Assembly (NCBI GenBank): GCA_002238905.1
Contig: MPNG01000004.1
Location: forward strand, 8,461 to 72,460
Length of the DNA: 64,000 bases
Source: Alphaproteobacteria bacterium bin98
Lineage (GTDB): Bacteria; Pseudomonadota; Alphaproteobacteria; Bin98
Direction: 5' to 3'
In this document: positions 1 through 64,000 of the stretch, piece after piece
How the letters are laid out: each line of letters begins with the position of its first letter
How positions within the stretch are numbered: the first letter of the stretch is position 1
Notes under the pieces: generated by a model
Told to the model about the DNA's origin: nothing
Database searches by the model: none
What the model saw: the letters and a program-made list of their open reading frames with translations, nothing else
Program-made: the position numbers and the translations under genes

Positions 1-919
1 TAACCTCCTACCATTTTTGATTTGCATGAGTATTGCGGCGTTTTCCACTTCTGTGATTGAAACGGCTCTTGAGGTGTTACGTCTTGATAGCGCATCTTTT
101 TCTGTTCCTGGCATGCACTCAGACTGGGTTGCTTCGCAATTGGGCACAGGTGATCGCATTGGATGTCTTCTTGGAAACCCGCTTTTATTATTAATGGTTT
201 CGTTTTCGTCATGGACGGTCGCTCTTTGCGTGCTAGCTGTGCTGTTCTTGCTGTTTATCAGTGCTGTTCGGTCGCTTAACGCACTTTGGGCTTTAGAGGA
301 GGAAGAAACGCGCAAGTCAAGCATTGACGTGATGAGCGCATTGCGCGACCTCTTTTGCAGGTGGGGGTACGTGGTCTATACGCTGCCTTGTTTAATGCTT
401 TTAAGTGAAGCGCTTGTGCGCCCCATGATAGGAGTGATGCTGTTGGATAGAGGGTTTTCTTTGCGTGAAATTTCTTTGGGGTATGGTATTTCTTATGTCG
501 GAGGTGTATTTGGGGCGCGATGTATGTTGCGGTTTTTTCCTGCGCGTGCAAATGCAACCCGGCTTTACTGGTCAGGCTCCATTAACTCTCTGATGAGTGC
601 TTCCTACTCTTTGCTTTGGATGTGGCCCTCCACTACTGCATGTATGATACTTATGTTTTGCTCTGGATGGACGCAAAGTGTGTTTTTGCTTTTTGTGCGA
701 ATATCTTTAGGAGATCTTTGTTCTCGCTCCTACCAATTTATACAAATGGCGTTTTTTCTTTCTTTGTGGGTTGCTATGGCTATTTTTAGTACGCTTGCAG
801 GTTGGCTGTCGAGCGTTGTGGAGTGGAGATACTATTTTGTAATTGTGGGTATTATTTTTGTGCCGTGTGGATACTTCGCTAGTGTGATTTTAAAAAAGAC
901 CCGCGTTAAAGCTTCGTAG
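1..919 (+). CDS. MFS permease, AmpG-like (5' partial, continues upstream of window)
   Basis: ORF open to window edge; no in-frame stop between pos 2 and the TTG at 17; paralogous to the next gene (MLLDRGFSLREISLGYGISY vs MMLIDQGFSLATIGWGYGIGY); multi-TM hydrophobic profile. Confidence 0.6.
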   Translation, partial: NLLPFLICMSIAAFSTSVIETALEVLRLDSASFSVPGMHSDWVASQLGTGDRIGCLLGNPLLLLMVSFSSWTVALCVLAVLFLLFISAVRSLNALWALEEEETRKSSIDVMSALRDLFCRWGYVVYTLPCLMLLSEALVRPMIGVMLLDRGFSLREISLGYGISYVGGVFGARCMLRFFPARANATRLYWSGSINSLMSASYSLLWMWPSTTACMILMFCSGWTQSVFLLFVRISLGDLCSRSYQFIQMAFFLSLWVAMAIFSTLAGWLSSVVEWRYYFVIVGIIFVPCGYFASVILKKTRVKAS

Positions 920-1302
920 TAATGCATCGATTTGTTGATGACAGTAGCGCTCTTATGACTTTTTTGATATGTCTGCATGCAATATAAAAATTTGATATTT
1001 TCGCACTTGAAAGTTACTTTCACGAAGCGAATAAGCGAAAATTAGATTCTTTTCAATGATTTTTTGTGTATAAGAATTTTTTGCATCACGCACAATATTG
1101 CTTCCAACACACCACGCGACTTGTCAGATCATAATAATATTGTATTACTGTAAAATTATACAGAAAAAAAATTATTTTATCAATTAAATTTTTATAGAAA
1201 AATACTTTTTGCAAAAATATACTAAATCCTTCTTGCAGAAGGAAGATTTTGATTTTCATTTCTGTGAAAATGTGTAAGTTGTAAGTAGATACAGGAGATG
1301 AA

Positions 1303-2520
1303 ATGCAAACAGAAAAATTGAAATTTTCGCCTATCAGGATGATAGGGTTGGGAACCCTTAATGGCTCCCTTTACCCACTTATGATGTGGGGAACGCAAAT
1401 GTGGATGAAAAGCCGAGGCTACAGCAACACTTCTGTGGGCCTTATGTCGCTTCTTCTTTTGCCAGTTTTGCTAAAAATGCCTTTGGCTCATTACGCTTCC
1501 CGCTGCTCTCTGAAAGGGTTTCTTGGCGCGAAAAGTCATTATATGGGTTTTTTCTCAGCTGCAGCGCTAACATTCTCTCTTTTCATTTTTATGATGTCTT
1601 GGGTGACTCCCACAAAGCCTGTTTTCTTTTTAAGTTTTATGTTTGTAGGGATGGTGGCGCTTTCGCTCACAGAGCTTTCTATTGAAATTATTCGATTGCG
1701 TTTATCTCTCTACTTTACCTCTATAGCGGAAATTATTATTTCTTTTGCTAATGTTGGGTACCGGTTGGGCGGATTCTTGGTGAAAAGCTGTCTTTTAGGA
1801 GCGGTTGCCTTTTCATCATGGGAGGCAAGTTATATGATTGTGGCTCTGATTTTTGCATCTACAGTCTTTTTTCTGAAGCCTGTTGATCGTGTTTTAAGCC
1901 AACGAAAAGCGCATATTGCTGAAAAAGGTGGAATAAGAGTTGCTCTTTCGCAACTAAAATCTCGCTACGGTTGGTCTGTTTTTGCGATGCCTTGTTTCGT
2001 GGTCTTTGGTGATACATTTGCGCGCTCTATGCTCGGCATGATGTTGATTGATCAAGGCTTCTCTCTAGCCACGATTGGCTGGGGTTATGGGATTGGGTAT
2101 GGATCTGGAATGGTGGGTGCTATGGTGTGCCCGTGGCTTTTTCCAGGCCCTTGCCCTTTTAAGCGATTGGCTATTGTTGGTAGCATAAATGCCTTTAGTA
2201 ACATGCTTTTCTTGCTTGTTCCCATGATGCCATCTTTGACGGTTATGACGCTGACCATGGGATTTGCAGGATTCACACAAGGAGCTTTTTTGCAGCTTGA
2301 AAGATTATGTTTTGGAGAGCTCACTTCTGAAAAATACGCGGTTGAACAAATGGCGCTGTTCTTCTCTTTGTGGGCGCTCAGTAACGTTTTGACAGCGGGC
2401 GGAGGAGCCTTGGCAGACTATACATCTTGGACATTCTTTTTCGTATTTTCTGGTCTTGTTTATATATTTGGGTTAATTTCTATTTATTTTGTGCGAAAAA
2501 GAAGGCAGAATGAAGAGTAA
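1303..2520 (+). CDS. MFS permease, AmpG/muropeptide-transporter-like
   Basis: 405 aa polytopic membrane protein; SD caggagatgaaATG; paralog of upstream partial gene. Confidence 0.6.
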   Translation: MQTEKLKFSPIRMIGLGTLNGSLYPLMMWGTQMWMKSRGYSNTSVGLMSLLLLPVLLKMPLAHYASRCSLKGFLGAKSHYMGFFSAAALTFSLFIFMMSWVTPTKPVFFLSFMFVGMVALSLTELSIEIIRLRLSLYFTSIAEIIISFANVGYRLGGFLVKSCLLGAVAFSSWEASYMIVALIFASTVFFLKPVDRVLSQRKAHIAEKGGIRVALSQLKSRYGWSVFAMPCFVVFGDTFARSMLGMMLIDQGFSLATIGWGYGIGYGSGMVGAMVCPWLFPGPCPFKRLAIVGSINAFSNMLFLLVPMMPSLTVMTLTMGFAGFTQGAFLQLERLCFGELTSEKYAVEQMALFFSLWALSNVLTAGGGALADYTSWTFFFVFSGLVYIFGLISIYFVRKRRQNEE

Positions 2521-2606
2521 TGTTTTGGCGATGGCGTATTGCTGTCTGCTTTTATGAAGGGTTTTCTCCACTAAAAGCTTGGCCAGAATTAGTGTGAAAG
2601 GGAGGA

Positions 2607-2888
2607 ATGATGACTAAAGGTGATGTAGCCACAAGGCTTGTAGGGATGTTTCCAGACTTGAAAAGAACGGAAGCGCAAAACCTGACAGAAGCAGTTTTTG
2701 CTATTGTAACGCAATCTCTTGTGTCTGGTAAGGACGGCGTTGTGCGAATTCATGGATTCGGAACGTTTGAGGTGACTGAGCGTGCTGCTCGTACGGGGCG
2801 TAACCCTAAAACAGGGGAAACAATTGCGATCCCTGCAAGGAAGATGGTCCGCTTTCGTCCTTCAAGCACACTGAAAGATGCGCTGTAG
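2607..2888 (+). CDS. HU/IHF family nucleoid DNA-binding protein
   Basis: 93 aa; motif GFGTFEVTERAARTGRNPKTGE characteristic of HU/IHF. Confidence 0.85.
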   Translation: MMTKGDVATRLVGMFPDLKRTEAQNLTEAVFAIVTQSLVSGKDGVVRIHGFGTFEVTERAARTGRNPKTGETIAIPARKMVRFRPSSTLKDAL

Positions 2889-2978
2889 TGCTCTTTTTTG
2901 GTGCTAAAAAAAGAATTTTAATTGCGCTAGGGGGGTTTGCACTAGTGGCACTACTTTTGTGGTGGGTTTGGTAAAAGA

Positions 2979-3659
2979 ATGGAAAGCAACATTGTGTTAA
3001 GAGATCTTAAGGTTTCTTTTCAAAAAAACACGGTTTTGAATATCCCCTCTTTATCTGTCCCGTCACAAAAGCTTGTGGCTGTAGTGGGCCCAAATGGTGG
3101 CGGCAAAACGACTTTTTTGCGCGCTTTACTTGCTCGTGATGTGCGATATGCTGGCTCTGTGAGTTGTCCATGTTCATGGGTTTATATGGCTCAGAATGCC
3201 TCTGAGCGCAAAGATTTTCCCATAACAGTTAAGGAATACGTTGCAGCGGGTTTATACAAACTTTCTGGGCCGTTTTCCCAGTTTTCTGAAGATGATTGTG
3301 CAAAAATTGTGCAAGGGTTGGAGCAAGTTTGCTTAACAGGCTATCAAGATCGCTTGTTGCATCAGCTATCAGGTGGTGAATGGCAGCGTGTGCAGCTTGC
3401 GCGATTTCTTCTTCTTGAATCAGGAGGGTACCTTTTAGACGAACCGTTCTCTGCGATGGATCGTCGGATGGTTCATTTACTCCAAGAACGTTTACAAAAT
3501 TTGCGTGAGAAAGGAAAAACAATTTTTGTGGTTACACACGATCTTGTATCGGTTCGCGAATTTTTTGATTACGCAATTTTGCTGCGTGGTGATGTTGTGG
3601 CACACGGAAAACCTTCTGAAGTGCTAGTGCATCAAAATATAGAAAAGGCTTATGGATAG
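2979..3659 (+). CDS. znuC: metal (Zn/Mn) ABC transporter ATP-binding protein
   Basis: Walker A GPNGGGKTT, signature LSGGEWQRV; first gene of a C-B-A operon with overlapping ends. Confidence 0.75.
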   Translation: MESNIVLRDLKVSFQKNTVLNIPSLSVPSQKLVAVVGPNGGGKTTFLRALLARDVRYAGSVSCPCSWVYMAQNASERKDFPITVKEYVAAGLYKLSGPFSQFSEDDCAKIVQGLEQVCLTGYQDRLLHQLSGGEWQRVQLARFLLLESGGYLLDEPFSAMDRRMVHLLQERLQNLREKGKTIFVVTHDLVSVREFFDYAILLRGDVVAHGKPSEVLVHQNIEKAYG

Positions 3660-4494
3660 TATTTTTCAACCATTCGAATACCTTTTTATGAAACGCGCCC
3701 TTGCAGGGTGTCTAATTCTGAGTCTGGGCAGTTGTCCCATTGGTGTTTTGTTGGTGCTACGTCGTATGAGTCTGATAGGTGATGCCCTTTCACATGCCAT
3801 ATTCCTTGGTGTGGCAGGCGCTTACTCTCTTTTTGGATTGAGCTTTTTAATGATGAGTGTGGGTGGCTTTGTGAGTGGCGTATGTGTCGCTATCTTGGCG
3901 GGTGTTCTTTCACGAAGAACTCACATGAAAGAAGATGCAAGCTTTGCAGCTTTTGTAGTGCTTTCTCTTGCGTTAGGCGTTTTGCTTGTCTCGCTTCAGC
4001 GTCGTAGCGTTGATCTTTTACAGGTTTTGTTTGGATCTATTCTGGCGATTGGTCGAGAAGAGCTGCTTTTAATGGCTATTATTTGTTTTATAACGTTTTT
4101 GCTGATGATGCTGTTTTACAGGCCATTTGTTTACGAGTGTTGTGATGTGACCTTTTTTGGACAAGTATCTAAAAAAGTAGGTGTTTACCACACCATGTTT
4201 TTAATTTTAATTGTTTGTAACCTCATAGCAGGGTTTCAGACTATTGGTACACTTCTTTCTGTAGGACTAATGGTTCTTCCTGCTATTATTGCGCGGTTTT
4301 GGTTTCAAAAATTAACAAGCCTTTTGATCGGGTCGGTTCTAATTGGCTGCGTGTCAGGGATCATTGGACTCTATGCTGCCTTCTTTCTTGATTGGCCTGC
4401 TGGACCTGGCATCATTATTGTGATGGGCGCTTTGTATGCTATCTCCGCGTTTATTGGTCGTTATGGGAGCATGCGATGCTTGGCAAAATCCTAA
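3652..4494 (+). CDS. znuB: metal ABC transporter permease (ABC-3 family)
   Basis: 280 aa polytopic; position between ATPase and TroA-like binding protein; overlaps neighbours. Confidence 0.75.
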   Translation: MDSIFQPFEYLFMKRALAGCLILSLGSCPIGVLLVLRRMSLIGDALSHAIFLGVAGAYSLFGLSFLMMSVGGFVSGVCVAILAGVLSRRTHMKEDASFAAFVVLSLALGVLLVSLQRRSVDLLQVLFGSILAIGREELLLMAIICFITFLLMMLFYRPFVYECCDVTFFGQVSKKVGVYHTMFLILIVCNLIAGFQTIGTLLSVGLMVLPAIIARFWFQKLTSLLIGSVLIGCVSGIIGLYAAFFLDWPAGPGIIIVMGALYAISAFIGRYGSMRCLAKS

Positions 4495-5369
4495 TTCTTG
4501 CAGCAACAATAAATAGCCTTTTTGCGCACACTCCTTTGAAAGTCGTGGCGTCTTTTACCGTCATTAAAGATTTTGTGGAACGTATTGGGGGAGATCGCGT
4601 GGAAGTGGTGTCTGTAGTAGGTCCCAATGGAGATCCGCACTCTTATGAGCCAACCCCGCAAGATGTTTGCCGATTTGCAGAAGCCGATATAGTCTTTATT
4701 AATGGTTTGCACCTTGATAGCTGGGTGCGCAAGCTTTTGGCAAGCTCCAACCGTCAAAGCTCTGTCTATACTGTAACTGCAGGTATTAATCCTCGACTTG
4801 TACAAGAAGAAAGTGGGATAGTGTGCGATCCTCATGCTTGGCATGACCCTATGAACGCTGTCATATATGTGCAAAACATTACTAACATTCTTGTACAAAA
4901 AGATCCGGATTCTGCTGAGTTTTATAAAAAACGTGCCAGGGATTATATTGCGCGTTTGTACGATTTGTATAACCGTATTAAAGATATGTTCGATAGTTTG
5001 CCTTCTTATGCACGTATTGTGATGACCGCACACGAAGGGTTTGGTTACTTTGGTCGTGCATTTGGATTAGAGTTTCATGCGCCCATGGGTATGAGTACAG
5101 AAGAAGAAGCACGGCCAAAAGATTTGGCTCGGCTGATTAAAATGATTGGAAAAATGGGCATGAAAATACTCTTTGCTGAATCTATATCAAACGATAAAGT
5201 GATTGTACAGGTGGCAAACGAAACAGGAATATCCTTAGGTGTGCCTCTTTATTCCGACTCTTTATCAGAACCCTCTGGACCCGCGGCAAGCTACGAAGCT
5301 ATGCTGATGCATAATGCGACGCACATTAAAAATGCCACCTCACAAATATTGATGCCAGTATGCTCGTAA
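4476..5369 (+). CDS. znuA: metal-binding periplasmic substrate-binding protein, TroA/ZnuA family
   Basis: start chosen at MLGKILILAATINSLFA signal peptide; length and operon context; no His-rich loop, so Zn vs Mn unresolved. Confidence 0.65.
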   Translation: MLGKILILAATINSLFAHTPLKVVASFTVIKDFVERIGGDRVEVVSVVGPNGDPHSYEPTPQDVCRFAEADIVFINGLHLDSWVRKLLASSNRQSSVYTVTAGINPRLVQEESGIVCDPHAWHDPMNAVIYVQNITNILVQKDPDSAEFYKKRARDYIARLYDLYNRIKDMFDSLPSYARIVMTAHEGFGYFGRAFGLEFHAPMGMSTEEEARPKDLARLIKMIGKMGMKILFAESISNDKVIVQVANETGISLGVPLYSDSLSEPSGPAASYEAMLMHNATHIKNATSQILMPVCS

Positions 5370-5470
5370 TCTTTTTGATCGCTTGTTGCTATACTGGATG
5401 ATGCAAACACAGAGAATGAAAATATAAATTGGTAGTATGTTTGCAGCAAACAACTTTATATGTGTGCTCA

Positions 5471-5845
5471 TTAAATGGATAGCCACCGCAAAGATGGTAA
5501 AAACGGAAAAGTCGATGTTGTATGACGTGCAATAACACAGCAATGAAAATGTGTCATGCTTTTATAAAAAGTGACGTCAGACACTCTCATAGAGTGGGGT
5601 GTAATGATACTCTTGACGCCTGCCTCAATGCATTCCCACGCTAATCCAGGAGAGTGACGCGTGTACACAGTGACAGATACGCAATCATCTTGTTGTGCAC
5701 TGTGATGCTGTACACACTCAGCGCCGTAACGCGCAACAATCGATTCTGTGTACACAAGGTAGGTATGATAAAATGATGTGAGATTTGTATGCTCTAGAGT
5801 GATTAGGTCATGCAAAGTGAGAATACAGACAGTGCGACGCTTCAT
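5471..5845 (-). CDS. hypothetical small protein (124 aa), doubtful
   Basis: only ORF in a 500 bp spacer; Cys/His-rich; no recognisable domain. Confidence 0.2.
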   Translation of the reverse strand: MKRRTVCILTLHDLITLEHTNLTSFYHTYLVYTESIVARYGAECVQHHSAQQDDCVSVTVYTRHSPGLAWECIEAGVKSIITPHSMRVSDVTFYKSMTHFHCCVIARHTTSTFPFLPSLRWLSI

Positions 5846-5888
5846 ACCATTACGCTACCTTAACTTTCGAGTTTATGGAAGTTTATCG

Positions 5889-6833
5889 ATGCTACTGTGT
5901 GCTACGCTTTTGAGTCAATCAGTACAGCTATCTGCACTAGGAGGCTTGGGAAAATCAGTGCAGCTAGCGGTTCCTATGGGAGGGGTGGATAAGGAAGTTT
6001 TAGAACGCTTTACAAAGCAAACGGGTGTGTGCGTAGAAGAGCTTAATTACGATGAAAGTAATGTCATTGGCACAGTTTTATCTATAGCTAAGCGCTATAT
6101 TACAGGTGATGTTTTTATTCTTTCGCATAACGCACTTATGCTCACACCTCTTGATAAATTTCAAGAAGAGTATTTTGCAGATGTGACGGATATTTATCAA
6201 GAAGAATGCCAAGATATACTGCCCCAGTACACGAATATGTTGCAAACAAAAACCTCAAAATGTACCCGAATTCCCCTGTGTACGTCGCCGCTTTATGCGT
6301 TTATGCAAAAGCCTCTTGAGGGTGGTTTGGCTATTGCCGATTTGTTCTCGCAAGATTTTCTCGATACTCTTCCTAAAAAAAGCATTTGGGTGCTTGGCGG
6401 TGTTACGATGCTGGTTCAGATGATTATTTGGTCGATGCGCGTAAACAAAATGCTTTTGACTAACGAAAATATTCATAGCATGATTAAGAAAATCACCCCT
6501 TATATTGGCGGTATTTCTAAAGATAGTAATGTGGCATCTTCCGCTTTGCACAAAAAAGAAATTTGCATGATTGTTACGGATATAGGCGATATTGCTACGT
6601 TAGAAGATGTGCCACGATATAACATGACTTCTGGATCATTTTTTTCTATTGAATACTGTGCTTTGCACTACACATCCTCTGAGAAAAAAGAAGCCAGAGC
6701 ACTGGTGCGTTACCTTGCAGCCAACGTTATAGATGATTCTGTGAAAAAACCATCCCAAGTATATGATGAACCGTTTGTTGATCAATCTGTCTGGGAGGCG
6801 TGCTATTTTTCTCTTGCAGAGGCCTTATGCTAG
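5889..6833 (+). CDS. hypothetical secreted protein
   Basis: start moved to MLLCATLLSQSVQLSALG signal-peptide-like N-terminus; sits where CpoB/YbgF lies upstream of tilS in alphaproteobacteria but no TPR seen. Confidence 0.45.
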   Translation: MLLCATLLSQSVQLSALGGLGKSVQLAVPMGGVDKEVLERFTKQTGVCVEELNYDESNVIGTVLSIAKRYITGDVFILSHNALMLTPLDKFQEEYFADVTDIYQEECQDILPQYTNMLQTKTSKCTRIPLCTSPLYAFMQKPLEGGLAIADLFSQDFLDTLPKKSIWVLGGVTMLVQMIIWSMRVNKMLLTNENIHSMIKKITPYIGGISKDSNVASSALHKKEICMIVTDIGDIATLEDVPRYNMTSGSFFSIEYCALHYTSSEKKEARALVRYLAANVIDDSVKKPSQVYDEPFVDQSVWEACYFSLAEALC

Positions 6834-8038
6834 GCAAGGTGATGCGTGCGTTTGAAGACGCTATGAACGCTTATCAATGGGAAAAATCGCCCACCATCGC
6901 TGTTGCTTTATCGGGTGGTCAAGACAGTACAGCGCTTACACTATGTGCACAAATATGGTGTGAAAAACATAACGGAAAGCTGGTGGCCTTGCATGTTGAT
7001 CATGGTATGCGATCGGTGTCTTCACAAGAAGCACAGTGTGTTCTTGATTGGTGTCGATCACACAATATCACAGGTCACATCTTAACTTGCAACAAAGTGG
7101 CCAGTAGCCAAGAAACAGCGCGCTTAAAGCGCTACAATCTTTTGGGAAAGTGGTGTGAAGAGAATAAAATCTACCATTTATTGGTAGGACATCACGCATG
7201 GGATCAAGCGGAAACAGTCATTATGCGCCAAAAGCGCAAATCTTCTGGAGTTGGTTTGATGGGCATGCAGCCTATGCGTATTACAGAATGGGGAAGAATT
7301 TTACGTCCATTGCTTACTCTTCCTCCTCAGGGGTGGGATCAATGCGGTTACAGTGTGGATGATGCAAGCAATCAAAATATGCAGTATGAACGTGTGCAGG
7401 TGCGCACGCAAATTATTGCTAACGCCTCCTTAAGAGAAGAAGCACTCCATTTGCAAAAACAATCATGTCAAGAGCAAGAATCCCAACACGCACACTTAGT
7501 AGAAGCTATTGCCAAGTATGTGCGCTTAGATGCAAATGGCGTGTGTGTTTGTGCACGTGAGGTTTTTGATACCAACAATCCTGTGCACTGCGCACTTTTG
7601 AAAAGAATTATTATGACTGTATCTGGTAAAGTGCTGCCTATACGCCTGAAGGTGTGGGATATGTTTTGTGATCGTATACCCCACTGGCTTTGTGGACAAA
7701 AGGTGACTTTGGGCGGTTGTGTGCTGTTAAAGCGTCAGAGTGATGTGTGCATTATGCGCGAATATAAAAGAATACAAAAAATCATAGTGAAACCAGGAAA
7801 ACAAGCTTTGTTTGATGGACGGTTTATAATTGATAATCCTACACCGTATACACGAGAAATCGATGCATGGGGCAATCTTTGCTCTCAGATAAAAGAGCAA
7901 GAGATGGCGTTTCCTGCGTATAGGAACAAAGAAGGCGTTTGTGAAGTGCCGCGATCGCACCAATCGGTAGGCATGCGCAGCGTATTTATGCCCATGATAC
8001 CTTTGATGGGGTACCGATTTTCTTGTGTGATGCGCTAA
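6827..8038 (+). CDS. tilS: tRNA(Ile)-lysidine synthetase
   Basis: PP-loop SGGQDST; tilS-ftsH-glmM synteny. Confidence 0.8.
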   Translation: MLGKVMRAFEDAMNAYQWEKSPTIAVALSGGQDSTALTLCAQIWCEKHNGKLVALHVDHGMRSVSSQEAQCVLDWCRSHNITGHILTCNKVASSQETARLKRYNLLGKWCEENKIYHLLVGHHAWDQAETVIMRQKRKSSGVGLMGMQPMRITEWGRILRPLLTLPPQGWDQCGYSVDDASNQNMQYERVQVRTQIIANASLREEALHLQKQSCQEQESQHAHLVEAIAKYVRLDANGVCVCAREVFDTNNPVHCALLKRIIMTVSGKVLPIRLKVWDMFCDRIPHWLCGQKVTLGGCVLLKRQSDVCIMREYKRIQKIIVKPGKQALFDGRFIIDNPTPYTREIDAWGNLCSQIKEQEMAFPAYRNKEGVCEVPRSHQSVGMRSVFMPMIPLMGYRFSCVMR

Positions 8039-8153
8039 ATATGGTGAAAATATACACTTTATACTCTCTAAAAGTGAAAAAATAAGAGCTTAACGGAGCG
8101 ACCTTTGGTATTATGAAATAGAAGGAATTGGCGGCTTCAGAAAAAAGTCGATA

Positions 8154-10067
8154 TTGGAGTATACTGTGTCAGTTAATCAAAAACATTTTTGGATTTTAAT
8201 ATGCGCTGTTTTGGGATTAGCGCTAGTCTATAATTCTATGGATAATTCGCGCCAAACTGCGCAATCGCATGTGGTGGAATATTCAGCGTTTAAAAAAGCC
8301 GTGGATACGCAAAAGGTTCGTGAAGCCTCTTTGAAGGGAGACTTAGTGATTGGAAAATATGTCACCGGCGATGTCTTTGTGACCCGCATTCCATCTCATT
8401 TGCAAGTGGCGAACCTCTTAACAGCGCAAGGCGTAAGAGTAGAAGCGTTGGATCGTGAAGATGATATACCTTCTTTTTGGAGTATTTTAATATCATGGTT
8501 TCCGGTGCTTTTGTTTATTGCTGTGTGGGTTTACTTTTATCGCCAGATGAATTCCAAAGGCGGCAATGTTATGGGTTTTGGTCGCGCCAAAACAAAATCC
8601 CTTACAGAACATCAACGTATTGTGCGTTTTAAAGACGTGGCTGGTGTGGAAGAAGCTAAAGAAGAGCTTCAAGAGATTGTTGATTACTTAAAAGATCCCG
8701 ATCGCTATCAACGCTTAGGAGGAAAATTACCGCGCGGTGTTTTGCTGGTAGGACCTCCAGGAACAGGAAAAACCCTCTTGGCTCGTGCGGTTGCCGGTGA
8801 AGCTGGTGTCTCTTTCTTTAGTATTTCTGGATCTGACTTTGTGGAAATGTTTGTGGGAGTGGGTGCATCTCGTGTGCGTGATTTGTTTGAACAAGCTAAG
8901 AAAAAATCCCCATGCATTGTGTTTGTTGATGAAATCGATGCGGTGGGACGTCACCGTGGCGCCGGTATGGGTGGTGGAAACGATGAGCGTGAGCAAACAC
9001 TGAATCAGCTTTTGGTGGAGATGGATGGTTTTGAGCCGCAAGTAAATATTATTATTATTGCCGCTACTAACAGGCCGGATGTATTAGATAAAGCACTTCT
9101 GCGCCCTGGGCGTTTTGATCGTCAAGTTGTTGTGCCTCTTCCAGATGTGCGTGGTCGTGAAGCGATTGTGCGCGTGCACCTTGAAAAAGTGCGACACACT
9201 GCAGATGTGGAGCCTCTTGTGATTGCGCGTGGTACACCAGGATTTTCTGGTGCGGATCTTGCAAACATCGTGAACGAAAGCGCTCTTCTTGCAGCGCGCT
9301 CTGGAAAACAAAAAGTGGACGCAACAGACCTAGAAGAAGCAAAAGATAAAGTGATGATGGGAGCAGAGCGTCGCTCCATGGTTATGAGCGAAAATGAAAA
9401 GAAACTGACGGCATACCACGAAGCAGGACACGCGCTTGTGGCCGTGCATACACCAGGATCAGACCCTATTCATAAAGTGACCGTGATTCCACGTGGGCGA
9501 GCGCTTGGTATGGTGATGCAGCTTCCAGATAAAGATGTGCTTTCTGTTACACGTGCAAAACTGCGTGGTGATATTGCTATTGCTATGGGCGGTCGTGTAG
9601 CTGAGGAAATGATTTTTGGCGCTGATAATATGACCACGGGCGCTGAATCAGACATTCAGATGGCGACAGAGCGCGCTAAGGCTATGGTGGGGCGCTGGGG
9701 AATGAGCGATGATCTTGGTCCACTGAATTATATGCAGGATACTAACCCATTTACCTCTAATGGAGAAGCTTTGCCTATTTCTGATAAAGTCGCAGAGCGT
9801 ATGGATAAAGAAGTGTGTCGCATTGTTCTGGAAGGTTATGAATCCGCTAGGAAGGTTCTGAAAAAACATAAAGACCAACTCGAGCTGTTAGCACAAGTAC
9901 TGCTCCAAAGAGAAACCTTGACCGGTGCTGATGTAACAGCGCTTTTGTCTGGTAAGGATTTGGGCCCTATTCCTCAAAAAAGAAAGGTGGTTAGACGAAA
10001 AACGTCTCTGACCCCTGGGCCAGAAATGAAAACAACAAAGACAATAAAAAAAGCCCCTAAAAAATAA
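8154..10067 (+). CDS. ftsH: ATP-dependent zinc metalloprotease FtsH
   Basis: AAA Walker A GPPGTGKT, second region of homology, HEAGH zinc site; TTG/GTG start likely. Confidence 0.95.
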
Positions 10068-11293
10068 TGGCAATATTGGGTGCAGATGGTGTTCGTGGGC
10101 GCGTGGGTGTATCTCCCATGACACCAGAGGATATGTTCGCTCTAGGGCGCGCAATTGGGCATACCATAGCCTCAAACCGTTTGATAGTGATTGGATGTGA
10201 CACACGCGCGTCATCGCCTTTGTTTGTCAAAGCACTCAGCGAAGGCTTTATGATGGCTGGCGTTGATGTGTGTGATATTGGTGTGGTTCCTACGCCCGCT
10301 GTTTCCTTGTATGCACAGAAAAAAAACGCTAGTTGTGGTGTCATGATTACAGGATCACATAATCCAGAAGATGTGAATGGATTGAAGGTTTTTAACGCCT
10401 TTGGTCATAAAGTGGACGGCGCTTGGTGGAATAAGGTTCAAAATGTACACAAAGAACCGTTGAGTGCGTCAGAGAGAACAGGCAAGAGTTGCAAAGATCC
10501 GGAAGGCATCACTCATTATATGCATTCTTTAGAAACTCCTGATTATCAAGGGCGTGTCATTGTAGATTGCGCAAACGGTTCCAACACGGCATGTTTGTTT
10601 CCCGCTTACTGTGAGCGTATTGGCGTAGGTGGCGTTATTAATGTAAATTGCGGTACACAACACAGCAATATCATACAAAAAGCGGTGATTGATCACAAAG
10701 CTGATGTCGGATTTTCTTTTGATGGAGATGGTGACCGGGTGTGGGCTTGCGATGCGCAAGGAATCCTTTACGATGGTAACGCACTTATGGCGCTTTTGGC
10801 TTTCCACGATCCATGTGTGCAGAGTGTTGTGGTTACGCAGTATGCAAACAGTGGCTTGGTATGTTTTTATAAACAGATTGGTAAAAAAGTGTTTGTGAGT
10901 GAGGTGGGAGATGCGCATGTTGCGCGTACCATGCGCTCAGAGCAGGCAGACCTTGGCGGAGAGCCTTCAGGGCATATTTTGCTCAAAGGAGCGCATGTGG
11001 GAGATGGAGCAGCTGTGATGATGCGTGTGTTGCGCTTAATGCATGAGCAGCGGAGCTCTCTTGCTGATTTGGCTGCATTGTGGCAGCCATGGCATGAGGT
11101 GCTTTTTTCTGTAGCTCAAGATTGCGCTACGCAAGACCGCATAGAGACCATTAAAAGTATGTCATTACACAGCCGCTGTGAGATGCGGTTTTCCCAAACA
11201 GAGCCTGTAATGCGTGTTTATATGGAGTGCAAAGAGCAAAATATCGTTTTGGAAGAGTCCAAAAAGGTGCGCTCTGTCTTTAAAACGCAATAA
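10067..11293 (+). CDS. glmM: phosphohexomutase, GlmM by synteny (phosphoglucosamine mutase)
   Basis: active site TGSHNP, metal loop FDGDGDR; TAATG overlap with ftsH stop. Confidence 0.7.
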   Translation: MAILGADGVRGRVGVSPMTPEDMFALGRAIGHTIASNRLIVIGCDTRASSPLFVKALSEGFMMAGVDVCDIGVVPTPAVSLYAQKKNASCGVMITGSHNPEDVNGLKVFNAFGHKVDGAWWNKVQNVHKEPLSASERTGKSCKDPEGITHYMHSLETPDYQGRVIVDCANGSNTACLFPAYCERIGVGGVINVNCGTQHSNIIQKAVIDHKADVGFSFDGDGDRVWACDAQGILYDGNALMALLAFHDPCVQSVVVTQYANSGLVCFYKQIGKKVFVSEVGDAHVARTMRSEQADLGGEPSGHILLKGAHVGDGAAVMMRVLRLMHEQRSSLADLAALWQPWHEVLFSVAQDCATQDRIETIKSMSLHSRCEMRFSQTEPVMRVYMECKEQNIVLEESKKVRSVFKTQ

Positions 11294-11355
11294 AACGTTG
11301 CAAAGATGGTCTTTTTTTGTCAGAATAAATCGAGGGTTTCAAACCTTCAAAAGTC

Positions 11356-11426
11356 GGCCGGATGGCAGAGTGGTTATGCAGAGGATTGCAAATCCTTGTA
11401 TGTCGGTTCGATTCCGGCTCCGGCCT
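11356..11426 (+). tRNA. tRNA-Cys (GCA); 3' CCA not encoded
   Basis: cloverleaf: acceptor ggccgga/tccggcc, anticodon loop ttGCAaa, T-loop ttcgatt. Confidence 0.85.
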
Positions 11427-11428
11427 GT

Positions 11429-11504
11429 TCCTCGGTAGCTCAGTTGGTAGAGCAGGTGATTGTTACTCACTTGGTCGGCGGTTCGAGTCCGTCCCGAGGA
11501 GCCA
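11429..11504 (+). tRNA. tRNA-Asn (GTT), CCA encoded
   Basis: acceptor tcctcgg/ccgagga, anticodon loop ttGTTac, GTTCGAGTC T-arm. Confidence 0.85.
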
Positions 11505-12324
11505 CAGCGCGTAAAAGTGCATCATAAACGCTTGAGCGCAAAGGGTGATCTGGTAATGGTCCCACAGAAATGTACTGCGCCTTTTCTTTGGAAAGTGCGT
11601 GCAAAATGGGATAAAGATTTTGGCAGGCCTCTGCCATACTGCTAGTCGGTGATAAATTCCAAGGCGATAAAGAATCGCCAAAACTTACATAAAAAGATTG
11701 ATTGTTAAAAGGCTCCACTTCACACCAGCCTTTCGGTGCTGGTGGTTGGTAATGGGTGGGAGCATGCGCTAACAGGGTTTGCAAAGAAAGAGCACCCAGA
11801 CGCAACACTTCCCATGCGTTGTTGCTCCATAACGCCACTGTGCTTTCTATGCCGTAGGTGCATGATTGTTTTTGTATATAAAGGGCAGATGCTTTGATGG
11901 ATTCTGAGAGATGGTCTTCATGAGAGACGGTCAGTTGGCCAGATATATTTGCACTGGTGACTGCCAAAGGATTTTGATAGGTTGCCAGAAGCTTTTTCAG
12001 CTCTGGATGACCTGGAACTCGCACACCCAATGTTGGTGTACTCATGATGTCTGAAAGCTCCTTTGAGAGGCTTTCTGCGACAAAAGTAAAAGGACCTGGC
12101 CAAACTTGTTGTAAAAACGGTTTGACTGCCTGCGGTATGCGCACAAGCGATTCTGCTTCCTCAAAAGAAGACACCATGATGGGCAGCGGCTGCGTTGATG
12201 GCCTATGCTTGATGTTGTAAAGAAAGGAAATACCTTCCTTTGTAGCAGGAGCCGCGACGCCAAAAACGGTATCGGTTGCTACGATAATAGGTTGAGGAAG
12301 GCGTGCGATCAGAGAATCTATCAT
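11467..12324 (-). CDS. tsaC: L-threonylcarbamoyladenylate synthase (YrdC/Sua5 family)
   Basis: motifs TDTVFGVAA and SANISG; C-terminal 13 codons run antisense through tRNA-Asn. Confidence 0.75.
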   Translation of the reverse strand: MIDSLIARLPQPIIVATDTVFGVAAPATKEGISFLYNIKHRPSTQPLPIMVSSFEEAESLVRIPQAVKPFLQQVWPGPFTFVAESLSKELSDIMSTPTLGVRVPGHPELKKLLATYQNPLAVTSANISGQLTVSHEDHLSESIKASALYIQKQSCTYGIESTVALWSNNAWEVLRLGALSLQTLLAHAPTHYQPPAPKGWCEVEPFNNQSFYVSFGDSLSPWNLSPTSSMAEACQNLYPILHALSKEKAQYISVGPLPDHPLRSSVYDALLRAVAPRDGLEPPTK

Positions 12325-14084
12325 GTGCGATCAAAGAGATGATCAATATCTTTTTTAGATAACGTTATGTGGGTAGGGCGGCCATGGTTACACTGGCTTG
12401 TTTGGGGTGTGCTCTCGATGGTGCGTAGCAAATCGGACATTTGATGAATAGAAAGCTCTTGTCCGGCACGTATGCTGCCGTGGCATGCGCTGGTGGAGCA
12501 AAGGGCGTGAAGGGCTTCTTCGGGTGCATGACTGGATCCGTAAGCAAGCATCTCACTGCAAAAATCACCAATGACTTTTGCCATATCAGCGTTTTTTAAA
12601 ACAGAAGGAATACGATACACAAGCCACTGGCCCTTTTGATTCTCAAGAGAAAATCCCCACTGCGTAAGATGGGATTGTGTGCGTTGAAGCGTTAGGCTTT
12701 CATCTTCTGTTGTGGTAAGAGCAATAGGCGCCAGTAGCGTTTGTGAAGCCACTTCTTGGTTGTGTGCATCTTCTTTCATACGCTCATAAACGATGCGTTC
12801 GTGGGCAGCGTGTTGATCTGTAATGGTTAATCCTTTTTGAGATTCTGACACAATATACGTTTTAAAAATTTGGCAGCGCGGAAATCCCAAAGGAAGATGC
12901 TGTTCTTTTGTAAATTGGATAGATTCTTCCTGTGATAATGGCGGTTTCGGTTCCGAAAGTGAGGCTAACAATGCCGATTCTAACGAAGAGGTTTTTGGTT
13001 TTTGAAACAAAGAAGGCTGCGGAGGCGTGTGGGTGTATGAGGTTGTGGGTATAGCCACAAAGCGATCAAGTGCTTCTTGCGTTAACGTTTGTGTTGTGCG
13101 CGGGCCTAAGGCATTGAGATGGTGCTGAATAGCGTTTTCTAATAGAAATCTTACATGCTGTGAGTTACGAAAACGCACATCCATTTTGGAGGGGTGTGCG
13201 TTGATATCCACATCTTCTGGAGGCAAAGAAATCCACAGCGCAACAAGAGGAAAACGTCCTTTTGGTATAAGGTCTCCAAAAGCGTATCGTACCGATGTAA
13301 CCAAAAATTTGTTTTGGCAACAGCGGTTATTAACCAAGAAAAACATGTGGCTTGATGTACGTTTGTTTAACGTGGGAATACCAACGCAACCATGCACACT
13401 GCTGATTTCTGTTTCAAAGGATATGGGCACAAGGTCGCTGGAATGTTTCAAGACATCGTGCGCTCGCATCATTACAGATTCTGTGGGATGTGCCGGTAAA
13501 TCAAGCGAGAGCTTATTATCTGTGTGTAGTGTGATGTGAATGTGCGGTACTGCAAGGGATAAGTGCATAAGTTGCGTGATAATCGCTTGGGTTTCTGCAA
13601 GCGGTGTTTTTAAAAATTTAAGCCGTGCAGGTGTGGCATAAAAAAGGTTTTCCACATCCACCTGTGTGCCGTAATTAGCGGTAGCTGGGGCAACAGGATG
13701 CACGGTTCCCGCATCAACGGTTAAAGACCATCCATCCTGATGCTCTGGCCGGCTGGTGAGGGTCATTTTGCTAACAGATCCAATGGAAGGAAGTGCTTCC
13801 CCTCTAAATCCCATAGTCGCAATCGTGTGTAACGGCGCATCGTAGAGTTTGGAGGTGGTATGTCTTTTGATGGATAAAGGCAAATCATCTTTGGCAATGC
13901 CGCATCCGTTATCTGTGACAGTCATACGGGTAATGCCGCCTTGCTCTACGTGGACGCGAATCACCGATGCTTTGGCATCAATAGCGTTTTCTACAAGCTC
14001 TTTAATGACGGATGAAGGAGCCCCTACCACTTCGCCTGCGGCAATTTGATTAATAATATTATCTGGTAAACGTCGTAAGGTCAT
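12321..14084 (-). CDS. mutL: DNA mismatch repair protein MutL
   Basis: N-terminal GHKL ATPase motifs ELVENAIDA, TDNGCGI, GFRGEAL. Confidence 0.9.
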   Translation of the reverse strand: MTLRRLPDNIINQIAAGEVVGAPSSVIKELVENAIDAKASVIRVHVEQGGITRMTVTDNGCGIAKDDLPLSIKRHTTSKLYDAPLHTIATMGFRGEALPSIGSVSKMTLTSRPEHQDGWSLTVDAGTVHPVAPATANYGTQVDVENLFYATPARLKFLKTPLAETQAIITQLMHLSLAVPHIHITLHTDNKLSLDLPAHPTESVMMRAHDVLKHSSDLVPISFETEISSVHGCVGIPTLNKRTSSHMFFLVNNRCCQNKFLVTSVRYAFGDLIPKGRFPLVALWISLPPEDVDINAHPSKMDVRFRNSQHVRFLLENAIQHHLNALGPRTTQTLTQEALDRFVAIPTTSYTHTPPQPSLFQKPKTSSLESALLASLSEPKPPLSQEESIQFTKEQHLPLGFPRCQIFKTYIVSESQKGLTITDQHAAHERIVYERMKEDAHNQEVASQTLLAPIALTTTEDESLTLQRTQSHLTQWGFSLENQKGQWLVYRIPSVLKNADMAKVIGDFCSEMLAYGSSHAPEEALHALCSTSACHGSIRAGQELSIHQMSDLLRTIESTPQTSQCNHGRPTHITLSKKDIDHLFDRT

Positions 14085-15220
14085 TGTGTGAGTGATCGCA
14101 AGTGTTTTTTGATTAATTCTACCGCTGGTTGGTTAAAAGGATCAATGTGGTAAGAGCGTGCAAGGAGTATAGTTTCCAGGAAGCAGTGCATCATAAAGGA
14201 TGCTGTGAATGCTAGAGGGTTTTGATCTTTTGGCTCCCAAGTGCGGACAGGTCGTTGGCGATCAATTAATGCTTTGCAGGTGGCTTCGCAAGATTGGTGC
14301 AAAAGGGTGGCAAGAGGTTGGGTTTCTGGTGTTGGGCTAGACTGTGGAGGAAAAATGAGTGTGAAAAATCGGCTGGAGGCTCCGTCTAGATAGAGCTGAA
14401 GTTGTGAATGCTGATCAACGGTTCCGTAGGCGTCTACTGGCAAGAAATCCAAACCATTTTTCCCAAGACTTTCTGCCCACAGCTGACGCCACCATAGTGC
14501 GCAAGGTGCGTGTTTTTGTGCGTAAGGCATGAGCACGGATGTGCAGCGCTTATGGCTGCGATTCCAGAGTATCCAAGCAACGCTGTCGGTGATAGCGTGT
14601 GAGGTATTTTTTTCTGTGTAAGAAGCGTAAACAGCGTAGGCTGCATCTAATGCTTCTAGTGCGTTTCCCCCGGCACACATGATGGGCACAAGCCCCGTTG
14701 GTGTAAAGGCAGAAAAGCGTCCAGGCACGTGTGGATCAAGATCAATGATAGGCACGGCATTGTCTTGCGCAAAGGTGCGCAAAGGTGAAGTGTGGGGTTG
14801 TGTCAATATTAAACAATGTTTGCTTAAAGGAAGAGAGCGTTGCGTCAGTTGGTCGGTAATCCAAGAAAGTTGAGCGAGGGTTTCCACTGTTCCACCTGAT
14901 TTGGAGGTAAATACAAAGTGTGTTTTGCTCCAATCCCACGATTCGTAGGCGTAAGGATCAATGTTTGCTAAGAAAGAAAGGGTAACAGATTTGTTGAGAG
15001 GAGCGGTGAGGGCTTGTCCGGATAGGCTTGATCCACCGATTCCGCAGAAAACGATATGATTTGCGTTATCCATAAAATGTTCGGATGTACGCTTAATGCG
15101 TTGAAAAACATCAGGGTTTGCAAAAACAGAAAAAGGAAAAGGCTCTGAAGTGTGGAGTGCATGGGCTTTTTCTAAAAAAGACTTCCATTCTTGATGATGA
15201 ATTGTTTGTGTAAAAGACAT
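14081..15220 (-). CDS. pgi: glucose-6-phosphate isomerase (short form)
   Basis: SIS motif FCGIGGSSLSG; PGI signatures VPGRFSAF and FNQPAVELIKKH. Confidence 0.6.
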   Translation of the reverse strand: MSFTQTIHHQEWKSFLEKAHALHTSEPFPFSVFANPDVFQRIKRTSEHFMDNANHIVFCGIGGSSLSGQALTAPLNKSVTLSFLANIDPYAYESWDWSKTHFVFTSKSGGTVETLAQLSWITDQLTQRSLPLSKHCLILTQPHTSPLRTFAQDNAVPIIDLDPHVPGRFSAFTPTGLVPIMCAGGNALEALDAAYAVYASYTEKNTSHAITDSVAWILWNRSHKRCTSVLMPYAQKHAPCALWWRQLWAESLGKNGLDFLPVDAYGTVDQHSQLQLYLDGASSRFFTLIFPPQSSPTPETQPLATLLHQSCEATCKALIDRQRPVRTWEPKDQNPLAFTASFMMHCFLETILLARSYHIDPFNQPAVELIKKHLRSLTQ

Positions 15221-15221
15221 A

Positions 15222-15686
15222 TTAAACCGGTTTTTTTAAAAAAAGAACGCTTAAAAAGGCAACGCTAAGAGAGATGGCAGCATCCGCAATGTTAAACGCT
15301 GGCCAGTGCCAATTATATGCATAAAGATCAATGAAATCCACAACAGCGCCAAAGCGAATGCGGTCAATAATGTTGCCAAGCGCTCCGCTTAAGATAAAGA
15401 CAAACGCCCACCGTTCTTTGGGGCAGTGGGTGCGGGCAAACATGTATAGTATAAATGCTACAATCATGCAGGCCAACCCAACATAGGCCGCTGGGTGATC
15501 AAACAGCGTAATACCAAACAAAACGCCAGGATTCCAAAGCAAGATAATAGAAAACCACGAAAAAACAGTATAAGGCAAAAGATCTATATTGTGCATAACG
15601 AAGTGTTTAGAAAGTTGGTCTGCGCATAAAACTAAAACAAAGGTAATAATTTGATGTTTAGATATGAGAGATTGCTTCCATAACAT
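15222..15686 (-). CDS. lspA: lipoprotein signal peptidase II
   Basis: 154 aa, 4 TM; classic ileS-lspA arrangement with overlap. Confidence 0.75.
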   Translation of the reverse strand: MLWKQSLISKHQIITFVLVLCADQLSKHFVMHNIDLLPYTVFSWFSIILLWNPGVLFGITLFDHPAAYVGLACMIVAFILYMFARTHCPKERWAFVFILSGALGNIIDRIRFGAVVDFIDLYAYNWHWPAFNIADAAISLSVAFLSVLFLKKPV

Positions 15687-18381
15687 TTGAGCACCTTTGG
15701 CATAAGTTTTTGCTTATATTGATTAGTTGTTTCCAGCATCTGTGACACTTTTTGTCGGGAGCCTTTAAAACAACAAACGCTGTGTTCGTTGTGCCCACTT
15801 GCTGTGCTTGAGGATTGCTGTTAGCCGATATGCGTACAGAAGATGTGACAAACAAATCACAAAGTTCATCTTCTGAAAACGCTATTGATCCATAAAGATG
15901 AACGTGGGCTTCTAGGTTTGATCCTAATAATCCTTCTGCGCGCATGTTTTCAATTTTTTTAAACACAGCGCTTCTGATACTAAGGATGGTTTTGAATTGT
16001 TTAGCAAGTTCAGGGTTGTTCCATGTATGATAAGGTTTTTTGAAAAGCGCTAAATGGACGCTTTGTTCTTTAGTTGGGTTATCAAAGTGTTGCCAAGCGT
16101 CTTCCGCCGTAAAAGGCAAAATGGGAGCAAGCCAGCGCACAAGGTATTCAAAGATGGTTTCTAAGGTTGATAGGCAGGCCAATCGCTTAGAGGAGTTGCG
16201 CGCTTCGCAATAAAGGGTGTCTTTGCGAATATCAAAATAAAACGCGGAAAGATCTTGGATACAGAAATCTTTAATGAGTACAAAGATATCGTGGTAGCGA
16301 TAGGACGTTAGCAGCTGCAATATTTCTGTGTGTATGGAATATAAACGATGAAGTATATACTGTTCAATCACAGGAAGTTTGCCTGAATATCGGGTGGTGC
16401 GGTGATGCAGATTTCCCAATAAAAACCTTAAAGTGTTGCGAATTTTGCGGTATATGTCTTGTTGACTTTGCAGAATATTATGGCCGATTTTTATATCGTT
16501 ATGGTAGTCAGATTGCATAACCGTAATGCGCAGAATATCGGCACCGTAGCGCTTCAAGATTTCGTGAGCAGTGAGAACATTTCCTTCCGACTTGGACATT
16601 TTGCGTCCTTGTGCGTCTACAACAAATCCGTGTGTAAAAATGGTGCGAGTGCAAGGTTTTTCTTGCGCGTAAACGCTACAAATCAACGAAGACTGAAACC
16701 AACCACGATGTTGATCAGAGCCCTCTAAATAAAGGTCCGCGGGATAAAAACCAGCTGGTTGCAAAACATAAGAAAAGGTTGTTCCACTTTCAAACCATAC
16801 ATCAACAATGTCGGTGACTTTTTTATACTCCCCATGCAGGTGCTCAGGCAAAAATTCTTTTTCATCTGCTTCAAACCACATATCGCAGCCTTCACGAGCA
16901 ATGCGGTGGGATATTTTTTCTAATATCACGGGGTCGCGCAAAGGCAAATTGGTTTCTTTATGCACAAAAAACGCTAATGGCACACCCCAACATCTCTGGC
17001 GGGAAACACACCAATCTGGTCGTCGCTCCAGCATACTTTCTAAGCGTTGACGGCCGCCTTCAGGACTCCAGTTTATGGAATCAAGGGCCTTGATGGTTTT
17101 TCCACGCAAAGCGTTGAGTGAAAGGAACCACTGAGGCGTTGCACGCATAATCAGAGGTGCTTTTGAACGCCATGAGTGAGGGTAAGAGTGTTTGATTTCT
17201 TCGAGTAAAAGCAGGTGTGGACGTAGCAAATCAATAATTTTATCTTCATCTTTAAAGATATGCATACCGGCAACCAACAATATGCTGTCAAAGAAAACGC
17301 CGTAATCGTTTACACAGTGCACAAGAGGAATATTGTTTTGTATACAAAGCTGATAATCCTCGAGTCCATGAGCTGGTGCGCAGTGTACAAATCCTGTTCC
17401 TTGCTTATCGGTAACGTGATCGCCTGATAAAAGTGGAACAGAATGCGTATAGCCATCTTTGTGCCATGGGTGAAGACATTCCGCAGCTTGCCAAATATCT
17501 CCTTTGGATTCTGCTGAGATAGGTGCGTTTTGTGCGTTAATACGTTCAGCCAGATAGGGCCAGAGAGATTTTGCACACCATAGATAGTAGGCGCCCATGT
17601 CGATGCATGCGTAGGTGATATCGGGATGATATGAGACCGCTTGACTGGCGGGGATCGTCCAAGGCGTGGTTGTCCACAAAGCGAGAAAGACCGGTTTATC
17701 GTTTGGTCCAGGACCATTCCTCAGAGGGTACTTAATAAAAATTGCTGAAGATTTTTTGTCTTGGTATTCAATCTCTGCTTCTGCAAGAGCTGTTTTTTCT
17801 GTAATAGACCAGTGAACAGGCTTTGTATGTTGATAAAGAACTTCATCCATGAGCATGCGATGAAGCAGGCGAACGATGGCTGCTTCTGATTCAGGATTCA
17901 TGGTGGTGTAGGGGTTAGCAAAGTCAGCGCAAATACCAAGCCTTTGAAAGTCTTCAGATTGTTTTGTAATCCATTCTTGGGCGTAGGTGCGACAGCGGGT
18001 ACGAAATTCTTTTTGAGAAAGCGATTTTTTTTCTTTCAGCGCTTCTTTTTCTACACTCCATTCAATAGGCAGTCCATGACAGTCCCATCCTGGAGTAAAA
18101 GGTGCTAGATATCCTTGAAGGCGTGTAAATCGGCAAGCTACATCTTTAAGAGTTTTGTTGAGGGCATGTCCTAAATGAATGGATCCGTTAGCGTAAGGGG
18201 GTCCGTCGTGTAAGATAAATTTTTTCTGAGAAGGTGTTGTTTGATTAGAAATTTTTCCATAAAGATCAATATCTTTCCAAAATGCAATCAGCTCAGGCTC
18301 TTTTTGTGAGAGATTTGCACGCATCGAAAACGATGTTTTGGGTAAAAAAATGCTATCTTTTATTTGTTTTTCTGTGTACAT
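15658..18381 (-). CDS. ileS: isoleucine--tRNA ligase
   Basis: HIGH-type motif PYANGSIHLGHA, KMSKSEGN, C-terminal Zn-finger-like CHRCW. Confidence 0.95.
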   Translation of the reverse strand: MYTEKQIKDSIFLPKTSFSMRANLSQKEPELIAFWKDIDLYGKISNQTTPSQKKFILHDGPPYANGSIHLGHALNKTLKDVACRFTRLQGYLAPFTPGWDCHGLPIEWSVEKEALKEKKSLSQKEFRTRCRTYAQEWITKQSEDFQRLGICADFANPYTTMNPESEAAIVRLLHRMLMDEVLYQHTKPVHWSITEKTALAEAEIEYQDKKSSAIFIKYPLRNGPGPNDKPVFLALWTTTPWTIPASQAVSYHPDITYACIDMGAYYLWCAKSLWPYLAERINAQNAPISAESKGDIWQAAECLHPWHKDGYTHSVPLLSGDHVTDKQGTGFVHCAPAHGLEDYQLCIQNNIPLVHCVNDYGVFFDSILLVAGMHIFKDEDKIIDLLRPHLLLLEEIKHSYPHSWRSKAPLIMRATPQWFLSLNALRGKTIKALDSINWSPEGGRQRLESMLERRPDWCVSRQRCWGVPLAFFVHKETNLPLRDPVILEKISHRIAREGCDMWFEADEKEFLPEHLHGEYKKVTDIVDVWFESGTTFSYVLQPAGFYPADLYLEGSDQHRGWFQSSLICSVYAQEKPCTRTIFTHGFVVDAQGRKMSKSEGNVLTAHEILKRYGADILRITVMQSDYHNDIKIGHNILQSQQDIYRKIRNTLRFLLGNLHHRTTRYSGKLPVIEQYILHRLYSIHTEILQLLTSYRYHDIFVLIKDFCIQDLSAFYFDIRKDTLYCEARNSSKRLACLSTLETIFEYLVRWLAPILPFTAEDAWQHFDNPTKEQSVHLALFKKPYHTWNNPELAKQFKTILSIRSAVFKKIENMRAEGLLGSNLEAHVHLYGSIAFSEDELCDLFVTSSVRISANSNPQAQQVGTTNTAFVVLKAPDKKCHRCWKQLINISKNLCQRCSNVMEAISHI

Positions 18382-18448
18382 AAAGGCAATTTATTCCAAA
18401 CACTACAGCGTACCACTAAGCATGAGAACAGCGCAATGTTTTACTGTC

Positions 18449-19453
18449 TTAAACGTCAAAAACTTCATCCCACGATCCCGTAGAAGAGGCTTTGGTGTAT
18501 TCGGTGGCACGCCCTTCAAAAAAGTTGGCGTGTTCTAGTCCGTTCAAGATAGAATCCATCCAAGGAAGAGGGTTTTTGGCGATGCCAAAAACCGGCTTTA
18601 ATCCTAGTTGTGTAAGACGGCGATCACCAATATAGCGAATATAGTTTTTAATATCTTGTGCTTCTAACCCTTGCACGCCGCCCTGTTCAAATGCTAACTC
18701 AATAAAGTTATCTTCAAGGCGTACCACTTCTTCACAAGCGCTGATGATGCGGTCTTGCAGTTTTTTTGTCCATAAAAAGTTGTTTTCAGTGACAAACGTG
18801 CGGAACATCTTAATAATGGAGTGGGTGTGGAGGGTTTCATCGCGCACAGACCATGTGACGACCTGTCCCATGCCTTTCATTTTATTAAAGCGTGGGAAGT
18901 TCATCAGCATAGCAAAGGAAGCAAACAACTGCAGTCCTTCTACAAACGCTCCGTACATGGCGAGACTAGCGGCAATGCCTTCGAGAGATTCGTCATAAAA
19001 GTTTTGGATTAGTTCCCACTTTTCGCTCATTTCTTTGTACTGCAAAAAGGTTTGGTACTCTACCTCAGGCATACCGACTGTGTCCAGAAGGTAGGCGTAA
19101 GCACCCATGTGAATGGTTTCCATATTGGCAAAAGCGCATAGCATCATACGAATTTCTGTGGGCCCAAAGATTTTAAGATAATAATCTGTATAGCAGGAGT
19201 TTACACCAACATCCGCTTGTGTAAAAAAGCGAAAACATTGCACTAGAAGGTTCCGCTCTTCATCGGTGATGTTGTACTGCCAGTCTCTCACATCATCGGA
19301 CATGGGGATTTCTTGTGGCAGCCAAATGATGGATTGCTGTTGATTCCAAGCCTCGAACGCCCATGGATAAAAGAAGGGCTTGTAGGTTTCGCTTGGTATC
19401 AGGAGACGGCTTTTATTAGCGCTCCATGAGGGGTGTAGTAATTTTTGTGACAT
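18449..19453 (-). CDS. nrdB: ribonucleotide reductase class Ia beta subunit
   Basis: 334 aa ferritin-like R2 protein; immediately downstream of nrdA. Confidence 0.85.
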   Translation of the reverse strand: MSQKLLHPSWSANKSRLLIPSETYKPFFYPWAFEAWNQQQSIIWLPQEIPMSDDVRDWQYNITDEERNLLVQCFRFFTQADVGVNSCYTDYYLKIFGPTEIRMMLCAFANMETIHMGAYAYLLDTVGMPEVEYQTFLQYKEMSEKWELIQNFYDESLEGIAASLAMYGAFVEGLQLFASFAMLMNFPRFNKMKGMGQVVTWSVRDETLHTHSIIKMFRTFVTENNFLWTKKLQDRIISACEEVVRLEDNFIELAFEQGGVQGLEAQDIKNYIRYIGDRRLTQLGLKPVFGIAKNPLPWMDSILNGLEHANFFEGRATEYTKASSTGSWDEVFDV

Positions 19454-19460
19454 CGTATAC

Positions 19461-21233
19461 CTATTGACAGCTTAAGCACTCATCTTTTTCGTCTATGAGA
19501 GAGGCGCTTTCCGATGAAAACGCGCTCTCTGCTCTTTGAGCAGATTTTGAGCGTAAATAATAAAGGCTTTTAACACCTTTTTCCCATGCGCGCATATGAA
19601 CTGCGTGTAAGTCGCGCTTATGCACATCATGGGGTAAAAAGATATTAAGGGATTGAGATTGACAGATAAATGGCTGACGATCTGCTGCGTGATCGACAAG
19701 CCACCTTTGGTCCATTTCAAAAGCGGTTTTGAAGACAGCTTTTTCGTAAGGTGTCAAGAAATTCAAGTGTTGCACTGAACCTTCGTGGGCAAAAATGTTG
19801 GTCCACATTTCTTCGGTGTTTTGTCCTTTTTCTTCAAGAAGCTCTTCTAAATAAGGGTTTTTGACAGCGAAGGATCCAGCTAGTGTTTTGTGTGTGTAGG
19901 CGTTGGCCACACGTGGTTCAATGCCAGGCGATGTTCCGCCGCAAATAATAGAAATAGAAGCCGTGGGCGCAATAGCAAAAATATTAGAAAAACGTAGCTC
20001 GTGTCCGCACTCTTCTGCGTCAGGACAAGCGCCTTTTTCGATGGCGAGCTTGTGAGAAGTGCGTACTCCTTGCTCGTGTAGTGACTGAAATATCTTCATA
20101 TTCCAGGCCTTGGCTGTTGCGCTTTCCATCGGAACTTTATTTTTTTGCAGGAATGAGTGCCATCCCATGACACCTAATCCAATAGAGCGTTCGCGTTGTG
20201 CTGCGTAAACGGCTTTGGACATTTCGGAGGGCGCCTTTTTAATAAAGTCATCAAGCACATTATCCAAAAAGCGAATGCAGTCTTCAATAAATAGAGGATC
20301 ATTGCACCACTCGTCGTAGTGCTCGAGGTTTACAGAAGACAAACAGCACACGGCCGTGCGCTGATTGCCTAGATGATCAATGCCTGTAGGCAATGTGATT
20401 TCAGAGCACAAGTTAGACATTTTGACATCAAGTCCTAGTTCTTTATGATGCTCTGGAATATTTTTATTAACATGATCAATAAAAAGAAGGTAGGGCTCAC
20501 CTGTTTCTAAGCGACAGGTGAGTAAGCGAATCCATAAAGAACGTGCGCTTACGTTGCGCATTGCTTCTCGAGTAAAGGGGCTGATCAGCGCCCATTGCTC
20601 ATTGTTGCGTACAGCTTCCATGAACGCATCTGAGATAACAACTGCGTGGTGTACGTGTAACGCTTTACGTGTGAGATCGCCGCCTGTTGGTTTGCGGATT
20701 TCGATAAACTCTTCAATTTCTGGGTGATCAATAGGGAGATAAATAGCGGCTGATCCTCGGCGTAAGTTTCCTTGAGATATCGCGAGTGTGAGGGAGTCCA
20801 TAACTTTAATAAAAGGAATAATTCCCGAGGTTTTTCCGTGTTTAATGTTTTCACCGATGGACCGAAGGTTTCCCCAGTAACTGCCGATGCCTCCGCCGCG
20901 TGATGCCAGCCAAACATTTTCTTCCCATAAATCCAAAATGCCACGCAAGCTATCTGTGGCTTCATTAAGAAAACACGATATAGGCAATCCTCTGCTTGAG
21001 CCACCATTCGAGAGAACAGGCGTGGCGGGCATAAACCAAAGATGAGAGATATATTTATAAAGCCTTTCTCCATGCTCTGGAGAATCGCTGTAATAAAAAG
21101 CTACCCTACGAAAGGCGTCTTGCAGGCTTTCACCCGGCAAAAGATAGCGATCCTTTAAAACTGTTTTGCCAAAATCTGTTAAAAGATCATTAAGGTGGGT
21201 AAAGTTTCTAAATTTAATCTTTCGATTTAGCAT
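19461..21233 (-). CDS. nrdA: ribonucleotide reductase class Ia alpha subunit, no ATP-cone
   Basis: 590 aa; all-alpha and barrel domains; C-terminal CLSCQ tail; no N-terminal ATP-cone. Confidence 0.9.
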   Translation of the reverse strand: MLNRKIKFRNFTHLNDLLTDFGKTVLKDRYLLPGESLQDAFRRVAFYYSDSPEHGERLYKYISHLWFMPATPVLSNGGSSRGLPISCFLNEATDSLRGILDLWEENVWLASRGGGIGSYWGNLRSIGENIKHGKTSGIIPFIKVMDSLTLAISQGNLRRGSAAIYLPIDHPEIEEFIEIRKPTGGDLTRKALHVHHAVVISDAFMEAVRNNEQWALISPFTREAMRNVSARSLWIRLLTCRLETGEPYLLFIDHVNKNIPEHHKELGLDVKMSNLCSEITLPTGIDHLGNQRTAVCCLSSVNLEHYDEWCNDPLFIEDCIRFLDNVLDDFIKKAPSEMSKAVYAAQRERSIGLGVMGWHSFLQKNKVPMESATAKAWNMKIFQSLHEQGVRTSHKLAIEKGACPDAEECGHELRFSNIFAIAPTASISIICGGTSPGIEPRVANAYTHKTLAGSFAVKNPYLEELLEEKGQNTEEMWTNIFAHEGSVQHLNFLTPYEKAVFKTAFEMDQRWLVDHAADRQPFICQSQSLNIFLPHDVHKRDLHAVHMRAWEKGVKSLYYLRSKSAQRAESAFSSESASLIDEKDECLSCQ

Positions 21234-21451
21234 TCACACTCCCTGTGTGTTCATTATAACCTATAGTATATGTGCTTCTTGATATAATCAAATGCGCTAT
21301 ATATAGTATATATGATCGTTTATTTTTACACAAAATGCAGCATCGATGACACTGCATATAGTGTTGCCCTCACAGCGGGGGGCATGATCACAGGATACAC
21401 AAAAAAAAGTGCCTTGTTAAGTCTTGACTTCCTTTTTTGTTGAGCTCCTCC

Positions 21452-22606
21452 TTACACGTAGTGGGATATGTTAGCCTTTCTTTGGTGGAGTGGTAGTTCA
21501 TTTGAGGCGACTTCTCCGGCTGCGTGGTGAGGGTGGGGAGTCACTGTTCGATCATGCACTAATGCTGCCGTCACAGCTTGTTTGACGTTTAGTATGATGC
21601 CACCGCTTAAGCGACGCTTTAAATCTGGTTGCGCTGTCGAATTTGATTGTGAGTTTATGCAAACTGCTGCGCATGAAAAACGGCGCCCTTTTTGTTGTAC
21701 AGCTTTTCTTTTTGCATCTTGATCCATTTCTCTAATTAGGGCAGCGATGTTTAAAGTTATGTCTTTGACATCATCCTCTTTTTCGGTTTCTAGTACATAA
21801 GCCAAGTGTGGAGCTTGAGTTAAGAGCATAGCCGTCACAATGTGTAGTGGAGAGCCTCCGTTTTGTGCTATTAACAATCTGTTTAGTGCAGGAACTAGGC
21901 TAGCAGAGTCATTAAACGAAAATGGTCTAGGTATAAAATTGACAATAGACATGTTAGTTTGAAGATCACGAGATTCATCCTCTTTCTTTGTAACTTGCAT
22001 ATCAAGACATGCTTGCTGTGCTTCGAGAAGAATTTCGTGGTGTGATTTCTTATCCCTAGAATCAATAGAAGCTTGTATTTTTTCTGGGGAGAGGCGCGTT
22101 TTCAAATGATTGTTTAAAGACTCAGCGGTTTTCCAAAGGCTTGAGAAAAGTGGCCAAGTGGTCTTTTTTGTCAAACTCATGCACTCAGATGCTCTTCTTT
22201 TAGCTGTGTGGACGGTCTGTGTTATAGCACTGTATGCAGACCAGCCCTCAAGTGCTTGTGTATTAGCTGCTATCTGATCTATTTCATCTGCAAGCGCTTT
22301 TAACTCCTTGCTAACTTGTAGGATTTCTGGGGTCATACCCTTATCTGTATCTTCCATATATGACAAATGCGATTGAGCTGTTGGGGGTGCGAGGTGCATG
22401 TCGTCTTGATAGTCGTCTTGATAGTCGTCTTGATTCATGTGCCCACGAGGTGGAAAGCAGTGTGCTAAAAAATTCGACCTTCTTTCTTGGATTTCATTTT
22501 GTTCACAAGTAAGTTGTACGTTGTGAGTCCAAGGTGCATAGGTATAGGTGGCGCACCTGCATGTTGCATGTGCAATAAAGACACATATTGGAAAAAAATA
22601 AGACAT
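21452..22606 (-). CDS. hypothetical secreted protein with DYQDD x3 repeat, low-GC
   Basis: signal-like N-term MSYFFPICVFIAHA; 12-nt triple repeat at 22401-22436; no domain recognised. Confidence 0.5.
   Translation of the reverse strand: MSYFFPICVFIAHATCRCATYTYAPWTHNVQLTCEQNEIQERRSNFLAHCFPPRGHMNQDDYQDDYQDDMHLAPPTAQSHLSYMEDTDKGMTPEILQVSKELKALADEIDQIAANTQALEGWSAYSAITQTVHTAKRRASECMSLTKKTTWPLFSSLWKTAESLNNHLKTRLSPEKIQASIDSRDKKSHHEILLEAQQACLDMQVTKKEDESRDLQTNMSIVNFIPRPFSFNDSASLVPALNRLLIAQNGGSPLHIVTAMLLTQAPHLAYVLETEKEDDVKDITLNIAALIREMDQDAKRKAVQQKGRRFSCAAVCINSQSNSTAQPDLKRRLSGGIILNVKQAVTAALVHDRTVTPHPHHAAGEVASNELPLHQRKANISHYV
22401..22436. repeat. 12-nt direct repeat x3 (tcgtcttgatag) inside CDS
   Basis: read directly from sequence. 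Confidence 0.9.
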
Positions 22607-22721
22607 AATGAACCCCCTGGATCAACATACATCAAGTTGAGTGCTGGTACAATTAAAGTAAGCATTGTCTTTGCGCTGCTTCGTTTTGTATGATATTTGA
22701 CATATCATTTATCTCCAGCAA

Positions 22722-24164
22722 CTATTCAAAGGTTTTGCTTTTAAAGGTTTGCGCAAATGCCGCGAGAATCTCAAGGATATTTCTCGCTTTTGTTGGGATA
22801 GGGCCTATCTTATCAGAAAGAACTGCTATTTGATCTGGAGCGCTAGGAAGATCTTGAGCGTTTTTTTTGCAAGCTTTCCACAAAAGACGTATAGTGTTAA
22901 AAACTTCCTCTGTGTTGTTTCGTAAAATATCCATAACGCTATACAAATCTTGAGCGCATGTTTTTTTAGCTTGCTTGTCTAGTTTATCGGACATGCAAAG
23001 AACAAAATGCGCTATGTCGCAAAGAGGTTGAGTGGAGTCGGTGTTTGGTTGAAGAAAATTGAGGTTTGTTAAAAGGTAGCCTGCATTTTCCAACACTGCC
23101 CAAGAGGAGTGATTATCTCGTGACACCCGAGCAGTACTAGCGGTGCAATTCTTCTTGAGAAAAAGAGGCTCCATATATGTATGAATGTTTAAAAGAGAGT
23201 CGTTCAAGATCGTTAACGTTACTACTGCGTGAACATCTACTAATGATGGTTGTGAAAATATTTGTTCTAGAAAGGAAAACATTATGTCTGCTATGATGAA
23301 AAAAGAATCGCACCTCATTGTTTTTTGATCCATAAAGCACTGTTGTGGGCACCTATCAAAAATTTTTCTGCATGCCATTAAAATGTTTTTGACGGCGTGT
23401 GCAAAGCTTGCTTCACTCATAGTTATGTCGCGCTGTGCGACCATGTGTGATTCATTCAGCGCACTTGTCAGAGGATCCTCTCCAACAAAAAATGGAGATC
23501 CTGCGACACTTTTTGGATCATTTGGTGCACTTCTTGATGCTTTGACACTCAAGAGGAATCTGCGTCCCATTGAATCACCGAAGTCGCCTTCCCATTGAGG
23601 GCTTCCGCTAGATGTTGAATGAACGCAGGAGTGGTCTCTGGGAGGGAATCTGGCGCTTTTTGATGGATAATTTGTGGGAGAGAAGCTGGCGCTTTTGAAT
23701 GGATAATTGGTGGGAGAGAAGCTGGCGCTTTTGGATGGAGAAGCAGGACTTGCTAGGTGGCGGTCGGGAAGTGCAGGGGTATAGCTAAAGAGTCCCAACC
23801 CATTTACAAAGGAGGAAGAGTGCGAATCTTGCAGCGACAAATGAAGCGTTTCTGGGGTAGGTTTTGGCGAAGAAGGTGAAATGAAAAAGCTAGCTACTCT
23901 GGTTAAGTTTTGTGTTGTGGATGTTACAGAGCCTTGTCGAAAAAACAAAGATTTTTCAGATAGTTGTGCAACAATAAGATCGCTTTTTGCGATTGGAAAA
24001 GTGCTCCTTCTTCTGCATTGGTAGGTTGGAAAGTCCAGGGTGTTGGCGGTGTGGATCATTACTTGATCGCTTTGGCTTCGATTTGGTCCATCTTTTGCTG
24101 CATCAGACGCTATAAGCGTAGAGCTAATCCATAAAAAAATGCTGTATGCGATCAAATGTGCCAT
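22722..24164 (-). CDS. hypothetical secreted protein with tandem 12-aa repeats (SASFSPTNYPxK)
   Basis: signal-like N-term; 36-nt tandem array in frame; about 35% GC. Confidence 0.5.
   Translation of the reverse strand: MAHLIAYSIFLWISSTLIASDAAKDGPNRSQSDQVMIHTANTLDFPTYQCRRRSTFPIAKSDLIVAQLSEKSLFFRQGSVTSTTQNLTRVASFFISPSSPKPTPETLHLSLQDSHSSSFVNGLGLFSYTPALPDRHLASPASPSKSASFSPTNYPFKSASFSPTNYPSKSARFPPRDHSCVHSTSSGSPQWEGDFGDSMGRRFLLSVKASRSAPNDPKSVAGSPFFVGEDPLTSALNESHMVAQRDITMSEASFAHAVKNILMACRKIFDRCPQQCFMDQKTMRCDSFFIIADIMFSFLEQIFSQPSLVDVHAVVTLTILNDSLLNIHTYMEPLFLKKNCTASTARVSRDNHSSWAVLENAGYLLTNLNFLQPNTDSTQPLCDIAHFVLCMSDKLDKQAKKTCAQDLYSVMDILRNNTEEVFNTIRLLWKACKKNAQDLPSAPDQIAVLSDKIGPIPTKARNILEILAAFAQTFKSKTFE
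23645..23740. repeat. 36-nt tandem repeat, about 2.7 copies, in-frame within CDS
   Basis: ggaatctggcgctttttgatggataatttgtgggag / agaagctggcgcttttgaatggataattggtgggag / agaagctggcgcttttggatggag. Confidence 0.9.
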
Positions 24165-25101
24165 ATGCCACCTCTTGTGCGTAAGTGTTACCTTGGTTTA
24201 ACACATCAAGCACGAAGGAGCGATCTCTTATGAGATCATGATATTTTGCTTGAATTGGATTTAAAAAAAGAAACATCTCCTCCATCAACATCTCTTTAAG
24301 ATTTTTGCATGATTGCACTGTTTGTAAAATTTCAGTCATGCTCTGATTTTTTAGAACTGAGAGCAGAGAAAGCAGGTTGGTCATCTCAGGTCGTCCTACC
24401 AAATCTGAGGGTGTGTTGGGCCAGGGTTCTGAGTCTGTTTTTGCTCCTTTGATTTTACGAACGATAGCATCTCGTGTGTCGGTCATCAGTAGGCGCGAAA
24501 GTTCAGATGGGTCTGATTTGCTCATTTTGGCAGTGCCATCTTTTAAGCTCATAACGCGAGTGTTGCTTTTCCCCATCATAGGCTCAGGTATAACAAACAG
24601 ATCTTTTTCAGCTAATCCATTAACACGCAGCGCAAGATCACGAGTAAATTCTATGTGTTGTTTTTGATCTTCACCTACAGGCACTAGGTGTGCATCATAG
24701 AGCAAAATATCCGCAGCCATGAGTACAGGGTAGGTGTAAAGCCCTAATGATTCATCTTTTGCTTTGTTATCTTTAAACTGGGTCATGCGGTTGAGCCACC
24801 CTAGAGGTGTTTTGGTAGCAAGAAGCCACAAGAGTTGTGTGTGATAGGGAACACTGCTTTGAATGAATAATGTACTCTGTTTGGGGTCGATACCGCAAGC
24901 AAGGTACATGGCGGCAGTTTCAAAAGACGCTTGAGCAAGTGATGTGTGGTAATTAGCAGTGAGTGAATGCAGGTCTACAATGCAAAAGAAACACTCATTC
25001 TCTTTTTGCAAAGATACCCATTGGTGAATTGCTCCAAAGTAATTTCCAATATGAAGGGGGCTGGGTTGTATGCCAGAAAGAATACGCTTTGTTACTGTCA
25101 T
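24124..25101 (-). CDS. trpS: tryptophan--tRNA ligase
   Basis: start set at MTVTKRILSGIQPSPLHIGNYFG (HIGH-class); KMSKS-like KMSKSD. Confidence 0.9.
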   Translation of the reverse strand: MTVTKRILSGIQPSPLHIGNYFGAIHQWVSLQKENECFFCIVDLHSLTANYHTSLAQASFETAAMYLACGIDPKQSTLFIQSSVPYHTQLLWLLATKTPLGWLNRMTQFKDNKAKDESLGLYTYPVLMAADILLYDAHLVPVGEDQKQHIEFTRDLALRVNGLAEKDLFVIPEPMMGKSNTRVMSLKDGTAKMSKSDPSELSRLLMTDTRDAIVRKIKGAKTDSEPWPNTPSDLVGRPEMTNLLSLLSVLKNQSMTEILQTVQSCKNLKEMLMEEMFLFLNPIQAKYHDLIRDRSFVLDVLNQGNTYAQEVAYGTFDRIQHFFMD

Positions 25102-25895
25102 TTTTCTTTGGGAGGAGGGGTGTATCGAACAAGTTTTTTGAGTTTTTCTAGTCGCATTAATGCCTTGGGTGCTAGATATTTTTCTAGCTCTGCGACATCT
25201 GTAATCAGCAAGCATAAAAATTCTCTAAGATCTCTGGGATTGGATTTTGTACGCATACTTTCTGCTTTATTTCTTAAACTAGGGAGTATAGCAACACCCT
25301 CCATTGCAAAGTCACGCAAATATAAGCGCAGCATACCGCTCTTGTGAGGAATAGCGTTGATGGTGAATGTTCCTTTGAGTACTTGGCCTGAATCTGTATT
25401 TAATGCAATATGCACGGTGTAAATGAAGCGATCGTTATTCCAAGCGCGCTGCTCAGGCGCTTCAATTGTTATAGAAGTGCCGCGTAGCGTGGCAATCATA
25501 GCAGAAATGCTGCGTGCCATAAAGATGGTGATAAGAGAGGATGTTAACCTTAACCATCCTGGATTAACGTTGCTGAGGGCTTTGAGCGTTGGGGCAAACT
25601 TTCGTCCTAGCGTAGGGGACAAGATACTGTTGGGATCAAAGAGCTCTTCGGAGAGGGCGCGTACTTGTTCCCACAAGACAAAGGCATCGACATTTTGATC
25701 ATCAGAGAGGCGTTTGTATCTTGCGTGAATGTTGGTGACAAAAGCATGGATTGTCTGTTCTGTTTTTGCTGCTATAACTTCTGAATTTGGAATTTGTATA
25801 AAAAAACCTTTTTTGGTTGTGTTTGGTGTGCAGGAAGGAGCGCTCATCAAAGTTCCGCTTATGCTCATTAACATTATCAGAATATGCTTCATCAT
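25098..25895 (-). CDS. mlaC: MlaC-like (Ttg2D) periplasmic phospholipid-binding protein
   Basis: signal peptide; motifs IEAPEQ and DFAMEGVAIL match E. coli MlaC IAPEQ / DMIAEGVSMI; adjacent to mlaA. Confidence 0.55.
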   Translation of the reverse strand: MMKHILIMLMSISGTLMSAPSCTPNTTKKGFFIQIPNSEVIAAKTEQTIHAFVTNIHARYKRLSDDQNVDAFVLWEQVRALSEELFDPNSILSPTLGRKFAPTLKALSNVNPGWLRLTSSLITIFMARSISAMIATLRGTSITIEAPEQRAWNNDRFIYTVHIALNTDSGQVLKGTFTINAIPHKSGMLRLYLRDFAMEGVAILPSLRNKAESMRTKSNPRDLREFLCLLITDVAELEKYLAPKALMRLEKLKKLVRYTPPPKEK

Positions 25896-25906
25896 ATCTA
25901 CCTCTC

Positions 25907-26623
25907 TTAGAATATATCATCGTTTAAAGAATCATCTAAGTCTTGTGATGCTGTTTTACCAGAGGCTGTTTGTAGTGTGATATTCTTGACTTCGTTGTAC
26001 AGGGACAAGAAGTTTGGAGATACAGCATAGATTTGTCGGAAAGATGCTAAGTTATCAGAGCGTATTGTGATACCGCGTTGCGCTATGATCGCAGGATCGT
26101 TGTAGCCAAGGATGATGCCAGGGTTAAGAATAAAGTCAATAATATTTGCACAGGATTTGCGAGCATAGCTAGGGCCCAATACTGGAACAACCAAGTAAGG
26201 TCCAGGCGGTAGACCCATGCCGCTCAGGGTGTCGTCGAAAGACGCTGTTTCACGAAGCAATCCTTTGCGAGAAGCTGGATCAAAAATACCGAATAGCCCC
26301 CAGATAGAGTTATAAAAAAAGCGTGTTATAGAGTGTAGAGCTGATTGTTTTTTGTGTTGGCAAATTTGGTTAAAAGCCGTGCCCGGCTCGCTAATGTTAT
26401 TAACAAAATTGCGCAACATTCCTTGCACAGATAGAGGAACGCGGTAGTGGTAAAAAACCGCTATAGGCTCAATGACGCTTTTATCGATAACCGTATTTAT
26501 GTATAACGAAGGCGCATTAATAATCAGTAAGGGATCTTCTTTTGGTGGGTCGTAACGATAACAGCCACACAAAAAAAATAGTAAAATATTCCAACAGATG
26601 AAGTGGTGGTGTTTAGGCTGCAT
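25907..26623 (-). CDS. mlaA: MlaA/VacJ family outer-membrane lipoprotein
   Basis: lipobox LFFLCGC; VacJ core with conserved F..N, GLFGIFD, PVLGPS. Confidence 0.75.
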   Translation of the reverse strand: MQPKHHHFICWNILLFFLCGCYRYDPPKEDPLLIINAPSLYINTVIDKSVIEPIAVFYHYRVPLSVQGMLRNFVNNISEPGTAFNQICQHKKQSALHSITRFFYNSIWGLFGIFDPASRKGLLRETASFDDTLSGMGLPPGPYLVVPVLGPSYARKSCANIIDFILNPGIILGYNDPAIIAQRGITIRSDNLASFRQIYAVSPNFLSLYNEVKNITLQTASGKTASQDLDDSLNDDIF

Positions 26624-27500
26624 TAAAAATACTCTGAAAACATGTGATCAGCGAATTCATTAATAAAGTGTTGTGCCAGTCGACTGGGTAGGAAAAGTAT
26701 ACGGAAAGCTTAAAATCTAATTCTGGCAACACTCTTTCCATGGAAACGGCTTGTTGATAAATTTTTAAAATTTCAGGGCTTGTAGAAATAATTCCTGTGC
26801 CACCTACGGCTGCTTGTAACAAGCCTGTTGTGGATTCAATAAATGTTACGTTATTTGATCCAAACAGATTGTATTTTTTTAGCGTTTTACATAAAGCAGA
26901 GTTTGAGGCGTGCGTAATAAAGTGGTGATAACGCAAATCCGTAATGGTGGTAGGTTTTCCGTATAAAGCAATGTATGCCTCAGAGGCCCAAAGGGATTGT
27001 GAAAAATCGCGCAAATGCACTTGCTTGATACAGTCTTTTTGAGTTTCATCCACATAAGCACCCAGTGTAAGTACGCCAATTTTTTCATCATGAGACATAA
27101 AGGCATTGCGTGGAAAAATATTTAGTTTGATTTGTGGTACAGCGTTATAAATCTTTGCAAGATTTGGGCAGACAAGAGCATCGCAAAGGCCACGAGATGA
27201 ATAGAGGCTAAATTCAACAATATCGTCAGGAAGGGCGTCGTGACGTACTTTTTTTTTCAGGTCTTCCAGTGCCTCAAGAACCGCAGGAGCTGATTTAACA
27301 ATTAAAGCGCCTTGCCGTGTTAATTGAAGCTGAATGCGTCGCTGCTTTCTTTGCACTAGCTGACAGGCAAATTCCTTCTCCATCTCCTTAATGACATGTG
27401 CTGCGTAAGCATGTACAGTTTTAGTTTCTTTTGCAAATTCTGCCAGAGAGTGGTACTTTACGATTTCTAAAAAGGTCCTTAAGTAATTAAGATTTTTCAT
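26613..27500 (-). CDS. LysR-family transcriptional regulator
   Basis: N-terminal wHTH LRTFLEIVKYHSLAEFAKETKTVHAYAAHVIKEME, about 295 aa. Confidence 0.8.
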   Translation of the reverse strand: MKNLNYLRTFLEIVKYHSLAEFAKETKTVHAYAAHVIKEMEKEFACQLVQRKQRRIQLQLTRQGALIVKSAPAVLEALEDLKKKVRHDALPDDIVEFSLYSSRGLCDALVCPNLAKIYNAVPQIKLNIFPRNAFMSHDEKIGVLTLGAYVDETQKDCIKQVHLRDFSQSLWASEAYIALYGKPTTITDLRYHHFITHASNSALCKTLKKYNLFGSNNVTFIESTTGLLQAAVGGTGIISTSPEILKIYQQAVSMERVLPELDFKLSVYFSYPVDWHNTLLMNSLITCFQSIFNAA

Positions 27501-27524
27501 GTATAGCCCTCAGCTTATTATCCT

Positions 27525-27992
27525 CTAAAAAGCGGCATTGTCAAAGTCAAATTCATTACTATAACACAGCTGTGCGCTCAGAACAATGCCTACAGCAACA
27601 GCAACGTTAAGAGATCGGGTGTTTTTTGCCATAGGAATATGCACAGAATGCGGTAAAGATTGGAAAATACTGTCAGGAACGCCAGTGCTTTCTTTGCCTG
27701 CTAGGATAATATCTGTGGGTTGAAAGTCAAATTGATGGAAGGGGGTATGGCCTTTGACATCTAGGAGCACAATGCGTTGGCCATGCGTATTTTCTAGGAA
27801 AGAATCCCAGTTTTGATGTTCTTGATAACTTACGTGCTCTTCATAATCCATTAACGCGCGCTGCATGCGTGGGCTTTTTAAAACAAATCCACAAGGATTA
27901 ATAATGTGTGCTTTGGTTTGAAAACAAGCGCATGTGCGCAAAGTGGTTCCTACATTTTGAGGAATTTCAGGCTGATATAAAGCAATGGGCAT
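27525..27992 (-). CDS. trmL: tRNA (cytidine/uridine-2'-O)-methyltransferase TrmL (SpoU family)
   Basis: 155 aa; N-term IALYQPEIPQNVGTTLRTCA; SPOUT C-terminal motifs. Confidence 0.8.
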   Translation of the reverse strand: MPIALYQPEIPQNVGTTLRTCACFQTKAHIINPCGFVLKSPRMQRALMDYEEHVSYQEHQNWDSFLENTHGQRIVLLDVKGHTPFHQFDFQPTDIILAGKESTGVPDSIFQSLPHSVHIPMAKNTRSLNVAVAVGIVLSAQLCYSNEFDFDNAAF

Positions 27993-28523
27993 TTAGTGTT
28001 TATGCAAAGAAGAGAGTTTGTGAATATGGTGCTTAGAGCTGAGTAGCGTAATGATGCTGGCCAACCAAAGCATGAGGTTGGCGTAACCAATACATGTTTC
28101 AAAGCAAAGTGTGCAAAGAAACAAAAGTAAAGCAAACATTTGTGCGGTGGTTTTAATACGACACAGCATATTTGGTTGATTTGTTTTTTTAACAGGTAGG
28201 TGTCTAATGGTGGCAATAAATAATTCGCGCCATAAAATTATGAGCGCTGGAATGAGAGTGATACCGCAAAGGGTTTGGTGCGCAGCAAGCGCTAGTATAA
28301 TAGAGAGAACCAATATTTTATCTGCGCACGCGTCCAGTAAGGCACCCAAAGCTGAGCATTTTTTCATAACGCGTGCACATAACCCATCCAAAAAGTCTGT
28401 GATTCCTGCGAAGATAAAAAGATATAGCGCAATGTATGTGTGGTTTTGCAGTATTGCCCATACAATAAAAGGTGTTATGAGTATGCGTGTGAGTGTGATA
28501 AAAATAGGAATGGTGGTAACCAT
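27993..28523 (-). CDS. pgsA: CDP-diacylglycerol--glycerol-3-phosphate 3-phosphatidyltransferase
   Basis: CDP-alcohol phosphatidyltransferase motif D-FLDG-CAR...G...D. Confidence 0.8.
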   Translation of the reverse strand: MVTTIPIFITLTRILITPFIVWAILQNHTYIALYLFIFAGITDFLDGLCARVMKKCSALGALLDACADKILVLSIILALAAHQTLCGITLIPALIILWRELFIATIRHLPVKKTNQPNMLCRIKTTAQMFALLLFLCTLCFETCIGYANLMLWLASIITLLSSKHHIHKLSSLHKH

Positions 28524-28577
28524 ACCTATATGCTAATCCAGAATGAGTCTTTTTGGCAAATGTTTTCGCTCTAATTT

Positions 28578-29687
28578 ATGCACACACTCTCTCCTATGAC
28601 TAAACAAAATACTCTATTGAAAAAAGTTGTCAAGTGGTACAAAGAGTTTTATACACCGCTTCCGTGGCGTGTGAGTCCTGGTAATGCGCATGACCCCTAT
28701 AAGGTCTGGGTGAGTGAGGTGATGCTGCAGCAAACCACTGTTGCGTTTGTACAAGATTATTATGTGCGTTTTATGGAACGTTTTCCCACCTTACAAGAGT
28801 TAGCGCTTGCATCACGCGAAGATGTTCTCTACATGTGGCGTGGATTGGGTTATTATCGCCGGGCACATAATTTGCATATGGCAGCACAAGAAGTGATGGA
28901 GCAATATGGAGGTGAGCTTCCCAGATGTGCTCGAGATCTTAAAGCTCTTTCTGGTATAGGAGAGTATACAGCGGGTGCTGTGATGAGCATTGCATGGCAG
29001 AAACCAGCGGTTGCTTTGGATACGAATGTTAAACGCATTATGGCACGTGTTTATGGTTATGATAGCGAGAATGTCAGGGATGTGAAGCAGATTTTAGAGG
29101 AAACACAGTGGTCGGTACCGCCTGGAGACTTTTATCAAGGCTTGATGGATATTGGGCGTTTGTTTTGTAAAAAAGCTCAACCAGATTGTGATTTGTGTCC
29201 TTTGAAGGAAATGTGTGTATTTTTTCAAGAAGGGATGGATGTGCCGAAGGTGGTGATTCAGAATAGAAAGGAGAAAAGCGCCTGTTTTTTTGTTTTGCGT
29301 AAGGAGGAGAGTATTTTTTTAGTACAAGGCGTTCCTGAAGGTAAAATGTTACAAGGAATGTATATTTTGCCCTCAACAGAGTGGTTATCTAATAAGCAAT
29401 TTCAGGCAGTACGTTCTGCGTGGCCTGTGTTTCTGCAAGAGCAAACTCAGCATTCTTTTAAGCATGTGTTTTCCCACTTTTGTTTGAACGTTTATGTGGC
29501 ACAGTCTCTGGAGAAGTTTAGTGGATTGTACACAAAAGGGGTTTGGTGCGCTAAGTTGGATCGCTCTCGTCTTCCGCTTTCGTCTCTGGCACAGAAGATT
29601 ATTGAGGTATCTGATCAGATGACTGTCCTATGCGCGAAAGGTCAATTTCAAAATGGCCTTTCTCCCCTGAAAAGAGCCCCTGCATAG
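28578..29687 (+). CDS. mutY: A/G-specific adenine DNA glycosylase MutY
   Basis: HhH-GPD core LPWR..DPYKVWVSEVMLQQT, 4Fe-4S Cys cluster CDLCPLKEMC, NUDIX-like C-term; alternative start at 28596. Confidence 0.9.
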   Translation: MHTLSPMTKQNTLLKKVVKWYKEFYTPLPWRVSPGNAHDPYKVWVSEVMLQQTTVAFVQDYYVRFMERFPTLQELALASREDVLYMWRGLGYYRRAHNLHMAAQEVMEQYGGELPRCARDLKALSGIGEYTAGAVMSIAWQKPAVALDTNVKRIMARVYGYDSENVRDVKQILEETQWSVPPGDFYQGLMDIGRLFCKKAQPDCDLCPLKEMCVFFQEGMDVPKVVIQNRKEKSACFFVLRKEESIFLVQGVPEGKMLQGMYILPSTEWLSNKQFQAVRSAWPVFLQEQTQHSFKHVFSHFCLNVYVAQSLEKFSGLYTKGVWCAKLDRSRLPLSSLAQKIIEVSDQMTVLCAKGQFQNGLSPLKRAPA

Positions 29688-39193: not shown

Positions 39194-40276
39194 ATGTTGG
39201 GAGGCTTTCGTACAGCGCTGCTAGTAGCGCTCTTTATATCATTATTCTGTAACGCAGCGCCGATGCGTGTGGGCGTTATGACATCATCACCACCTTTTGC
39301 ATGGCAAAAGGAAGATGGGTCGTTTCATGGTGCCAGTTTAGACTTATGGTCGGCTATTGCAGAAAAAAATAATTATCGTTTTGAATATGTTTCTGCTGGT
39401 CAAAATATTCAGCAGGCATTAAATCTTTTGGATGCCAAAGAAATAGATGTTCTTGTGGGTCCTATTTCTGTGACAGAGGCACGTTACAAAAAGTATGACT
39501 TCACTCGTCCTTACTTTTTAAATCACTTATCTTTGATTGTTCCTGCAGCAGAAGCAGGAAGTCGTTGGCGTATGCTTGCAAGCGCTTTGTGGGAACCATT
39601 ATCCTTTGTGCTTCCTATTTTGCTTTGTGTGATTCTTGTGATGACTTGTTTCTTTTGTTTCTTTGATAGTGCTGCCAATCGTAAGAAACAACACAGCAAG
39701 CTACACTCCTTTTTTGATGCTTTTTGGGAAGTTGTTTTGATACTGATACAAGGTGAGATATTGCACGACACACGACACACTGGTAAGCGAATCTTGACAT
39801 TAATGTGGCTTATATCCTCTATTGGTCTCTTGTCGATTCTCATAGGAACCGTAACGTCATCTTTGACTGTTTTTGATGAAAAAGCTGAAAAAGCCTATCG
39901 TGTGCTACGCTCTGATTTAGAATCGCAAAAAATAGCTGTTGTGAAAGGCAGTGTGAGCGATCAAGAAGTTCTGCGAGTAGGGGCTGCGCCTGTGCGTGTT
40001 AAAACACGTATGGAAGCTGTGAAGCTTGTTCAAGAGAATGCCGTCTTTGGAATGGTGGATGACTTCTTGATTTTAAAATCTCTACGCTCAGAGAATTCAG
40101 GAATGCGCTCGACGCAACTTAATCTGAAAAATGATGAAATTGCCTTTGCGTTTCCAAAATCATCTCAGTACATTCAAGAGGTTAACAAAGCTATTCTCGC
40201 ACTGCAAGATACAGGAATGTCTGAAACTGTTTGTCGCAAGTACCTCGGCAAAGATGCAGTTTTGTGTTTGCTGTGA
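39194..40276 (+). CDS. ionotropic glutamate receptor-like ligand-gated channel (SBP_bac_3 S1 - M1 - pore loop - M2 - S2)
   Basis: periplasmic binding lobes split by two TM helices and a re-entrant segment FWEVVLILIQGE...RILTLMWLISSIGLLSILIGTVTSSLTV resembling iGluR pore/M3. Confidence 0.6.
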   Translation: MLGGFRTALLVALFISLFCNAAPMRVGVMTSSPPFAWQKEDGSFHGASLDLWSAIAEKNNYRFEYVSAGQNIQQALNLLDAKEIDVLVGPISVTEARYKKYDFTRPYFLNHLSLIVPAAEAGSRWRMLASALWEPLSFVLPILLCVILVMTCFFCFFDSAANRKKQHSKLHSFFDAFWEVVLILIQGEILHDTRHTGKRILTLMWLISSIGLLSILIGTVTSSLTVFDEKAEKAYRVLRSDLESQKIAVVKGSVSDQEVLRVGAAPVRVKTRMEAVKLVQENAVFGMVDDFLILKSLRSENSGMRSTQLNLKNDEIAFAFPKSSQYIQEVNKAILALQDTGMSETVCRKYLGKDAVLCLL

Positions 40277-40295
40277 TTGCTAAAAACATATCTGA

Positions 40296-40328
40296 GCTGT
40301 GGCGCTGAAGCGCCACAGCCTTTTTATT
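40296..40328 (+). terminator. rho-independent terminator
   Basis: perfect 10-bp stem gctgtggcgc/gcgccacagc, loop tgaa, followed by cttttta. Confidence 0.8.
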
Positions 40329-40489
40329 ACTCACTTGTTACTCCATATATGGGAGGTGTGTATTTAAGCAAGATAAGGCGTAAACCAATACCATCTTTAG
40401 TTAGATCTCTTTTAGCCACAACTTTTTCACTTCTACGATAGATCGTTCATTATGATGATGGTATTATGGATCATTATTAAGGAGTAAGA

Positions 40490-41698
40490 ATGAAGAGATT
40501 CATAGTATTAAGTATGTTTTTTACAAATCTATTGATTGGAAGTGAAGGCAGTATTGGAGCAGACGATAGAGAGACGTTGAATGGTGGTAAGCAGCGAACT
40601 GTTCTGCGAATTACTGTAAAGCAAAAAGTTTGTGGTGGGGTAGAAGTTGGTAATGACGTTGCAACGCGAGCTGTGGAGCAATCTGAACCTCCAATTTCTG
40701 TAACTCAACAAGTTTGTGATGCATTGGCAACAAAGGCTTGGGATACTGTATCTAAGGTGAGCAAAAATGATTCTCTACCTCCTGTAGTTTTGCAAGTTGT
40801 GCCTGATGGTTATTATTATGCTCAAGTTTTGAAAGGCGCTAAGGATGCAGGCATGGTGAAGTCAGTCATTCCTATCTCTGCAGAATTTTTTGATCCAGAA
40901 AACGCAATGGAGTTATACCATCAGAGGAAACGGGAAATCTGTCAAGATGAACCAGGAAACATCATTGTTTGTGATGCTGTTTTCGATACTGGCATGACGA
41001 TTGCAAAGATTTTGCTTGTATTGAAAAAGCAAAAACTGGACAGAAAATATCATCTTGCTTTTCTGTACCTTAAATCAAGTCTATGCGATGAAGAAGATAT
41101 TTATGCAGATGCACGCACTAGATTGGCAGAAGCAATGGCATCTGCTCAGACATGTAAACGCCCTTTTAATACACAAGTCGAGCAACACTTGAGTTGGATT
41201 AAAGACCATATCTTAAGCTTTTATGCAGCATCATGTCTAAGCAGCGGTGATATGCCAGGTAGGCTGGTGCTGCCTGCAGAGGACGGAAACCCTATAGATT
41301 CATCATGCCTAACAGATTTTGTGAGATCCATAACAAGTTCTGGCGCAGGTATGAGCAAATATAGTGTTTTGATTTGTTTTTCTTCTGAGATGAATGATTA
41401 TAAAGAAAATCAAGAATTGAGTAATCTATTGAACTACATGAGTGAGCATCCATTGCTTAAAGGCAGAGTGAGCTATGGCATTGGTTATCCTTCTAGTAAA
41501 CAAGGTGAAAAAGTTAAAGAGGTTTTTTTTGCACAAGATACAAGACCTAAAAACCGCGGTCGTGTATTGGGCATTGTTGCGCAAAAAGTGTTCGGTGATT
41601 ATACTGATTTTACAAAATATATCATTAGAAGTGAGGGGTTGAAAGATTTGTGTTACCCCAACCCAATTCCTTTGCTATATGGACAGTGTGATTGTTAA
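40490..41698 (+). CDS. secreted UPRT-like-fold family protein, member 2 (degenerate PRPP loop)
   Basis: SD aaggag; signal peptide; VVPDGYYY and IIVCDAVFDTGMT motifs; about 40% GC. Confidence 0.6.
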   Translation: MKRFIVLSMFFTNLLIGSEGSIGADDRETLNGGKQRTVLRITVKQKVCGGVEVGNDVATRAVEQSEPPISVTQQVCDALATKAWDTVSKVSKNDSLPPVVLQVVPDGYYYAQVLKGAKDAGMVKSVIPISAEFFDPENAMELYHQRKREICQDEPGNIIVCDAVFDTGMTIAKILLVLKKQKLDRKYHLAFLYLKSSLCDEEDIYADARTRLAEAMASAQTCKRPFNTQVEQHLSWIKDHILSFYAASCLSSGDMPGRLVLPAEDGNPIDSSCLTDFVRSITSSGAGMSKYSVLICFSSEMNDYKENQELSNLLNYMSEHPLLKGRVSYGIGYPSSKQGEKVKEVFFAQDTRPKNRGRVLGIVAQKVFGDYTDFTKYIIRSEGLKDLCYPNPIPLLYGQCDC

Positions 41699-41733
41699 TT
41701 AACGAAAACCAGCCAATTAAAAAATATTGAATA

Positions 41734-41773
41734 AAAGCGCAAAAATGACTCTTTGCGCTTTTAGTATTTTTTT
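41734..41773 (+). terminator. rho-independent terminator
   Basis: stem aaagcgcaaa/tttgcgcttt followed by T-run. Confidence 0.7.
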
Positions 41774-41800
41774 GTCACATCAGTCGTTTTTTTCTAGTGG

Positions 41801-42075
41801 ATTGTGCTAAAATCATTCTCGCGAACTGTAAATATGCACATAACAAAAGGAGATAAACTCTTGACGCCAAAGTGTATTTTGCAATTTTAAAGACTTAAAG
41901 TGTAAACATCGTGGCTAGAGAGTCTCTTTTTTTTTAAACAAAACCATCAAGGGCAATGTCGTATCTACGATATACAATTCATTATGATGATGCTATTAAG
42001 GATTATATTGGCGGCGTAAGAGTGAAGATGTTTATAATATTAAGTATTTTTTTTACAAATCTATTGCTGAAGTGA
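41801..42075 (+). pseudogene. mosaic remnant: promoter plus 5' end of member-4-type gene (41801-41965) followed by 5' end of member-2-type gene (41966-42075), both truncated by stops
   Basis: nucleotide similarity to 43392-43560 and to 40431-40545; ATG->TTG then TAA at 41888; second fragment stops at TGA 42073. Confidence 0.7.
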
Positions 42076-42103
42076 ATATAGTGCTTTTGACTCTAGTTGC
42101 GTT

Positions 42104-43357
42104 TTGAGAGACTCTTTGAAAGAGTGGGGGCGCTTGCAAGCTTTGGCACGTAAACCAGGTTACATGCTTGTTAAAAAAAATAGAAATGGCGTTTTTGTGA
42201 AAGAGAATGCTGACTCCGATCAAACGCTATTTGTGTGCAAAGATGGAGAGCAAATAGTGAAGCGTTGTGGTATCTGTGCAGGAGTCAGAAAGGTTCTTCC
42301 CACTATTGCCGTAAGTCAAAAAGTTTCTGATGAATTGGCCGCAGAAGCTTTGCGTTATACTTTAGGTTCAGTAGAGAAAAATTGTGAGCCCTCTCCTGTA
42401 ATTTTCCAAGTGGTGCCTGATGGTTATTATTATGGTGAAGCGTTGAAAGATGCTAAGATTTCAAGTATGGCGATACCAGTCATTGCAGCCTCTGAATCTG
42501 GTCTTGAGAGATTTGCAAATCACCCAGGAAACATCATTATCTGTGATTCTATTTTAGATACTGGAGAGAAGTGTGCAAAGATTTTGCTTGTATTGAGAAA
42601 TCAACAACCGCACAGAAAATACTATCTTGCTTTTCAGTACTTAAAAGAAGATTATTATGCACTCAATGTGACTGCATCTGCACGCCATACCCCTATAAAT
42701 GCTCGATGGATATTGGCAACACGAATGGCACATATTGAGCTTCATATGCCAGAGGAGGCACAAATAAAGAAAAATTATTCTTGGATTCAAGAACATATCT
42801 TAAGCTTTTATGCAGCATCATGTCCAAGCAGGTGTGATATGTCCGGTTGGTTGATCCTTCCTGGAGAAGGCGGAAACCCTATAGAATCTCAATGCTCACT
42901 ATCTCTGATAGAGCACCTAAAACATGTAACCCATAATAGGCACTGTTATGTTTGTTTTTCTTCTGATGCGAGTGACTATGAAGCAAATCAAGTATTGCTA
43001 AAGTTATTGAACTACATGAGTGAGATTGCATGCTTTAAAAGCAGAGTGAGCTATGGCATTTGTGACTATCCTGCTGAGCATGAATCTGGAAAAATGGAAG
43101 AGGTTTTTGTACAAGATACAACACCTGCAAACCGTGATAATGTATATGGCTTCACTATGCAATTATTACAAGATCATCAGGATCATGTTTTTAGCGATTA
43201 TTGCATTGGATTGCCAGCGTTGTGTGACCAAATCCCTTATCCAACAAACCCAGTGCCTTTGGGACCTGCAGAGTGTATGAAAGTTCACAAGCCAAGAGCT
43301 TTAAATGTTATCGCAAAATATTTAATAAAATCGCAAAGATCACTCTTTTTTCTTTGA
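42104..43357 (+). CDS. UPRT-like-fold family protein, member 3; TTG start, no signal peptide in frame (possible pseudogene or leaderless variant)
   Basis: about 55% aa identity to member 2 (NIIICDSILDTGEK, SWIQEHILSFYAASC, LLNYMSE); upstream signal-peptide remnant is in another frame. Confidence 0.5.
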   Translation: MRDSLKEWGRLQALARKPGYMLVKKNRNGVFVKENADSDQTLFVCKDGEQIVKRCGICAGVRKVLPTIAVSQKVSDELAAEALRYTLGSVEKNCEPSPVIFQVVPDGYYYGEALKDAKISSMAIPVIAASESGLERFANHPGNIIICDSILDTGEKCAKILLVLRNQQPHRKYYLAFQYLKEDYYALNVTASARHTPINARWILATRMAHIELHMPEEAQIKKNYSWIQEHILSFYAASCPSRCDMSGWLILPGEGGNPIESQCSLSLIEHLKHVTHNRHCYVCFSSDASDYEANQVLLKLLNYMSEIACFKSRVSYGICDYPAEHESGKMEEVFVQDTTPANRDNVYGFTMQLLQDHQDHVFSDYCIGLPALCDQIPYPTNPVPLGPAECMKVHKPRALNVIAKYLIKSQRSLFFL

Positions 43358-43394
43358 TTATTGTTTCTTCTAACGTTTTTTTTTAGTTTTACTG

Positions 43395-43403
43395 TGCTAT
43401 AAT
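43395..43403 (+). promoter_or_regulatory. extended -10 element TGcTATAAT for member 4
   Basis: TGnTATAAT 45 nt upstream of ATG; the same element, slightly degraded, sits in the remnant at 41804. Confidence 0.45.
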
Positions 43404-43449
43404 CCTTCTAGCGAGGGCAACTGTAGAGCCCATAACAAAAGGAGATATA

Positions 43450-45057
43450 ATGTTGACGCCAAAGTGTATTTTGCTAATGTTTTTAGCAATTTCAAATATT
43501 CAAAGTGAAAACATCGGGGCTAAAGAGCCTCTTTTTTTTAATAAAACACCATCAAGAGAAGTATCGTACATAAGGACACCGCACTATCACACTTCTGATC
43601 CAGATCAAGTCCAACAAAGTGCACCTGTCTCTTTTGATCATATGACAAAAATGCTTGGACCTATTGATAGAGGTGCGCAGTTATTTTGGTTTAAGCATGA
43701 TGATAAGGATCAATATACGCTTATGCTCGCGCCTTCTGAGCGCCTCACAAAACTTTTTGTGATAGTGGCATTGGCTGAAAAATGTCAGCAGATTATAACA
43801 GAAGGTGGTGCGTGGGAAGATATAATGCTTGTTTTGCCAATGCGTGGTGGCACAATTGCAATGGATAAGGGTATGGATATCGACAGCCGTGATGAATGCA
43901 TTGCAGCTCTTACAGAGCTAGGTGTGAGTAAGGATATCCTAGACTTTCTTAAGGAAAATTTTGAACGCATTCGCCATCTTCCTATGTTGCCATTAACGAT
44001 ACAAAGTTTGGTAGGTCGTCAAGTTCAGCAGGATATGCGATTGGGAGATTTAAGCACTGTAACCGCTGAAAAACAACTTATTGTTTGTGACGATCTTGCG
44101 GATACGTTTAGTACGCAAGCGCGCACTATAATGTATATTCTTGATACTTTGCAGGCAAGAGGCGTTATTTTAGAGAAACCTATTGCGCTAGCAGTAGGAT
44201 GTGTGAAAAATGGGCGCCAAGAAGACGTTTCTTTAAAGTGTGGTGATGTACCTGTTAAACTTTTGCAAAAGAAACTGCGTGGCACTGTTGATGAAAGAAT
44301 TGATTTCTTCTTTAACAAAGCTATATGGGAAAATATGATGCAAAAGGATGCAGATTTTTTGAAAAAATTGAATGAAATCGCACAACCAGCAATGCGTCAG
44401 AAGTTAGCTGAAGAGTTTTATACAGCACACAAAAAAGCGATTGAAGATGCAGCGTATAATCTTTACGGATCTCATCTGGATCGTAGTGTAACAAAAGCTC
44501 TTGCTGTTAATACGTTTGTTGATCAAGGATGGACAACAAAAGATTGTGTGGACAATCTTTGGATTGCTTTGCATCAAGTAACGGTAAACTCTTACGCCAA
44601 AGGATCTATGCTGGATATTGTACAGGCCGACTTGTCACAGTATAATTTGGTATTGTTCCCTATGGCTTCTGATGGTAGACATGTGTATGATACAGGTGCT
44701 AATTATAGTAATGAAGCGGAGGAATGGGCTGATTCGATTGGTATGAAGTCTCCTATGCAGTGTCAGTCGCCGATTTATGTGCATGGAAAATCATTCATGC
44801 AAAACGTTAAGGGTAATTATCGGAAGGTGCTGGTTTATGTACCAAAGAAGCTACCGGCATACCTATCCTTTACAAGCGAAGACATGAAGAAGGCTCTTGC
44901 AACAGAAATGCCACACGCAACCATTAGGGTGTATGATCAAGATGCTCAACGTCCACAACCGCTTCCTGCAGGGGGAGCAAAAATTCTTGAGGAAACAAAA
45001 GTGATTACTCAAGAAGAATTGAAAAAGTGTGTGCAGTTAACTGCTCAAAATCACTAA
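43450..45057 (+). CDS. secreted UPRT-like-fold family protein, member 4 (degenerate PRPP loop, long C-terminal domain)
   Basis: signal peptide MLTPKCILLMFLAISNIQS; LVLPMRGGTIAM; LIVCDDLADTFST; about 35% GC. Confidence 0.6.
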   Translation: MLTPKCILLMFLAISNIQSENIGAKEPLFFNKTPSREVSYIRTPHYHTSDPDQVQQSAPVSFDHMTKMLGPIDRGAQLFWFKHDDKDQYTLMLAPSERLTKLFVIVALAEKCQQIITEGGAWEDIMLVLPMRGGTIAMDKGMDIDSRDECIAALTELGVSKDILDFLKENFERIRHLPMLPLTIQSLVGRQVQQDMRLGDLSTVTAEKQLIVCDDLADTFSTQARTIMYILDTLQARGVILEKPIALAVGCVKNGRQEDVSLKCGDVPVKLLQKKLRGTVDERIDFFFNKAIWENMMQKDADFLKKLNEIAQPAMRQKLAEEFYTAHKKAIEDAAYNLYGSHLDRSVTKALAVNTFVDQGWTTKDCVDNLWIALHQVTVNSYAKGSMLDIVQADLSQYNLVLFPMASDGRHVYDTGANYSNEAEEWADSIGMKSPMQCQSPIYVHGKSFMQNVKGNYRKVLVYVPKKLPAYLSFTSEDMKKALATEMPHATIRVYDQDAQRPQPLPAGGAKILEETKVITQEELKKCVQLTAQNH

Positions 45058-47648
45058 GACCGTACAGCATCAAAGCGCGCAAGAGACTCTTGCGCAGCTT
45101 TGATGCTTTCTTGTAAAGAAACCACCTTATTGCGCCAAAGATCTTTTGTTTCTGCAGGGGCTTTTATTTGCTTGTTGATTTTATTCTGAAGAGATTCAGT
45201 ATGCGCTTGTATTTCTTTGATTTTTTTGTGCAGCAGATCTTGTTCATTGTTAATATCCATGTGCGGCGCAGTGATAAAGAGGGAGGTTTTTCCAACAGCA
45301 ACGCGTAAGGTTAGAGGCGCCTTTGATCGATCGCACCATATCACATCAAGTGGGCACATATGAGAAAAGAGTGATGAAAACAGTGAAAACTGCTTTTTGA
45401 CCTCTGAATCTTCGCTCCATAAGGCGCAGACCATGTCTGTGCTGGGAAGGTGCTTATGGTAGGATCTCACTTGATTAACCACATCTTGAAACCACTGCAT
45501 AGAGGCAGGTTCCGATGTGCTGTTTTGCGCTGTTGGCCATGGATGAAGCGCTAAAGCATTTTGTTGCTCAAAGGACTGCCAGATTTCTTCTGTGATATGT
45601 GGTGCGTAAGGATGAAGTAATATCAAAAACCTTTGTAAACAGAATCCAAATGTTGCATATGTTTCGGGAGCGTATTCTTCTTCTGCGAACAGCGGTTTTG
45701 TGCCCTCGATATACCAATCACAAAAGAAGTGCCAAAACGCTTTATATAATGTGAGCGCTGCTTCTTGAAATCCGTAAGTGTTTAACGATTTTGTAATCGC
45801 TGTGGTGGTTTCATTAATGATGTGTAGCACCCATTGATTCAGGGGGTGTGCTGGTGTAGGCTCTGCGTGTATAAGCGAGACGTTGTTCATGTGTGCGTAA
45901 CGTGCGGTATTCCATATTTTAGTGCAAAAGTTACGCATAGAAACGATGGTTTGTGGTGATAGTCGCACATCTTGTCCAGGAGAGGCGCTGTACATGAGCG
46001 TTAAGCGCAGGCTATCGGCACCGTATTCTTCCAAAATAGAAAGAGGATTGACAACGTTTCCTTTAGATTTAGACATTTTTTGGCCTTTTTCATCACGAAT
46101 AAGTCCATGAATTAACACATGACGAAAAGGAACAGTGTTTGTGAGTTGCAGGGACATCATCATCATTCGTGCAACCCAAAAGAAAATAATATCAAAACCT
46201 GTGACCAAAACGCTGGAAGGAAAATGTTCCGGGTGTGGTGTTTTTGTGGGCCAGTCGAGTGTGGCAAACGGCCATAGGCCAGAAGAAAACCATGTATCTA
46301 ACACATCGTTGTCTTGCTGTAGTGTTGTGGGTTTTCCATAATGTGTGAAGGCTTGTTCTTGTGCTTCTTGTTCTGAATGAGCCACAAAGTAATGGTTGTC
46401 AGGACCCCACCATACAGGAATGCGATGGCCCCAATAAATTTGACGTGAAATACACCAAGGCTCAATATTATCTAGCCATTGCTGAAACACTTTCCCCCAA
46501 CGCGATGGAAAAAATTGTACATCGCCCTTTTTAAAAGCGATCAGAGATTTTTCAGCCATTGGTTTGGTGTCTACAAACCACTGATCGGTCAGAAATGGCT
46601 CTATGACTGTGTTAGAACGGTCTCCGTAAGGCACTGTGTGATTACAAGATTCCTCTTGCACAATGTGATTTTTTGAGGCGAGTTCTTGCAGAATTTGTTT
46701 GCGCGCTTTGAATACAGAAAGGTTGTGGTAGTGAGCAGGTGTGCGTTCGTTGAGAGAACCATCTTTGTTTAAAATATTGACACTATCAAGATTATGACGT
46801 TTTCCAACAGCGTGATCATTAAAATCGTGTGCAGGAGTAATTTTAACCACACCAGATCCCTTATCTGGTTGGGCGTGATGATCTGCTATGATGGGAATTT
46901 CTTTATTGATAATGGGAATAAACGCTTTTTTTCCAATAAAGTTTTGATAGCGCTCGTCGCTGGGGTGTACTGCAAGAGCTGTGTCACCAAACAAAGTTTC
47001 TGGACGTGTTGTGGCGACTGTTAAGGGAGTGATCTCTGTTTCATAAGTAATATGATAGAGTGTGCCTTTTTGTTCTTTTTGGAGGATTTCAAGATCAGAA
47101 ATGGCTGTTTGTAGTTTTGTGTCCCAATTTACTAACGTTTTTTTTCTAAAAATAAGACCTTGCTGGTGTAGGCGTACAAAAGCGGTGGTTACTGCGTGAG
47201 AGAGGCCTGTATCCATTGTAAAGCGGGTACGCTCCCAATGGGCACTTGTGCCAAGTGTTTTGAGCTGGTTCAGAATGGTGTCGTTATAAAGGTGCTTCCA
47301 TTCCCATATATGCTTTAGTAATTCTTCGCGCGAGAGTGTGTGTGCGTTAATACCTTTTTCTGTGAGGTCTTGGATCACACGTGTTTGGGTTGCGATTCCT
47401 GCATGATCTGTGCCTGGTTGCCAAAGAATATTTTTTTGCTGCATGCGGTGAAATCGCATGAGTGCGTCCTGTAAAGAGAAAGTGAGTGCGTGGCCTACGT
47501 GCAATGATCCGGTGACATTAGCCGGTGGCATCATAATGGTAAAGGTGCCTTTTTCTTTTTGTGGCTCTTGATAATGCTCAATGCGGTGTTTTTTCCAAAC
47601 ATCACGGCTTTTTTGTTCAACGGTTGGCGCGTGATACTTTTTATCCAT
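45054..47648 (-). CDS. valS: valine--tRNA ligase
   Basis: HVGHALT, KMSKS, C-terminal coiled coil; 4-nt convergent overlap with member 4. Confidence 0.95.
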   Translation of the reverse strand: MDKKYHAPTVEQKSRDVWKKHRIEHYQEPQKEKGTFTIMMPPANVTGSLHVGHALTFSLQDALMRFHRMQQKNILWQPGTDHAGIATQTRVIQDLTEKGINAHTLSREELLKHIWEWKHLYNDTILNQLKTLGTSAHWERTRFTMDTGLSHAVTTAFVRLHQQGLIFRKKTLVNWDTKLQTAISDLEILQKEQKGTLYHITYETEITPLTVATTRPETLFGDTALAVHPSDERYQNFIGKKAFIPIINKEIPIIADHHAQPDKGSGVVKITPAHDFNDHAVGKRHNLDSVNILNKDGSLNERTPAHYHNLSVFKARKQILQELASKNHIVQEESCNHTVPYGDRSNTVIEPFLTDQWFVDTKPMAEKSLIAFKKGDVQFFPSRWGKVFQQWLDNIEPWCISRQIYWGHRIPVWWGPDNHYFVAHSEQEAQEQAFTHYGKPTTLQQDNDVLDTWFSSGLWPFATLDWPTKTPHPEHFPSSVLVTGFDIIFFWVARMMMMSLQLTNTVPFRHVLIHGLIRDEKGQKMSKSKGNVVNPLSILEEYGADSLRLTLMYSASPGQDVRLSPQTIVSMRNFCTKIWNTARYAHMNNVSLIHAEPTPAHPLNQWVLHIINETTTAITKSLNTYGFQEAALTLYKAFWHFFCDWYIEGTKPLFAEEEYAPETYATFGFCLQRFLILLHPYAPHITEEIWQSFEQQNALALHPWPTAQNSTSEPASMQWFQDVVNQVRSYHKHLPSTDMVCALWSEDSEVKKQFSLFSSLFSHMCPLDVIWCDRSKAPLTLRVAVGKTSLFITAPHMDINNEQDLLHKKIKEIQAHTESLQNKINKQIKAPAETKDLWRNKVVSLQESIKAAQESLARFDAVRS

Positions 47649-48108
47649 TGCGCTTTTGTGTTAGTGATTGCACAAGCGCTTTGATTTCTTTTTGAACGGA
47701 CCGCGTAACAATATCAGGAAGATTCTTATTGCACCACTCTGTGAGGATAGGGCGCAGCATGCGCTCAATGGCAAAATAAGCTTGTTCTACTTCTGATCGT
47801 TGTTTGCGTTGAATTTCCTCATTTAACGATGAAAGTGCTTGTCGTGTTTGTATTTCTGCTTCCGCAGACAAGAGTGTTTCTGCAGAGCATACAGGTTCAG
47901 GCTCGTTGGCGTTTTCCCAGCGATCATACTGAGGTGGCGTTGGAGCTGTTTTGTGTAAATCTAAAATATCCTCAGTGTTGGGAGGAGTTTGTGCAGGTGT
48001 TTCAGGGGTCTCATGCATTGCCTGACGGATAGAAGAAAGAATGTCTTCCATAGATGCACCATTTGCTAATGTTGCATCATTATTCATATCTTTTTTTAAA
48101 TCGCTCAT
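47641..48108 (-). CDS. DUF2497-family protein
   Basis: conserved C-terminal RMLRPILTEWCNKNLPDIVTRSVQKEI; conserved alphaproteobacterial tolC-DUF2497-valS order. Confidence 0.7.
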   Translation of the reverse strand: MSDLKKDMNNDATLANGASMEDILSSIRQAMHETPETPAQTPPNTEDILDLHKTAPTPPQYDRWENANEPEPVCSAETLLSAEAEIQTRQALSSLNEEIQRKQRSEVEQAYFAIERMLRPILTEWCNKNLPDIVTRSVQKEIKALVQSLTQKRNG

Positions 48109-49778
48109 AAAGAAATACCCCCCAGTTTTTCAATTTGGGCACAATCAAGAGGCCTGTCTGTAAAAGGACATGCCTTGCTTGCAATGTTTTCCGCTTTTAG
48201 TTCTCCTACGAGAAGCAGCAACTTGAACCCTTGAACAATGTAGTCCTGCTTTGCTTTAATGAGATCAACTTCTGCAGATACATAATCTTTTTCGGATTGT
48301 AAAAGTTCTACTGCAATTCTTGATCCTTGCGCAAAACCTTCACGGAAAGATTTCCAGGATGAAGCGGTAGCTTTTACGCGTGATTGCAAGTGCCGCACAG
48401 ATCGTTCAAGCCCTTTAAATTCATCCCAAGCCTGTTTCACTTGAATGAGAACATCGAGTCGTGTGTAGCGCTTTTTGGCTCTTTCTTGTTCCAATCTATA
48501 ATCACTGATGCGAACGTTGTGGCGTGTTTGTCCTTTGTAGTCAATGGGAATAGAAACTTGCAATTGTGCATACATATCTGTACGTTTTTGAGGGTGATCA
48601 GGCCTGTCTTTCTCTGTGTAAAAAGATCGTCTAAGACCGTAATCAACACCCGCTGATACAGAAACGGTAGGAGAATAGCCACCACGTGCAGAAAGAGCTT
48701 GATATTTTAAGGCGCGCGTTTCTTTATCAGCGCGTTTGATGCTGTAGTTATTTTGCAATGCACGCTCTTTGGCTTCTTCCAGAGAGACAGGGAAGTAAGG
48801 AGGAAGTGTGAGAGGCAACAAATGCTTACCGTCGATTTCTTCGTTCATAATCTTTTCTAAATTTGAGCGTGTTTTGGCGGTAGCAATTTCTGCTTTGTCT
48901 AATTCTGTCCGCGCTTGTGAGAGCCCTGCGCGTGCACCCTTCATTTCTGCTCGTGTTATGTCACCGTGCTTTAATCTATCCTGTGCGACTTTGAGGGCCT
49001 CGTTAGCAAGCATGCAGCTTCGGCGGCGCACTAAAAGAAGGTTTTGTGCTTCGATGGCAGCAGAATAAGCGTTGATAGCTTCTAAGAATACGCTGGAAAG
49101 ACCTTCTTTTGCTTCAAAGCGGGAGGCGTCTAAGCGAGCATGACTGCTCTTGAAATCATGAAACGTAGAAAACCCTTTGAAGAGAGTGTAAGAAGCGTTA
49201 ATACCCATAGTGTCGTCGTGTTGACGTCGTGCAGGGAATTGGCGCTGAGGAGAATCTTTGGTTGTATCATCAGAAGTGCTTCTTGTGCTCTTGTAGGTTG
49301 CGGACAAATCAGGAAATAGTGATACGCGAGACATTGCAGCGCGTGCATCAGCTTCCCCCAGTTGTGTGTGAAGATTTGCAACCTTACTGCTGGTAAGGAC
49401 GCTTTTCAGTGTGTCTTCTAAAGAAAGGATTTTTGATCTGTCTTGAGGACGTGTTGACGATTCAATTTTTGCACTTAGCTTTTCTATGTTTTCATCAATA
49501 TCCACAACTGCAGCGAGATCAACGCCCTCAATGTCAGCGTCGTAATCATCATCATAATCGTCTTCTGCGGGTATATCGAATCCTTCGCGGACGATTGAGT
49601 TTTGGTCATCTAGCTCTGTGGAGTGTTCATTGCGAGTGAGAAGCGGCGCCTCTGGAGGTCTTACATCTTCAGCAGTTTTTTCCCAATGGGCATTTTTGTC
49701 TGTCACAATAGAGTCGACCAACCCTACTTTTTTTGAGTAAATAACGAATGGAATAAGATATATCAGCCAACAAATCAT
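48105..49778 (-). CDS. tolC: TolC-family outer-membrane efflux protein with about 110-aa acidic N-terminal extension
   Basis: two-repeat OEP architecture; extension rich in D/E/Y (DDYDDDYDADIEGVD). Confidence 0.65.
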   Translation of the reverse strand: MICWLIYLIPFVIYSKKVGLVDSIVTDKNAHWEKTAEDVRPPEAPLLTRNEHSTELDDQNSIVREGFDIPAEDDYDDDYDADIEGVDLAAVVDIDENIEKLSAKIESSTRPQDRSKILSLEDTLKSVLTSSKVANLHTQLGEADARAAMSRVSLFPDLSATYKSTRSTSDDTTKDSPQRQFPARRQHDDTMGINASYTLFKGFSTFHDFKSSHARLDASRFEAKEGLSSVFLEAINAYSAAIEAQNLLLVRRRSCMLANEALKVAQDRLKHGDITRAEMKGARAGLSQARTELDKAEIATAKTRSNLEKIMNEEIDGKHLLPLTLPPYFPVSLEEAKERALQNNYSIKRADKETRALKYQALSARGGYSPTVSVSAGVDYGLRRSFYTEKDRPDHPQKRTDMYAQLQVSIPIDYKGQTRHNVRISDYRLEQERAKKRYTRLDVLIQVKQAWDEFKGLERSVRHLQSRVKATASSWKSFREGFAQGSRIAVELLQSEKDYVSAEVDLIKAKQDYIVQGFKLLLLVGELKAENIASKACPFTDRPLDCAQIEKLGGISL

Positions 49779-49857
49779 AATTTAGAACTCTCTCATACAG
49801 TATAGCAGAGAGACGGCTTTATGAGGAATGAAATTTTTGAACGTTTAGAATTTTTTT

Positions 49858-50187
49858 TTAATATTGTGGAATAACTGAGTTGATATGGCAACTCCATGCA
49901 TGTATGCCGCCTGTGATATTAAGTGCATTGAAACCTTTTTGTGTTAAAAATTGCACAGCAATAGTGCTGCGTATGCCGTAGTGGCATAAGATTGCAAAAT
50001 CGTAATTTTTTTCTTGATTTTTGCGTTGGCAAAAATCCAAGAGATCTTCTGGCGCCACTAAATGCGCAAAATCTAAATGTGCTTTTTTAATTTCCCATGG
50101 TGCGCGAATATCAATCACCAAAGGTGCATCATTGTTTAGGCGTTCGAACAGTTCATGTACTGTGATTGATTTTATTGATGGTAGCAT
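49858..50187 (-). CDS. rhodanese-domain sulfurtransferase (single domain)
   Basis: 109 aa; active-site loop CHYGIRS. Confidence 0.7.
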   Translation of the reverse strand: MLPSIKSITVHELFERLNNDAPLVIDIRAPWEIKKAHLDFAHLVAPEDLLDFCQRKNQEKNYDFAILCHYGIRSTIAVQFLTQKGFNALNITGGIHAWSCHINSVIPQY

Positions 50188-50882
50188 TTCTTTTTTTCTT
50201 TATTAAAAAGATCATTGAGATTTTCTAAAAAATCTCTTCCTCGCTCGCCTTGATATTTCATAGGTGGCAGTGTGTACATTGTGCAATACCCGGTAGCATG
50301 AAACGTTATTCTTTTTGCGCTTGCAAAATCTCTCCAGTTATGAATCAGCGGCACAAGGGTTTTGTGCGGTAGGCTGCGCAAAAGGGTGTAGGTGAGCGCT
50401 TTGCATTTCGTGGGTTGATTGGGAAGTGTGCGCGTTCCTTCAGGAAAAAGCATGATAGGTCTGCCATCCTGTGAACGCTCTTCAATTAAGGAGTGTAATG
50501 CGTTAAAGGTCATGCGATCTCTGCGGACGATGATGGCGGATGGGCAGTGGTAAAAGAAAAATCCAAAGAATGGATAAAAAAGAGCGTCTGCTTTTATAAC
50601 AAAAATAGGGTTGTAGTGATAGAATAATAGCGCTGTTTCTGTGAGCGTGTGGTGTAGCGGCGCAAAGATAGTATGCTTGGGGAATGTGGGATAATCGCAC
50701 CGAATGCGAGCGATATATTTTGTGAAAAAGTAAACAATCCAGGCGGGGGCATGTAGGAATTGTTCTTTTTTGAGGAAAGGAACAAAACATATGATGTAAC
50801 CCATAATGGTGATAGACAATACAGAGACCGCAAAGAAGAACTCGATGATGTATTGTAAGATTTTTGGTATAAATTTGCGCAT
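50172..50882 (-). CDS. lysophospholipid acyltransferase (PlsC family)
   Basis: FPEGTR motif and H-x4-[DE] block; N-terminal TM. Confidence 0.6.
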   Translation of the reverse strand: MRKFIPKILQYIIEFFFAVSVLSITIMGYIICFVPFLKKEQFLHAPAWIVYFFTKYIARIRCDYPTFPKHTIFAPLHHTLTETALLFYHYNPIFVIKADALFYPFFGFFFYHCPSAIIVRRDRMTFNALHSLIEERSQDGRPIMLFPEGTRTLPNQPTKCKALTYTLLRSLPHKTLVPLIHNWRDFASAKRITFHATGYCTMYTLPPMKYQGERGRDFLENLNDLFNKEKKKCYHQ

Positions 50883-50958
50883 AATTGATTATAATCGAGT
50901 AGTAGTCTTGTTGGCAACTTAACACAGTGGAAAAATCATGTTAGAATCCTAGTGGTTT

Positions 50959-51035
50959 GGCGGAGTAGCTCAGTTGGTTAGAGCGGTGGAATCATAATCC
51001 ATGTGTCGGGGGTTCGAATCCCTCCTCCGCTACCA
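50959..51035 (+). tRNA. tRNA-Met (CAT), elongator-type
   Basis: GTAGCTCAGTTGGTTAGAGC D-arm, anticodon loop tCATaa, GGTTCGAATCC, CCA encoded; no initiator 3xGC. Confidence 0.85.
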
Positions 51036-51047
51036 TTCCTTGATTTA

Positions 51048-51139
51048 GGAGGGGTGGCCGAGCGGTTGAAGGCGCACGCCTGGAACGCGTGTATATGTTG
51101 CAAGATGTATCAAGGGTTCGAATCCCTTTCCCTCCGCCA
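51048..51139 (+). tRNA. tRNA-Ser (GGA)
   Basis: GGCCGAGCGGTTGAAGG D-arm, anticodon ctGGAac, long variable arm, CCA encoded. Confidence 0.85.
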
Positions 51140-51218
51140 TTTTTTTAACTTACCAGATATTTTGATAAAAATTGCACTCAAGCGTATCTACCCTTTTACG
51201 TGGAAAGCCATGGTAGCT

Positions 51219-53150
51219 CTAAGTTAAACGCATCGCTTCTGTTTGTGCTTTGTAAAGACTGTAAAATGTACCTTGTTGTGCGAGCAGTTCATCAAATTGC
51301 CCTTGTTCAATGATCTTTCCTTCTGAAAACACAAGAATAGTGTCCATTGCGCGAAGAGATGCAACGCGGTGTGTGGCGATGAGAGCAGTTTTTCCATCCA
51401 TAAGATCGGTAATCGTCTCTTGGATTTTTTGCTCTGTTAAGGGGTCCAGCTGAGAAGCTGCTTCATCTAGAACAAGGATAGGTGCGTTTTTTAAAATAAC
51501 TCTTGCAATAGTAACTCGTTGTTTTTGGCCGCCAGAAAGTTTTAATCCTTGTTCACCAACGATAGAGTCGTATCCTTCAGGCTTTGTTTTAATAAAGGAG
51601 TCAGCGTCTGCTAGTTGTGCAGCGCGTGTAACTTCTTCCATAGAAGCATTGGGTTTTCCATAAAGGATATTTTCTTTTAAAGAGCGATGAAATAGCTGTG
51701 CATGCTGCGGAATGCATCCAACAGCTTGATGCAGCGATGAGATTTGAATGTTGCGTATATCTTGTCCATCTAAGGTGATTGAGCCAGAGTCAACATCATA
51801 GAGTCGTAAAAACAGGTTTAGAAAAGAGGATTTACCACTTCCTGACTCACCCACAATGCCTACCTTCTGTCCATGTGGAATGGTTAAGGAGAGGTTTTCA
51901 AAAAGAGGCTCTTCTTCTTTGTTGTAGGAGAATGTAACGTTGTGAAAAGTGATTGCTCCACGGGTTTTTTTCAAAGGCTCTGCTTCTGGCGAGTCCTTTG
52001 TTCCTATGGGTGCAAGAAGATCTGAAAGAGCACTGTTTACTTGCCCAGTTGCGTCTTGAAGGTCGTGCACACGGTGTACCAGGTTCCATAGGTTGTCTGC
52101 AATATACGCAGAGCTTCCGAGGATAAAAACCGCATCACCAAGAGAAAGTTTGCTGTGTTCATACATAAGCAGAAGGCCAAAAGCGCCACATGCCAAAAGA
52201 GATGACATGCAAATCCCCTGCAAAATATTCATAACGAAAATGGTCCATTCTTTACGCTGATAAGCGAGAAAAAGCTGTGATGTAAATGAGCGAATGTATT
52301 GGGTTTCAAAGTCCAATCGTGAAAAAAGGCGCACAGTATCTATATTAGCAGTGCTGTCTACAATGCGGCCAGAAACATTCGCTAGTTCTTGAGCATAAAG
52401 CGCTCCGTTGCGCATGATGCGGCGTTGAAAGAGGGCAATGATCACAAAAAACACGCATACCCAAAGAGCAAAAAATGTGGCAAAAAGGGGATGGATAAAG
52501 GCGATTGCGACTGAGGAGATGAAGATTTGCGCTACCGCATGTAAGACGCACGCCATGGCGCCGTAGCATGTGCTTTCAGCAAAGAGCGCTACAATATTAA
52601 TTTTTGCGGATAAAGATCCTTTCAGATTATTTTGAAAAAACGCATGAGAATGTTGACCAATATAGTTGAACAGGTGGCTCATGATTTTTGTTTTTATCAT
52701 TGGCGCCGTATGAATACGAATAATACCAATGCAGCGCCAAAGCAGCTGGTTGCCTTGATGCACAAGAATATAAACAATGACGCTTGCAAAAGCGCTATCA
52801 AACGCTAATGCAGGAGATATGTTGAGGGAGTCGATAATTTTTTTAAGGGTGAATGAACTGACTGTCGAATAGCTGCTGGCGCCAATTAAGGCTATAAAGA
52901 ATAGTACAACACGAACGGGGTAGTCTTTGTAACACCAGTGTAAAAAAGGCCAAAACGTTTGAGGTATTTTTTGTTGTTTGTCGTTCACATTACATAATAC
53001 ACGCTTACAAAAAATAAAAAAAGGGATTAGAACATTAAGAAAAAATGTTAGTCTTTGTTGTATATGGAGAGTGCATGACAGAAAAGATAGCAGTTGGTTT
53101 GGTATGTGGTGGCCCTTCTTTGGAGCGTGGTATTTCTTTAAATTCAGCAC
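51219..53150 (-). CDS. ABC exporter, fused permease/ATPase (MsbA-like)
   Basis: 6-TM N-domain; Walker A GESGSGKSS, signature LSGGQKQRV, Walker B ILVLDEA; true start uncertain. Confidence 0.8.
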   Translation of the reverse strand: MLNLKKYHAPKKGHHIPNQLLSFLSCTLHIQQRLTFFLNVLIPFFIFCKRVLCNVNDKQQKIPQTFWPFLHWCYKDYPVRVVLFFIALIGASSYSTVSSFTLKKIIDSLNISPALAFDSAFASVIVYILVHQGNQLLWRCIGIIRIHTAPMIKTKIMSHLFNYIGQHSHAFFQNNLKGSLSAKINIVALFAESTCYGAMACVLHAVAQIFISSVAIAFIHPLFATFFALWVCVFFVIIALFQRRIMRNGALYAQELANVSGRIVDSTANIDTVRLFSRLDFETQYIRSFTSQLFLAYQRKEWTIFVMNILQGICMSSLLACGAFGLLLMYEHSKLSLGDAVFILGSSAYIADNLWNLVHRVHDLQDATGQVNSALSDLLAPIGTKDSPEAEPLKKTRGAITFHNVTFSYNKEEEPLFENLSLTIPHGQKVGIVGESGSGKSSFLNLFLRLYDVDSGSITLDGQDIRNIQISSLHQAVGCIPQHAQLFHRSLKENILYGKPNASMEEVTRAAQLADADSFIKTKPEGYDSIVGEQGLKLSGGQKQRVTIARVILKNAPILVLDEAASQLDPLTEQKIQETITDLMDGKTALIATHRVASLRAMDTILVFSEGKIIEQGQFDELLAQQGTFYSLYKAQTEAMRLT

Positions 53151-55450
53151 GCACGCTTTTGGACCACTTAGGCGCTTCGGACGACATAGAGATTGTGCCT
53201 TTTTATGTAGATGTAAAGGAGCGATTTTACCGTATTACCTGTGCTCAGCTTTACTCTAACACCCCATCAGATTTTGATTTTAAACTAACAAAAAAAGATC
53301 TATTACCATGGGAGAAATGTGTAGAGCATATGCGAGATTTGGATATTGTTTTTCCTGTGATTCATGGTGCGTTTGGCGAAGATGGAACGTTGCAGAGATT
53401 GCTAAACGAAGCTGGTATTCCGTTTGTGGGCGCGGACGCTTCTTGCTGCCGTCAAATGGTAGATAAAAAATCTATGCGTATGTTTTTGAAAAAGAAGAAA
53501 CTGGGTCATTTAGAGTCGTTGCAGGTTTTGTATCAAGGTGAGTCAGGGTTGGCATGGATGGTTCAAAAATTTTGGGATGAATCTGTCCAGAATGCAGCGG
53601 TTGTGAAACCCAATAGGGGTGGATCATCCATTGGCGTTTCCATGGTTACGAGTGTGGATGAAGCCATGCGCTGTGTGTCAGATTTGCATGATCGGGGTGA
53701 AAAAGAGGTCATCTTGGAGCCGTTTGTGCATGGTCGTGAATTTACCGTTATTGTGTTACAGGACCATGAAACAGGCTCGCCAGTGGCACTTCTTCCTACA
53801 GAAATAAGTCTTTTGACGGAAGAGAGATTTCCAATGTTTTCTTACCGACGAAAATATTTACCAACCGCGAATACACTGTGGACGTGTCCATCGTTTGAAG
53901 AAAACCATATGTTAGAAAGCATTCAAAAAGAAGCGGAGTGTCTTTTTGAGAGTTTGGGGTGTCGTGATTTTGTACGATTTGATGGATGGGTTGTGGATGG
54001 CCGTATTGTATGGTCGGACTTTAACCCTATTAGCGGTTTTGAACAAAACAGTTTTATATTTTTGCAAGGTGTACGAACAGGCATGACCCATCAACACGTG
54101 CTGCGCTATATTCTTAATAACGCTTTGCAGCGTGTTGATAAAGCGCTGCCACTTGGTGTGGAATATGACCCTGAGGTGTCTGGTCGCAGCGTGAGGGTGC
54201 TGTTTGGTGGAGATACGGCTGAAAGGCAGGTATCACTGATGAGTGGATTGAATGTTTGGTTGCAGTTGATGCACACCCGCAATTATGTGGTTACGCCTTA
54301 TTTATTGTCAGGCAATGATGTGTGGCAAATACCGTATGCATTTGCGTTGTTTCATACAGTGGAAGAAATTTTAGAACAATGCCAAAGTGCTCTTGCTGTG
54401 CGAAAATCGGTGTTGTCGCTGCGAGCTGACTTGCGTGATCGGCTGCATCTGGCGCCCATGGAAGATTTTGAGATGCCTACACGTACATCGTTGACAGAAT
54501 TTATCGCTCAGGCAAAATCTGATAATGCCTATGTGTTTTTGGGGCTTCATGGCGGTATAGGGGAAGATGGAAGCATACAAGCGCTTTTAACGCAAAGTGG
54601 CTGTCAATATAATGGATCACTTTCTGAGCCAAGCGCTTTGTTTATGGATAAGAAGCGCACAGGAGAGTATATTAACTCCTTGCATATGTCGCATATATCA
54701 GCTCTTCCTAAGATTTTGCTTTCTGCTAAAGAGGGAGTGAGCTCTTTTGACAATTTATGGAAACGTTTGGTTTCTGATTTGGGTTCAAAAAAAATTATTA
54801 TTAAGCCAAACTTTGATGGTTGTTCTGCGGGTGTGGTGTTATTAACGAGAGCGCATGATTTGAAAATATACTTTTCTTTGCTTGGTCAGGAAGCTGTGGA
54901 AATTCCTCCACATACCTTTGAAGCGCAAGAAAGCGTTATTGTGTTGCCGCATGCAGAAGAGCTTATTTGTGAGCCATTCATTGAGTGTGACGAGATTTGT
55001 ATTCGCAATCAAGAGCTTACTCTTAAGAAAAAAACAGGTTGGGTGGAGCTTACGGTAGGGGTTGTGCGTGCAAGTGGTCAGCAGAGGCATCACGCATTTC
55101 ATCCAAGCATGACGATAGCGGATGGATCCGTTTTAAGTTTAGAAGAAAAATTCCAAGGAGGAACAGGCATTAATATTACACCTCCGCCTGTGCTTGTGAT
55201 GTCAGAAGATGACATTATAGTAATGCGGAAAAGGCTATCTGATCTAGCAAGTAAGCTAGGAGTTGGTGATTATGCGCGCATTGATCTTTTTTACCATCGT
55301 GAGCGCAAAGAAATGTGTATCATTGAGGTAAATGCTTTGCCGGGATTGACGCCATCAACAGTGTTGTACCATCAGTCCCTTGCTGACGAAACTCCCCTGA
55401 CTCCAAGGGAGTTTCTAGCGTTTATGTTGAAGAGATCAGCGCAATCTTAA
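53075..55450 (+). CDS. ddl: tandem-fused double D-alanine--D-alanine ligase (two complete ATP-grasp Ddl modules)
   Basis: module 1 VIHGAFGEDGTLQ...GGSSIG...RRKYLP...SDFNPISG; module 2 GLHGGIGEDGSIQ...DGCSAG...IEVNALPG. Confidence 0.8.
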   Translation: MTEKIAVGLVCGGPSLERGISLNSARTLLDHLGASDDIEIVPFYVDVKERFYRITCAQLYSNTPSDFDFKLTKKDLLPWEKCVEHMRDLDIVFPVIHGAFGEDGTLQRLLNEAGIPFVGADASCCRQMVDKKSMRMFLKKKKLGHLESLQVLYQGESGLAWMVQKFWDESVQNAAVVKPNRGGSSIGVSMVTSVDEAMRCVSDLHDRGEKEVILEPFVHGREFTVIVLQDHETGSPVALLPTEISLLTEERFPMFSYRRKYLPTANTLWTCPSFEENHMLESIQKEAECLFESLGCRDFVRFDGWVVDGRIVWSDFNPISGFEQNSFIFLQGVRTGMTHQHVLRYILNNALQRVDKALPLGVEYDPEVSGRSVRVLFGGDTAERQVSLMSGLNVWLQLMHTRNYVVTPYLLSGNDVWQIPYAFALFHTVEEILEQCQSALAVRKSVLSLRADLRDRLHLAPMEDFEMPTRTSLTEFIAQAKSDNAYVFLGLHGGIGEDGSIQALLTQSGCQYNGSLSEPSALFMDKKRTGEYINSLHMSHISALPKILLSAKEGVSSFDNLWKRLVSDLGSKKIIIKPNFDGCSAGVVLLTRAHDLKIYFSLLGQEAVEIPPHTFEAQESVIVLPHAEELICEPFIECDEICIRNQELTLKKKTGWVELTVGVVRASGQQRHHAFHPSMTIADGSVLSLEEKFQGGTGINITPPPVLVMSEDDIIVMRKRLSDLASKLGVGDYARIDLFYHRERKEMCIIEVNALPGLTPSTVLYHQSLADETPLTPREFLAFMLKRSAQS

Positions 55451-56703
55451 TACCCTTGTTGTGCGATTTGGAAATTGTTTCCAATACCAGCAAATGGATT
55501 GTTAGGAGGAGGAAATCCGCCTGGAGCGAAGTTAGGGGGAGGGAGGAATCCACCTCCTCCACCGAAGGCACCAGGTTGTATGCCTGCTGGTCCGTACCCA
55601 CCACTTCCTGTCGATCCAAATCCAAATCCGCCTGTTGTGCCTACGCCTTGGGCTTGTTGGCCTTGACTTACCATTTTCATAAAGGCTTGCTGTGATCCTT
55701 TGCGTGGTGTAAACCAGGCCTTGGAAAGAGTGATGTCGCCCAATTGTGCATCACCTATTAGACAAGCTGGCACAATTTCATGCTCCGCTATTATTTGCAT
55801 CCTTTCACCGTTGTTAGGGTGAAAAATACGACCTGAGAGACAAACAGTGTTGCAGAAAGCGACAATGATTTCTGCAACATCTTTCGCAAAATCATCTTTG
55901 GCGCTTCCCTCTTGCGCTTGGTTTTCGCTACCCGGGAAATTACCAGGATATCGGGAAAATGCCATTGGGTTTACAAGAAGCGCTAGCTTGGATGTAAGCG
56001 CTTGTACAGGGTCCCAGTCTTCGACTGGTTGGGCTTCCTTGTCTGTAGCCAAAGCACAGATAAGCGCTTTCTTCTCTCTTGCGTCTTTTAATGGCTGGGA
56101 ACCATCCACTTGGTTTTCAAAAGCCTCTGTATTTTCCGCAGATCGCGGAAAAGCGAATTTATGCCCATTATACAGTTTTGTAGCCTGATTCCACTGGGCC
56201 CGCAATGGTGAGTCAATACGCATATCCATTCCTATACTTCGAGGTCCCTGCATGCAAAGCTGTGTACACTTAGCCCCCGCCCAACCAGGGTGTGCTGTCC
56301 CCAGTGCCCTAAGAAGTTGTCGAATTTGACCAGCTTGAGTTAATATACCGCCACCATGGTGTAAAAAACAACGCATAAGACCGAGAATAGGATCACCTGT
56401 TGAAATACAGGGCCCCATAGTGGCCTGTCCGAATTTTTGTGCAGCACGTTTAGCTTTGTTTTTGAAAAAACTCAAAGAGCGTGTGAGGCGATGCTTGGCT
56501 TTGTTTGCCACCGCAATTCCTGCATATCGGGTGCCACTATATGCTCCTTGTGCTGCTCCTTGTATTTCTTGGGAGAAGCCCTGTCCATCTTCGCTGCCAT
56601 TCCCATACTGCTGCTGATACTCATACTGCTGCTGATACTGATCAGTAGACATGAGCACAGATGAATGACAGGCTATCAAAATAAATAAAAAAAGTAAAGC
56701 CAT
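55447..56703 (-). CDS. hypothetical secreted protein with QQYEY repeats and C-terminal Gly/Pro/Phe-rich low-complexity tail
   Basis: SD aggggaggag; signal peptide MALLFLFILIACHSSVLMS; tail GFGFGSTGSGGYG...GGGGGFLPPPNFAPGGFPPPNNPF. Confidence 0.55.
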   Translation of the reverse strand: MALLFLFILIACHSSVLMSTDQYQQQYEYQQQYGNGSEDGQGFSQEIQGAAQGAYSGTRYAGIAVANKAKHRLTRSLSFFKNKAKRAAQKFGQATMGPCISTGDPILGLMRCFLHHGGGILTQAGQIRQLLRALGTAHPGWAGAKCTQLCMQGPRSIGMDMRIDSPLRAQWNQATKLYNGHKFAFPRSAENTEAFENQVDGSQPLKDAREKKALICALATDKEAQPVEDWDPVQALTSKLALLVNPMAFSRYPGNFPGSENQAQEGSAKDDFAKDVAEIIVAFCNTVCLSGRIFHPNNGERMQIIAEHEIVPACLIGDAQLGDITLSKAWFTPRKGSQQAFMKMVSQGQQAQGVGTTGGFGFGSTGSGGYGPAGIQPGAFGGGGGFLPPPNFAPGGFPPPNNPFAGIGNNFQIAQQGY

Positions 56704-56842
56704 TACTTTTCTCCTCCCCTCACTATATCTACCAGGGCTACTGTTAAAAAGCAAGATGGTAATGCTGCAAAGTTTGTATAAATAATTTGATATGAACTAG
56801 TTAGGCACTGTACCTCTAAATTTATATTCGTTAAAATGAACT

Positions 56843-58117
56843 GTGTTGCAAGATATAAAATATATACTTTCTTTAGATAATTTACCAAAAAATTTGCAGA
56901 AATTGCTGAAGGAATCAGAAGCAAAAGGCTGGAAACCGTTGCTTGTGGGCGGCTGTGTGCGAGATGCTTTGCTTGATCGCATGCCGTATGACTTTGATGT
57001 TGAAGTGCATGGTTGCTTTGATATAGAGGATTTTGCTGCTTTCATGCAAGAGCTTTTCCCAAAAGTTTCTTTTGTCGGCAAAAGTTATGGTGTTTTTAAG
57101 GTTAGTGAAAACCTTGAGGTTTCTTTGCCGCGTCAAGATTGCAAAACAGGACCAAAACACCAGGACTTTTCCGTTAAAATTTTGCCAAATGCAAACTTTA
57201 AGCAAGCCTCAAAGCGTCGCGACCTCACTGTTAATAGCATAGGATATGATGTGCAAAACGAGACGATTATGGACCCTTACCATGGTCGCCGTGATATAGA
57301 GAATAAAATATTGCGTTGTGTTGATAAAGATACCTTTGCTGAAGATCCGCTTCGCCCATGGAGAGTTATGCAGTTTGCATCCAGACTGCAAATGAATCCG
57401 GATTCCGAGTTGATAGAGCTTTCACGTTCTGTTGTGCTGGATATATCCGGAGATCGTGTTTACGGAGAATGTCGAAAATGGCTGAGTGCAGGAGTGGACT
57501 TGAGAGCGGGGTGGGTTTTTCTGATCAAGGCGAAATTGGATCGCTATATACCTATTTTTCAGGAGTTTCTGCATAAAAACAACCACCATATTGATGATGT
57601 GCAAAATGCTTTGTGCGTGCTGCAAGATCAAGATATCGATGAAATCGATCGTGTAACATTAGGATTATTTATTGTGACGTTTTTATGTCCGAAGCTGATC
57701 AAGGTTTTGCATGGATTGAGCGTTCCTATGGCAGAGCAAAAACGGATACAAGCGATTTATACGTTGTGGAGTGTGTGGAGTGCGGTGCGCTCTCTTGATT
57801 ATGATCTGACCGTACAGCTTATCAAAGTGGAAGAATTGGGAATGACGCACACCACATTATGCGCTCTTGCCGATATTATGGCTGTATTGGTGGAAGAAGA
57901 GGTTGATGGATGGCATGATTGTGTTGAGGAATGGGAGCAAGCAAGAGAGCAAAGTAGGCCCATCATTGAGGGCAAAGATTTGTTAGCGTTGGGTATGAAA
58001 GAAGGTCCATATATTGGTGACTTATTGAAGCGCTGTCATCGCCATCAGGTTACAAAAGCTATTCATAATAGAGATATTTTGTTAAAGTGGATCATATCTA
58101 CTGAGGGGGAAGGATGA
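56843..58117 (+). CDS. cca: tRNA nucleotidyltransferase (CCA-adding) / poly(A) polymerase family
   Basis: head motif GGCVRDALLDR...DFDV; consistent with tRNA-Cys lacking encoded CCA. Confidence 0.75.
   Translation: MLQDIKYILSLDNLPKNLQKLLKESEAKGWKPLLVGGCVRDALLDRMPYDFDVEVHGCFDIEDFAAFMQELFPKVSFVGKSYGVFKVSENLEVSLPRQDCKTGPKHQDFSVKILPNANFKQASKRRDLTVNSIGYDVQNETIMDPYHGRRDIENKILRCVDKDTFAEDPLRPWRVMQFASRLQMNPDSELIELSRSVVLDISGDRVYGECRKWLSAGVDLRAGWVFLIKAKLDRYIPIFQEFLHKNNHHIDDVQNALCVLQDQDIDEIDRVTLGLFIVTFLCPKLIKVLHGLSVPMAEQKRIQAIYTLWSVWSAVRSLDYDLTVQLIKVEELGMTHTTLCALADIMAVLVEEEVDGWHDCVEEWEQAREQSRPIIEGKDLLALGMKEGPYIGDLLKRCHRHQVTKAIHNRDILLKWIISTEGEG

Positions 58118-64000: not shown

Follow-up and report, generated by a model that had tools for sequence, protein, structure and literature searches.

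Two orphan genes with signal-like N termini at the trpS-nrdA junction of an uncultured, sponge-associated alphaproteobacterium: a lineage-specific insertion

What are the two long open reading frames (ORFs) that separate trpS from nrdA in an uncultured alphaproteobacterium of the sponge Aplysina aerophoba, how did they come to lie there, and are their products exported? The organism belongs to a Holosporales/Rickettsiales-like lineage, and to our knowledge there are no tractable markers for this sponge-associated alphaproteobacterial lineage. If exported, the two proteins, designated ORF A and ORF B, would be candidates for a role where this barely characterized lineage meets its host (the symbiont-host interface) or at the symbiont-envelope interface. 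The result is modest, as it concerns two already deposited hypothetical proteins whose function we infer. The window below is the whole 64-kb stretch of DNA that was analyzed (64,000 nucleotides), and all coordinates refer to it.

Gene order and coding status of the locus

The elements of the locus are as follows.

19461 to 21233, minus strand: nrdA, the conserved downstream flank
21260 to 21364, minus strand: regulatory region upstream of nrdA, containing three NrdR-box-like palindromes
21349 to 21364, 21294 to 21309, and 21260 to 21275, minus strand: the three NrdR-box-like palindromes
21335 to 21357, minus strand: terminator-like hairpin 3' of ORF A, a 10-pair stem followed by a T-run
21452 to 22606, minus strand: ORF A, 384 aa (MCY4414050.1 / OXC30_03570)
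22607 to 22721, minus strand: ORF B-ORF A spacer, 115 nt
22722 to 24164, minus strand: ORF B, 480 aa, an NCBI "hypothetical protein" (MCY4414051.1 / OXC30_03575)
24124 to 24164, minus strand: overlap of the ORF B start with the trpS 3' end, 41 nt, ORF B being in the +1 frame relative to trpS
24124 to 25101, minus strand: trpS, the conserved upstream flank (coordinates use the 325-aa start)

An earlier note on this DNA had placed two ORFs between nrdA and trpS, and two long minus-strand ORFs are indeed present and fill the interval; the identity of the flanking genes is likewise secure, with family models matched above their cutoffs (NF006577 for nrdA, 951 bits versus a cutoff of 620; TIGR00233 for trpS, 288 bits versus 177). 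Judging from frame and codon statistics, ORF A and ORF B are real protein-coding genes. Both were called as genes by ENA, JGI, and NCBI, and the chance of a stop-free frame at the local composition is ∼1.6e-12 for 480 codons and ∼3.7e-10 for 384 codons. Under the host codon model, the annotated frame was the best of six for ORF A and ORF B alike, and the codon scores of the two ORFs (0.115 and 0.114 bits per codon) fell inside the range of the window genes, at its low end. Moreover, an SD-like GAGGTGG lies 3 to 4 nt 5' of the ORF B ATG and an SD-like AGGGGG lies 6 nt 5' of the ORF A ATG. Annotations disagree on where ORF A starts, the older JGI call being M57 (ATG at 22438 to 22436), which gives 328 aa. 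All available copies are 100% identical and hence uninformative on purifying selection. The 41-nt overlap with trpS suggests co-transcription and translational coupling of ORF B, and a weak promoter-like match (9 of 12 positions) occurs at 22717 to 22690 in the spacer between ORF B and ORF A. The terminator-like hairpin, a consensus match only, is overlapped by the first of the NrdR-box-like palindromes.

Base composition

The locus had been described as a low-GC island, with ORFs of about 35% GC set between flanks of 50% or more. This description does not hold. GC content was 42.4% for ORF A, 42.6% for ORF B, 44.2% for nrdA, and 41.7% for trpS, with a window mean of ∼42.5%; every 2-kb bin of the 64-kb window fell between 38 and 47%, and neither flank reached 50%. 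The Karlin delta* of the interval was 53.8, versus 47.8 ± 12.4 for all same-size windows, and its tetranucleotide correlation was 0.902, versus 0.915 ± 0.023, both being within 1 standard deviation. Composition profiles, per-ORF GC and GC3, the codon model, and the dinucleotide and tetranucleotide signatures all led us to reject a low-GC island. In addition, the ORFs fit the host codon model, host-typical codon usage being what the earlier note had itself named as evidence against its reading.

Comparison with related genomes

Relatives with synteny were drawn from a large protein collection. Five of them (L089, L090, L091, L093, and L094) carry trpS and then nrdA directly, 154 to 473 bp apart, and share 54 to 60% (TrpS) and 77 to 80% (NrdA) identity with the window genes. 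The order common to these five relatives is spoU-lysR-mlaA-lipoprotein-trpS-nrdA-nrdB(-ileS-lspA-pgi-mutL). From this gene order, ORF A and ORF B make up a lineage-specific insertion, some 2.75 to 2.8 kb long (roughly 21370 to 24123), in the trpS-nrdA junction. Its proximal boundary is the nrdA upstream region with the NrdR-box-like palindromes, and L089, L091, and L093 have similar boxes between trpS and nrdA. The term "island" was thus apt insofar as the two genes are inserted relative to five syntenic relatives, and wrong in its low-GC basis. When the GTDB species representatives were scanned with TrpS, all genomes returned were distant (≤53% identity) and lacked synteny; Holosporaceae MAGs scored best. 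The profile of the neighboring lipoprotein was too divergent to serve as a query.

The closest relative, L092 (TrpS, 62%), carries a different S/P/T-rich ORF, which likewise overlaps the end of trpS in the +1 frame. An open, hydrophobic +1-frame stretch at the trpS 3' end occurs in the window and in L092 and is missing from the five insertion-less relatives. Smith-Waterman alignment of ORF B with the L092 ORF downstream of trpS gave z < 0 against shuffles, with no alignable similarity; therefore, neither homology nor a shared ancestry of the insertion is claimed. Orphans also occur elsewhere at the nrdAB flanks, with two paralogous ones (481 and 472 aa) located between nrdB and ileS in L089 and others after nrdB in L093. 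None of the orphans flanking nrdAB in the relatives resembled ORF A or ORF B in sequence.

Hallmarks of mobility were lacking at the locus. The nearest tRNAs are 11.4 kb and 32.5 kb away, flanking direct or inverted repeats at the insertion were no longer than expected by chance, and neither Pfam nor PHROGs yielded an integrase, transposase, or other mobility domain at the locus. Measured against what defines a horizontally acquired island, the genes show presence/absence at a conserved site and lack both atypical composition and mobility hallmarks.

Homology searches

The earlier statement that no homologs are recognizable was confirmed very strongly, across a collection of ∼15 billion proteins, Pfam, NCBIfam, PHROGs, PADLOC, PDB, plasmids, and phages. 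Among ∼5.8 billion clusters at 90% identity, ORF A and ORF B matched only themselves. With ORF B only, 1.84 billion representatives were searched exhaustively by HMMER, which returned ORF B itself and one spurious match, P0003 (E = 3.8e-13). This candidate homolog was rejected: it is a 1,071-aa translation with a 61-residue unit repeated ∼15 times, and each copy matches the same 55 ORF B residues at 25 to 30 bits, so that the E value is a summed artifact. No match was obtained at ORF A or ORF B with Pfam, NCBIfam, PHROGs, PADLOC, PDB sequences, or Rfam, and tblastn against plasmid and phage collections returned nothing. The same was true of JGI metagenome_contigs, which was searched with an exact 25-mer beside the repeat and then with the ORF B protein; this collection is apparently without this organism. 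A match of ORF A residues 82 to 143 to DUF4349 (PF14257; 20.6 bits, E = 3e-4) fell below the gathering threshold of 27.7, covered no more than 60 of the 213 profile positions, and came from a segment that is helical and coiled-coil-like; ORF A is not a member of that family. ORF A and ORF B are not paralogs of each other or of other ORFs in the window. Some window genes without a precomputed Pfam match are divergent porin, rotamase, or solute-binding proteins, unlike ORF A and ORF B.

Predicted protein architecture and export

The following segments were delimited in the two proteins.

24096 to 24164, minus strand: ORF B residues 1 to 23 (MAHLIAYSIFLWISSTLIASDAA), a signal-peptide-like or signal-anchor-like segment
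23475 to 24095, minus strand: ORF B residues 24 to 230, Ser/Pro/Thr-rich, AlphaFold pLDDT 20 to 35, almost without secondary structure
22725 to 23474, minus strand: ORF B residues 231 to 480, a predicted all-alpha C-terminal domain
22565 to 22606, minus strand: ORF A residues 1 to 14 (MSYFFPICVFIAHA), a short hydrophobic N terminus ending in AHA (AxA-like)

The AlphaFold models of the two ORFs were of low confidence, with mean pLDDT values of 36 and 40. In ORF B, a helix at residues 2 to 23 (pLDDT 65 to 77) was the only confident part of the model. Residues 24 to 230 are probably intrinsically disordered according to this model, and S, P, and T together account for 26% of the whole protein. 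Helices were predicted at residues 231 to 473 (pLDDT 35 to 57), and a Foldseek search of the C-terminal domain against the PDB gave no match with an E value of <0.4. ORF B is basic (pI 8.4). The ORF A model is mostly helical (mean pLDDT 39.8, reaching 50 to 62 over residues 90 to 170); this protein combines a Cys-rich leader region with an acidic QDDY mini-repeat and has a near-neutral pI of 6.5.

Hydrophobic N termini had been reported for both ORFs and were recovered here, with maximal Kyte-Doolittle 10-residue means of ∼2.3 (ORF A, 2.30; ORF B, 2.27) that equal those of exported window proteins, MlaA and ZnuA among them. Farther along the chain, both ORFs lack transmembrane-like segments (no later 10-residue mean exceeds 1.6). 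Of the features of a Sec type I signal, both ORFs possess a hydrophobic h-region without further transmembrane segments and lack a positively charged n-region, the net charge over the first 8 residues being 0; a basic n-region is also absent in the window's TolC-like OEP and several other exported-looking proteins. Putative cleavage motifs, assigned by eye, are AHA-T in ORF A and LIA-S or SDA-A in ORF B (the hyphen marks the cut). The N-terminal segment of ORF A, with a hydrophobic stretch of only ∼10 residues, no basic residue, and low pLDDT, provides weak evidence for a signal peptide. Taken together, the heuristic N-terminal analysis, along with the AlphaFold N-terminal helix in ORF B, makes secretion of both proteins plausible, less so for ORF A. 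The window encodes a TolC-like OEP and an ABC exporter, and nothing ties them to ORF A or ORF B.

Tandem repeats

Both in-frame repeats described earlier were verified by TRF and by direct reading.

22400 to 22434, minus strand: 12-nt repeat of ORF A, 2.9 copies, 100% matches, TRF score 70, encoding QDDYQDDYQDD
23639 to 23746, minus strand: 36-nt in-frame repeat of ORF B, ∼2.8 to 3 copies (2.8 copies at 23639 to 23739), 90% matches, TRF score 167

The 36-nt unit encodes KSASFSPTNYPx, the copies being KSASFSPTNYPF, KSASFSPTNYPS, and KSARFPPRDHS, and the nucleotide copies are 86% and 81% identical to the reference unit. Expansion and contraction by slippage had been proposed for these arrays. 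The data lend it no support, with ∼3 copies per array, diverged 36-nt units, and no length variant in at least 19 near-clonal contigs. The comparison of copy number that had been suggested revealed no variation among these contigs, which came from at least 6 datasets and all represent one near-clonal population, making this a weak test; SRR6214543 is an Aplysina aerophoba dataset. Likewise, no length variants of the repeats were found in the 90%-identity protein clusters. A 264-aa cluster mate of the neighboring 265-aa orphan was considered as a possible second strain and turned out to be the same sequence with another start call. As 12 and 36 nt are multiples of 3, frame switching is impossible, and the mark of a phase-variable locus, a varying copy number that alters frame or promoter, was not seen in these copies from one near-clonal population.

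Relation to known systems

The closest counterparts of ORF A and ORF B are the ORFan genes and strain-specific insertions of reduced-genome, host-associated bacteria, which similarly have no homologs and are set in a collinear housekeeping backbone. Signal-like N termini, disordered low-complexity regions, and short in-frame repeats are shared with this class, and more such orphans occur in the window. The class is descriptive rather than a family, with no shared sequence, fold, or mechanism to compare. The case is a fairly ordinary one for a poorly sampled symbiont lineage. Clean presence/absence against five collinear relatives, together with the trpS overlap, makes the locus a usable test case for the origin of orphan genes and their export signals in reduced genomes.

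Ehrlichia TRP32, TRP47, TRP75, and TRP120 are tandem-repeat secreted effectors of intracellular Alphaproteobacteria. These proteins are lineage specific, their Ser-rich or acidic tandem repeats lie in disordered regions, and no homologs outside a narrow clade are known; they are strongly acidic, carry longer multicopy arrays, and are secreted by a type I system in the absence of a Sec signal. ORF A and ORF B resemble them as lineage-specific repeat proteins of a host-associated alphaproteobacterium but differ in pI (8.4 for ORF B and 6.5 for ORF A), in having 2.8 to 2.9 copies each, and in their Sec-like N termini. The protein collection searches revealed no homology to known TRPs, and the acidic, multicopy character of TRPs is lacking.

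Proposed explanation and alternatives

The reading that we prefer, with a probability of roughly 0.45, is that ORF A and ORF B are orphan, taxonomically restricted genes on an old or native insertion, co-transcribed with trpS, and that ORF B is likely Sec exported. An insertion of ∼2.75 kb would have entered the conserved trpS-nrdA junction in this lineage and would be old or native enough for its composition to be indistinguishable from that of the host. ORF B and ORF A would most likely be transcribed with trpS, as suggested by the 41-nt overlap, the 115-nt spacer, and the terminator-like hairpin after ORF A. Through its N-terminal hydrophobic helix, ORF B would most likely enter the Sec pathway and then display a ∼200-residue disordered Ser/Pro-rich stretch (with the 12-residue repeats) and a ∼250-residue alpha-helical domain in the envelope, at the surface, or outside the cell; ORF A may likewise be exported. 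Rather than switches, the tandem repeats would be small duplications that disordered segments can accommodate. From these features we infer expression, operon structure, export, and a role at the host or envelope interface.

ORF B could instead be an inner-membrane-anchored, periplasm-spanning envelope protein in the manner of TonB, TolA, or LpoB rather than a secreted effector, which we regard as unlikely. The predicted architecture is alike, with an N-terminal anchor or signal (a hydrophobic helix without a clear basic n-region or classic AxA), a Pro/Ser-rich disordered linker of ∼200 residues, and a folded C-terminal domain, and envelope genes (mlaA and the clade-conserved lipoprotein) lie nearby. 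However, the C-terminal domain of ORF B is predicted to be all-alpha and ∼250 residues long, neither Pfam nor NCBIfam matched ORF B to TonB_C, TolA, or another envelope family, and the gene is missing from close relatives in which these envelope genes are present, a distribution that speaks against a core envelope role.

A similarly unlikely origin is de novo birth or overprinting from an expanding trpS-nrdA spacer, the signal-like N terminus of ORF B being taken from the trpS +1 frame. This would agree with the lack of homologs among ∼15 billion proteins, the host-like composition, the largely disordered, low-complexity N-terminal half of ORF B, its start overprinted on trpS, spacer lengths of 154 to 473 bp among relatives, and the positional counterpart in L092, which is unrelated in sequence and similar in composition. 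On the other hand, de novo birth of 2.75 kb that includes open frames as long as 384 and 480 codons would be unusually large in scale, the C-terminal halves are predicted to be helix rich rather than random-like, no intermediate stages were seen, and extreme divergence of an acquired or ancestral gene fits the same data. A wider proposal, which we hold to be rather improbable, is that the nrdAB flanks are a hotspot at which signal-peptide-bearing orphans were gained repeatedly in a lineage-specific manner (in the window, L092, L089, and L093) within a clade of reduced-genome alphaproteobacteria associated with sponges or other hosts, with at least ORF B born or remodeled de novo and its export signal overprinted on the trpS +1 frame. 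If this wider proposal were true, ORF B would be a secreted protein of a bacterial symbiont whose de novo birth can be traced.

It is also rather improbable that the interval is nonfunctional or decaying DNA whose ORFs are not expressed as functional proteins. The lack of homologs, low AlphaFold confidence, codon scores below those of housekeeping genes, and the varying ORF A start would be consistent with decay, but they are opposed by the open frames of 480 and 384 codons (chance, ∼1e-12 and 4e-10), the in-frame codon signal that is the best of six, and the SD-like motifs before both starts. Furthermore, one related clade genome is a single contig of ∼1.47 Mb, and if the genome were similarly small here, deletion bias should purge 2.8 kb.

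A recently acquired foreign island, delivered by a mobile element and still compositionally distinct, is the reading that corresponds to the low-GC island of the earlier note. Absence of the genes from the same junction in five syntenic relatives and of homologs from the host clade would suit it, but recent transfer is largely refuted and this model very unlikely: GC, GC3, codon usage, and dinucleotide and tetranucleotide signatures are host typical, no tRNA, integrase, transposase, or flanking direct or inverted repeat adjoins the genes, and tblastn against plasmids and phages, as well as PHROGs, came back empty. A locus for contingency or antigenic variation, where slippage of the repeats would alter protein length or expression, is the least probable reading, since the two in-frame repeats in exported-looking proteins and the perfect 12-nt array, consistent with recent duplication, are set against ∼3 copies per array, units in multiples of 3 that allow no frame switching, 36-nt copies diverged to 81 to 86%, and identity in all contigs of several Aplysina aerophoba datasets without length variants in the 90%-identity clusters.

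Finally, exported-looking orphans are common in this genome. The whole 64-kb window contains only five tandem arrays, and the three best of them all sit in exported-looking orphan genes.

Two orphan genes between trpS and nrdA

Two minus-strand orphan genes, ORF A and ORF B, occupy the interval between trpS and nrdA in the following arrangement.

Genes and features of the trpS-nrdA region (window positions)
19461-21233, minus: nrdA (NCBIfam NF006577, 951 bits), 3' of ORF A and followed by nrdB and ileS
21357-21335: terminator-like hairpin, 3' of ORF A
21452-22606, minus: ORF A, 384 aa
22722-24164, minus: ORF B, 480 aa
24124-25101, minus: trpS (TIGR00233, 288 bits), 5' of ORF B
5' of trpS: 265-aa orphan, mlaA, and a LysR regulator

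These ORFs and the flanks, the latter recognized by family-model matches, agree with what an earlier note had claimed from the sequence alone. The chance of an open frame at this composition is ∼1.6e-12 for 480 codons and ∼3.7e-10 for 384 codons, the plus strand of the interval contains no ORF longer than 71 codons, and an SD-like motif lies 5' of each ATG (GAGGTGG for ORF B and AGGGGG for ORF A). Both genes are called in the ENA, JGI, and NCBI annotations, with M57 taken as the start of ORF A in one older JGI call (328 aa), and both carry the label "hypothetical protein" (ORF B, MCY4414051.1/OXC30_03575; ORF A, MCY4414050.1/OXC30_03570) in a MAG labelled Alphaproteobacteria bacterium. They are most likely real, taxonomically restricted genes.

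ORF B starts in the +1 frame relative to trpS, with its ATG 41 nt inside the trpS 3' end, 115 nt separate ORF B from ORF A, and the hairpin follows; this layout suggests a single transcription unit that would extend from trpS, or from a point upstream of it, to the end of ORF A. At its longest, the trpS ORF has 363 aa (24124-25215, minus), with a 5' extension that runs into the upstream lipoprotein gene; alignment to the family model begins only at residue 42, and every annotation uses an internal Met start (325 aa from 25101). The 265-aa gene (25098-25895, minus) is located between mlaA and trpS, and there is a 4-nt overlap between its stop and the trpS start. Its product is kept clade-wide at 19-38% identity and has an invariant Cys directly after a hydrophobic N-terminus, indicating that it is probably a clade-specific lipoprotein, possibly with a functional tie to MlaA.

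Among GTDB species representatives, the best named TrpS matches were Holosporaceae MAGs with only 51-53% identity and no synteny. A TrpS search of a large protein collection yielded six closer relatives (54-62% identity), whose gene order is conserved to a striking degree: spoU-lysR-mlaA-(246-288-aa lipoprotein)-trpS-nrdA-nrdB-ileS-lspA-pgi-mutL. For five of the six (L089, L090 on a 1.47-Mb contig, L091, L093, and L094), trpS leads directly to nrdA across a spacer of 154-473 bp, and the nrdA-proximal ∼130 nt with NrdR-box-like palindromes are common to the window, L089, L091, and L093. By synteny, ORF B and ORF A (roughly 21370-24123) are thus inserted genes, and the collinear block of ∼20 genes contains no other gene insertion specific to the window. 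The region upstream of nrdA (21260-21364, minus) contains three of these palindromes, ACACTATATGCAGTGT, ATACTATATATAGCGC, and GCACATATACTATAGG; two of the three have a TATAGTATAT core in common, at a spacing of 40 nt, and the same three relatives have comparable boxes in their trpS-nrdA spacers. In addition, the neighbors of nrdAB in relatives include orphan cargo that differs between genomes: a pair of signal-bearing paralogues, orphans of 481 and 472 aa with 50% identity, inserted between nrdB and ileS in L089 (14069-16958, minus), and a 572-aa orphan with a paralogous 192/193-aa pair 3' of nrdB in L093 (8038-11378).

The closest relative, L092 (SRR29844780; TrpS 62%, LysR 72%, and MlaA 54% identical; 3.5-kb contig), has no nrdA after trpS and instead a partial ORF, acidic and with 32% Ser/Pro/Thr, that runs off the contig. 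As in ORF B, the +1 frame has no stop over the trpS 3' end, where it encodes a hydrophobic stretch, LIIIFLLSAIISLTYSPLVCAA; the same frame meets early stops in all five insertion-less relatives. A Smith-Waterman comparison of the L092 ORF with ORF B gave no alignable similarity (z < 0 against shuffles); the two are positional counterparts, with homology not demonstrable. Inside the hydrophobic stretch of this ORF (3063-3491, plus) there is no ATG, GTG, or TTG; the gene caller's start is a GTG past it, and AAGGAG lies 7 nt 5' of an ATC codon that might be a non-canonical start.

A rival reading, a de novo or overprinting origin of the two genes, is attractive, considering the overlap of ORF B with trpS, although 2.75 kb is large for such an origin. 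There is also a small chance that the surroundings of nrdAB are a hotspot for orphan genes and that an export signal was captured de novo from the reading frame of trpS.

Homology and predicted features of the products

The earlier statement that no homologs can be recognized was confirmed: among 5.8 billion clusters, word-indexed searching found ORF A and ORF B themselves and no other protein, and nothing was found for them in NCBIfam, PHROGs, PADLOC, PDB sequences, JGI contigs, or tblastn against plasmids and phages. The ORFs are unrelated to each other and to other window ORFs. An exhaustive HMMER search of 1.84 billion representatives, with ORF B as the sole query, additionally matched P0003, a 1071-aa protein; this match was spurious, since a weak ∼28-bit match to a translated tandem repeat had been summed 15 times. 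The only Pfam match for either ORF, DUF4349, was sub-threshold, partial, and confined to a helical segment of ORF A, and was also rejected.

Elsewhere in the window, three divergent members of known families lack a precomputed Pfam match, namely, a porin (29789-31000, minus; Porin_4, 40.7 bits), a PpiC-type rotamase (31557-32486, minus; 20.7, narrowly below the cutoff), and a solute-binding protein (5889-6833, plus; 17.5), and these cases illustrate how far this lineage has diverged. There is also an orphan cluster (40490-41698, 42164-43357, 33560-35167, and 43450-45057, all plus), comprising two adjacent paralogues (43% identical) and two 535-aa proteins with signal-like N-termini, the first of which has a sub-threshold phosphoribosyltransferase match (PF00156, 19.9 bits) and a PRPP-loop-like motif.

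In the single-sequence AlphaFold2 model of ORF B (mean pLDDT 36), the sole confident segment is a predicted N-terminal helix (residues 2-23, pLDDT 65-77), followed by a predicted unstructured region that holds the 12-residue repeats (residues 24-230, pLDDT 20-35) and a predicted all-alpha region (residues 231-473). The AlphaFold2 model of ORF A (mean pLDDT 40) is mostly helical and best at residues 90-170. Foldseek searches of both models against PDB gave only noise. The pI values are 6.5 (ORF A) and 8.4 (ORF B).

Hydrophobic N-termini, as claimed earlier, were borne out in both ORFs, with a Kyte-Doolittle 10-residue mean of ∼2.3 that equals those of MlaA, ZnuA, and the neighboring lipoprotein, and beyond the N-terminus no transmembrane-like segment is seen in either. 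The claim that the proteins are secreted is plausible on this basis, but both lack a basic n-region, a feature absent too from the TolC-like OEP and several exported-looking window proteins, and the export evidence is weaker for ORF A, with its short hydrophobic stretch, MSYFFPICVFIAHA.

In the reading that we favor, ORF A and ORF B came with an insertion between trpS and nrdA and would be co-expressed with trpS. ORF B would be targeted to Sec and combine a disordered Ser/Pro-rich linker with a helical C-terminal domain; for ORF A, Sec targeting is possible as well, and both proteins would be located in the envelope, at the surface, or released. The locus fits a generic class, the ORFan or strain-specific secreted proteins that host-associated bacteria carry. 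Among named systems, the tandem-repeat effector proteins of Ehrlichia come nearest, an analogy that breaks down over acidity, copy number, type of secretion signal, and homology; no family membership is claimable. Possibly, ORF B is instead a TonB/LpoB-like periplasm-spanning envelope protein, which its architecture would fit, although it has no family match and is not conserved in relatives.

Base composition and codon usage

A leave-one-out codon model trained on the other ORFs of the window scored ORF A and ORF B positive, with the annotated frame top of six, at 0.115 and 0.114 bits per codon versus 0.13-0.33 for most housekeeping genes. This frame-specific signal and the ORF lengths make it unlikely that the interval is non-functional DNA. 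For a 297-codon ORF at 26-919 (plus), the model was best in a reverse-complement frame, and this ORF is probably not the real gene of that stretch, which public annotation gives as an MFS-like gene.

The GC contents of ORF A (42.4%) and ORF B (42.6%) are close to those of nrdA (44.2%) and trpS (41.7%), and all 2-kb bins across the window lie at 38-47%, lowest in the 40-44 kb stretch of the orphan cluster (38-39%); the low-GC contrast reported earlier is therefore false. Neither the dinucleotide relative abundance of the interval (delta* 53.8 versus 47.8 ± 12.4) nor its tetranucleotide usage (r = 0.902 versus 0.915 ± 0.023) is an outlier. Codon usage is host-typical, which the earlier note had itself set against its proposal, so that the composition argument for an island fails, and only the insertion, seen by synteny, stands. 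A recent foreign island is largely refuted by this host-like composition and by the absence of mobility hallmarks, no adjacent tRNA, integrase, or flanking repeat having been found at the insertion. Most likely, the insertion either is ancient, with amelioration complete, or arose from native DNA.

Tandem repeats and source population

Tandem Repeats Finder confirmed both repeats described previously: a perfect 12-nt unit (×2.9) at 22400-22434 in ORF A, giving QDDYQDDYQDD, and a 36-nt unit (×2.8, 90% matches) at 23639-23739 in ORF B, translating to KSASFSPTNYPF / KSASFSPTNYPS / KSARFPPRDHS. They look like small duplications tolerated within disordered segments. The proposed slippage is unsupported, with ∼3 copies per array, units in frame, and 36-nt copies diverged to 81-86% identity.

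At least 19 contigs in assemblies from ENA, JGI, and Logan carry the identical protein, and one belongs to a metagenome of the Mediterranean sponge Aplysina aerophoba (SRR6214543). All fetched copies were 100% identical over the 3.1 kb of this region, and 15 kb elsewhere showed 2 mismatches; given this near-total identity, the population is essentially clonal. No length variant of the repeats was found across the contigs and 90%-identity clusters, clonal samples being a weak test, and a contingency locus has no support.

Only five tandem arrays occur in the 64-kb window, the best three all within orphan genes with hydrophobic N-termini. The third such orphan, exported-looking (55447-56703, minus; 418 aa; N-terminus, MALLFLFILIACHSSVLMS), has no Pfam match and a Gly/Pro-rich C-terminus, and its YQQQYEYQQQY segment derives from an 18-nt ×2 tandem repeat at 56604-56639.

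What the first reader, a model, noticed from the sequence alone, without database searches (positions are those of the whole stretch)
39194..40276. Prokaryotic ionotropic glutamate receptor-like channel
A periplasmic SBP_bac_3-like lobe S1 (about aa 22-120) is followed by TM helix M1 (LSFVLPILLCVILVMTCFFCFF). Next comes a re-entrant segment FFDAFWEVVLILIQGE, reminiscent of the eukaryotic iGluR GAFMQQG pore loop. Then TM helix M2/M3 (RILTLMWLISSIGLLSILIGTVTSSLTV, compare iGluR SYTANLAAFLTV) and a second binding lobe S2. It lacks the K-channel TVGYG filter of GluR0. A clean terminator follows. Such channels are rare in bacteria and unexpected beside housekeeping genes.
Basis: partly seen in the sequence, partly recalled or inferred. 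Interest (0 to 1): 0.6.

Follow-up and report, generated by a model that had tools for sequence, protein, structure and literature searches.

The report
Bacterial glutamate-receptor-like channel, non-potassium pore
This gene encodes a bacterial relative of the glutamate-receptor ion channels of nerve cells: an amino-acid-binding clamshell with a small channel pore inserted into it. This kind of protein has been known in bacteria since 1999-2010, so this is an interesting but not new example.

Summary
A 10-bp-stem terminator follows at 40296-40319.

- One SBP_bac_3 fold (E 5.5e-23) is split by an insertion of about 105 aa: outer helix, pore helix, loop, inner helix.
- The family profile aligns over 326 columns, membrane domain included, with TVGYG-bearing GluR0-like proteins (hhalign 100%, E 2.6e-60).
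- The AlphaFold model's 50 best PDB hits are all AMPA, kainate or delta receptor LBD-TMD chains. The membrane part alone hits tetrameric P-loop channel pores.
- The ligand-anchoring Arg97 and Asp290 are conserved.
- TVGYG is absent. The filter is a conserved "ILIQGE".

- Such proteins are not very rare: 333 cluster representatives at E<1e-30.
- Filter-less prokaryotic iGluRs were already described (Ger et al. 2010, "Group 2").
- This clade is further from eukaryotic iGluRs than GluR0-like proteins are (Lig_chan 24.6 bits, below the 30.8 cut-off, against 56.9).

The gene is inherited vertically in a small-genome alphaproteobacterial lineage, always 8-10 nt after a Bax1-I gene. It belongs to a large uncharacterised clade marked by a C-terminal Cys pair.

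Verdict: new member of a known kind. Channel function is inferred, not shown.

The parts
39194..40276 (+). Complete gene for the iGluR-like protein. It is 360 aa and is deposited as NCBI MCY4414068.1, 'transporter substrate-binding domain-containing protein'.
39194..39259 (+). N-terminal signal peptide or anchor (aa 1-22). It contains Cys19, which is invariant within the clade and sits in a non-canonical lipobox-like position.
   Evidence: Hydropathy; alignment A1; motif scan. Cleavage was not tested.
39260..39559 (+). S1, the first half of the periplasmic amino-acid-binding clamshell (aa 23-122). It carries the GPISVTEAR motif with Thr94 and Arg97.
39563..39676 (+). Pre-M1 and M1 outer transmembrane helix (aa 124-161). 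The hydrophobic core is aa 136-157 (nt 39599-39664).
   Evidence: AF2 helix 124-161; hydropathy
39698..39751 (+). Re-entrant pore helix (aa 169-186). Trp178 is conserved in at least 90% of the wider clade.
   Evidence: AF2 helix 169-186
39752..39778 (+). Filter loop GEILHDTRH (aa 187-195). The conserved Q186-G187-E188 motif (nt 39749-39757) replaces TVGYG.
39779..39874 (+). M3 inner, pore-lining helix (aa 196-227). It contains IGTVTSSLTV in place of the eukaryotic SYTANLAAFLTV.
   Evidence: AF2 helix 196-235
39875..40249 (+). S2, the second half of the clamshell (aa 228-352). Gly252-Ser253 and Asp289-Asp290 are conserved.
40232..40267 (+). C-terminal Cys pair, C347-x10-C358. The protein ends two residues after the second Cys. 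This is the signature of the wider clade and is presumed to form a periplasmic disulfide.
   Evidence: Invariant in A1 and A4; present in 111 of 148 relatives and in 0 of 26 with a K+ filter
40296..40329 (+). Intrinsic terminator: 10-bp stem, 4-nt loop, T-rich tail.
38463..39185 (+). Upstream Bax1-I (TMBIM/BI-1/YccA family) membrane-protein gene. Its stop codon lies 8 nt before the iGluR-like start, so it is a probable operon partner.
   Evidence: Pfam E 8.7e-58; the same 8-10 nt spacing in L005, L009, L010 and L011

Best explanation
The gene encodes one subunit of a GluR0-type prokaryotic ionotropic-glutamate-receptor homologue, that is, an amino-acid-gated P-loop channel of the inner membrane.

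Architecture (shown by sequence, profile and predicted fold). A signal sequence exports S1. S1 and S2 together form one periplasmic class-3 solute-binding clamshell. Between them lies a pore module in the inverted iGluR orientation: M1 (out to in), a pore helix and filter loop that re-enter from the cytoplasm, and M3 (in to out). There is no amino-terminal domain and no M4. The protein ends in a short tail with a Cys pair.

Mechanism (inferred from homology with GluR0, iGluRs and K+ channels). Four subunits form the pore. An alpha-amino acid is held by Arg97 (carboxylate) and Asp290 (amino group). Closure of the clamshell pulls on the S1-M1 and M3-S2 linkers and opens the M3 gate.

Selectivity (inferred). 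TVGYG is replaced by a conserved ILIQGE with acidic Glu188 and Asp192. The pore is therefore probably cation-conducting but not K+-selective.

Physiological role (the most speculative step). The gene is inherited vertically and is probably co-transcribed with a Bax1-I membrane protein, in a deep, uncultured alphaproteobacterial lineage with a genome of about 1.5 Mb. It probably couples external amino-acid availability to membrane potential or cation homeostasis.
For: Domain content. SBP_bac_3 (E 5.5e-23) matches one domain spanning aa 25-352. Lig_chan (E 2.4e-5) covers aa 143-230, and Lig_chan-Glu_bd (E 1.2e-4) covers aa 30-116.

Solved relatives. phmmer hits GluR0 S1S2 (Slr1257) at 1e-15 and the Nostoc iGluR homologue 2pyy at 3.8e-9. 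GLR3.4 aligns over aa 21-352, and GluN1 over aa 81-346.

Profile comparison. The family profile against 20 TVGYG-type bacterial iGluRs gives probability 100%, E 2.6e-60, over 326 columns including M1, P and M3. Arg97 and Asp290 fall on columns that are invariant in that group.

Predicted structure. AF2 (pLDDT 80) predicts helices 124-161, 169-186 and 196-235. The top 50 Foldseek PDB hits are all AMPA, kainate or delta receptor LBD-TMD chains, at E about 1e-16. The TMD-only model (pLDDT 78) hits only tetrameric P-loop pore domains, with TM-score 0.52-0.65 normalised to the query.

Constraint on the pore. The filter loop and M3 are the most conserved regions (0.79 and 0.81, against 0.70-0.71 for S1 and S2). 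The charge distribution fits a loop re-entering from the cytoplasm.

No other output. The cytoplasmic parts are only two loops of about 10 aa each.

Functional gene. Intact orthologues at 45-69% identity keep the same gene order.

Precedent. GluR0 is a glutamate-gated channel with this inverted topology (PMC13099474), and filter-less 'Group 2' homologues have been described (PMC2950845).
Against: - No member of this clade, nor any filter-less prokaryotic iGluR that I could find, has been shown to conduct ions.
- Lig_chan scores 24.6 bits, below Pfam's gathering score of 30.8.
- The TMD-only sequence profile reaches only E 0.015 against GluA2, and the TMD-only fold matches have E 0.15-1.
- Whole-chain TM-scores to iGluR structures are low (0.32-0.39). 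This probably reflects the lobe-to-membrane orientation in a monomer model, which has pTM 0.46.
- Filter sequences across the wider clade vary widely. That could mean relaxed constraint on conduction.
- Tetramerisation, ligand identity, ion selectivity and signal-peptide cleavage were not tested.
Confidence: 0.72

Rival explanations
1. A non-conducting derivative. The pore module has lost its filter and now serves only as a membrane anchor or oligomerisation scaffold. The protein would act as a periplasmic amino-acid sensor, or as a regulatory partner of the adjacent Bax1-I protein. Non-conducting iGluR relatives such as the delta receptors are a precedent for this.
For: - TVGYG is absent and the Lig_chan score is below threshold.
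- Filter sequences are extremely diverse across the 113-member clade.
- The gene is tightly linked to Bax1-I within this lineage.
- No functional data exist for any filter-less bacterial homologue.
Against: - Within the lineage, the filter loop and M3 are more conserved than the ligand-binding lobes.
- The pore-helix Trp178 is conserved in at least 90% of the wider clade.
- There is no cytoplasmic domain that could pass on a signal.
- The Bax1-I adjacency is absent from clade members outside the lineage.
Confidence: 0.15
2. A K+-selective GluR0 orthologue: a glutamate-gated potassium channel.
For: It has the same architecture as TVGYG-type proteins and is strongly homologous to them. GluR0 is the only prokaryotic member that has been characterised (PMC13099474).
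Against: - There is no TVGYG or GYG motif. hhalign places a 3-residue gap where VGY would lie.
- Ion_trans_2 scores 9.2 bits (E 1.5), against 61 bits for a TVGYG protein.
- In the NJ tree the protein lies in a 113-member clade that contains no K+-filter sequence.
Confidence: 0.04
3. A membrane-tethered substrate-binding protein that delivers amino acids to an ABC or other transporter. This is what the public annotation, 'transporter substrate-binding domain-containing protein', implies.
For: There is a strong SBP_bac_3 match, and weak sub-threshold NCBIfam hits to GlnH, the cystine SBP and ArgT. The NCBI name is reported.
Against: - The binding fold is interrupted by a P-loop pore module, not preceded by an anchor.
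- All NCBIfam SBP scores are far below their cut-offs (61 against 256 bits and similar).
- No ABC permease or ATPase gene lies within 6 kb in any of the five syntenic loci.
- The window holds no second SBP-like ORF.
Confidence: 0.05
4. A recent horizontal acquisition of a eukaryotic iGluR or GLR fragment from a host.
For: The lineage has a small genome, so it may be host-associated. A gapless alignment places Q186 on the GluA2 Q/R site.
Against: - The protein is nested among more than 100 bacterial cluster representatives.
- It is further from the Lig_chan and Lig_chan-Glu_bd models than GluR0-like proteins are.
- It has no amino-terminal domain and no M4.
- Its GC content (0.41) matches the surrounding window.
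- Its divergence tracks that of ValRS in the same genomes.
Confidence: 0.02

Closest known systems
GluR0 (Synechocystis Slr1257) and other TVGYG-type prokaryotic iGluRs ('Group 1' of Ger et al. 2010)
   Same: - Same signal-S1-M1-P-M3-S2 architecture, of about 350-400 aa, with no amino-terminal domain and no M4.
- Homologous over the full length (hhalign 100%, E 2.6e-60). The S1 lobe hits the GluR0 crystal construct at 1e-15.
- The ligand-anchoring Arg (S1) and Asp (S2) are conserved.
   Different: - No K+ selectivity filter: ILIQGE in place of TTVGYGD.
- No Ion_trans_2 match.
- A C-terminal Cys pair that is absent from all 26 TVGYG relatives examined.
- A separate superclade in the NJ tree.
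'Group 2' prokaryotic iGluRs without a K+ filter (Ger et al. 2010, PMC2950845; Nostoc, Anabaena, Silicibacter, Magnetospirillum and others)
   Same: - Same architecture and no recognisable K+ filter.
- Proposed annotation 'putative glutamate-sensitive ion channel'.
- Members occur in Alphaproteobacteria.
- None has been characterised functionally.
   Different: - The eight Group 2 S2 ends visible in their Data S4 lack the Cys found at this family's position.
- In my tree, filter-less proteins without the Cys pair (for example P0013, P0014) group with the TVGYG proteins, not with this protein.
- I could not place the actual Group 2 sequences in the tree.
Eukaryotic iGluRs and plant GLRs (AMPA, kainate, NMDA, delta, GLR3.4)
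   Same: - Same LBD-TMD fold and the same inverted pore topology. The best PDB fold matches are AMPA, kainate and delta receptor chains.
- phmmer aligns aa 21-352 to GLR3.4.
- The pore-helix-to-M3 length equals that of GluA2, with Q186 on the Q/R-site Gln.
   Different: - No amino-terminal domain, no M4 and no C-terminal cytoplasmic domain.
- The SYTANLAAF gate motif is not conserved (SILIGTVTS).
- Lig_chan is below the gathering score, and lower than for GluR0-like proteins.
Periplasmic polar-amino-acid binding proteins (GlnH, HisJ, ArgT; PAAT-family ABC SBPs)
   Same: The S1 and S2 lobes share the class-3 SBP fold and its ligand-binding motifs.
   Different: - The fold is interrupted by a pore module of about 105 aa.
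- All equivalog scores are far below their cut-offs.
- There are no transporter genes nearby.

Membership tests
Prokaryotic iGluR (GluR0-type architecture; glutamate-gated ion channel superfamily) | One class-3 SBP fold split into S1 and S2 by an M1-P-loop-M3 insertion | tested here: met
   SBP_bac_3 gives a single match over aa 25-352 covering profile positions 2-131. AF2 predicts helices 124-161, 169-186 and 196-235 between the two lobes.
Prokaryotic iGluR (GluR0-type architecture; glutamate-gated ion channel superfamily) | Full-length homology, membrane domain included, to accepted GluR0-like proteins | tested here: met
   hhalign of A1 against A3 gives probability 100%, E 2.6e-60, over 326 aligned columns.
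Prokaryotic iGluR (GluR0-type architecture; glutamate-gated ion channel superfamily) | Pfam Lig_chan (PF00060) at or above the gathering score | tested here: not met
   The score is 24.6 bits against a cut-off of 30.8, E 2.4e-5, on aa 143-230. Ten of 11 clade members hit at E<=0.01, best 2.3e-7. The hit is significant but below the curated threshold.
Prokaryotic iGluR (GluR0-type architecture; glutamate-gated ion channel superfamily) | Conserved Arg in S1 (alpha-carboxylate) and Asp in S2 (alpha-amino), as stated in PMC2950845 | tested here: met
   R97 and D290 are invariant in A1. They align to the invariant R111 and D306 of the TVGYG group. R97 is conserved in at least 90% of A4.
Prokaryotic iGluR (GluR0-type architecture; glutamate-gated ion channel superfamily) | Pore module with the fold of a tetrameric P-loop cation channel | tested here: met
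   For the TMD-only AF2 model, all 50 best PDB matches are P-loop pore domains, including Kv, KCNQ, MloK1, SthK, NaK, KcsA and GluA1/2. TM-scores normalised to the query are 0.52-0.65 for most, and probability reaches 0.97. E-values are only 0.15-1.1.
Prokaryotic iGluR (GluR0-type architecture; glutamate-gated ion channel superfamily) | Tetrameric assembly and ligand-gated ion conduction | not testable with these tools
   Only monomer prediction is available. This needs electrophysiology or flux assays, or a multimer model or cryo-EM.
K+-selective GluR0 subfamily ('Group 1') | TXVGYG selectivity filter and an Ion_trans_2 match | tested here: not met
   The filter reads ILIQGE. Ion_trans_2 scores 9.2 bits, E 1.5. 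There is a 3-residue gap opposite VGY. Twenty of 20 TVGYG proteins hit Ion_trans_2.
Eukaryotic iGluR / GLR | Amino-terminal domain, a fourth transmembrane helix (M4) after S2, and the SYTANLAAF gate motif | tested here: not met
   S1 starts directly after the signal sequence, and the protein ends 8 residues after S2. M3 reads SILIGTVTSSLTV.
ABC-transporter polar-amino-acid binding protein | Uninterrupted SBP, an equivalog-level NCBIfam score, and adjacent permease and ATPase genes | tested here: not met
   The best NCBIfam score is 61 bits against a cut-off of 256. The fold is interrupted. No such neighbours appear in the gene calls of five syntenic loci.
Bacterial lipoprotein | Canonical lipobox [LVI][ASTVI][GAS]C at the end of the signal peptide | tested here: inconclusive
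   Cys19 is invariant in the clade. The residue before it is F, V, T, L, M, S or Y, and P0001 itself does not match the motif.

The most novel reading that the evidence does not exclude
The protein represents a large, functionally untouched superclade of bacterial iGluR-type channels. In this sample it holds 113 of 148 full-length relatives. The clade has no K+ filter and carries an invariant C-terminal Cys pair, and it is absent from the eight Group 2 S2 ends visible in the 2010 survey's alignment. Its pores, here a conserved Q-G-E motif reminiscent of the G-E filter of CNG-type non-selective channels, might conduct Na+, Ca2+ or other cations instead of K+. That would give the first prokaryotic non-selective, amino-acid-gated iGluR. 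In this alphaproteobacterial lineage it would also work together with the co-transcribed TMBIM/Bax1-I protein. That echoes the eukaryotic naming of TMBIM3 as GRINA, 'NMDA-receptor-associated protein 1'.
Probability: 0.2. Interest if true: 0.6.

Novelty: new member of a known kind. Interest (0 to 1): 0.3.

Why it matters
Prokaryotic iGluR homologues are the reference point for how neurotransmitter-gated channels arose, by fusion of a binding protein with a K+-channel pore. Only the K+-selective GluR0 has been studied functionally.

This gene shows that a filter-less form is kept under purifying selection as a core, syntenic gene in a reduced alphaproteobacterial genome. It also shows that public annotation ('transporter substrate-binding domain-containing protein') hides its channel nature.

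The wider Cys-pair clade offers many small (about 360 aa), ATD-less and M4-less candidates. They could be used to ask when and how iGluR pores lost K+ selectivity, and what bacteria use amino-acid-gated channels for.

The protein is not a eukaryote-like 'missing link'. It is further from eukaryotic iGluRs than GluR0 is.

Tried and rejected
1. K+ channel reading. Rejected: no TVGYG, Ion_trans_2 at E 1.5, and a gap opposite VGY.

2. Closest bacterial relative of eukaryotic iGluRs. Rejected: Lig_chan and Lig_chan-Glu_bd score 24.6 and 22.6 bits here, against 56.9 and 64.9 bits for a TVGYG protein.

3. A general functional link to Bax1-I. The adjacency holds in five loci of the lineage. It is absent from the gammaproteobacterial relatives L007 and L008 and from the clade members L013 and L015. 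It may therefore be inherited gene order only.

4. Taxonomy of the wider clade.
- The genome-contig scan returned only 3 loci.
- The profile search with A4 was swamped by ordinary SBPs and added nothing.
- The ValRS search showed only that the organism is a deep, unnamed alphaproteobacterial lineage. I had first taken this neighbour for leuS; it is valS.

6. TMD-only tests point the right way but are not significant on their own.

7. Lipoprotein reading of Cys19. The lipobox is non-canonical, so this stays inconclusive.

8. Second copy or partner SBP in the window. None found.

9. Ger et al. supplementary alignments. They are readable only in part. Eight of the 10 Group 2 S2 ends were seen; #42 and #3 were not checked.
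Full report
**Observation**

The ORF 39194..40276 (+) exists and encodes 360 aa.

A Kyte-Doolittle scan finds three hydrophobic stretches:
- the N-terminal signal (1-22);
- M1 (peak 138-156);
- M3 (peak 200-218).

The segment between M1 and M3 is amphipathic. Its two flanks carry 4 and 3 Lys/Arg residues. This is what a loop re-entering from the cytoplasmic side should look like.

The terminator is real: 40296-40319, a 10-bp stem with 8 G-C pairs and a 4-nt loop, followed by CTTTTTATTA. No TVGYG or GYG motif is present.

**What it is**

Pfam results:
- SBP_bac_3 at E 5.5e-23, as one match running from aa 25 to aa 352. This is one binding-protein fold with something inserted in it.
- Lig_chan (PF00060) on aa 143-230, at E 2.4e-5 and 24.6 bits. 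This is below the curated 30.8-bit threshold.
- Lig_chan-Glu_bd on aa 30-116, at 22.6 bits.

NCBIfam gives only far-sub-threshold hits to GlnH, cystine and ArgT binding proteins.

Against PDB sequences:
- the S1 lobe hits the crystallised ligand-binding core of GluR0 (Slr1257) at 1e-15;
- it hits the Nostoc iGluR homologue 2pyy at 3.8e-9;
- full-length plant GLR3.4 (7lzh) aligns over aa 21-352;
- GluN1 aligns over aa 81-346.

A profile of the protein and its ten closest relatives (A1) was compared with a profile of twenty bacterial proteins that carry TVGYG (A3). The result is hhalign probability 100%, E 2.6e-60, over 326 columns, running straight through M1, the pore helix and M3.

In that alignment:
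- Arg97 (motif SVTEAR) falls on an invariant Arg of the TVGYG group;
- Asp290 (VDDF) falls on an invariant Asp of that group.

These are the two residues that PMC2950845 names as anchoring the alpha-carboxylate and alpha-amino groups of the ligand.

**Predicted structure**

With alignment A1, AlphaFold2 gives mean pLDDT 80. It predicts helices 124-161 (pre-M1 and M1) and 169-186 (pore helix), a coil at 187-195, and helix 196-235 (M3). All of this lies between two alpha/beta lobes.

Foldseek against the PDB returns only iGluR LBD-TMD chains among the top 50: AMPA receptor chains (GluA1-4), one GluK2 chain and one delta-2 chain. E-values are about 1e-16 and the alignments span about 364-392 columns.

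The TM-scores are low (0.32-0.39). I attribute this to the arbitrary lobe-to-membrane orientation of a monomer model (pTM 0.46), but it remains a weakness.

To test the pore module alone, I folded aa 118-240 (pLDDT 78, pTM 0.59). All 50 best PDB matches are pore domains of tetrameric P-loop channels: Kv4, KCNQ, MloK1, SthK, NaK, KcsA, AKT1, CNG, and also GluA1/A2. For most of them the TM-score normalised to the query is 0.52-0.65, and probability reaches 0.97. The E-values are only 0.15-1.1.

A TMD-only sequence profile reaches GluA2 at E 0.015 and KvAP at E 0.08. The GluA2 alignment is gapless from the pore helix to the end of M3, and it puts Gln186 on the Q/R-site glutamine.

**Relatives and conservation**

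The protein is in NCBI as MCY4414068.1, 'MAG: transporter substrate-binding domain-containing protein [Alphaproteobacteria bacterium]'. Orthologues at 45-69% identity (P0002-P0010) share the filter region FWEV(V/I)(L/I/V)IL(I/V)Q(G/C)E.

Within this clade, mean majority-residue frequency by region is:

| Region | Conservation |
|---|---|
| Filter loop | 0.79 |
| M3 | 0.81 |
| S1 | 0.71 |
| S2 | 0.70 |

So the filter loop and M3 are the best-conserved regions. This argues against the pore module being an inert anchor.

An exhaustive profile search of 1.84 billion cluster representatives finds 14,656 proteins at E<=1e-3, mostly ordinary binding proteins, and 333 at E<1e-30. Of the 147 newly listed proteins, 131 are 300-480 aa; nearly all of these match the profile in one full-length stretch.

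Among the 148 full-length sequences:
- 26 carry a K+ filter;
- 111 carry a C-terminal Cys pair, C-x8-13-C, with the protein ending two or three residues later;
- none carries both.

A neighbour-joining tree splits them into two groups:
- a 35-member group, made of all 26 TVGYG proteins plus nine filter-less proteins without the Cys pair;
- a 113-member group with no K+ filter, of which 107 match a stricter version of the Cys-pair pattern.

The window protein is nested in the second group. Its sisters are P0018, P0019 and P0021, with filters ILIQGS, ILIQGA and VFIQGS. Cys347 and Cys358 are invariant in a 41-sequence sample of this group, and Arg97 and Trp178 are at least 90% conserved.

**Comparison with eukaryotic receptors**

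| Pfam model | This protein | TVGYG protein P0015 |
|---|---|---|
| Lig_chan | 24.6 bits | 56.9 bits |
| Lig_chan-Glu_bd | 22.6 bits | 64.9 bits |

The best Lig_chan E-value is 2.3e-7 within the clade, against 4.6e-19 in the TVGYG group. By these two models the clade is further from eukaryotic iGluRs than GluR0-like proteins are.

There is no amino-terminal domain and no M4, and the SYTANLAAF gate motif is not conserved.

**Genomic context**

The gene follows a Bax1-I (TMBIM/BI-1/YccA-type) membrane-protein gene (38463-39185; Pfam E 8.7e-58), with 8 nt between that gene's stop and this gene's start.

The order rpsD-argS-Bax1-I-iGluR, with 8-10 nt spacing, recurs in every lineage locus examined: L001-L004, L005 (a 1,465,401-bp chromosome), L009, L010 and L011.

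The divergence of the protein (50% and 45% identity in L005 and L009) parallels that of the neighbouring ValRS (57% and 57%). Beyond the lineage, ValRS identity drops to 47% or less with assorted Alphaproteobacteria. The gene is therefore inherited vertically in a deep, uncultured, small-genome alphaproteobacterial lineage. It is not 'unexpected' among housekeeping genes.

The Bax1-I adjacency is absent from clade members elsewhere:
- L008 follows nusA-infB and L007 follows a coiled-coil protein;
- L013 sits next to an SBP_bac_3 + Gly_transporter fusion and L015 sits next to MotA/MotB.

So the adjacency may reflect inherited gene order only. GC content (0.41) matches the surroundings. The window holds no second copy and no other SBP-like ORF.

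**Mechanism**

Shown by sequence, profile or predicted fold:
- the S1-M1-P-M3-S2 architecture;
- homology to GluR0-type channels;
- the intact Arg/Asp ligand anchor;
- the absence of a K+ filter;
- strong conservation of the filter and M3;
- the absence of any cytoplasmic output domain.

Inferred:
- assembly as a tetramer;
- binding of an alpha-amino acid in the periplasm;
- clamshell closure pulling M3 open;
- cation conduction that is not K+-selective, given the conserved Glu188 and Asp192 in the filter loop;
- a C347-C358 disulfide stapling the C-terminal tail;
- co-transcription with Bax1-I;
- a role linking external amino acids to membrane potential or ion balance.

GluR0 itself has recently been shown to have the inverted topology and to act in K+ and volume homeostasis (PMC13099474). 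In the held literature I found no functional study of any filter-less prokaryotic homologue.

**What is known, and novelty**

Ger et al. 2010 (PMC2950845) listed 22 prokaryotic iGluRs. Twelve have a K+ filter (Group 1). Ten do not (Group 2), and these include proteins from the alphaproteobacteria Silicibacter and Magnetospirillum. They proposed the annotation 'putative glutamate-sensitive ion channel'. The kind is therefore known.

The eight Group 2 S2 ends I could read in their Data S4 lack the Cys found at this family's position. The Cys-pair clade therefore seems not to have been sampled there. I could not place their sequences in my tree, so I do not claim a new subfamily as a finding.

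Verdict: a genuine, correctly interpreted, under-annotated new member of a known kind. Interest is modest. The more novel reading is given separately with its probability: a large uncharacterised clade of non-K+, amino-acid-gated bacterial channels.

Noticed in passing
window 40490-41698, 42104-43357, 43450-45057 (all +); also 33557-35167 (+): An array of fast-diverging ORFs with no Pfam family sits between the iGluR-like gene and valS, and GC dips to 0.38-0.39 there. The 402-aa and 417-aa ORFs are 43% identical to each other. The 535-aa ORF is not detectably similar to them but matches the arrays in L010 and L011/L012 at 22-29% identity. Some carry a phosphoribosyltransferase-like 'IIVCDAVFDTG' motif (weak Pribosyltran hit, E 5e-4, on the 536-aa ORF) and signal-like N-termini. 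Related arrays occupy the same site in L010 and L011/L012 but are absent from L005 and L009. They may be secreted effectors of a host-associated bacterium.
   Followed up: partly
window 38463-39185 (+): A Bax1-I/TMBIM-family gene ends 8 nt before the iGluR-like start, and the pairing is conserved throughout the lineage. [quoted passage not shown] The mechanical ORF starts at GTG 38418, but gene callers use ATG 38463 (240 aa).
   Followed up: partly
window 39248-39250 (Cys19 of the iGluR-like protein): A Cys inside the signal peptide is invariant in all 11 clade members, although the rest of the signal is barely conserved (0.25). The preceding residue is not the G/A/S of a canonical lipobox. 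It could be a lipidation site, an uncleaved anchor, or a partner for one of the C-terminal cysteines. This is unexplained.
   Followed up: partly
C-termini of 111 of 148 relatives (e.g. P0018-P0063); window 40232-40267: A C-x8-13-C motif with the protein ending two or three residues after the second Cys (CLL, CEF, CVL, CII and so on) marks a 113-member clade of filter-less bacterial iGluR-like proteins. It is absent from all TVGYG-type relatives.
   Followed up: yes
L013 5141-6697: Next to a Cys-pair-clade member lies a 518-aa protein that combines SBP_bac_3 with a Gly_transporter (PF03458) membrane domain. This is another binding-protein/membrane-domain fusion.
   Followed up: no
L011, L012 (TARA_SAMEA600... 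scaffolds); L005/L006 (OZ253461.1, 1,465,401 bp): Relatives of the window organism occur in Tara metagenome assemblies and as a 1.47-Mb single-chromosome MAG. ValRS identity to any named alphaproteobacterium is 47% or less. This points to a deep, reduced-genome lineage of unknown lifestyle.
   Followed up: partly
window 11356-11504, 32513-32587, 50959-51139: Five tRNA genes (Cys, Asn, Gln, Met, Ser) are the only Rfam or ARAGORN RNA hits in the window. There is no rRNA for direct taxonomic placement.
   Followed up: no

Follow-up and report, generated by a model that had tools for sequence, protein, structure and literature searches.

A probable tandem-duplication joint bearing decayed 5' ends of two adjacent orphan genes in a sponge-symbiont alphaproteobacterium

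Gene duplication and amplification in bacteria is known to give rise to tandem, head-to-tail segmental duplications that are marked by a novel join point. The locus described here, from Alphaproteobacteria bacterium bin98, lies in a window of 64,000 nucleotides (the whole stretch of DNA that was analysed, to which all coordinates refer; GC content 42.7%) and resembles such duplications in several respects: it contains two direct, collinear copies, with the end of the first abutting the start of the second; one gene (gene B) is truncated at the joint, and redundant parts appear to have decayed afterwards; and the joint unites sequences that are 3.1 kb apart in the window and would have been approximately 1.5 kb (one unit) apart in a single-copy ancestor. 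Unlike a recent and unstable amplification, the duplication is both old (dS about 0.35) and fixed, and the microhomology still visible at the joint amounts to at most about 2 nucleotides. Taken together, the analysis points, with a probability of approximately 85%, to one old tandem duplication, head to tail and about 1.5 kb long, of which this stretch is the joint.

A second group of described systems, in which silent cassettes or pseudogene donors bring about antigenic variation by gene conversion, is exemplified by pilS in Neisseria, msp2 in Anaplasma and vls in Borrelia. The present locus shares with them the presence of truncated, non-expressed fragments of paralogous genes for secreted or surface proteins beside an expressed gene, as well as the rapid divergence of the paralogues; it differs from them in that there is one fragment per gene, that the fragments are promoter-carrying 5' ends and not promoterless internal cassettes, that identity is low (66-81%) and accompanied by no conserved recombination flanks, and that no variation is seen between assemblies. 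Neither several donor cassettes with long identical segments nor variation of the locus, the features by which a silent-cassette system would be recognized, was found here.

The preliminary description of this DNA had interpreted 41801-42103 as a 'mosaic array' of promoter and 5' fragments, drawn from two different members of one gene family (members 2 and 4) and lying upstream of another (member 3), and had proposed segmental duplication or gene conversion followed by decay, with the array possibly serving as a substrate for recombinational variation. The decayed 5' copies of members 4 and 2 within 41801-42075 are confirmed by blastn and by alignment, and segmental duplication followed by decay is borne out by the collinearity of the units; the array itself is better described as the single joint of one duplication, whose units abut at 41963/41964. 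The 'two different family members' would really be two different adjacent genes, as judged from their sequences. The event is an ordinary product of genome evolution that reveals no new mechanism, being a standard joint followed by the loss of redundant signals, and all that sets it apart is the very rapid divergence of the two duplicated orphan genes.

Two collinear units and their joint

The features of the locus on which the argument depends are the following.

40432-41963, plus strand: duplication unit 1, defined by collinear blastn matches to unit 2 and by a global alignment profile
40490-41698, plus strand: member 2 (gene A, 402 aa), from the list of open reading frames, with an intact ribosome-binding site (SD; AAGGAG, 40479-40484), an ATG, a signal-peptide-like N-terminus and a core with weak likeness to phosphoribosyltransferases (PRT)
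41732-41763, plus strand: intrinsic-terminator-like hairpin and T run after member 2, found by scanning (fold -14.5 kcal/mol, z -3.0)
41805-41813, plus strand: copy of the extended -10-like motif of gene B, TGCTAAAAT, from alignment and pattern search (counterpart TGCTATAAT at 43395-43403)
41861-41963, plus strand: 5' coding relic of gene B, from base-by-base alignment
41960-41967, plus strand: novel joint (cgta/tctacg), from a three-way comparison, with the breakpoint at 41963/41964 at a resolution of a few nucleotides
41964-43568, plus strand: duplication unit 2, from blastn and global alignment, its first base following directly on the end of unit 1
41964-42076, plus strand: relic of the upstream and signal-peptide region of gene A, from alignment
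42104-43357, plus strand: member 3 (the A' body), a reading frame of about 400 codons that is open from the stop at 42068-42070
43326-43360, plus strand: what is left of the terminator downstream of member 3, from alignment (fold -4.4 kcal/mol, z -0.7)
43450-45057, plus strand: member 4 (gene B, 535 aa), an orphan reading frame with a signal-peptide-like N-terminus, whose first 119 nucleotides fall within unit 2

Comparison of 41700-42200 with the whole window by blastn yielded two significant non-self matches, both of them direct and collinear: 41721-41963 matched 43315-43568 (73.7% over 262 columns, E 1.8e-42), and 41964-42076 matched 40432-40546 (80.9% over 115 columns, E 4e-25). The sole other match below E 0.01, a self-inverted match of 56 nucleotides at 41720-41773 (E 0.002), corresponds to the terminator hairpin after member 2, and all further matches in the window returned E values of at least 0.09. 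A self-comparison of 40000-45300 likewise displayed significant similarity to the 5' ends of members 2 and 4, and aligned 40694-41963 with 42305-43568 as a single continuous match (E 6e-99) that spans the bodies of members 2 and 3, their 3' ends, the terminator region, the promoter-like site and the 5' end of member 4. The stretch 41721-41963 copies the end of the gene preceding it, followed by the promoter-like site, the SD and about 39 of the first codons of member 4. A member-4-like copy had previously been recognized from 41801 onwards; the copy is indeed present, and its homology begins about 80 nucleotides further left, where it joins without interruption the homology that the 3' ends of members 2 and 3 share.

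Unit 1 comprises 58 nucleotides 5' of gene A, gene A itself (member 2), its terminator, a copy of the promoter-like site and SD of gene B, and the relic of B codons 1 to about 39, and unit 2 comprises the relic of the upstream and signal-peptide region of gene A, the A' body (member 3), the decayed terminator, the true promoter-like site of gene B, its SD, and the first 119 nucleotides of B. Both copies lie in direct orientation on the plus strand, with the same order of elements across the unit, and unit 1 runs directly into unit 2 at one novel joint, which reads ...ATGTCGTA/TCTACGATA...; position 41963 is the last that follows gene B, and from 41964 onwards the sequence follows the region upstream of gene A. 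Unit 1 ends at 41963 (which matches 43568) and unit 2 starts one base later, at 41964 (which matches 40432), an arrangement that carries the signature of a tandem duplication. Nucleotide identity between the duplicated copies is only 66-81%, and the comparison of 40547-40693 with 42077-42304 detected no nucleotide similarity over some 150-230 nucleotides past the signal-peptide region, which requires either fast divergence or insertions and deletions in the mature N-terminus.

A history consistent with this structure would begin with an ancestral order of gene A (encoding a signal peptide and a divergent PRT-like core), the terminator of A, a promoter and gene B. Tandem copying of a segment running from 58 nucleotides before the ATG of A to 119 nucleotides inside B would then have produced, in order, A, its terminator, the B promoter and a B 5' stub on one side of the joint, and the upstream region of A, A', a terminator, the B promoter and the full gene B on the other. 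What lies left of the joint would be the duplicated 5' end of B, redundant and truncated, and what lies right of it the duplicated upstream region of A; the mosaic appearance arises because the seam places the first 39 or so codons of B beside the upstream region of A. A duplicated segment consisting of gene A, the intergenic region and the first 119 nucleotides of gene B would account for everything seen in the sequence. Neither a pre-duplication allele nor an outgroup was found, the families of A and B being orphans in the searches carried out, so that the direction and the age of the changes described below are drawn from one pairwise comparison.

Decay of the duplicated 5' ends and the state of member 3

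The relic of gene B retains its SD (AAGGAG, at 41847-41852) and has lost both its ATG and its reading frame. The start of member 4, ATG TTG ACG, aligns with CTC TTG ACG in the relic, so that CTC stands in place of the ATG, and the TTG at 41861 corresponds to codon 2 of member 4, which is conserved; the change from ATG to TTG that had been described earlier was the product of a 3-nucleotide misalignment, and the stop reported together with it stands, a 13-nucleotide deletion having brought a TAA (41888-41890) into frame after 9 codons. A tblastn match of member 4 to 41872-42009 corresponds to this duplicated stub, and not to a paralogue. The copy of the extended -10-like motif at 41805-41813 sits between the terminator of member 2 and member 3, and from that position may drive transcription towards member 3. 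Since the motif TGNTAWAAT is not enriched in the window (7 occurrences, against 8.9 expected), the promoter calls depend on position and conservation.

On the other side of the joint, the relic of gene A carries TGCTATTAA at 41991-41999, from which the final T of the -10 is missing (unit 1 has TGGTATTAT); its SD is destroyed, AAGGAG having become GGCGGCG; its ATG is replaced by GTG at 42022, with a new ATG at 42028; and a 2-nucleotide deletion relative to member 2 puts a TGA (42073-42075) in frame. What had been taken for a copy of the SD and signal-peptide region of member 2, closed by a TGA after 15 codons, does end at that TGA, with the 15 codons counted from the new ATG at 42028, and has lost the SD itself. 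Restoring the 2 nucleotides would join the relic signal peptide to the frame of the member 3 body, which is open from 42071, and the stop in the body frame at 42068-42070 excludes any earlier frame shift. The earlier conclusion that member 3 has no in-frame signal peptide is upheld. In sum, member 3 has lost its SD, its ATG, its frame link to the signal peptide, the last T of its -10-like motif and its terminator, all of which are expression signals that members 2 and 4 retain.

The body of member 3 presents a different picture. Candidate starts are found at TTG 42104, TTG 42116 and ATG 42164, none of them with a good SD, and gene callers place the start at 42104 or 42116. Its in-frame alignment with member 2 covers residues 62-400, of which 43% are identical. 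When neutral change was simulated at half of dS (0.175 substitutions per site), with insertions and deletions left uncounted, a reading frame of 402 codons stayed open with a probability of about 1e-4, and because of that low neutral survival the body of member 3 appears to have been kept open by selection through most of the time since the duplication. Such selection would leave two readings, namely that member 3 still yields a protein, lacking a signal peptide and translated from an internal start (TTG or ATG), or that the gene was inactivated very recently; a signal-peptide-less product would possibly be transcribed from the B-type promoter copy within the stub.

The divergence between members 2 and 3 is itself unusual in pattern. 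Their pairwise dN/dS is 1.17 (bootstrap 95% interval 0.85-1.58, with 0 replicates below 0.5); third codon positions differ by 26% and first positions by 36.5%, both reading frames being intact; and conserved blocks (77-88% nucleotide identity) alternate with blocks at chance level. A dN/dS of about 1.2, combined with third-position conservation and intact reading frames, fits diversifying selection on an orphan pair, as far as sequence comparison can indicate. Because dN/dS is about 1 or higher, the A/A' pair, a lineage-specific gene and its duplicate, would seem to be under relaxed or diversifying selection, with a few motifs conserved. Signal-peptide-like N-termini together with a faint phosphoribosyltransferase similarity and a dN/dS of about 1 in orphan genes is a profile often seen in genes for host interaction.

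For annotation, it follows from the preferred reading that the region should be recorded as a tandem-duplication joint with two 5' gene relics, and that the entry for member 3 should carry a flag for N-terminal truncation or a possible pseudogene. The locus also offers a clean, datable case in which a duplication places a copy of a neighbouring gene's promoter before a duplicate, and in which expression signals decay earlier than the reading frame. A wider, mild interest attaches to these orphan genes of an uncultured sponge-symbiont alphaproteobacterium, which are fast-evolving, possibly exported and PRT-like.

Independent assemblies and the weighing of alternatives

The window derives from an Illumina-only SPAdes metagenome assembly (MKWU), which is described in PMC5649159. 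The exact protein of member 4 was recovered on 19 contigs, four of which span the locus, one from ENA (L001) and three from JGI metagenomes (L002, L003 and L005). Over 40200-45100 all four agree with the window at 0 mismatches, the joint and the 2-nucleotide frameshift being identical in these four independent assemblies, and the sole difference is a 14-nucleotide indel near 43279:

43272-43285, plus strand: 14 nucleotides that are absent from the window and present in all other assemblies, …GAGTGTAT[TTCT]G[AGAATGTATT]AAAG…

The lack of these 14 nucleotides shifts the last codons of member 3, which has 417 aa in the window and 404 aa elsewhere (both counted from TTG 42104), the reading frame in the other assemblies ending at a TAA at 43302-43304; the difference represents either a strain polymorphism or an assembly error. 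Counted from TTG 42116, the member 3 of the window is a 413-aa protein that is recorded only from MKWU01. The same three genes are present in NCBI records as OXC30_03670, 03675 and 03680, from an Alphaproteobacteria bacterium MAG. In none of the assemblies that span the locus is there a hybrid gene or a deletion, or any change of the joint.

Whether one event or several built the stretch was assessed from the distances of its segments. Between members 2 and 3 the synonymous distance is 0.35 (dS, Nei-Gojobori, core residues), and of the 60 4-fold sites that fall within identical amino acids, 17 are different (Jukes-Cantor distance, JC, 0.36); the segment containing the terminator, the intergenic region and the promoter gives a JC of 0.34, the region upstream of gene A 0.27, and the relic signal-peptide coding segments 0.17 (to gene B) and 0.14 (to gene A), the last two being about half of dS. 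No segment distance differs significantly from that of the 4-fold sites (p 0.065-0.87), the relic signal-peptide segments being nominally closer (p 0.065-0.068). A relic distance of about half of dS is expected where the functional copy (member 4 or 2) is constrained and the relic alone drifts. These distances fit a single event and therefore make gene conversion, which the preliminary description had entertained, unnecessary, the segments matching the synonymous distance of the gene bodies; a single duplication followed by one-sided decay would suffice to explain them, as far as the aligned sequences tell, and a short, later gene-conversion tract could at most conceivably have affected the relic signal-peptide segments.

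Those same low relic values (0.14-0.17, against a synonymous 0.35) would be the principal reason for supposing that two separate events, whether partial duplications or gene-conversion tracts, had assembled a mosaic usable for recombinational variation, and the stretch directly after the signal-peptide relic, which shows no similarity to member 2, could be cited to the same end. Such a history is regarded as distinctly improbable: the fragments are the exact ends of two collinear units that meet at one point, for which one event is enough, and the lower relic distance is predicted by one-sided constraint and is not significant. Nor does the locus appear suited to such variation, the longest perfect identities between the units being 31, 23 and 22 nucleotides, at the lower limit for RecA-dependent exchange, and the structure being the same, with 0 mismatches, in every assembly that spans it.

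Two further readings, each given very little weight, concern the frame of member 3. An artefact of assembly or sequencing, such as a repeat collapsed or made chimeric, or a spurious indel splitting member 3 from its signal peptide, might be suspected from the Illumina-only metagenomic source and from the 14-nucleotide indel elsewhere in member 3; against this, copies that are 66-81% identical are too diverged to confuse an assembler, the four other assemblies agree across the joint and the 2-nucleotide frameshift (by which the notion, raised earlier, of a sequencing error whose correction restores the frame is refuted), and the SD and ATG of the relic are mutated as well, so that no single error restores a normal gene. 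It is about equally hard to credit that member 3 is made with its signal peptide through programmed +1 frameshifting or other recoding at CTG AAG TGA A (42067-42076). A single +1 shift between 42071 and 42073 would be needed, at an in-frame UGA, as likewise occurs in prfB (RF2), and the downstream frame is open from 42071; a slippery P-site codon is absent, however, AAG (tRNA-Lys) being unable to re-pair on AGU, there is no SD-like stimulator within 10 nucleotides upstream, the start of the reading frame itself has neither an SD nor an ATG, and chance alone would leave the eleven codons of 42071-42103 open in about 60% of cases.

Member 4, phosphoribosyltransferase-like motifs and genomic surroundings

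The placement of member 4 in one family with members 2 and 3, on which the preliminary description had relied, was not borne out: comparison of member 4 with members 2 and 3 gave no significant similarity (BLASTP E 1.4; hhalign probability 1.2%, covering only the IVCD..DT motif). A further gene in the window enters the comparison at this point.

33557-35167, plus strand: gene whose 536-aa product has a PRT motif of canonical appearance, YIVDDIVKSGGT, and an N-terminus resembling a signal peptide (PF00156, E 5e-4)

This gene, which is probably the 'member 1' of the preliminary description, showed no reliable relation to member 4 (E 0.004 over 31 residues; hhalign probability 12%); its score against PF00156 is 19.8 bits, below the gathering threshold of 26.3, and its only homologue is a 518-aa protein, P0010, with 46% identity, on a 1.8-kb Logan contig. 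Members 2, 3 and 4 are orphans. No homologue of members 2 and 3 beyond each other was found among 5.8 billion proteins in a word-indexed search, their profile recovered only the two paralogues from 1.84 billion representatives in an exhaustive HMMER search, member 4 matched nothing but itself among the 5.8 billion proteins, and none of members 2, 3 and 4 had a Pfam or NCBIfam match.

A faint resemblance to type I phosphoribosyltransferases (PF00156) is seen. The profile of members 2 and 3 matched the phosphoribosyltransferase PDB 7kl6_A with E 4e-4 over 83 profile positions, which include IIvCDxxxDTG, and the alignment extends over the core, with a beta strand and an 'RGG'-equivalent loop followed by the PRPP-loop-like IIvCDxxxDTG; member 4 has the motifs LPMRGG and IVCDDLADT in the same order, as read from its sequence; and the gene at 33557-35167 has YIVDDIVKSGGT. 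There are also differences: the Pfam gathering score is reached by none of the four, members 2, 3 and 4 have Cys in place of the first acidic residue of the PRPP motif, and the proteins are 400-535 aa in length, with signal-peptide-like N-termini and large extra regions. AlphaFold2 models were unusable, with a pLDDT of 30.8 for member 2 (with member 3 as the alignment) and 35.1 for member 4 alone. A common PRT-like fold for members 2, 3 and 4 and the protein of 33557-35167 is possible on the basis of these motifs.

The N-terminus of member 2, MKRFIVLSMFFTNLLIG..., is signal-peptide-like. Just past the hydrophobic N-terminal segments, similar short sequences are seen in member 2 (GSEGSIGAD, 40510-40560), member 4 (QSENIGAKE, 43480-43525) and the protein of 33557-35167 (SKNLNIG, 33600-33640), and may represent a common processing or export signal. 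Separately, a terminator-like hairpin, GGGGCTAAAGAGCCTC, followed by T8 was noted at 43516-43539 (plus strand), within the coding region of member 4 past its signal peptide; it was dropped as a candidate terminator or attenuator, since it folds weakly (-9.2 kcal/mol, z -1.8) and does not persist in the stub (-3.1).

The most extended interpretation of these genes would hold that member 3 is a live paralogue of a secreted PRT-like orphan, cytoplasmic for want of a signal peptide, selected to stay open at a dN/dS of at least 1 and expressed from the gene B promoter copy, and that, together with members 2 and 4 and the gene at 33557-35167, it belongs to a lineage-specific, fast-diversifying set of exported PRT-like proteins that serve host interaction in a reduced-genome symbiont of Aplysina sponges. 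This interpretation is tentative and, taken as a whole, rather unlikely.

The locus is flanked by two genes of recognizable type.

39194-40276: gene for a periplasmic solute-binding protein, flanking the locus on one side
45054-47648, minus strand: valS, flanking the locus on the other side

In a search anchored on valS, the ValRS was 40-51% identical to its nearest relatives among the best 80 GTDB species representatives listed, which are therefore too distant for a comparison of pre-duplication synteny, and the lineage is one without close sequenced relatives among the GTDB matches listed. The protein pattern and the exact joint sequence had no match in a metagenome contig collection, which indicates that the organism is absent from that collection, and no RNA family was detected by Rfam in 40200-45300 at E <= 1. 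Further along the window, at 53045-55450 (plus strand), an open reading frame of 801 aa contains two successive sets of D-Ala-D-Ala ligase N- and C-domains (as judged from Pfam matches to the same gene in L001), and its product looks like a fused double Ddl.

What the first reader, a model, noticed from the sequence alone, without database searches (positions are those of the whole stretch)
53075..55450. Single ORF encoding two complete D-Ala-D-Ala ligase modules in tandem
Both halves (about aa 1-360 and 370-800) contain the Ddl N-terminal HG.fGEDG..Q.lLe motif, the central Ser-containing loop, the K-Y/F pair and the C-terminal R.D.......E.N..PG ATP-grasp block. The second module keeps IEVNALPG exactly, the first has SDFNPISG. 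This suggests an internal duplication with divergence, for example Ddl plus a D-Ala-D-X or other ATP-grasp activity, rather than a fusion to MurC/MurF.
Basis: partly seen in the sequence, partly recalled or inferred. Interest (0 to 1): 0.6.

Follow-up and report, generated by a model that had tools for sequence, protein, structure and literature searches.

The report
Two-module, plant-type D-Ala-D-Ala ligase
This gene really does encode two complete D-alanine-D-alanine ligase units in one protein, but it belongs to a large, conserved and uncharacterised bacterial family that sits in the cell-wall gene cluster of many bacteria and is the counterpart of the double "DDL" enzyme of plants.

Summary
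The gene at 53075-55450 (+) encodes 791 aa made of two full Ddl-type ATP-grasp modules joined by a linker of about 19 aa. It is not an assembly join: the identical protein occurs on 15 contigs from several samples. The same one-ORF architecture occurs in 521 GTDB species.

Both modules keep essentially all E. coli DdlB ATP, Mg and D-Ala ligands. Module 1 has the Glu-Ser-Tyr triad of dipeptide ligases, with E270 replaced by Asp. Module 2 has an invariant Glu-Cys-Phe triad, a helical insert (HTxEE...C) and a GGTGxNxTPPP motif.

The modules are only 26% identical, co-evolve as a unit, and each type also exists as a separate protein. This does not look like a recent internal duplication.

In related genomes the gene lies between murB and ftsQ in the dcw cluster, or directly upstream of alanine racemase. 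No other ddl lies within 10 kb.

Plant DDL proteins align colinearly at about 40% identity and carry the module-2 motifs. The published plant DDL is a fusion of two DDL units whose knockout in moss abolishes D-Ala dimerisation.

Best reading: this is the organism's peptidoglycan D-Ala-D-Ala ligase in two-module form. What module 2 contributes is unknown. It is a new member of a known kind.

The parts
53066..53069 (+). Shine-Dalgarno-like GGAG, 5 nt upstream of the ATG at 53075
   Evidence: Read directly from the sequence. It supports the 791-aa start rather than the ATG at 53045.
53075..55450 (+). Complete gene for the two-module Ddl (791 aa plus stop). It equals P0001, annotated at NCBI as 'hypothetical protein OXC30_03725, Alphaproteobacteria bacterium'.
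   Evidence: TIGR01205 scores 270.7 bits against a cut-off of 245.65. The AF2 model has pLDDT 90.9 and pTM 0.91.
53075..54133 (+). Module 1 (aa 1-353), the canonical-looking Ddl. Equivalents of E. coli DdlB residues: E17 (E15), H97, K131 (K97), K178 (K144), S184 (S150), K260-Y261 (K215-Y216), R301/D303 (R255/D257), D315 (E270 replaced by Asp), N317. It also carries the family motif NTPSDFDFK.
   Evidence: Pfam aa 7-120 and 170-347. Residue mapping. Invariant columns.
54134..54190 (+). Variable linker of about 19 aa (aa 354-372) between the modules.
   Evidence: These columns are poorly conserved and gapped in 60 homologues. AF2 shows no regular structure at aa 353-370.
54191..55447 (+). Module 2 (aa 373-791), a divergent Ddl-type module. 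Equivalents: E383 (E15), H492, K526 (K97), K577 (K144), C583 (S150 replaced by Cys), K692-F693 (K215, Y216 replaced by Phe), R735/D737, E751/N753, T762-V763 (S281/L282).
   Evidence: Pfam aa 373-515 and 656-763. The profile alignment to PDB Ddls is and the residue mapping. TIGR01205 gives only 101 bits for this half alone.
54329..54478 (+). Module-2-specific helical insert (about aa 419-468) with invariant H427, T428, E431 and C436 and nearly invariant E430 (HTVEE...C).
   Evidence: Invariant or nearly invariant columns. AF2 predicts helices at 421-424, 429-437 and 439-456. E. coli DdlB has no counterpart (alignments).
55157..55189 (+). GGTGINITPPP motif (aa 695-705) directly after the catalytic Lys-Phe, in the lid (omega-loop) region of module 2.
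   Evidence: Invariant in the family. It served as the scan pattern that found 521 species. pLDDT is 61-64 here, as expected for a flexible lid.
51219..52988 (-). Divergently transcribed neighbour: a fused ABC exporter (ABC_membrane plus ABC_tran, 589 aa). This is context only.
55447..56703 (-). Convergent neighbour of 418 aa with no family match and a lipoprotein-like N-terminus. Its 3' end overlaps the ddl stop codon by 4 nt. This is context only.

Best explanation
Function: The gene encodes this alphaproteobacterium's peptidoglycan D-alanine-D-alanine ligase in a two-module ('plant-type') form. Each module is a complete ATP-grasp Ddl fold with its own ATP/Mg2+ site and D-Ala1 site.

Module 1: It carries the Glu-Ser-Tyr triad of dipeptide-forming Ddls. 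I infer that it makes D-Ala-D-Ala for MurF.

Module 2: It is a distinct, old Ddl paralogue type. It has a Glu-Cys-Phe triad, Thr-Val in place of Ser281-Leu282, a helical insert and the GGTGxNxTPPP motif. It also occurs as a free-standing enzyme, so it is most likely catalytically active too. It either makes D-Ala-D-Ala as well or accepts a different second substrate.

Why fused (inference): Single-module Ddls work as homodimers. The fusion would then give a covalent pseudo-heterodimer, which the rigid, confident inter-module packing in the model supports.

Shown here: the architecture, residue conservation, gene-neighbourhood linkage to cell-wall genes, and homology to plant DDL.

Inferred: the products of each module and the pseudo-dimer geometry.
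For: - Domain and family hits are.
- Both halves keep all DdlB catalytic and ligand residues in 40 of 40 members, and both are equally constrained: 81/367 versus 82/424 columns are at least 97% conserved among 120 homologues.
- Pairwise divergence of the two halves is correlated at r=0.89, so they evolve as one unit.
- Context: 36 of 80 related loci have cell-wall or division neighbours, confirmed by Pfam. In L023, L032, L049 and L071 the order is murC-murB-[this gene]-ftsQ-ftsA (ftsZ follows in all but L071); L015 has the same genes with a ~1 kb gap before ftsQ, and L029 shows the murC-murB-[gene] part. In 12 Patescibacteria loci alanine racemase lies within 250 nt downstream, 2-7 nt in ten of them.
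- No other Ddl-like ORF lies within +-10 kb in any locus.
- Plant DDLs align colinearly from module 1 into module 2 at 37-47% identity and share HTxEE, GGTGINLTPPP and IEVNTVPGMTPSTV.
- Plant DDL is published as a fusion of two DDL enzymes whose moss knockout cannot dimerise D-Ala (PMC9954125; PMC7432710).
- The AF2 model has pLDDT 90.9 and pTM 0.91. The best structural matches are all Ddl/VanA/VanG, with TM 0.76-0.87 normalised to the target.
Against: - In this window the gene is not in a dcw cluster. Its neighbours are an ABC exporter and an unknown lipoprotein-like gene.
- I could not scan whole genomes, so a second, single-module ddl elsewhere is not excluded.
- Intact copies exist in archaea that lack murein: Methanosarcina sp. 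T3, in an island with an IS200 transposase, and a Methanocella MAG with two copies.
- Some members carry an N-terminal HTH domain.
- No bacterial member has been assayed, as far as the literature I could search shows.
- Module 1 has Asp for the Mg ligand E270. Module 2 lacks the Ser and Tyr of the classical triad.
Confidence: 0.75

Rival explanations
1. Bifunctional ligase with two specificities. Module 1 makes D-Ala-D-Ala. Module 2 ligates D-Ala to a different acceptor (D-lactate, D-serine or another compound), giving a second precursor.
For: - Module 2 has an invariant Phe at the Tyr216 position, Cys at Ser150, and Thr-Val at Ser281-Leu282 of the D-Ala2 pocket.
- In lactic-acid-bacterial Ddls, Phe versus Tyr at this position decides depsipeptide versus dipeptide synthesis (PMC5996685).
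- Module 2 has extra conserved elements near the lid.
Against: - The Phe/Tyr rule was established only within DdlA-type enzymes of Firmicutes, and module 2 is far outside that group.
- No VanH/VanX-like or D-lactate dehydrogenase neighbour is conserved.
- A clade of free-standing module-2 proteins exists with no module 1 nearby, as expected if module 2 can itself serve as the Ddl.
- Moss chloroplast precursors were reported identical to the Gram-negative pentapeptide (PMC9434261).
Confidence: 0.2
2. Module 2 (or module 1) is a catalytically silent structural or regulatory partner. Only one site makes product, and the other merely replaces the second subunit of the Ddl dimer.
For: - Pseudo-enzyme partners are common after duplication.
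- Module 2 scores far below the Ddl family cut-offs on its own (101 versus 245.65 bits).
- Module 1 has an Asp at a Mg ligand position.
Against: - Every catalytic and ATP/Mg ligand is invariant in both modules across phyla, and invariant-column density is equal. A purely structural role would not maintain this.
- Both module types occur alone.
Confidence: 0.08
3. The protein is not a cell-wall enzyme. It would be an ATP-grasp ligase for another D-Ala-containing or unrelated small peptide, and the dcw linkage would be incidental in some lineages.
For: - Archaeal copies occur in organisms without murein.
- HTH-fused versions exist.
- The window's own copy is outside any cell-wall cluster.
Against: - The gene occupies the exact ddl slot between murB and ftsQ with no other ddl there.
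- It sits 2-7 nt from alr in many Patescibacteria.
- The plant orthologue's knockout phenotype is linked to D-Ala dimerisation.
Confidence: 0.05
4. Artefact: two adjacent ddl genes were joined by an assembly error or frameshift.
For: Rare split forms exist elsewhere. In L089 the two modules are overlapping ORFs, and L090 has an in-frame TAA in the linker.
Against: - The identical 791-aa protein is on 15 contigs from independent samples.
- A single ORF of median 802 aa is found in nearly all of the 80 species loci (L079 carries only module 2).
- There are 361 clusters at 50% identity, mostly about 800 aa with module 2 at residues 360-800.
Confidence: 0.01

Closest known systems
[quoted passage not shown]
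   Same: - It has the same two-module order.
- Plant proteins align colinearly from module 1 into module 2 at 37-47% identity, which is as close as bacterial members are to each other.
- They share the module-1 motif NTPxDFDFK and the module-2 motifs GGxTSERQVSxMSGTN, HTxEE...C, GGTGINLTPPP and IEVNTVPGMTPSTV.
- Genetic evidence in moss links it to D-Ala dimerisation for plastid peptidoglycan (PMC9954125).
   Different: - The plant proteins carry an N-terminal transit-peptide region of about 70 aa and extra loops.
- Here the protein is bacterial and has no leader.
- The plant sequences I could inspect were truncated isoforms or gene models, so the full module-2 catalytic set (Cys, Lys-Phe) was not verified in plants.
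- The separate roles of the two plant modules are also unknown (discussion).
Single-module D-Ala-D-Ala ligases (E. coli DdlB 2DLN; DdlA-type 3I12, 3E5N, 3LWB, 3TQT)
   Same: - It has the same fold (Foldseek TM 0.76-0.87 to the target).
- It has the same ATP/Mg/D-Ala ligands.
- Module 1 has the same Glu-Ser-Tyr triad.
- Relatives occupy the same genomic slot, murB-ddl-ftsQ.
   Different: - There are two modules in one chain.
- Sequence identity is 20-27%.
- Module 1 has Asp for E270.
- Module 2 has Cys and Phe for S150 and Y216, plus an insert of about 50 aa.
- Each half alone falls below or near the curated cut-offs.
Depsipeptide-forming Ddls (Leuconostoc LmDdl2 1EHI, Lactobacillus Phe-type Ddl) and VanA
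   Same: Module 2 has Phe at the position where Phe-type Ddls of lactic acid bacteria differ from Tyr-type dipeptide ligases. VanA and LmDdl2 are among the structural matches.
   Different: - NCBIfam D-Ala-D-Lac models score 31.9-42.3 bits against cut-offs of 550-775.
- There is no vanH/vanX context.
- The hosts are Gram-negative-type or ultra-small bacteria.
MurC-Ddl fusion of Chlamydiaceae (NF011171 / PRK14573)
   Same: It is a long fusion protein that contains a Ddl module and is used for peptidoglycan precursor synthesis in host-associated bacteria (PMC5814848).
   Different: The fusion partner there is a Mur ligase, not a second Ddl. The model scores 114.9 bits against a cut-off of 1015, and only its Ddl part matches. 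No Mur_ligase domain is present.

Membership tests
D-Ala-D-Ala ligase family (Pfam PF01820 + PF07478; TIGR01205) | N-terminal and C-terminal Ddl domains scoring above the curated cut-offs | tested here: met
   Both Pfam domains are found twice and all four are above gathering scores. TIGR01205 scores 270.7 against 245.65 for the whole protein. Module 2 alone scores 101, below the cut-off.
D-Ala-D-Ala ligase family (Pfam PF01820 + PF07478; TIGR01205) | ATP-grasp catalytic and ligand residues of E. coli DdlB (E15, K97, K144, E180, E187, K215, R255, D257, E270, N272) | tested here: met
   All are present and invariant in both modules, except E270 replaced by Asp in module 1. The DdlB reference was verified against 2DLN.
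D-Ala-D-Ala ligase family (Pfam PF01820 + PF07478; TIGR01205) | Glu15-Ser150-Tyr216 triad typical of dipeptide (not depsipeptide) ligases | tested here: inconclusive
   Module 1 has E-S-Y, so the feature is met. Module 2 has E-C-F, so it is not met.
D-Ala-D-Ala ligase family (Pfam PF01820 + PF07478; TIGR01205) | ATP-dependent synthesis of D-Ala-D-Ala | not testable with these tools
   This needs an enzyme assay or complementation. The only indirect support is the dcw/alr neighbourhood and plant genetics.
D-Ala-D-Ala ligase family (Pfam PF01820 + PF07478; TIGR01205) | Genomic association with cell-wall or division genes | tested here: inconclusive
   The feature is met in relatives: 36 of 80 loci, including murB-[gene]-ftsQ and [gene]-alr. 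It is not met in this window.
Two-module plant-type DDL | Two Ddl units in one polypeptide, module 1 followed by module 2 | tested here: met
   The plant architecture is stated in PMC9954125.
Two-module plant-type DDL | Colinear homology to plant DDL across the module boundary | tested here: met
   Raphanus P0323 aa 73-631 aligns with window aa 3-491 at 39.6% identity. Zostera P0331 aligns at 37.5%. Bacterial tandem proteins are the best non-plant hits of plant DDL.
Two-module plant-type DDL | Module-2 hallmark motifs (HTxEE...C, GGTGxNxTPPP, IExNxxPGxTPSTV) shared with plants | tested here: met
   They are seen in the Eleusine P0353 and Kalanchoe P0329 gene models and in the N-terminal part of module 2 of several plants.
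D-Ala-D-Lac / D-Ala-D-Ser ligases (VanA/B/C/G types, NCBIfam exception models) | Score above the curated model cut-offs | tested here: not met
   The best is VanG at 169 bits against a cut-off of 495. D_ala_D_lac scores 132 against 550 for the whole protein. For module 2 alone the scores are 57 bits or less.
MurC-Ddl bifunctional enzyme (NF011171) | Mur ligase domains fused to Ddl | tested here: not met
   There is no Mur_ligase Pfam hit. NF011171 scores 114.9 against 1015.

The most novel reading that the evidence does not exclude
Module 2 (Glu-Cys-Phe triad, extra helical insert, GGTGxNxTPPP lid) would not be a redundant D-Ala-D-Ala site. It would catalyse a different ligation: a D-Ala-D-X depsipeptide or dipeptide, or a further ligation acting on the product of module 1. 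Under this reading, Patescibacteria, environmental Chlamydiae, predatory and host-associated Alphaproteobacteria, Bdellovibrionota and plant plastids would share an unrecognised cell-wall precursor chemistry, and the archaeal copies would use it for a non-murein purpose.
Probability: 0.15. Interest if true: 0.65.

Novelty: new member of a known kind. Interest (0 to 1): 0.4.

Why it matters
- Annotation: NCBI labels this protein and several relatives 'hypothetical protein'. The evidence here supports calling it the cell-wall D-Ala-D-Ala ligase of its host.
- Plant connection: the puzzling double DDL of plants is not a plant invention. It is an old bacterial architecture that occupies the ddl slot of the dcw cluster in several phyla. 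This gives a bacterial system in which to ask why two Ddl units are needed and which bacteria donated the plant gene.
- Pharmacology: Ddl is the D-cycloserine target. A covalent two-site enzyme with a Cys/Phe variant site could behave differently towards the drug.
- Limit: the architecture itself is already documented for plants and visible in domain databases, so the surprise to a specialist is moderate.

Tried and rejected
- Anti-phage defence or toxin-antitoxin role, prompted by HigA-like names of some homologues: PADLOC gives no hit for the protein. Only the HTH part of fused relatives hits.
- Assembly join: rejected.
- Recent internal duplication: rejected. The halves are 26% identical and each type also occurs alone.
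- Second ddl or dcw genes in the window: none in the 64 kb.
- The Hirano 2016 moss paper and the Sato & Takano 2017 phylogeny are not held. Searches for a described bacterial tandem Ddl found nothing.
- The rickettsial ddlB in the Volvox paper was aligned over only 361 amino-acid sites, consistent with a single-module Ddl.
- My regular-expression motif counts were too strict and were discarded in favour of the alignment.
- Promoter and terminator scans showed nothing above shuffled expectation.
- N-terminally shortened homologues on long contigs could be real decay of module 1 or gene-calling and frameshift effects. I did not resolve this.

Full report
**1. The observation**

The window holds an ORF at 53045-55450 on the + strand. 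The ATG at 53075 is preceded by a GGAG at 53066-53069. It is also the start used by gene callers and matched by homologues, which gives 791 aa.

Pfam finds the N-terminal and C-terminal Ddl domains twice:
- aa 7-120 and 170-347 (81.2 and 77.1 bits);
- aa 373-515 and 656-763 (64.7 and 33.1 bits).

All four are above the gathering scores. TIGR01205 passes its cut-off for the whole protein (270.7 versus 245.65). The second half alone reaches only 101 bits.

**2. Not an artefact, and not unique**

- The identical protein is on 15 contigs from several independent metagenome assemblies.
- A search of 5.8 billion proteins gave more than 2,500 homologues. The best 120 are 44-54% identical over at least 93% of the query (98-100% for all but one) and mostly about 800 aa long.
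- A scan of one genome per GTDB species with two module-2 motifs found relatives in 521 species.
- In 79 of the 80 loci kept, the match lies in a single long ORF carrying both modules, median 802 aa where the contig does not cut it; L079 carries module 2 alone.
- An exhaustive profile search with module 2 found 361 clusters at 50% identity with E of 1e-30 or better. Most are 780-830 aa with module 2 at residues 360-800. A few are free-standing (404-450 aa) and a set is 880-990 aa or longer.
- Carriers include Alphaproteobacteria (Micavibrio, Holosporaceae, Rickettsiales MAGs), Bdellovibrionota, Parachlamydiales and other Chlamydiae, many Patescibacteria, some Gammaproteobacteria and Opitutia, and two methanogen records.

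**3. Anatomy**

I aligned 40 family members, split into halves, with E. coli DdlB. My DdlB reference sequence is identical to PDB 2DLN/1IOV. Both halves are invariant at the equivalents of E15, S19, H63, E68, K97, K144, S151, E180, E187, K215, R255, D257 and N272, and G276 is nearly invariant.

- Module 1 keeps Ser150 and Tyr216, the Glu-Ser-Tyr triad. It always has Asp for the Mg ligand Glu270 and mostly Phe for Leu282.
- Module 2 always has Cys for Ser150, Phe for Tyr216 and Thr-Val for Ser281-Leu282.
- Module 2 also carries a helical insert with a conserved HTxEE...C and a GGTGxNxTPPP motif right after the catalytic Lys.

Both halves are equally constrained. Among 120 homologues, 81 of 367 columns in half 1 and 82 of 424 in half 2 are at least 97% conserved.

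AlphaFold2 with a 60-sequence alignment gives pLDDT 90.9 and pTM 0.91. Low confidence is confined mainly to the two lid loops and the C-terminal end. The high pTM for a two-module chain indicates a confidently fixed arrangement of the modules.

Foldseek against the PDB returns only single-module Ddl, VanA, VanG and LmDdl2 structures, with TM 0.76-0.87 normalised to the target. Nothing covers both modules. No solved structure is related to the whole chain by sequence either.

**4. Evolution of the two modules**

- The halves share 26% identity over 170 aa, scoring 55 bits. That is less than half 1 shares with stand-alone Ddls in the PDB, at about 90 bits.
- Across 60 members, pairwise identities of the two halves correlate at r=0.89. 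The fusion is therefore old and the modules have evolved together.
- A clade of free-standing module-2 proteins exists. They are 415-443 aa, start MKKVYVLFGG..., and retain all the hallmarks. They sit between aspartyl-tRNA synthetase and endonuclease III in two of four loci (L086, L088), with no module 1 nearby in any.
- Module-1-sized proteins also occur alone.
- Rare split forms keep the two genes adjacent: L089 has overlapping ORFs, and L090 has an in-frame TAA in the linker.

This argues against a recent internal duplication. It favours two long-separated Ddl types that work together.

**5. Genomic context**

In this window the neighbours are housekeeping genes. They include LeuRS, a TolC-like protein, an acyltransferase, a divergent ABC exporter, an unknown convergent gene, a CCA/poly(A) polymerase, a ParA/MipZ-like protein, a phosphohexomutase, TspO and GlyQS. 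There is no dcw cluster anywhere in the 64 kb.

I clustered my own ORF calls across the 80 related loci and confirmed the clusters by Pfam. This gave:
- FtsQ in 15 loci;
- FtsA in 16 loci;
- alanine racemase in 14 loci;
- FtsZ and MurB in 7 loci each;
- MurC, FtsW and MurE/F-type ligases in 6 loci each, and MurG and a PBP in 5 loci each.

Several Alphaproteobacteria and a Bdellovibrionales MAG show ftsW-murG-murC-murB-[tandem gene]-ftsQ-ftsA, followed by ftsZ in L023, L032 and L049 (for example L023, L049, L071). That is the ddl slot. In Patescibacteria, alr usually starts 2-7 nt after the stop codon. In all, 36 of 80 loci have at least one such neighbour. No locus has another Ddl-like ORF within 10 kb.

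**6. Link to plants**

A search with module 1 alone returned plant proteins, several of them named D-alanine--D-alanine ligase: Raphanus, Zostera, Vitis, Arabidopsis lyrata, Stylosanthes, Kalanchoe, Camellia and grasses. It also returned an algal transcript. These share 37-42% identity over more than 90% of the module and score 220-260 bits.

- The plant proteins have a leader of about 70 aa, then align colinearly through module 1, the linker and into module 2. For example, Raphanus aa 73-631 aligns with window aa 3-491 at 39.6%.
- Gene models that reach further show the module-2 hallmarks HTTEE...C, GGTGINLTPPP and IEVNTVPGMTPSTV.
- Seen from the plant side, bacterial tandem proteins are the best non-plant matches at 40-47%.

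[quoted passage not shown] It reports that moss Ddl knockouts cannot dimerise D-alanine and form macrochloroplasts (PMC9954125; see also PMC7432710). The window protein is therefore a bacterial member of the plant-type two-module DDL family. I found no paper in the searchable library that describes the bacterial members.

**7. Mechanism**

Best-supported reading (confidence 0.75): this is the host's peptidoglycan D-Ala-D-Ala ligase.

- Module 1 has the signature of a dipeptide-forming Ddl.
- Module 2 keeps every catalytic residue and exists on its own, so it is probably active as well.
- Module 2 has Phe at the Tyr216 position. In Ddls of lactic acid bacteria this position decides dipeptide versus depsipeptide synthesis (PMC5996685). 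A second specificity therefore remains a live rival, at about 0.2.
- That rule has not been tested outside that group, and no vanH/vanX-type partner is conserved here.
- A silent structural partner is unlikely given the invariance of both active sites.
- The idea that the fusion mimics the Ddl homodimer as a covalent pseudo-dimer rests on established knowledge that Ddls are dimers and on the high pTM. It could not be checked because coordinates are not exposed.

**8. Caveats**

- Whole genomes could not be scanned for a second ddl.
- The archaeal copies show that the family can persist where there is no murein. Methanosarcina sp. T3 carries a copy in an island with an IS200 transposase, a Roc-COR protein and an AAA_15 ATPase. 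A Methanocella MAG carries two divergent copies.
- Some members have an N-terminal HTH domain.

**9. Verdict**

It is not a one-off duplication. It is a new bacterial member of a known (plant-type) two-module DDL family, and the biochemical reason for its two sites is still unknown. Interest is moderate (0.4).

Noticed in passing
window 55447-56703 (-): A 418-aa protein with no Pfam or PADLOC match. It has a lipoprotein-like N-terminus (..LFILIAC) and Gln/Gly-rich low-complexity ends. It is convergent with the ddl gene and overlaps its stop codon by 4 nt.
   Followed up: partly
window 10067-11293 (+) and 58929-60290 (+): Two phosphohexomutase (PGM_PMM) family genes lie in one 64-kb window. The first follows ftsH, a position typical of glmM, and lacks a domain IV hit. 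The second has all four domains and follows a ParA/MipZ-like gene.
   Followed up: no
L074 8903-11311 (Methanosarcina sp. T3, NZ_CP195120.1): An intact 802-aa two-module Ddl occurs in an archaeon without murein. It sits in an island with a Roc-COR LRR GTPase, an AAA_15 ATPase and an IS200-type transposase, which suggests horizontal acquisition.
   Followed up: partly
L053 5988-8423 (+) and 10668-13418 (-) (Methanocella MAG contig): Two divergent copies of the tandem gene lie on one contig. The second is 915 aa, 37% identical to the window protein, has extra insertions and reads EDKFMGGTG instead of EEKFQGGTG.
   Followed up: partly
P0095 and about 10 of the top 120 homologues: Some family members carry an N-terminal Xre/HigA-type HTH_3 domain of about 100 aa fused to the two Ddl modules. 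As a result, some are misnamed 'HigA family addiction module antidote'.
   Followed up: partly
L079 4137-5414; L086 8001-9281; L087 8001-9257; L088 8001-9272: This is a clade of free-standing module-2-type proteins of 415-443 aa. In L086 and L088 they lie between aspartyl-tRNA synthetase and endonuclease III; in L079 between DotU and endonuclease III; in L087 beside an ImpA_N gene. All four loci also carry type VI secretion-related genes. No module 1 is nearby.
   Followed up: partly
L089 3704-5981; L090 272-2635: These are split versions of the gene. In L089 the module-1 and module-2 ORFs overlap by 17 nt. In L090 a single in-frame TAA sits in the linker, with no good restart before the essential Glu of module 2. 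That could be a pseudogene, an error or readthrough.
   Followed up: partly
P0160, P0159, P0148, P0177, P0211: Several homologues on long contigs start inside module 1, at equivalents of residues 80-297, while module 2 is complete. This could be decay of module 1 in some lineages or an effect of frameshifts and gene calling.
   Followed up: no
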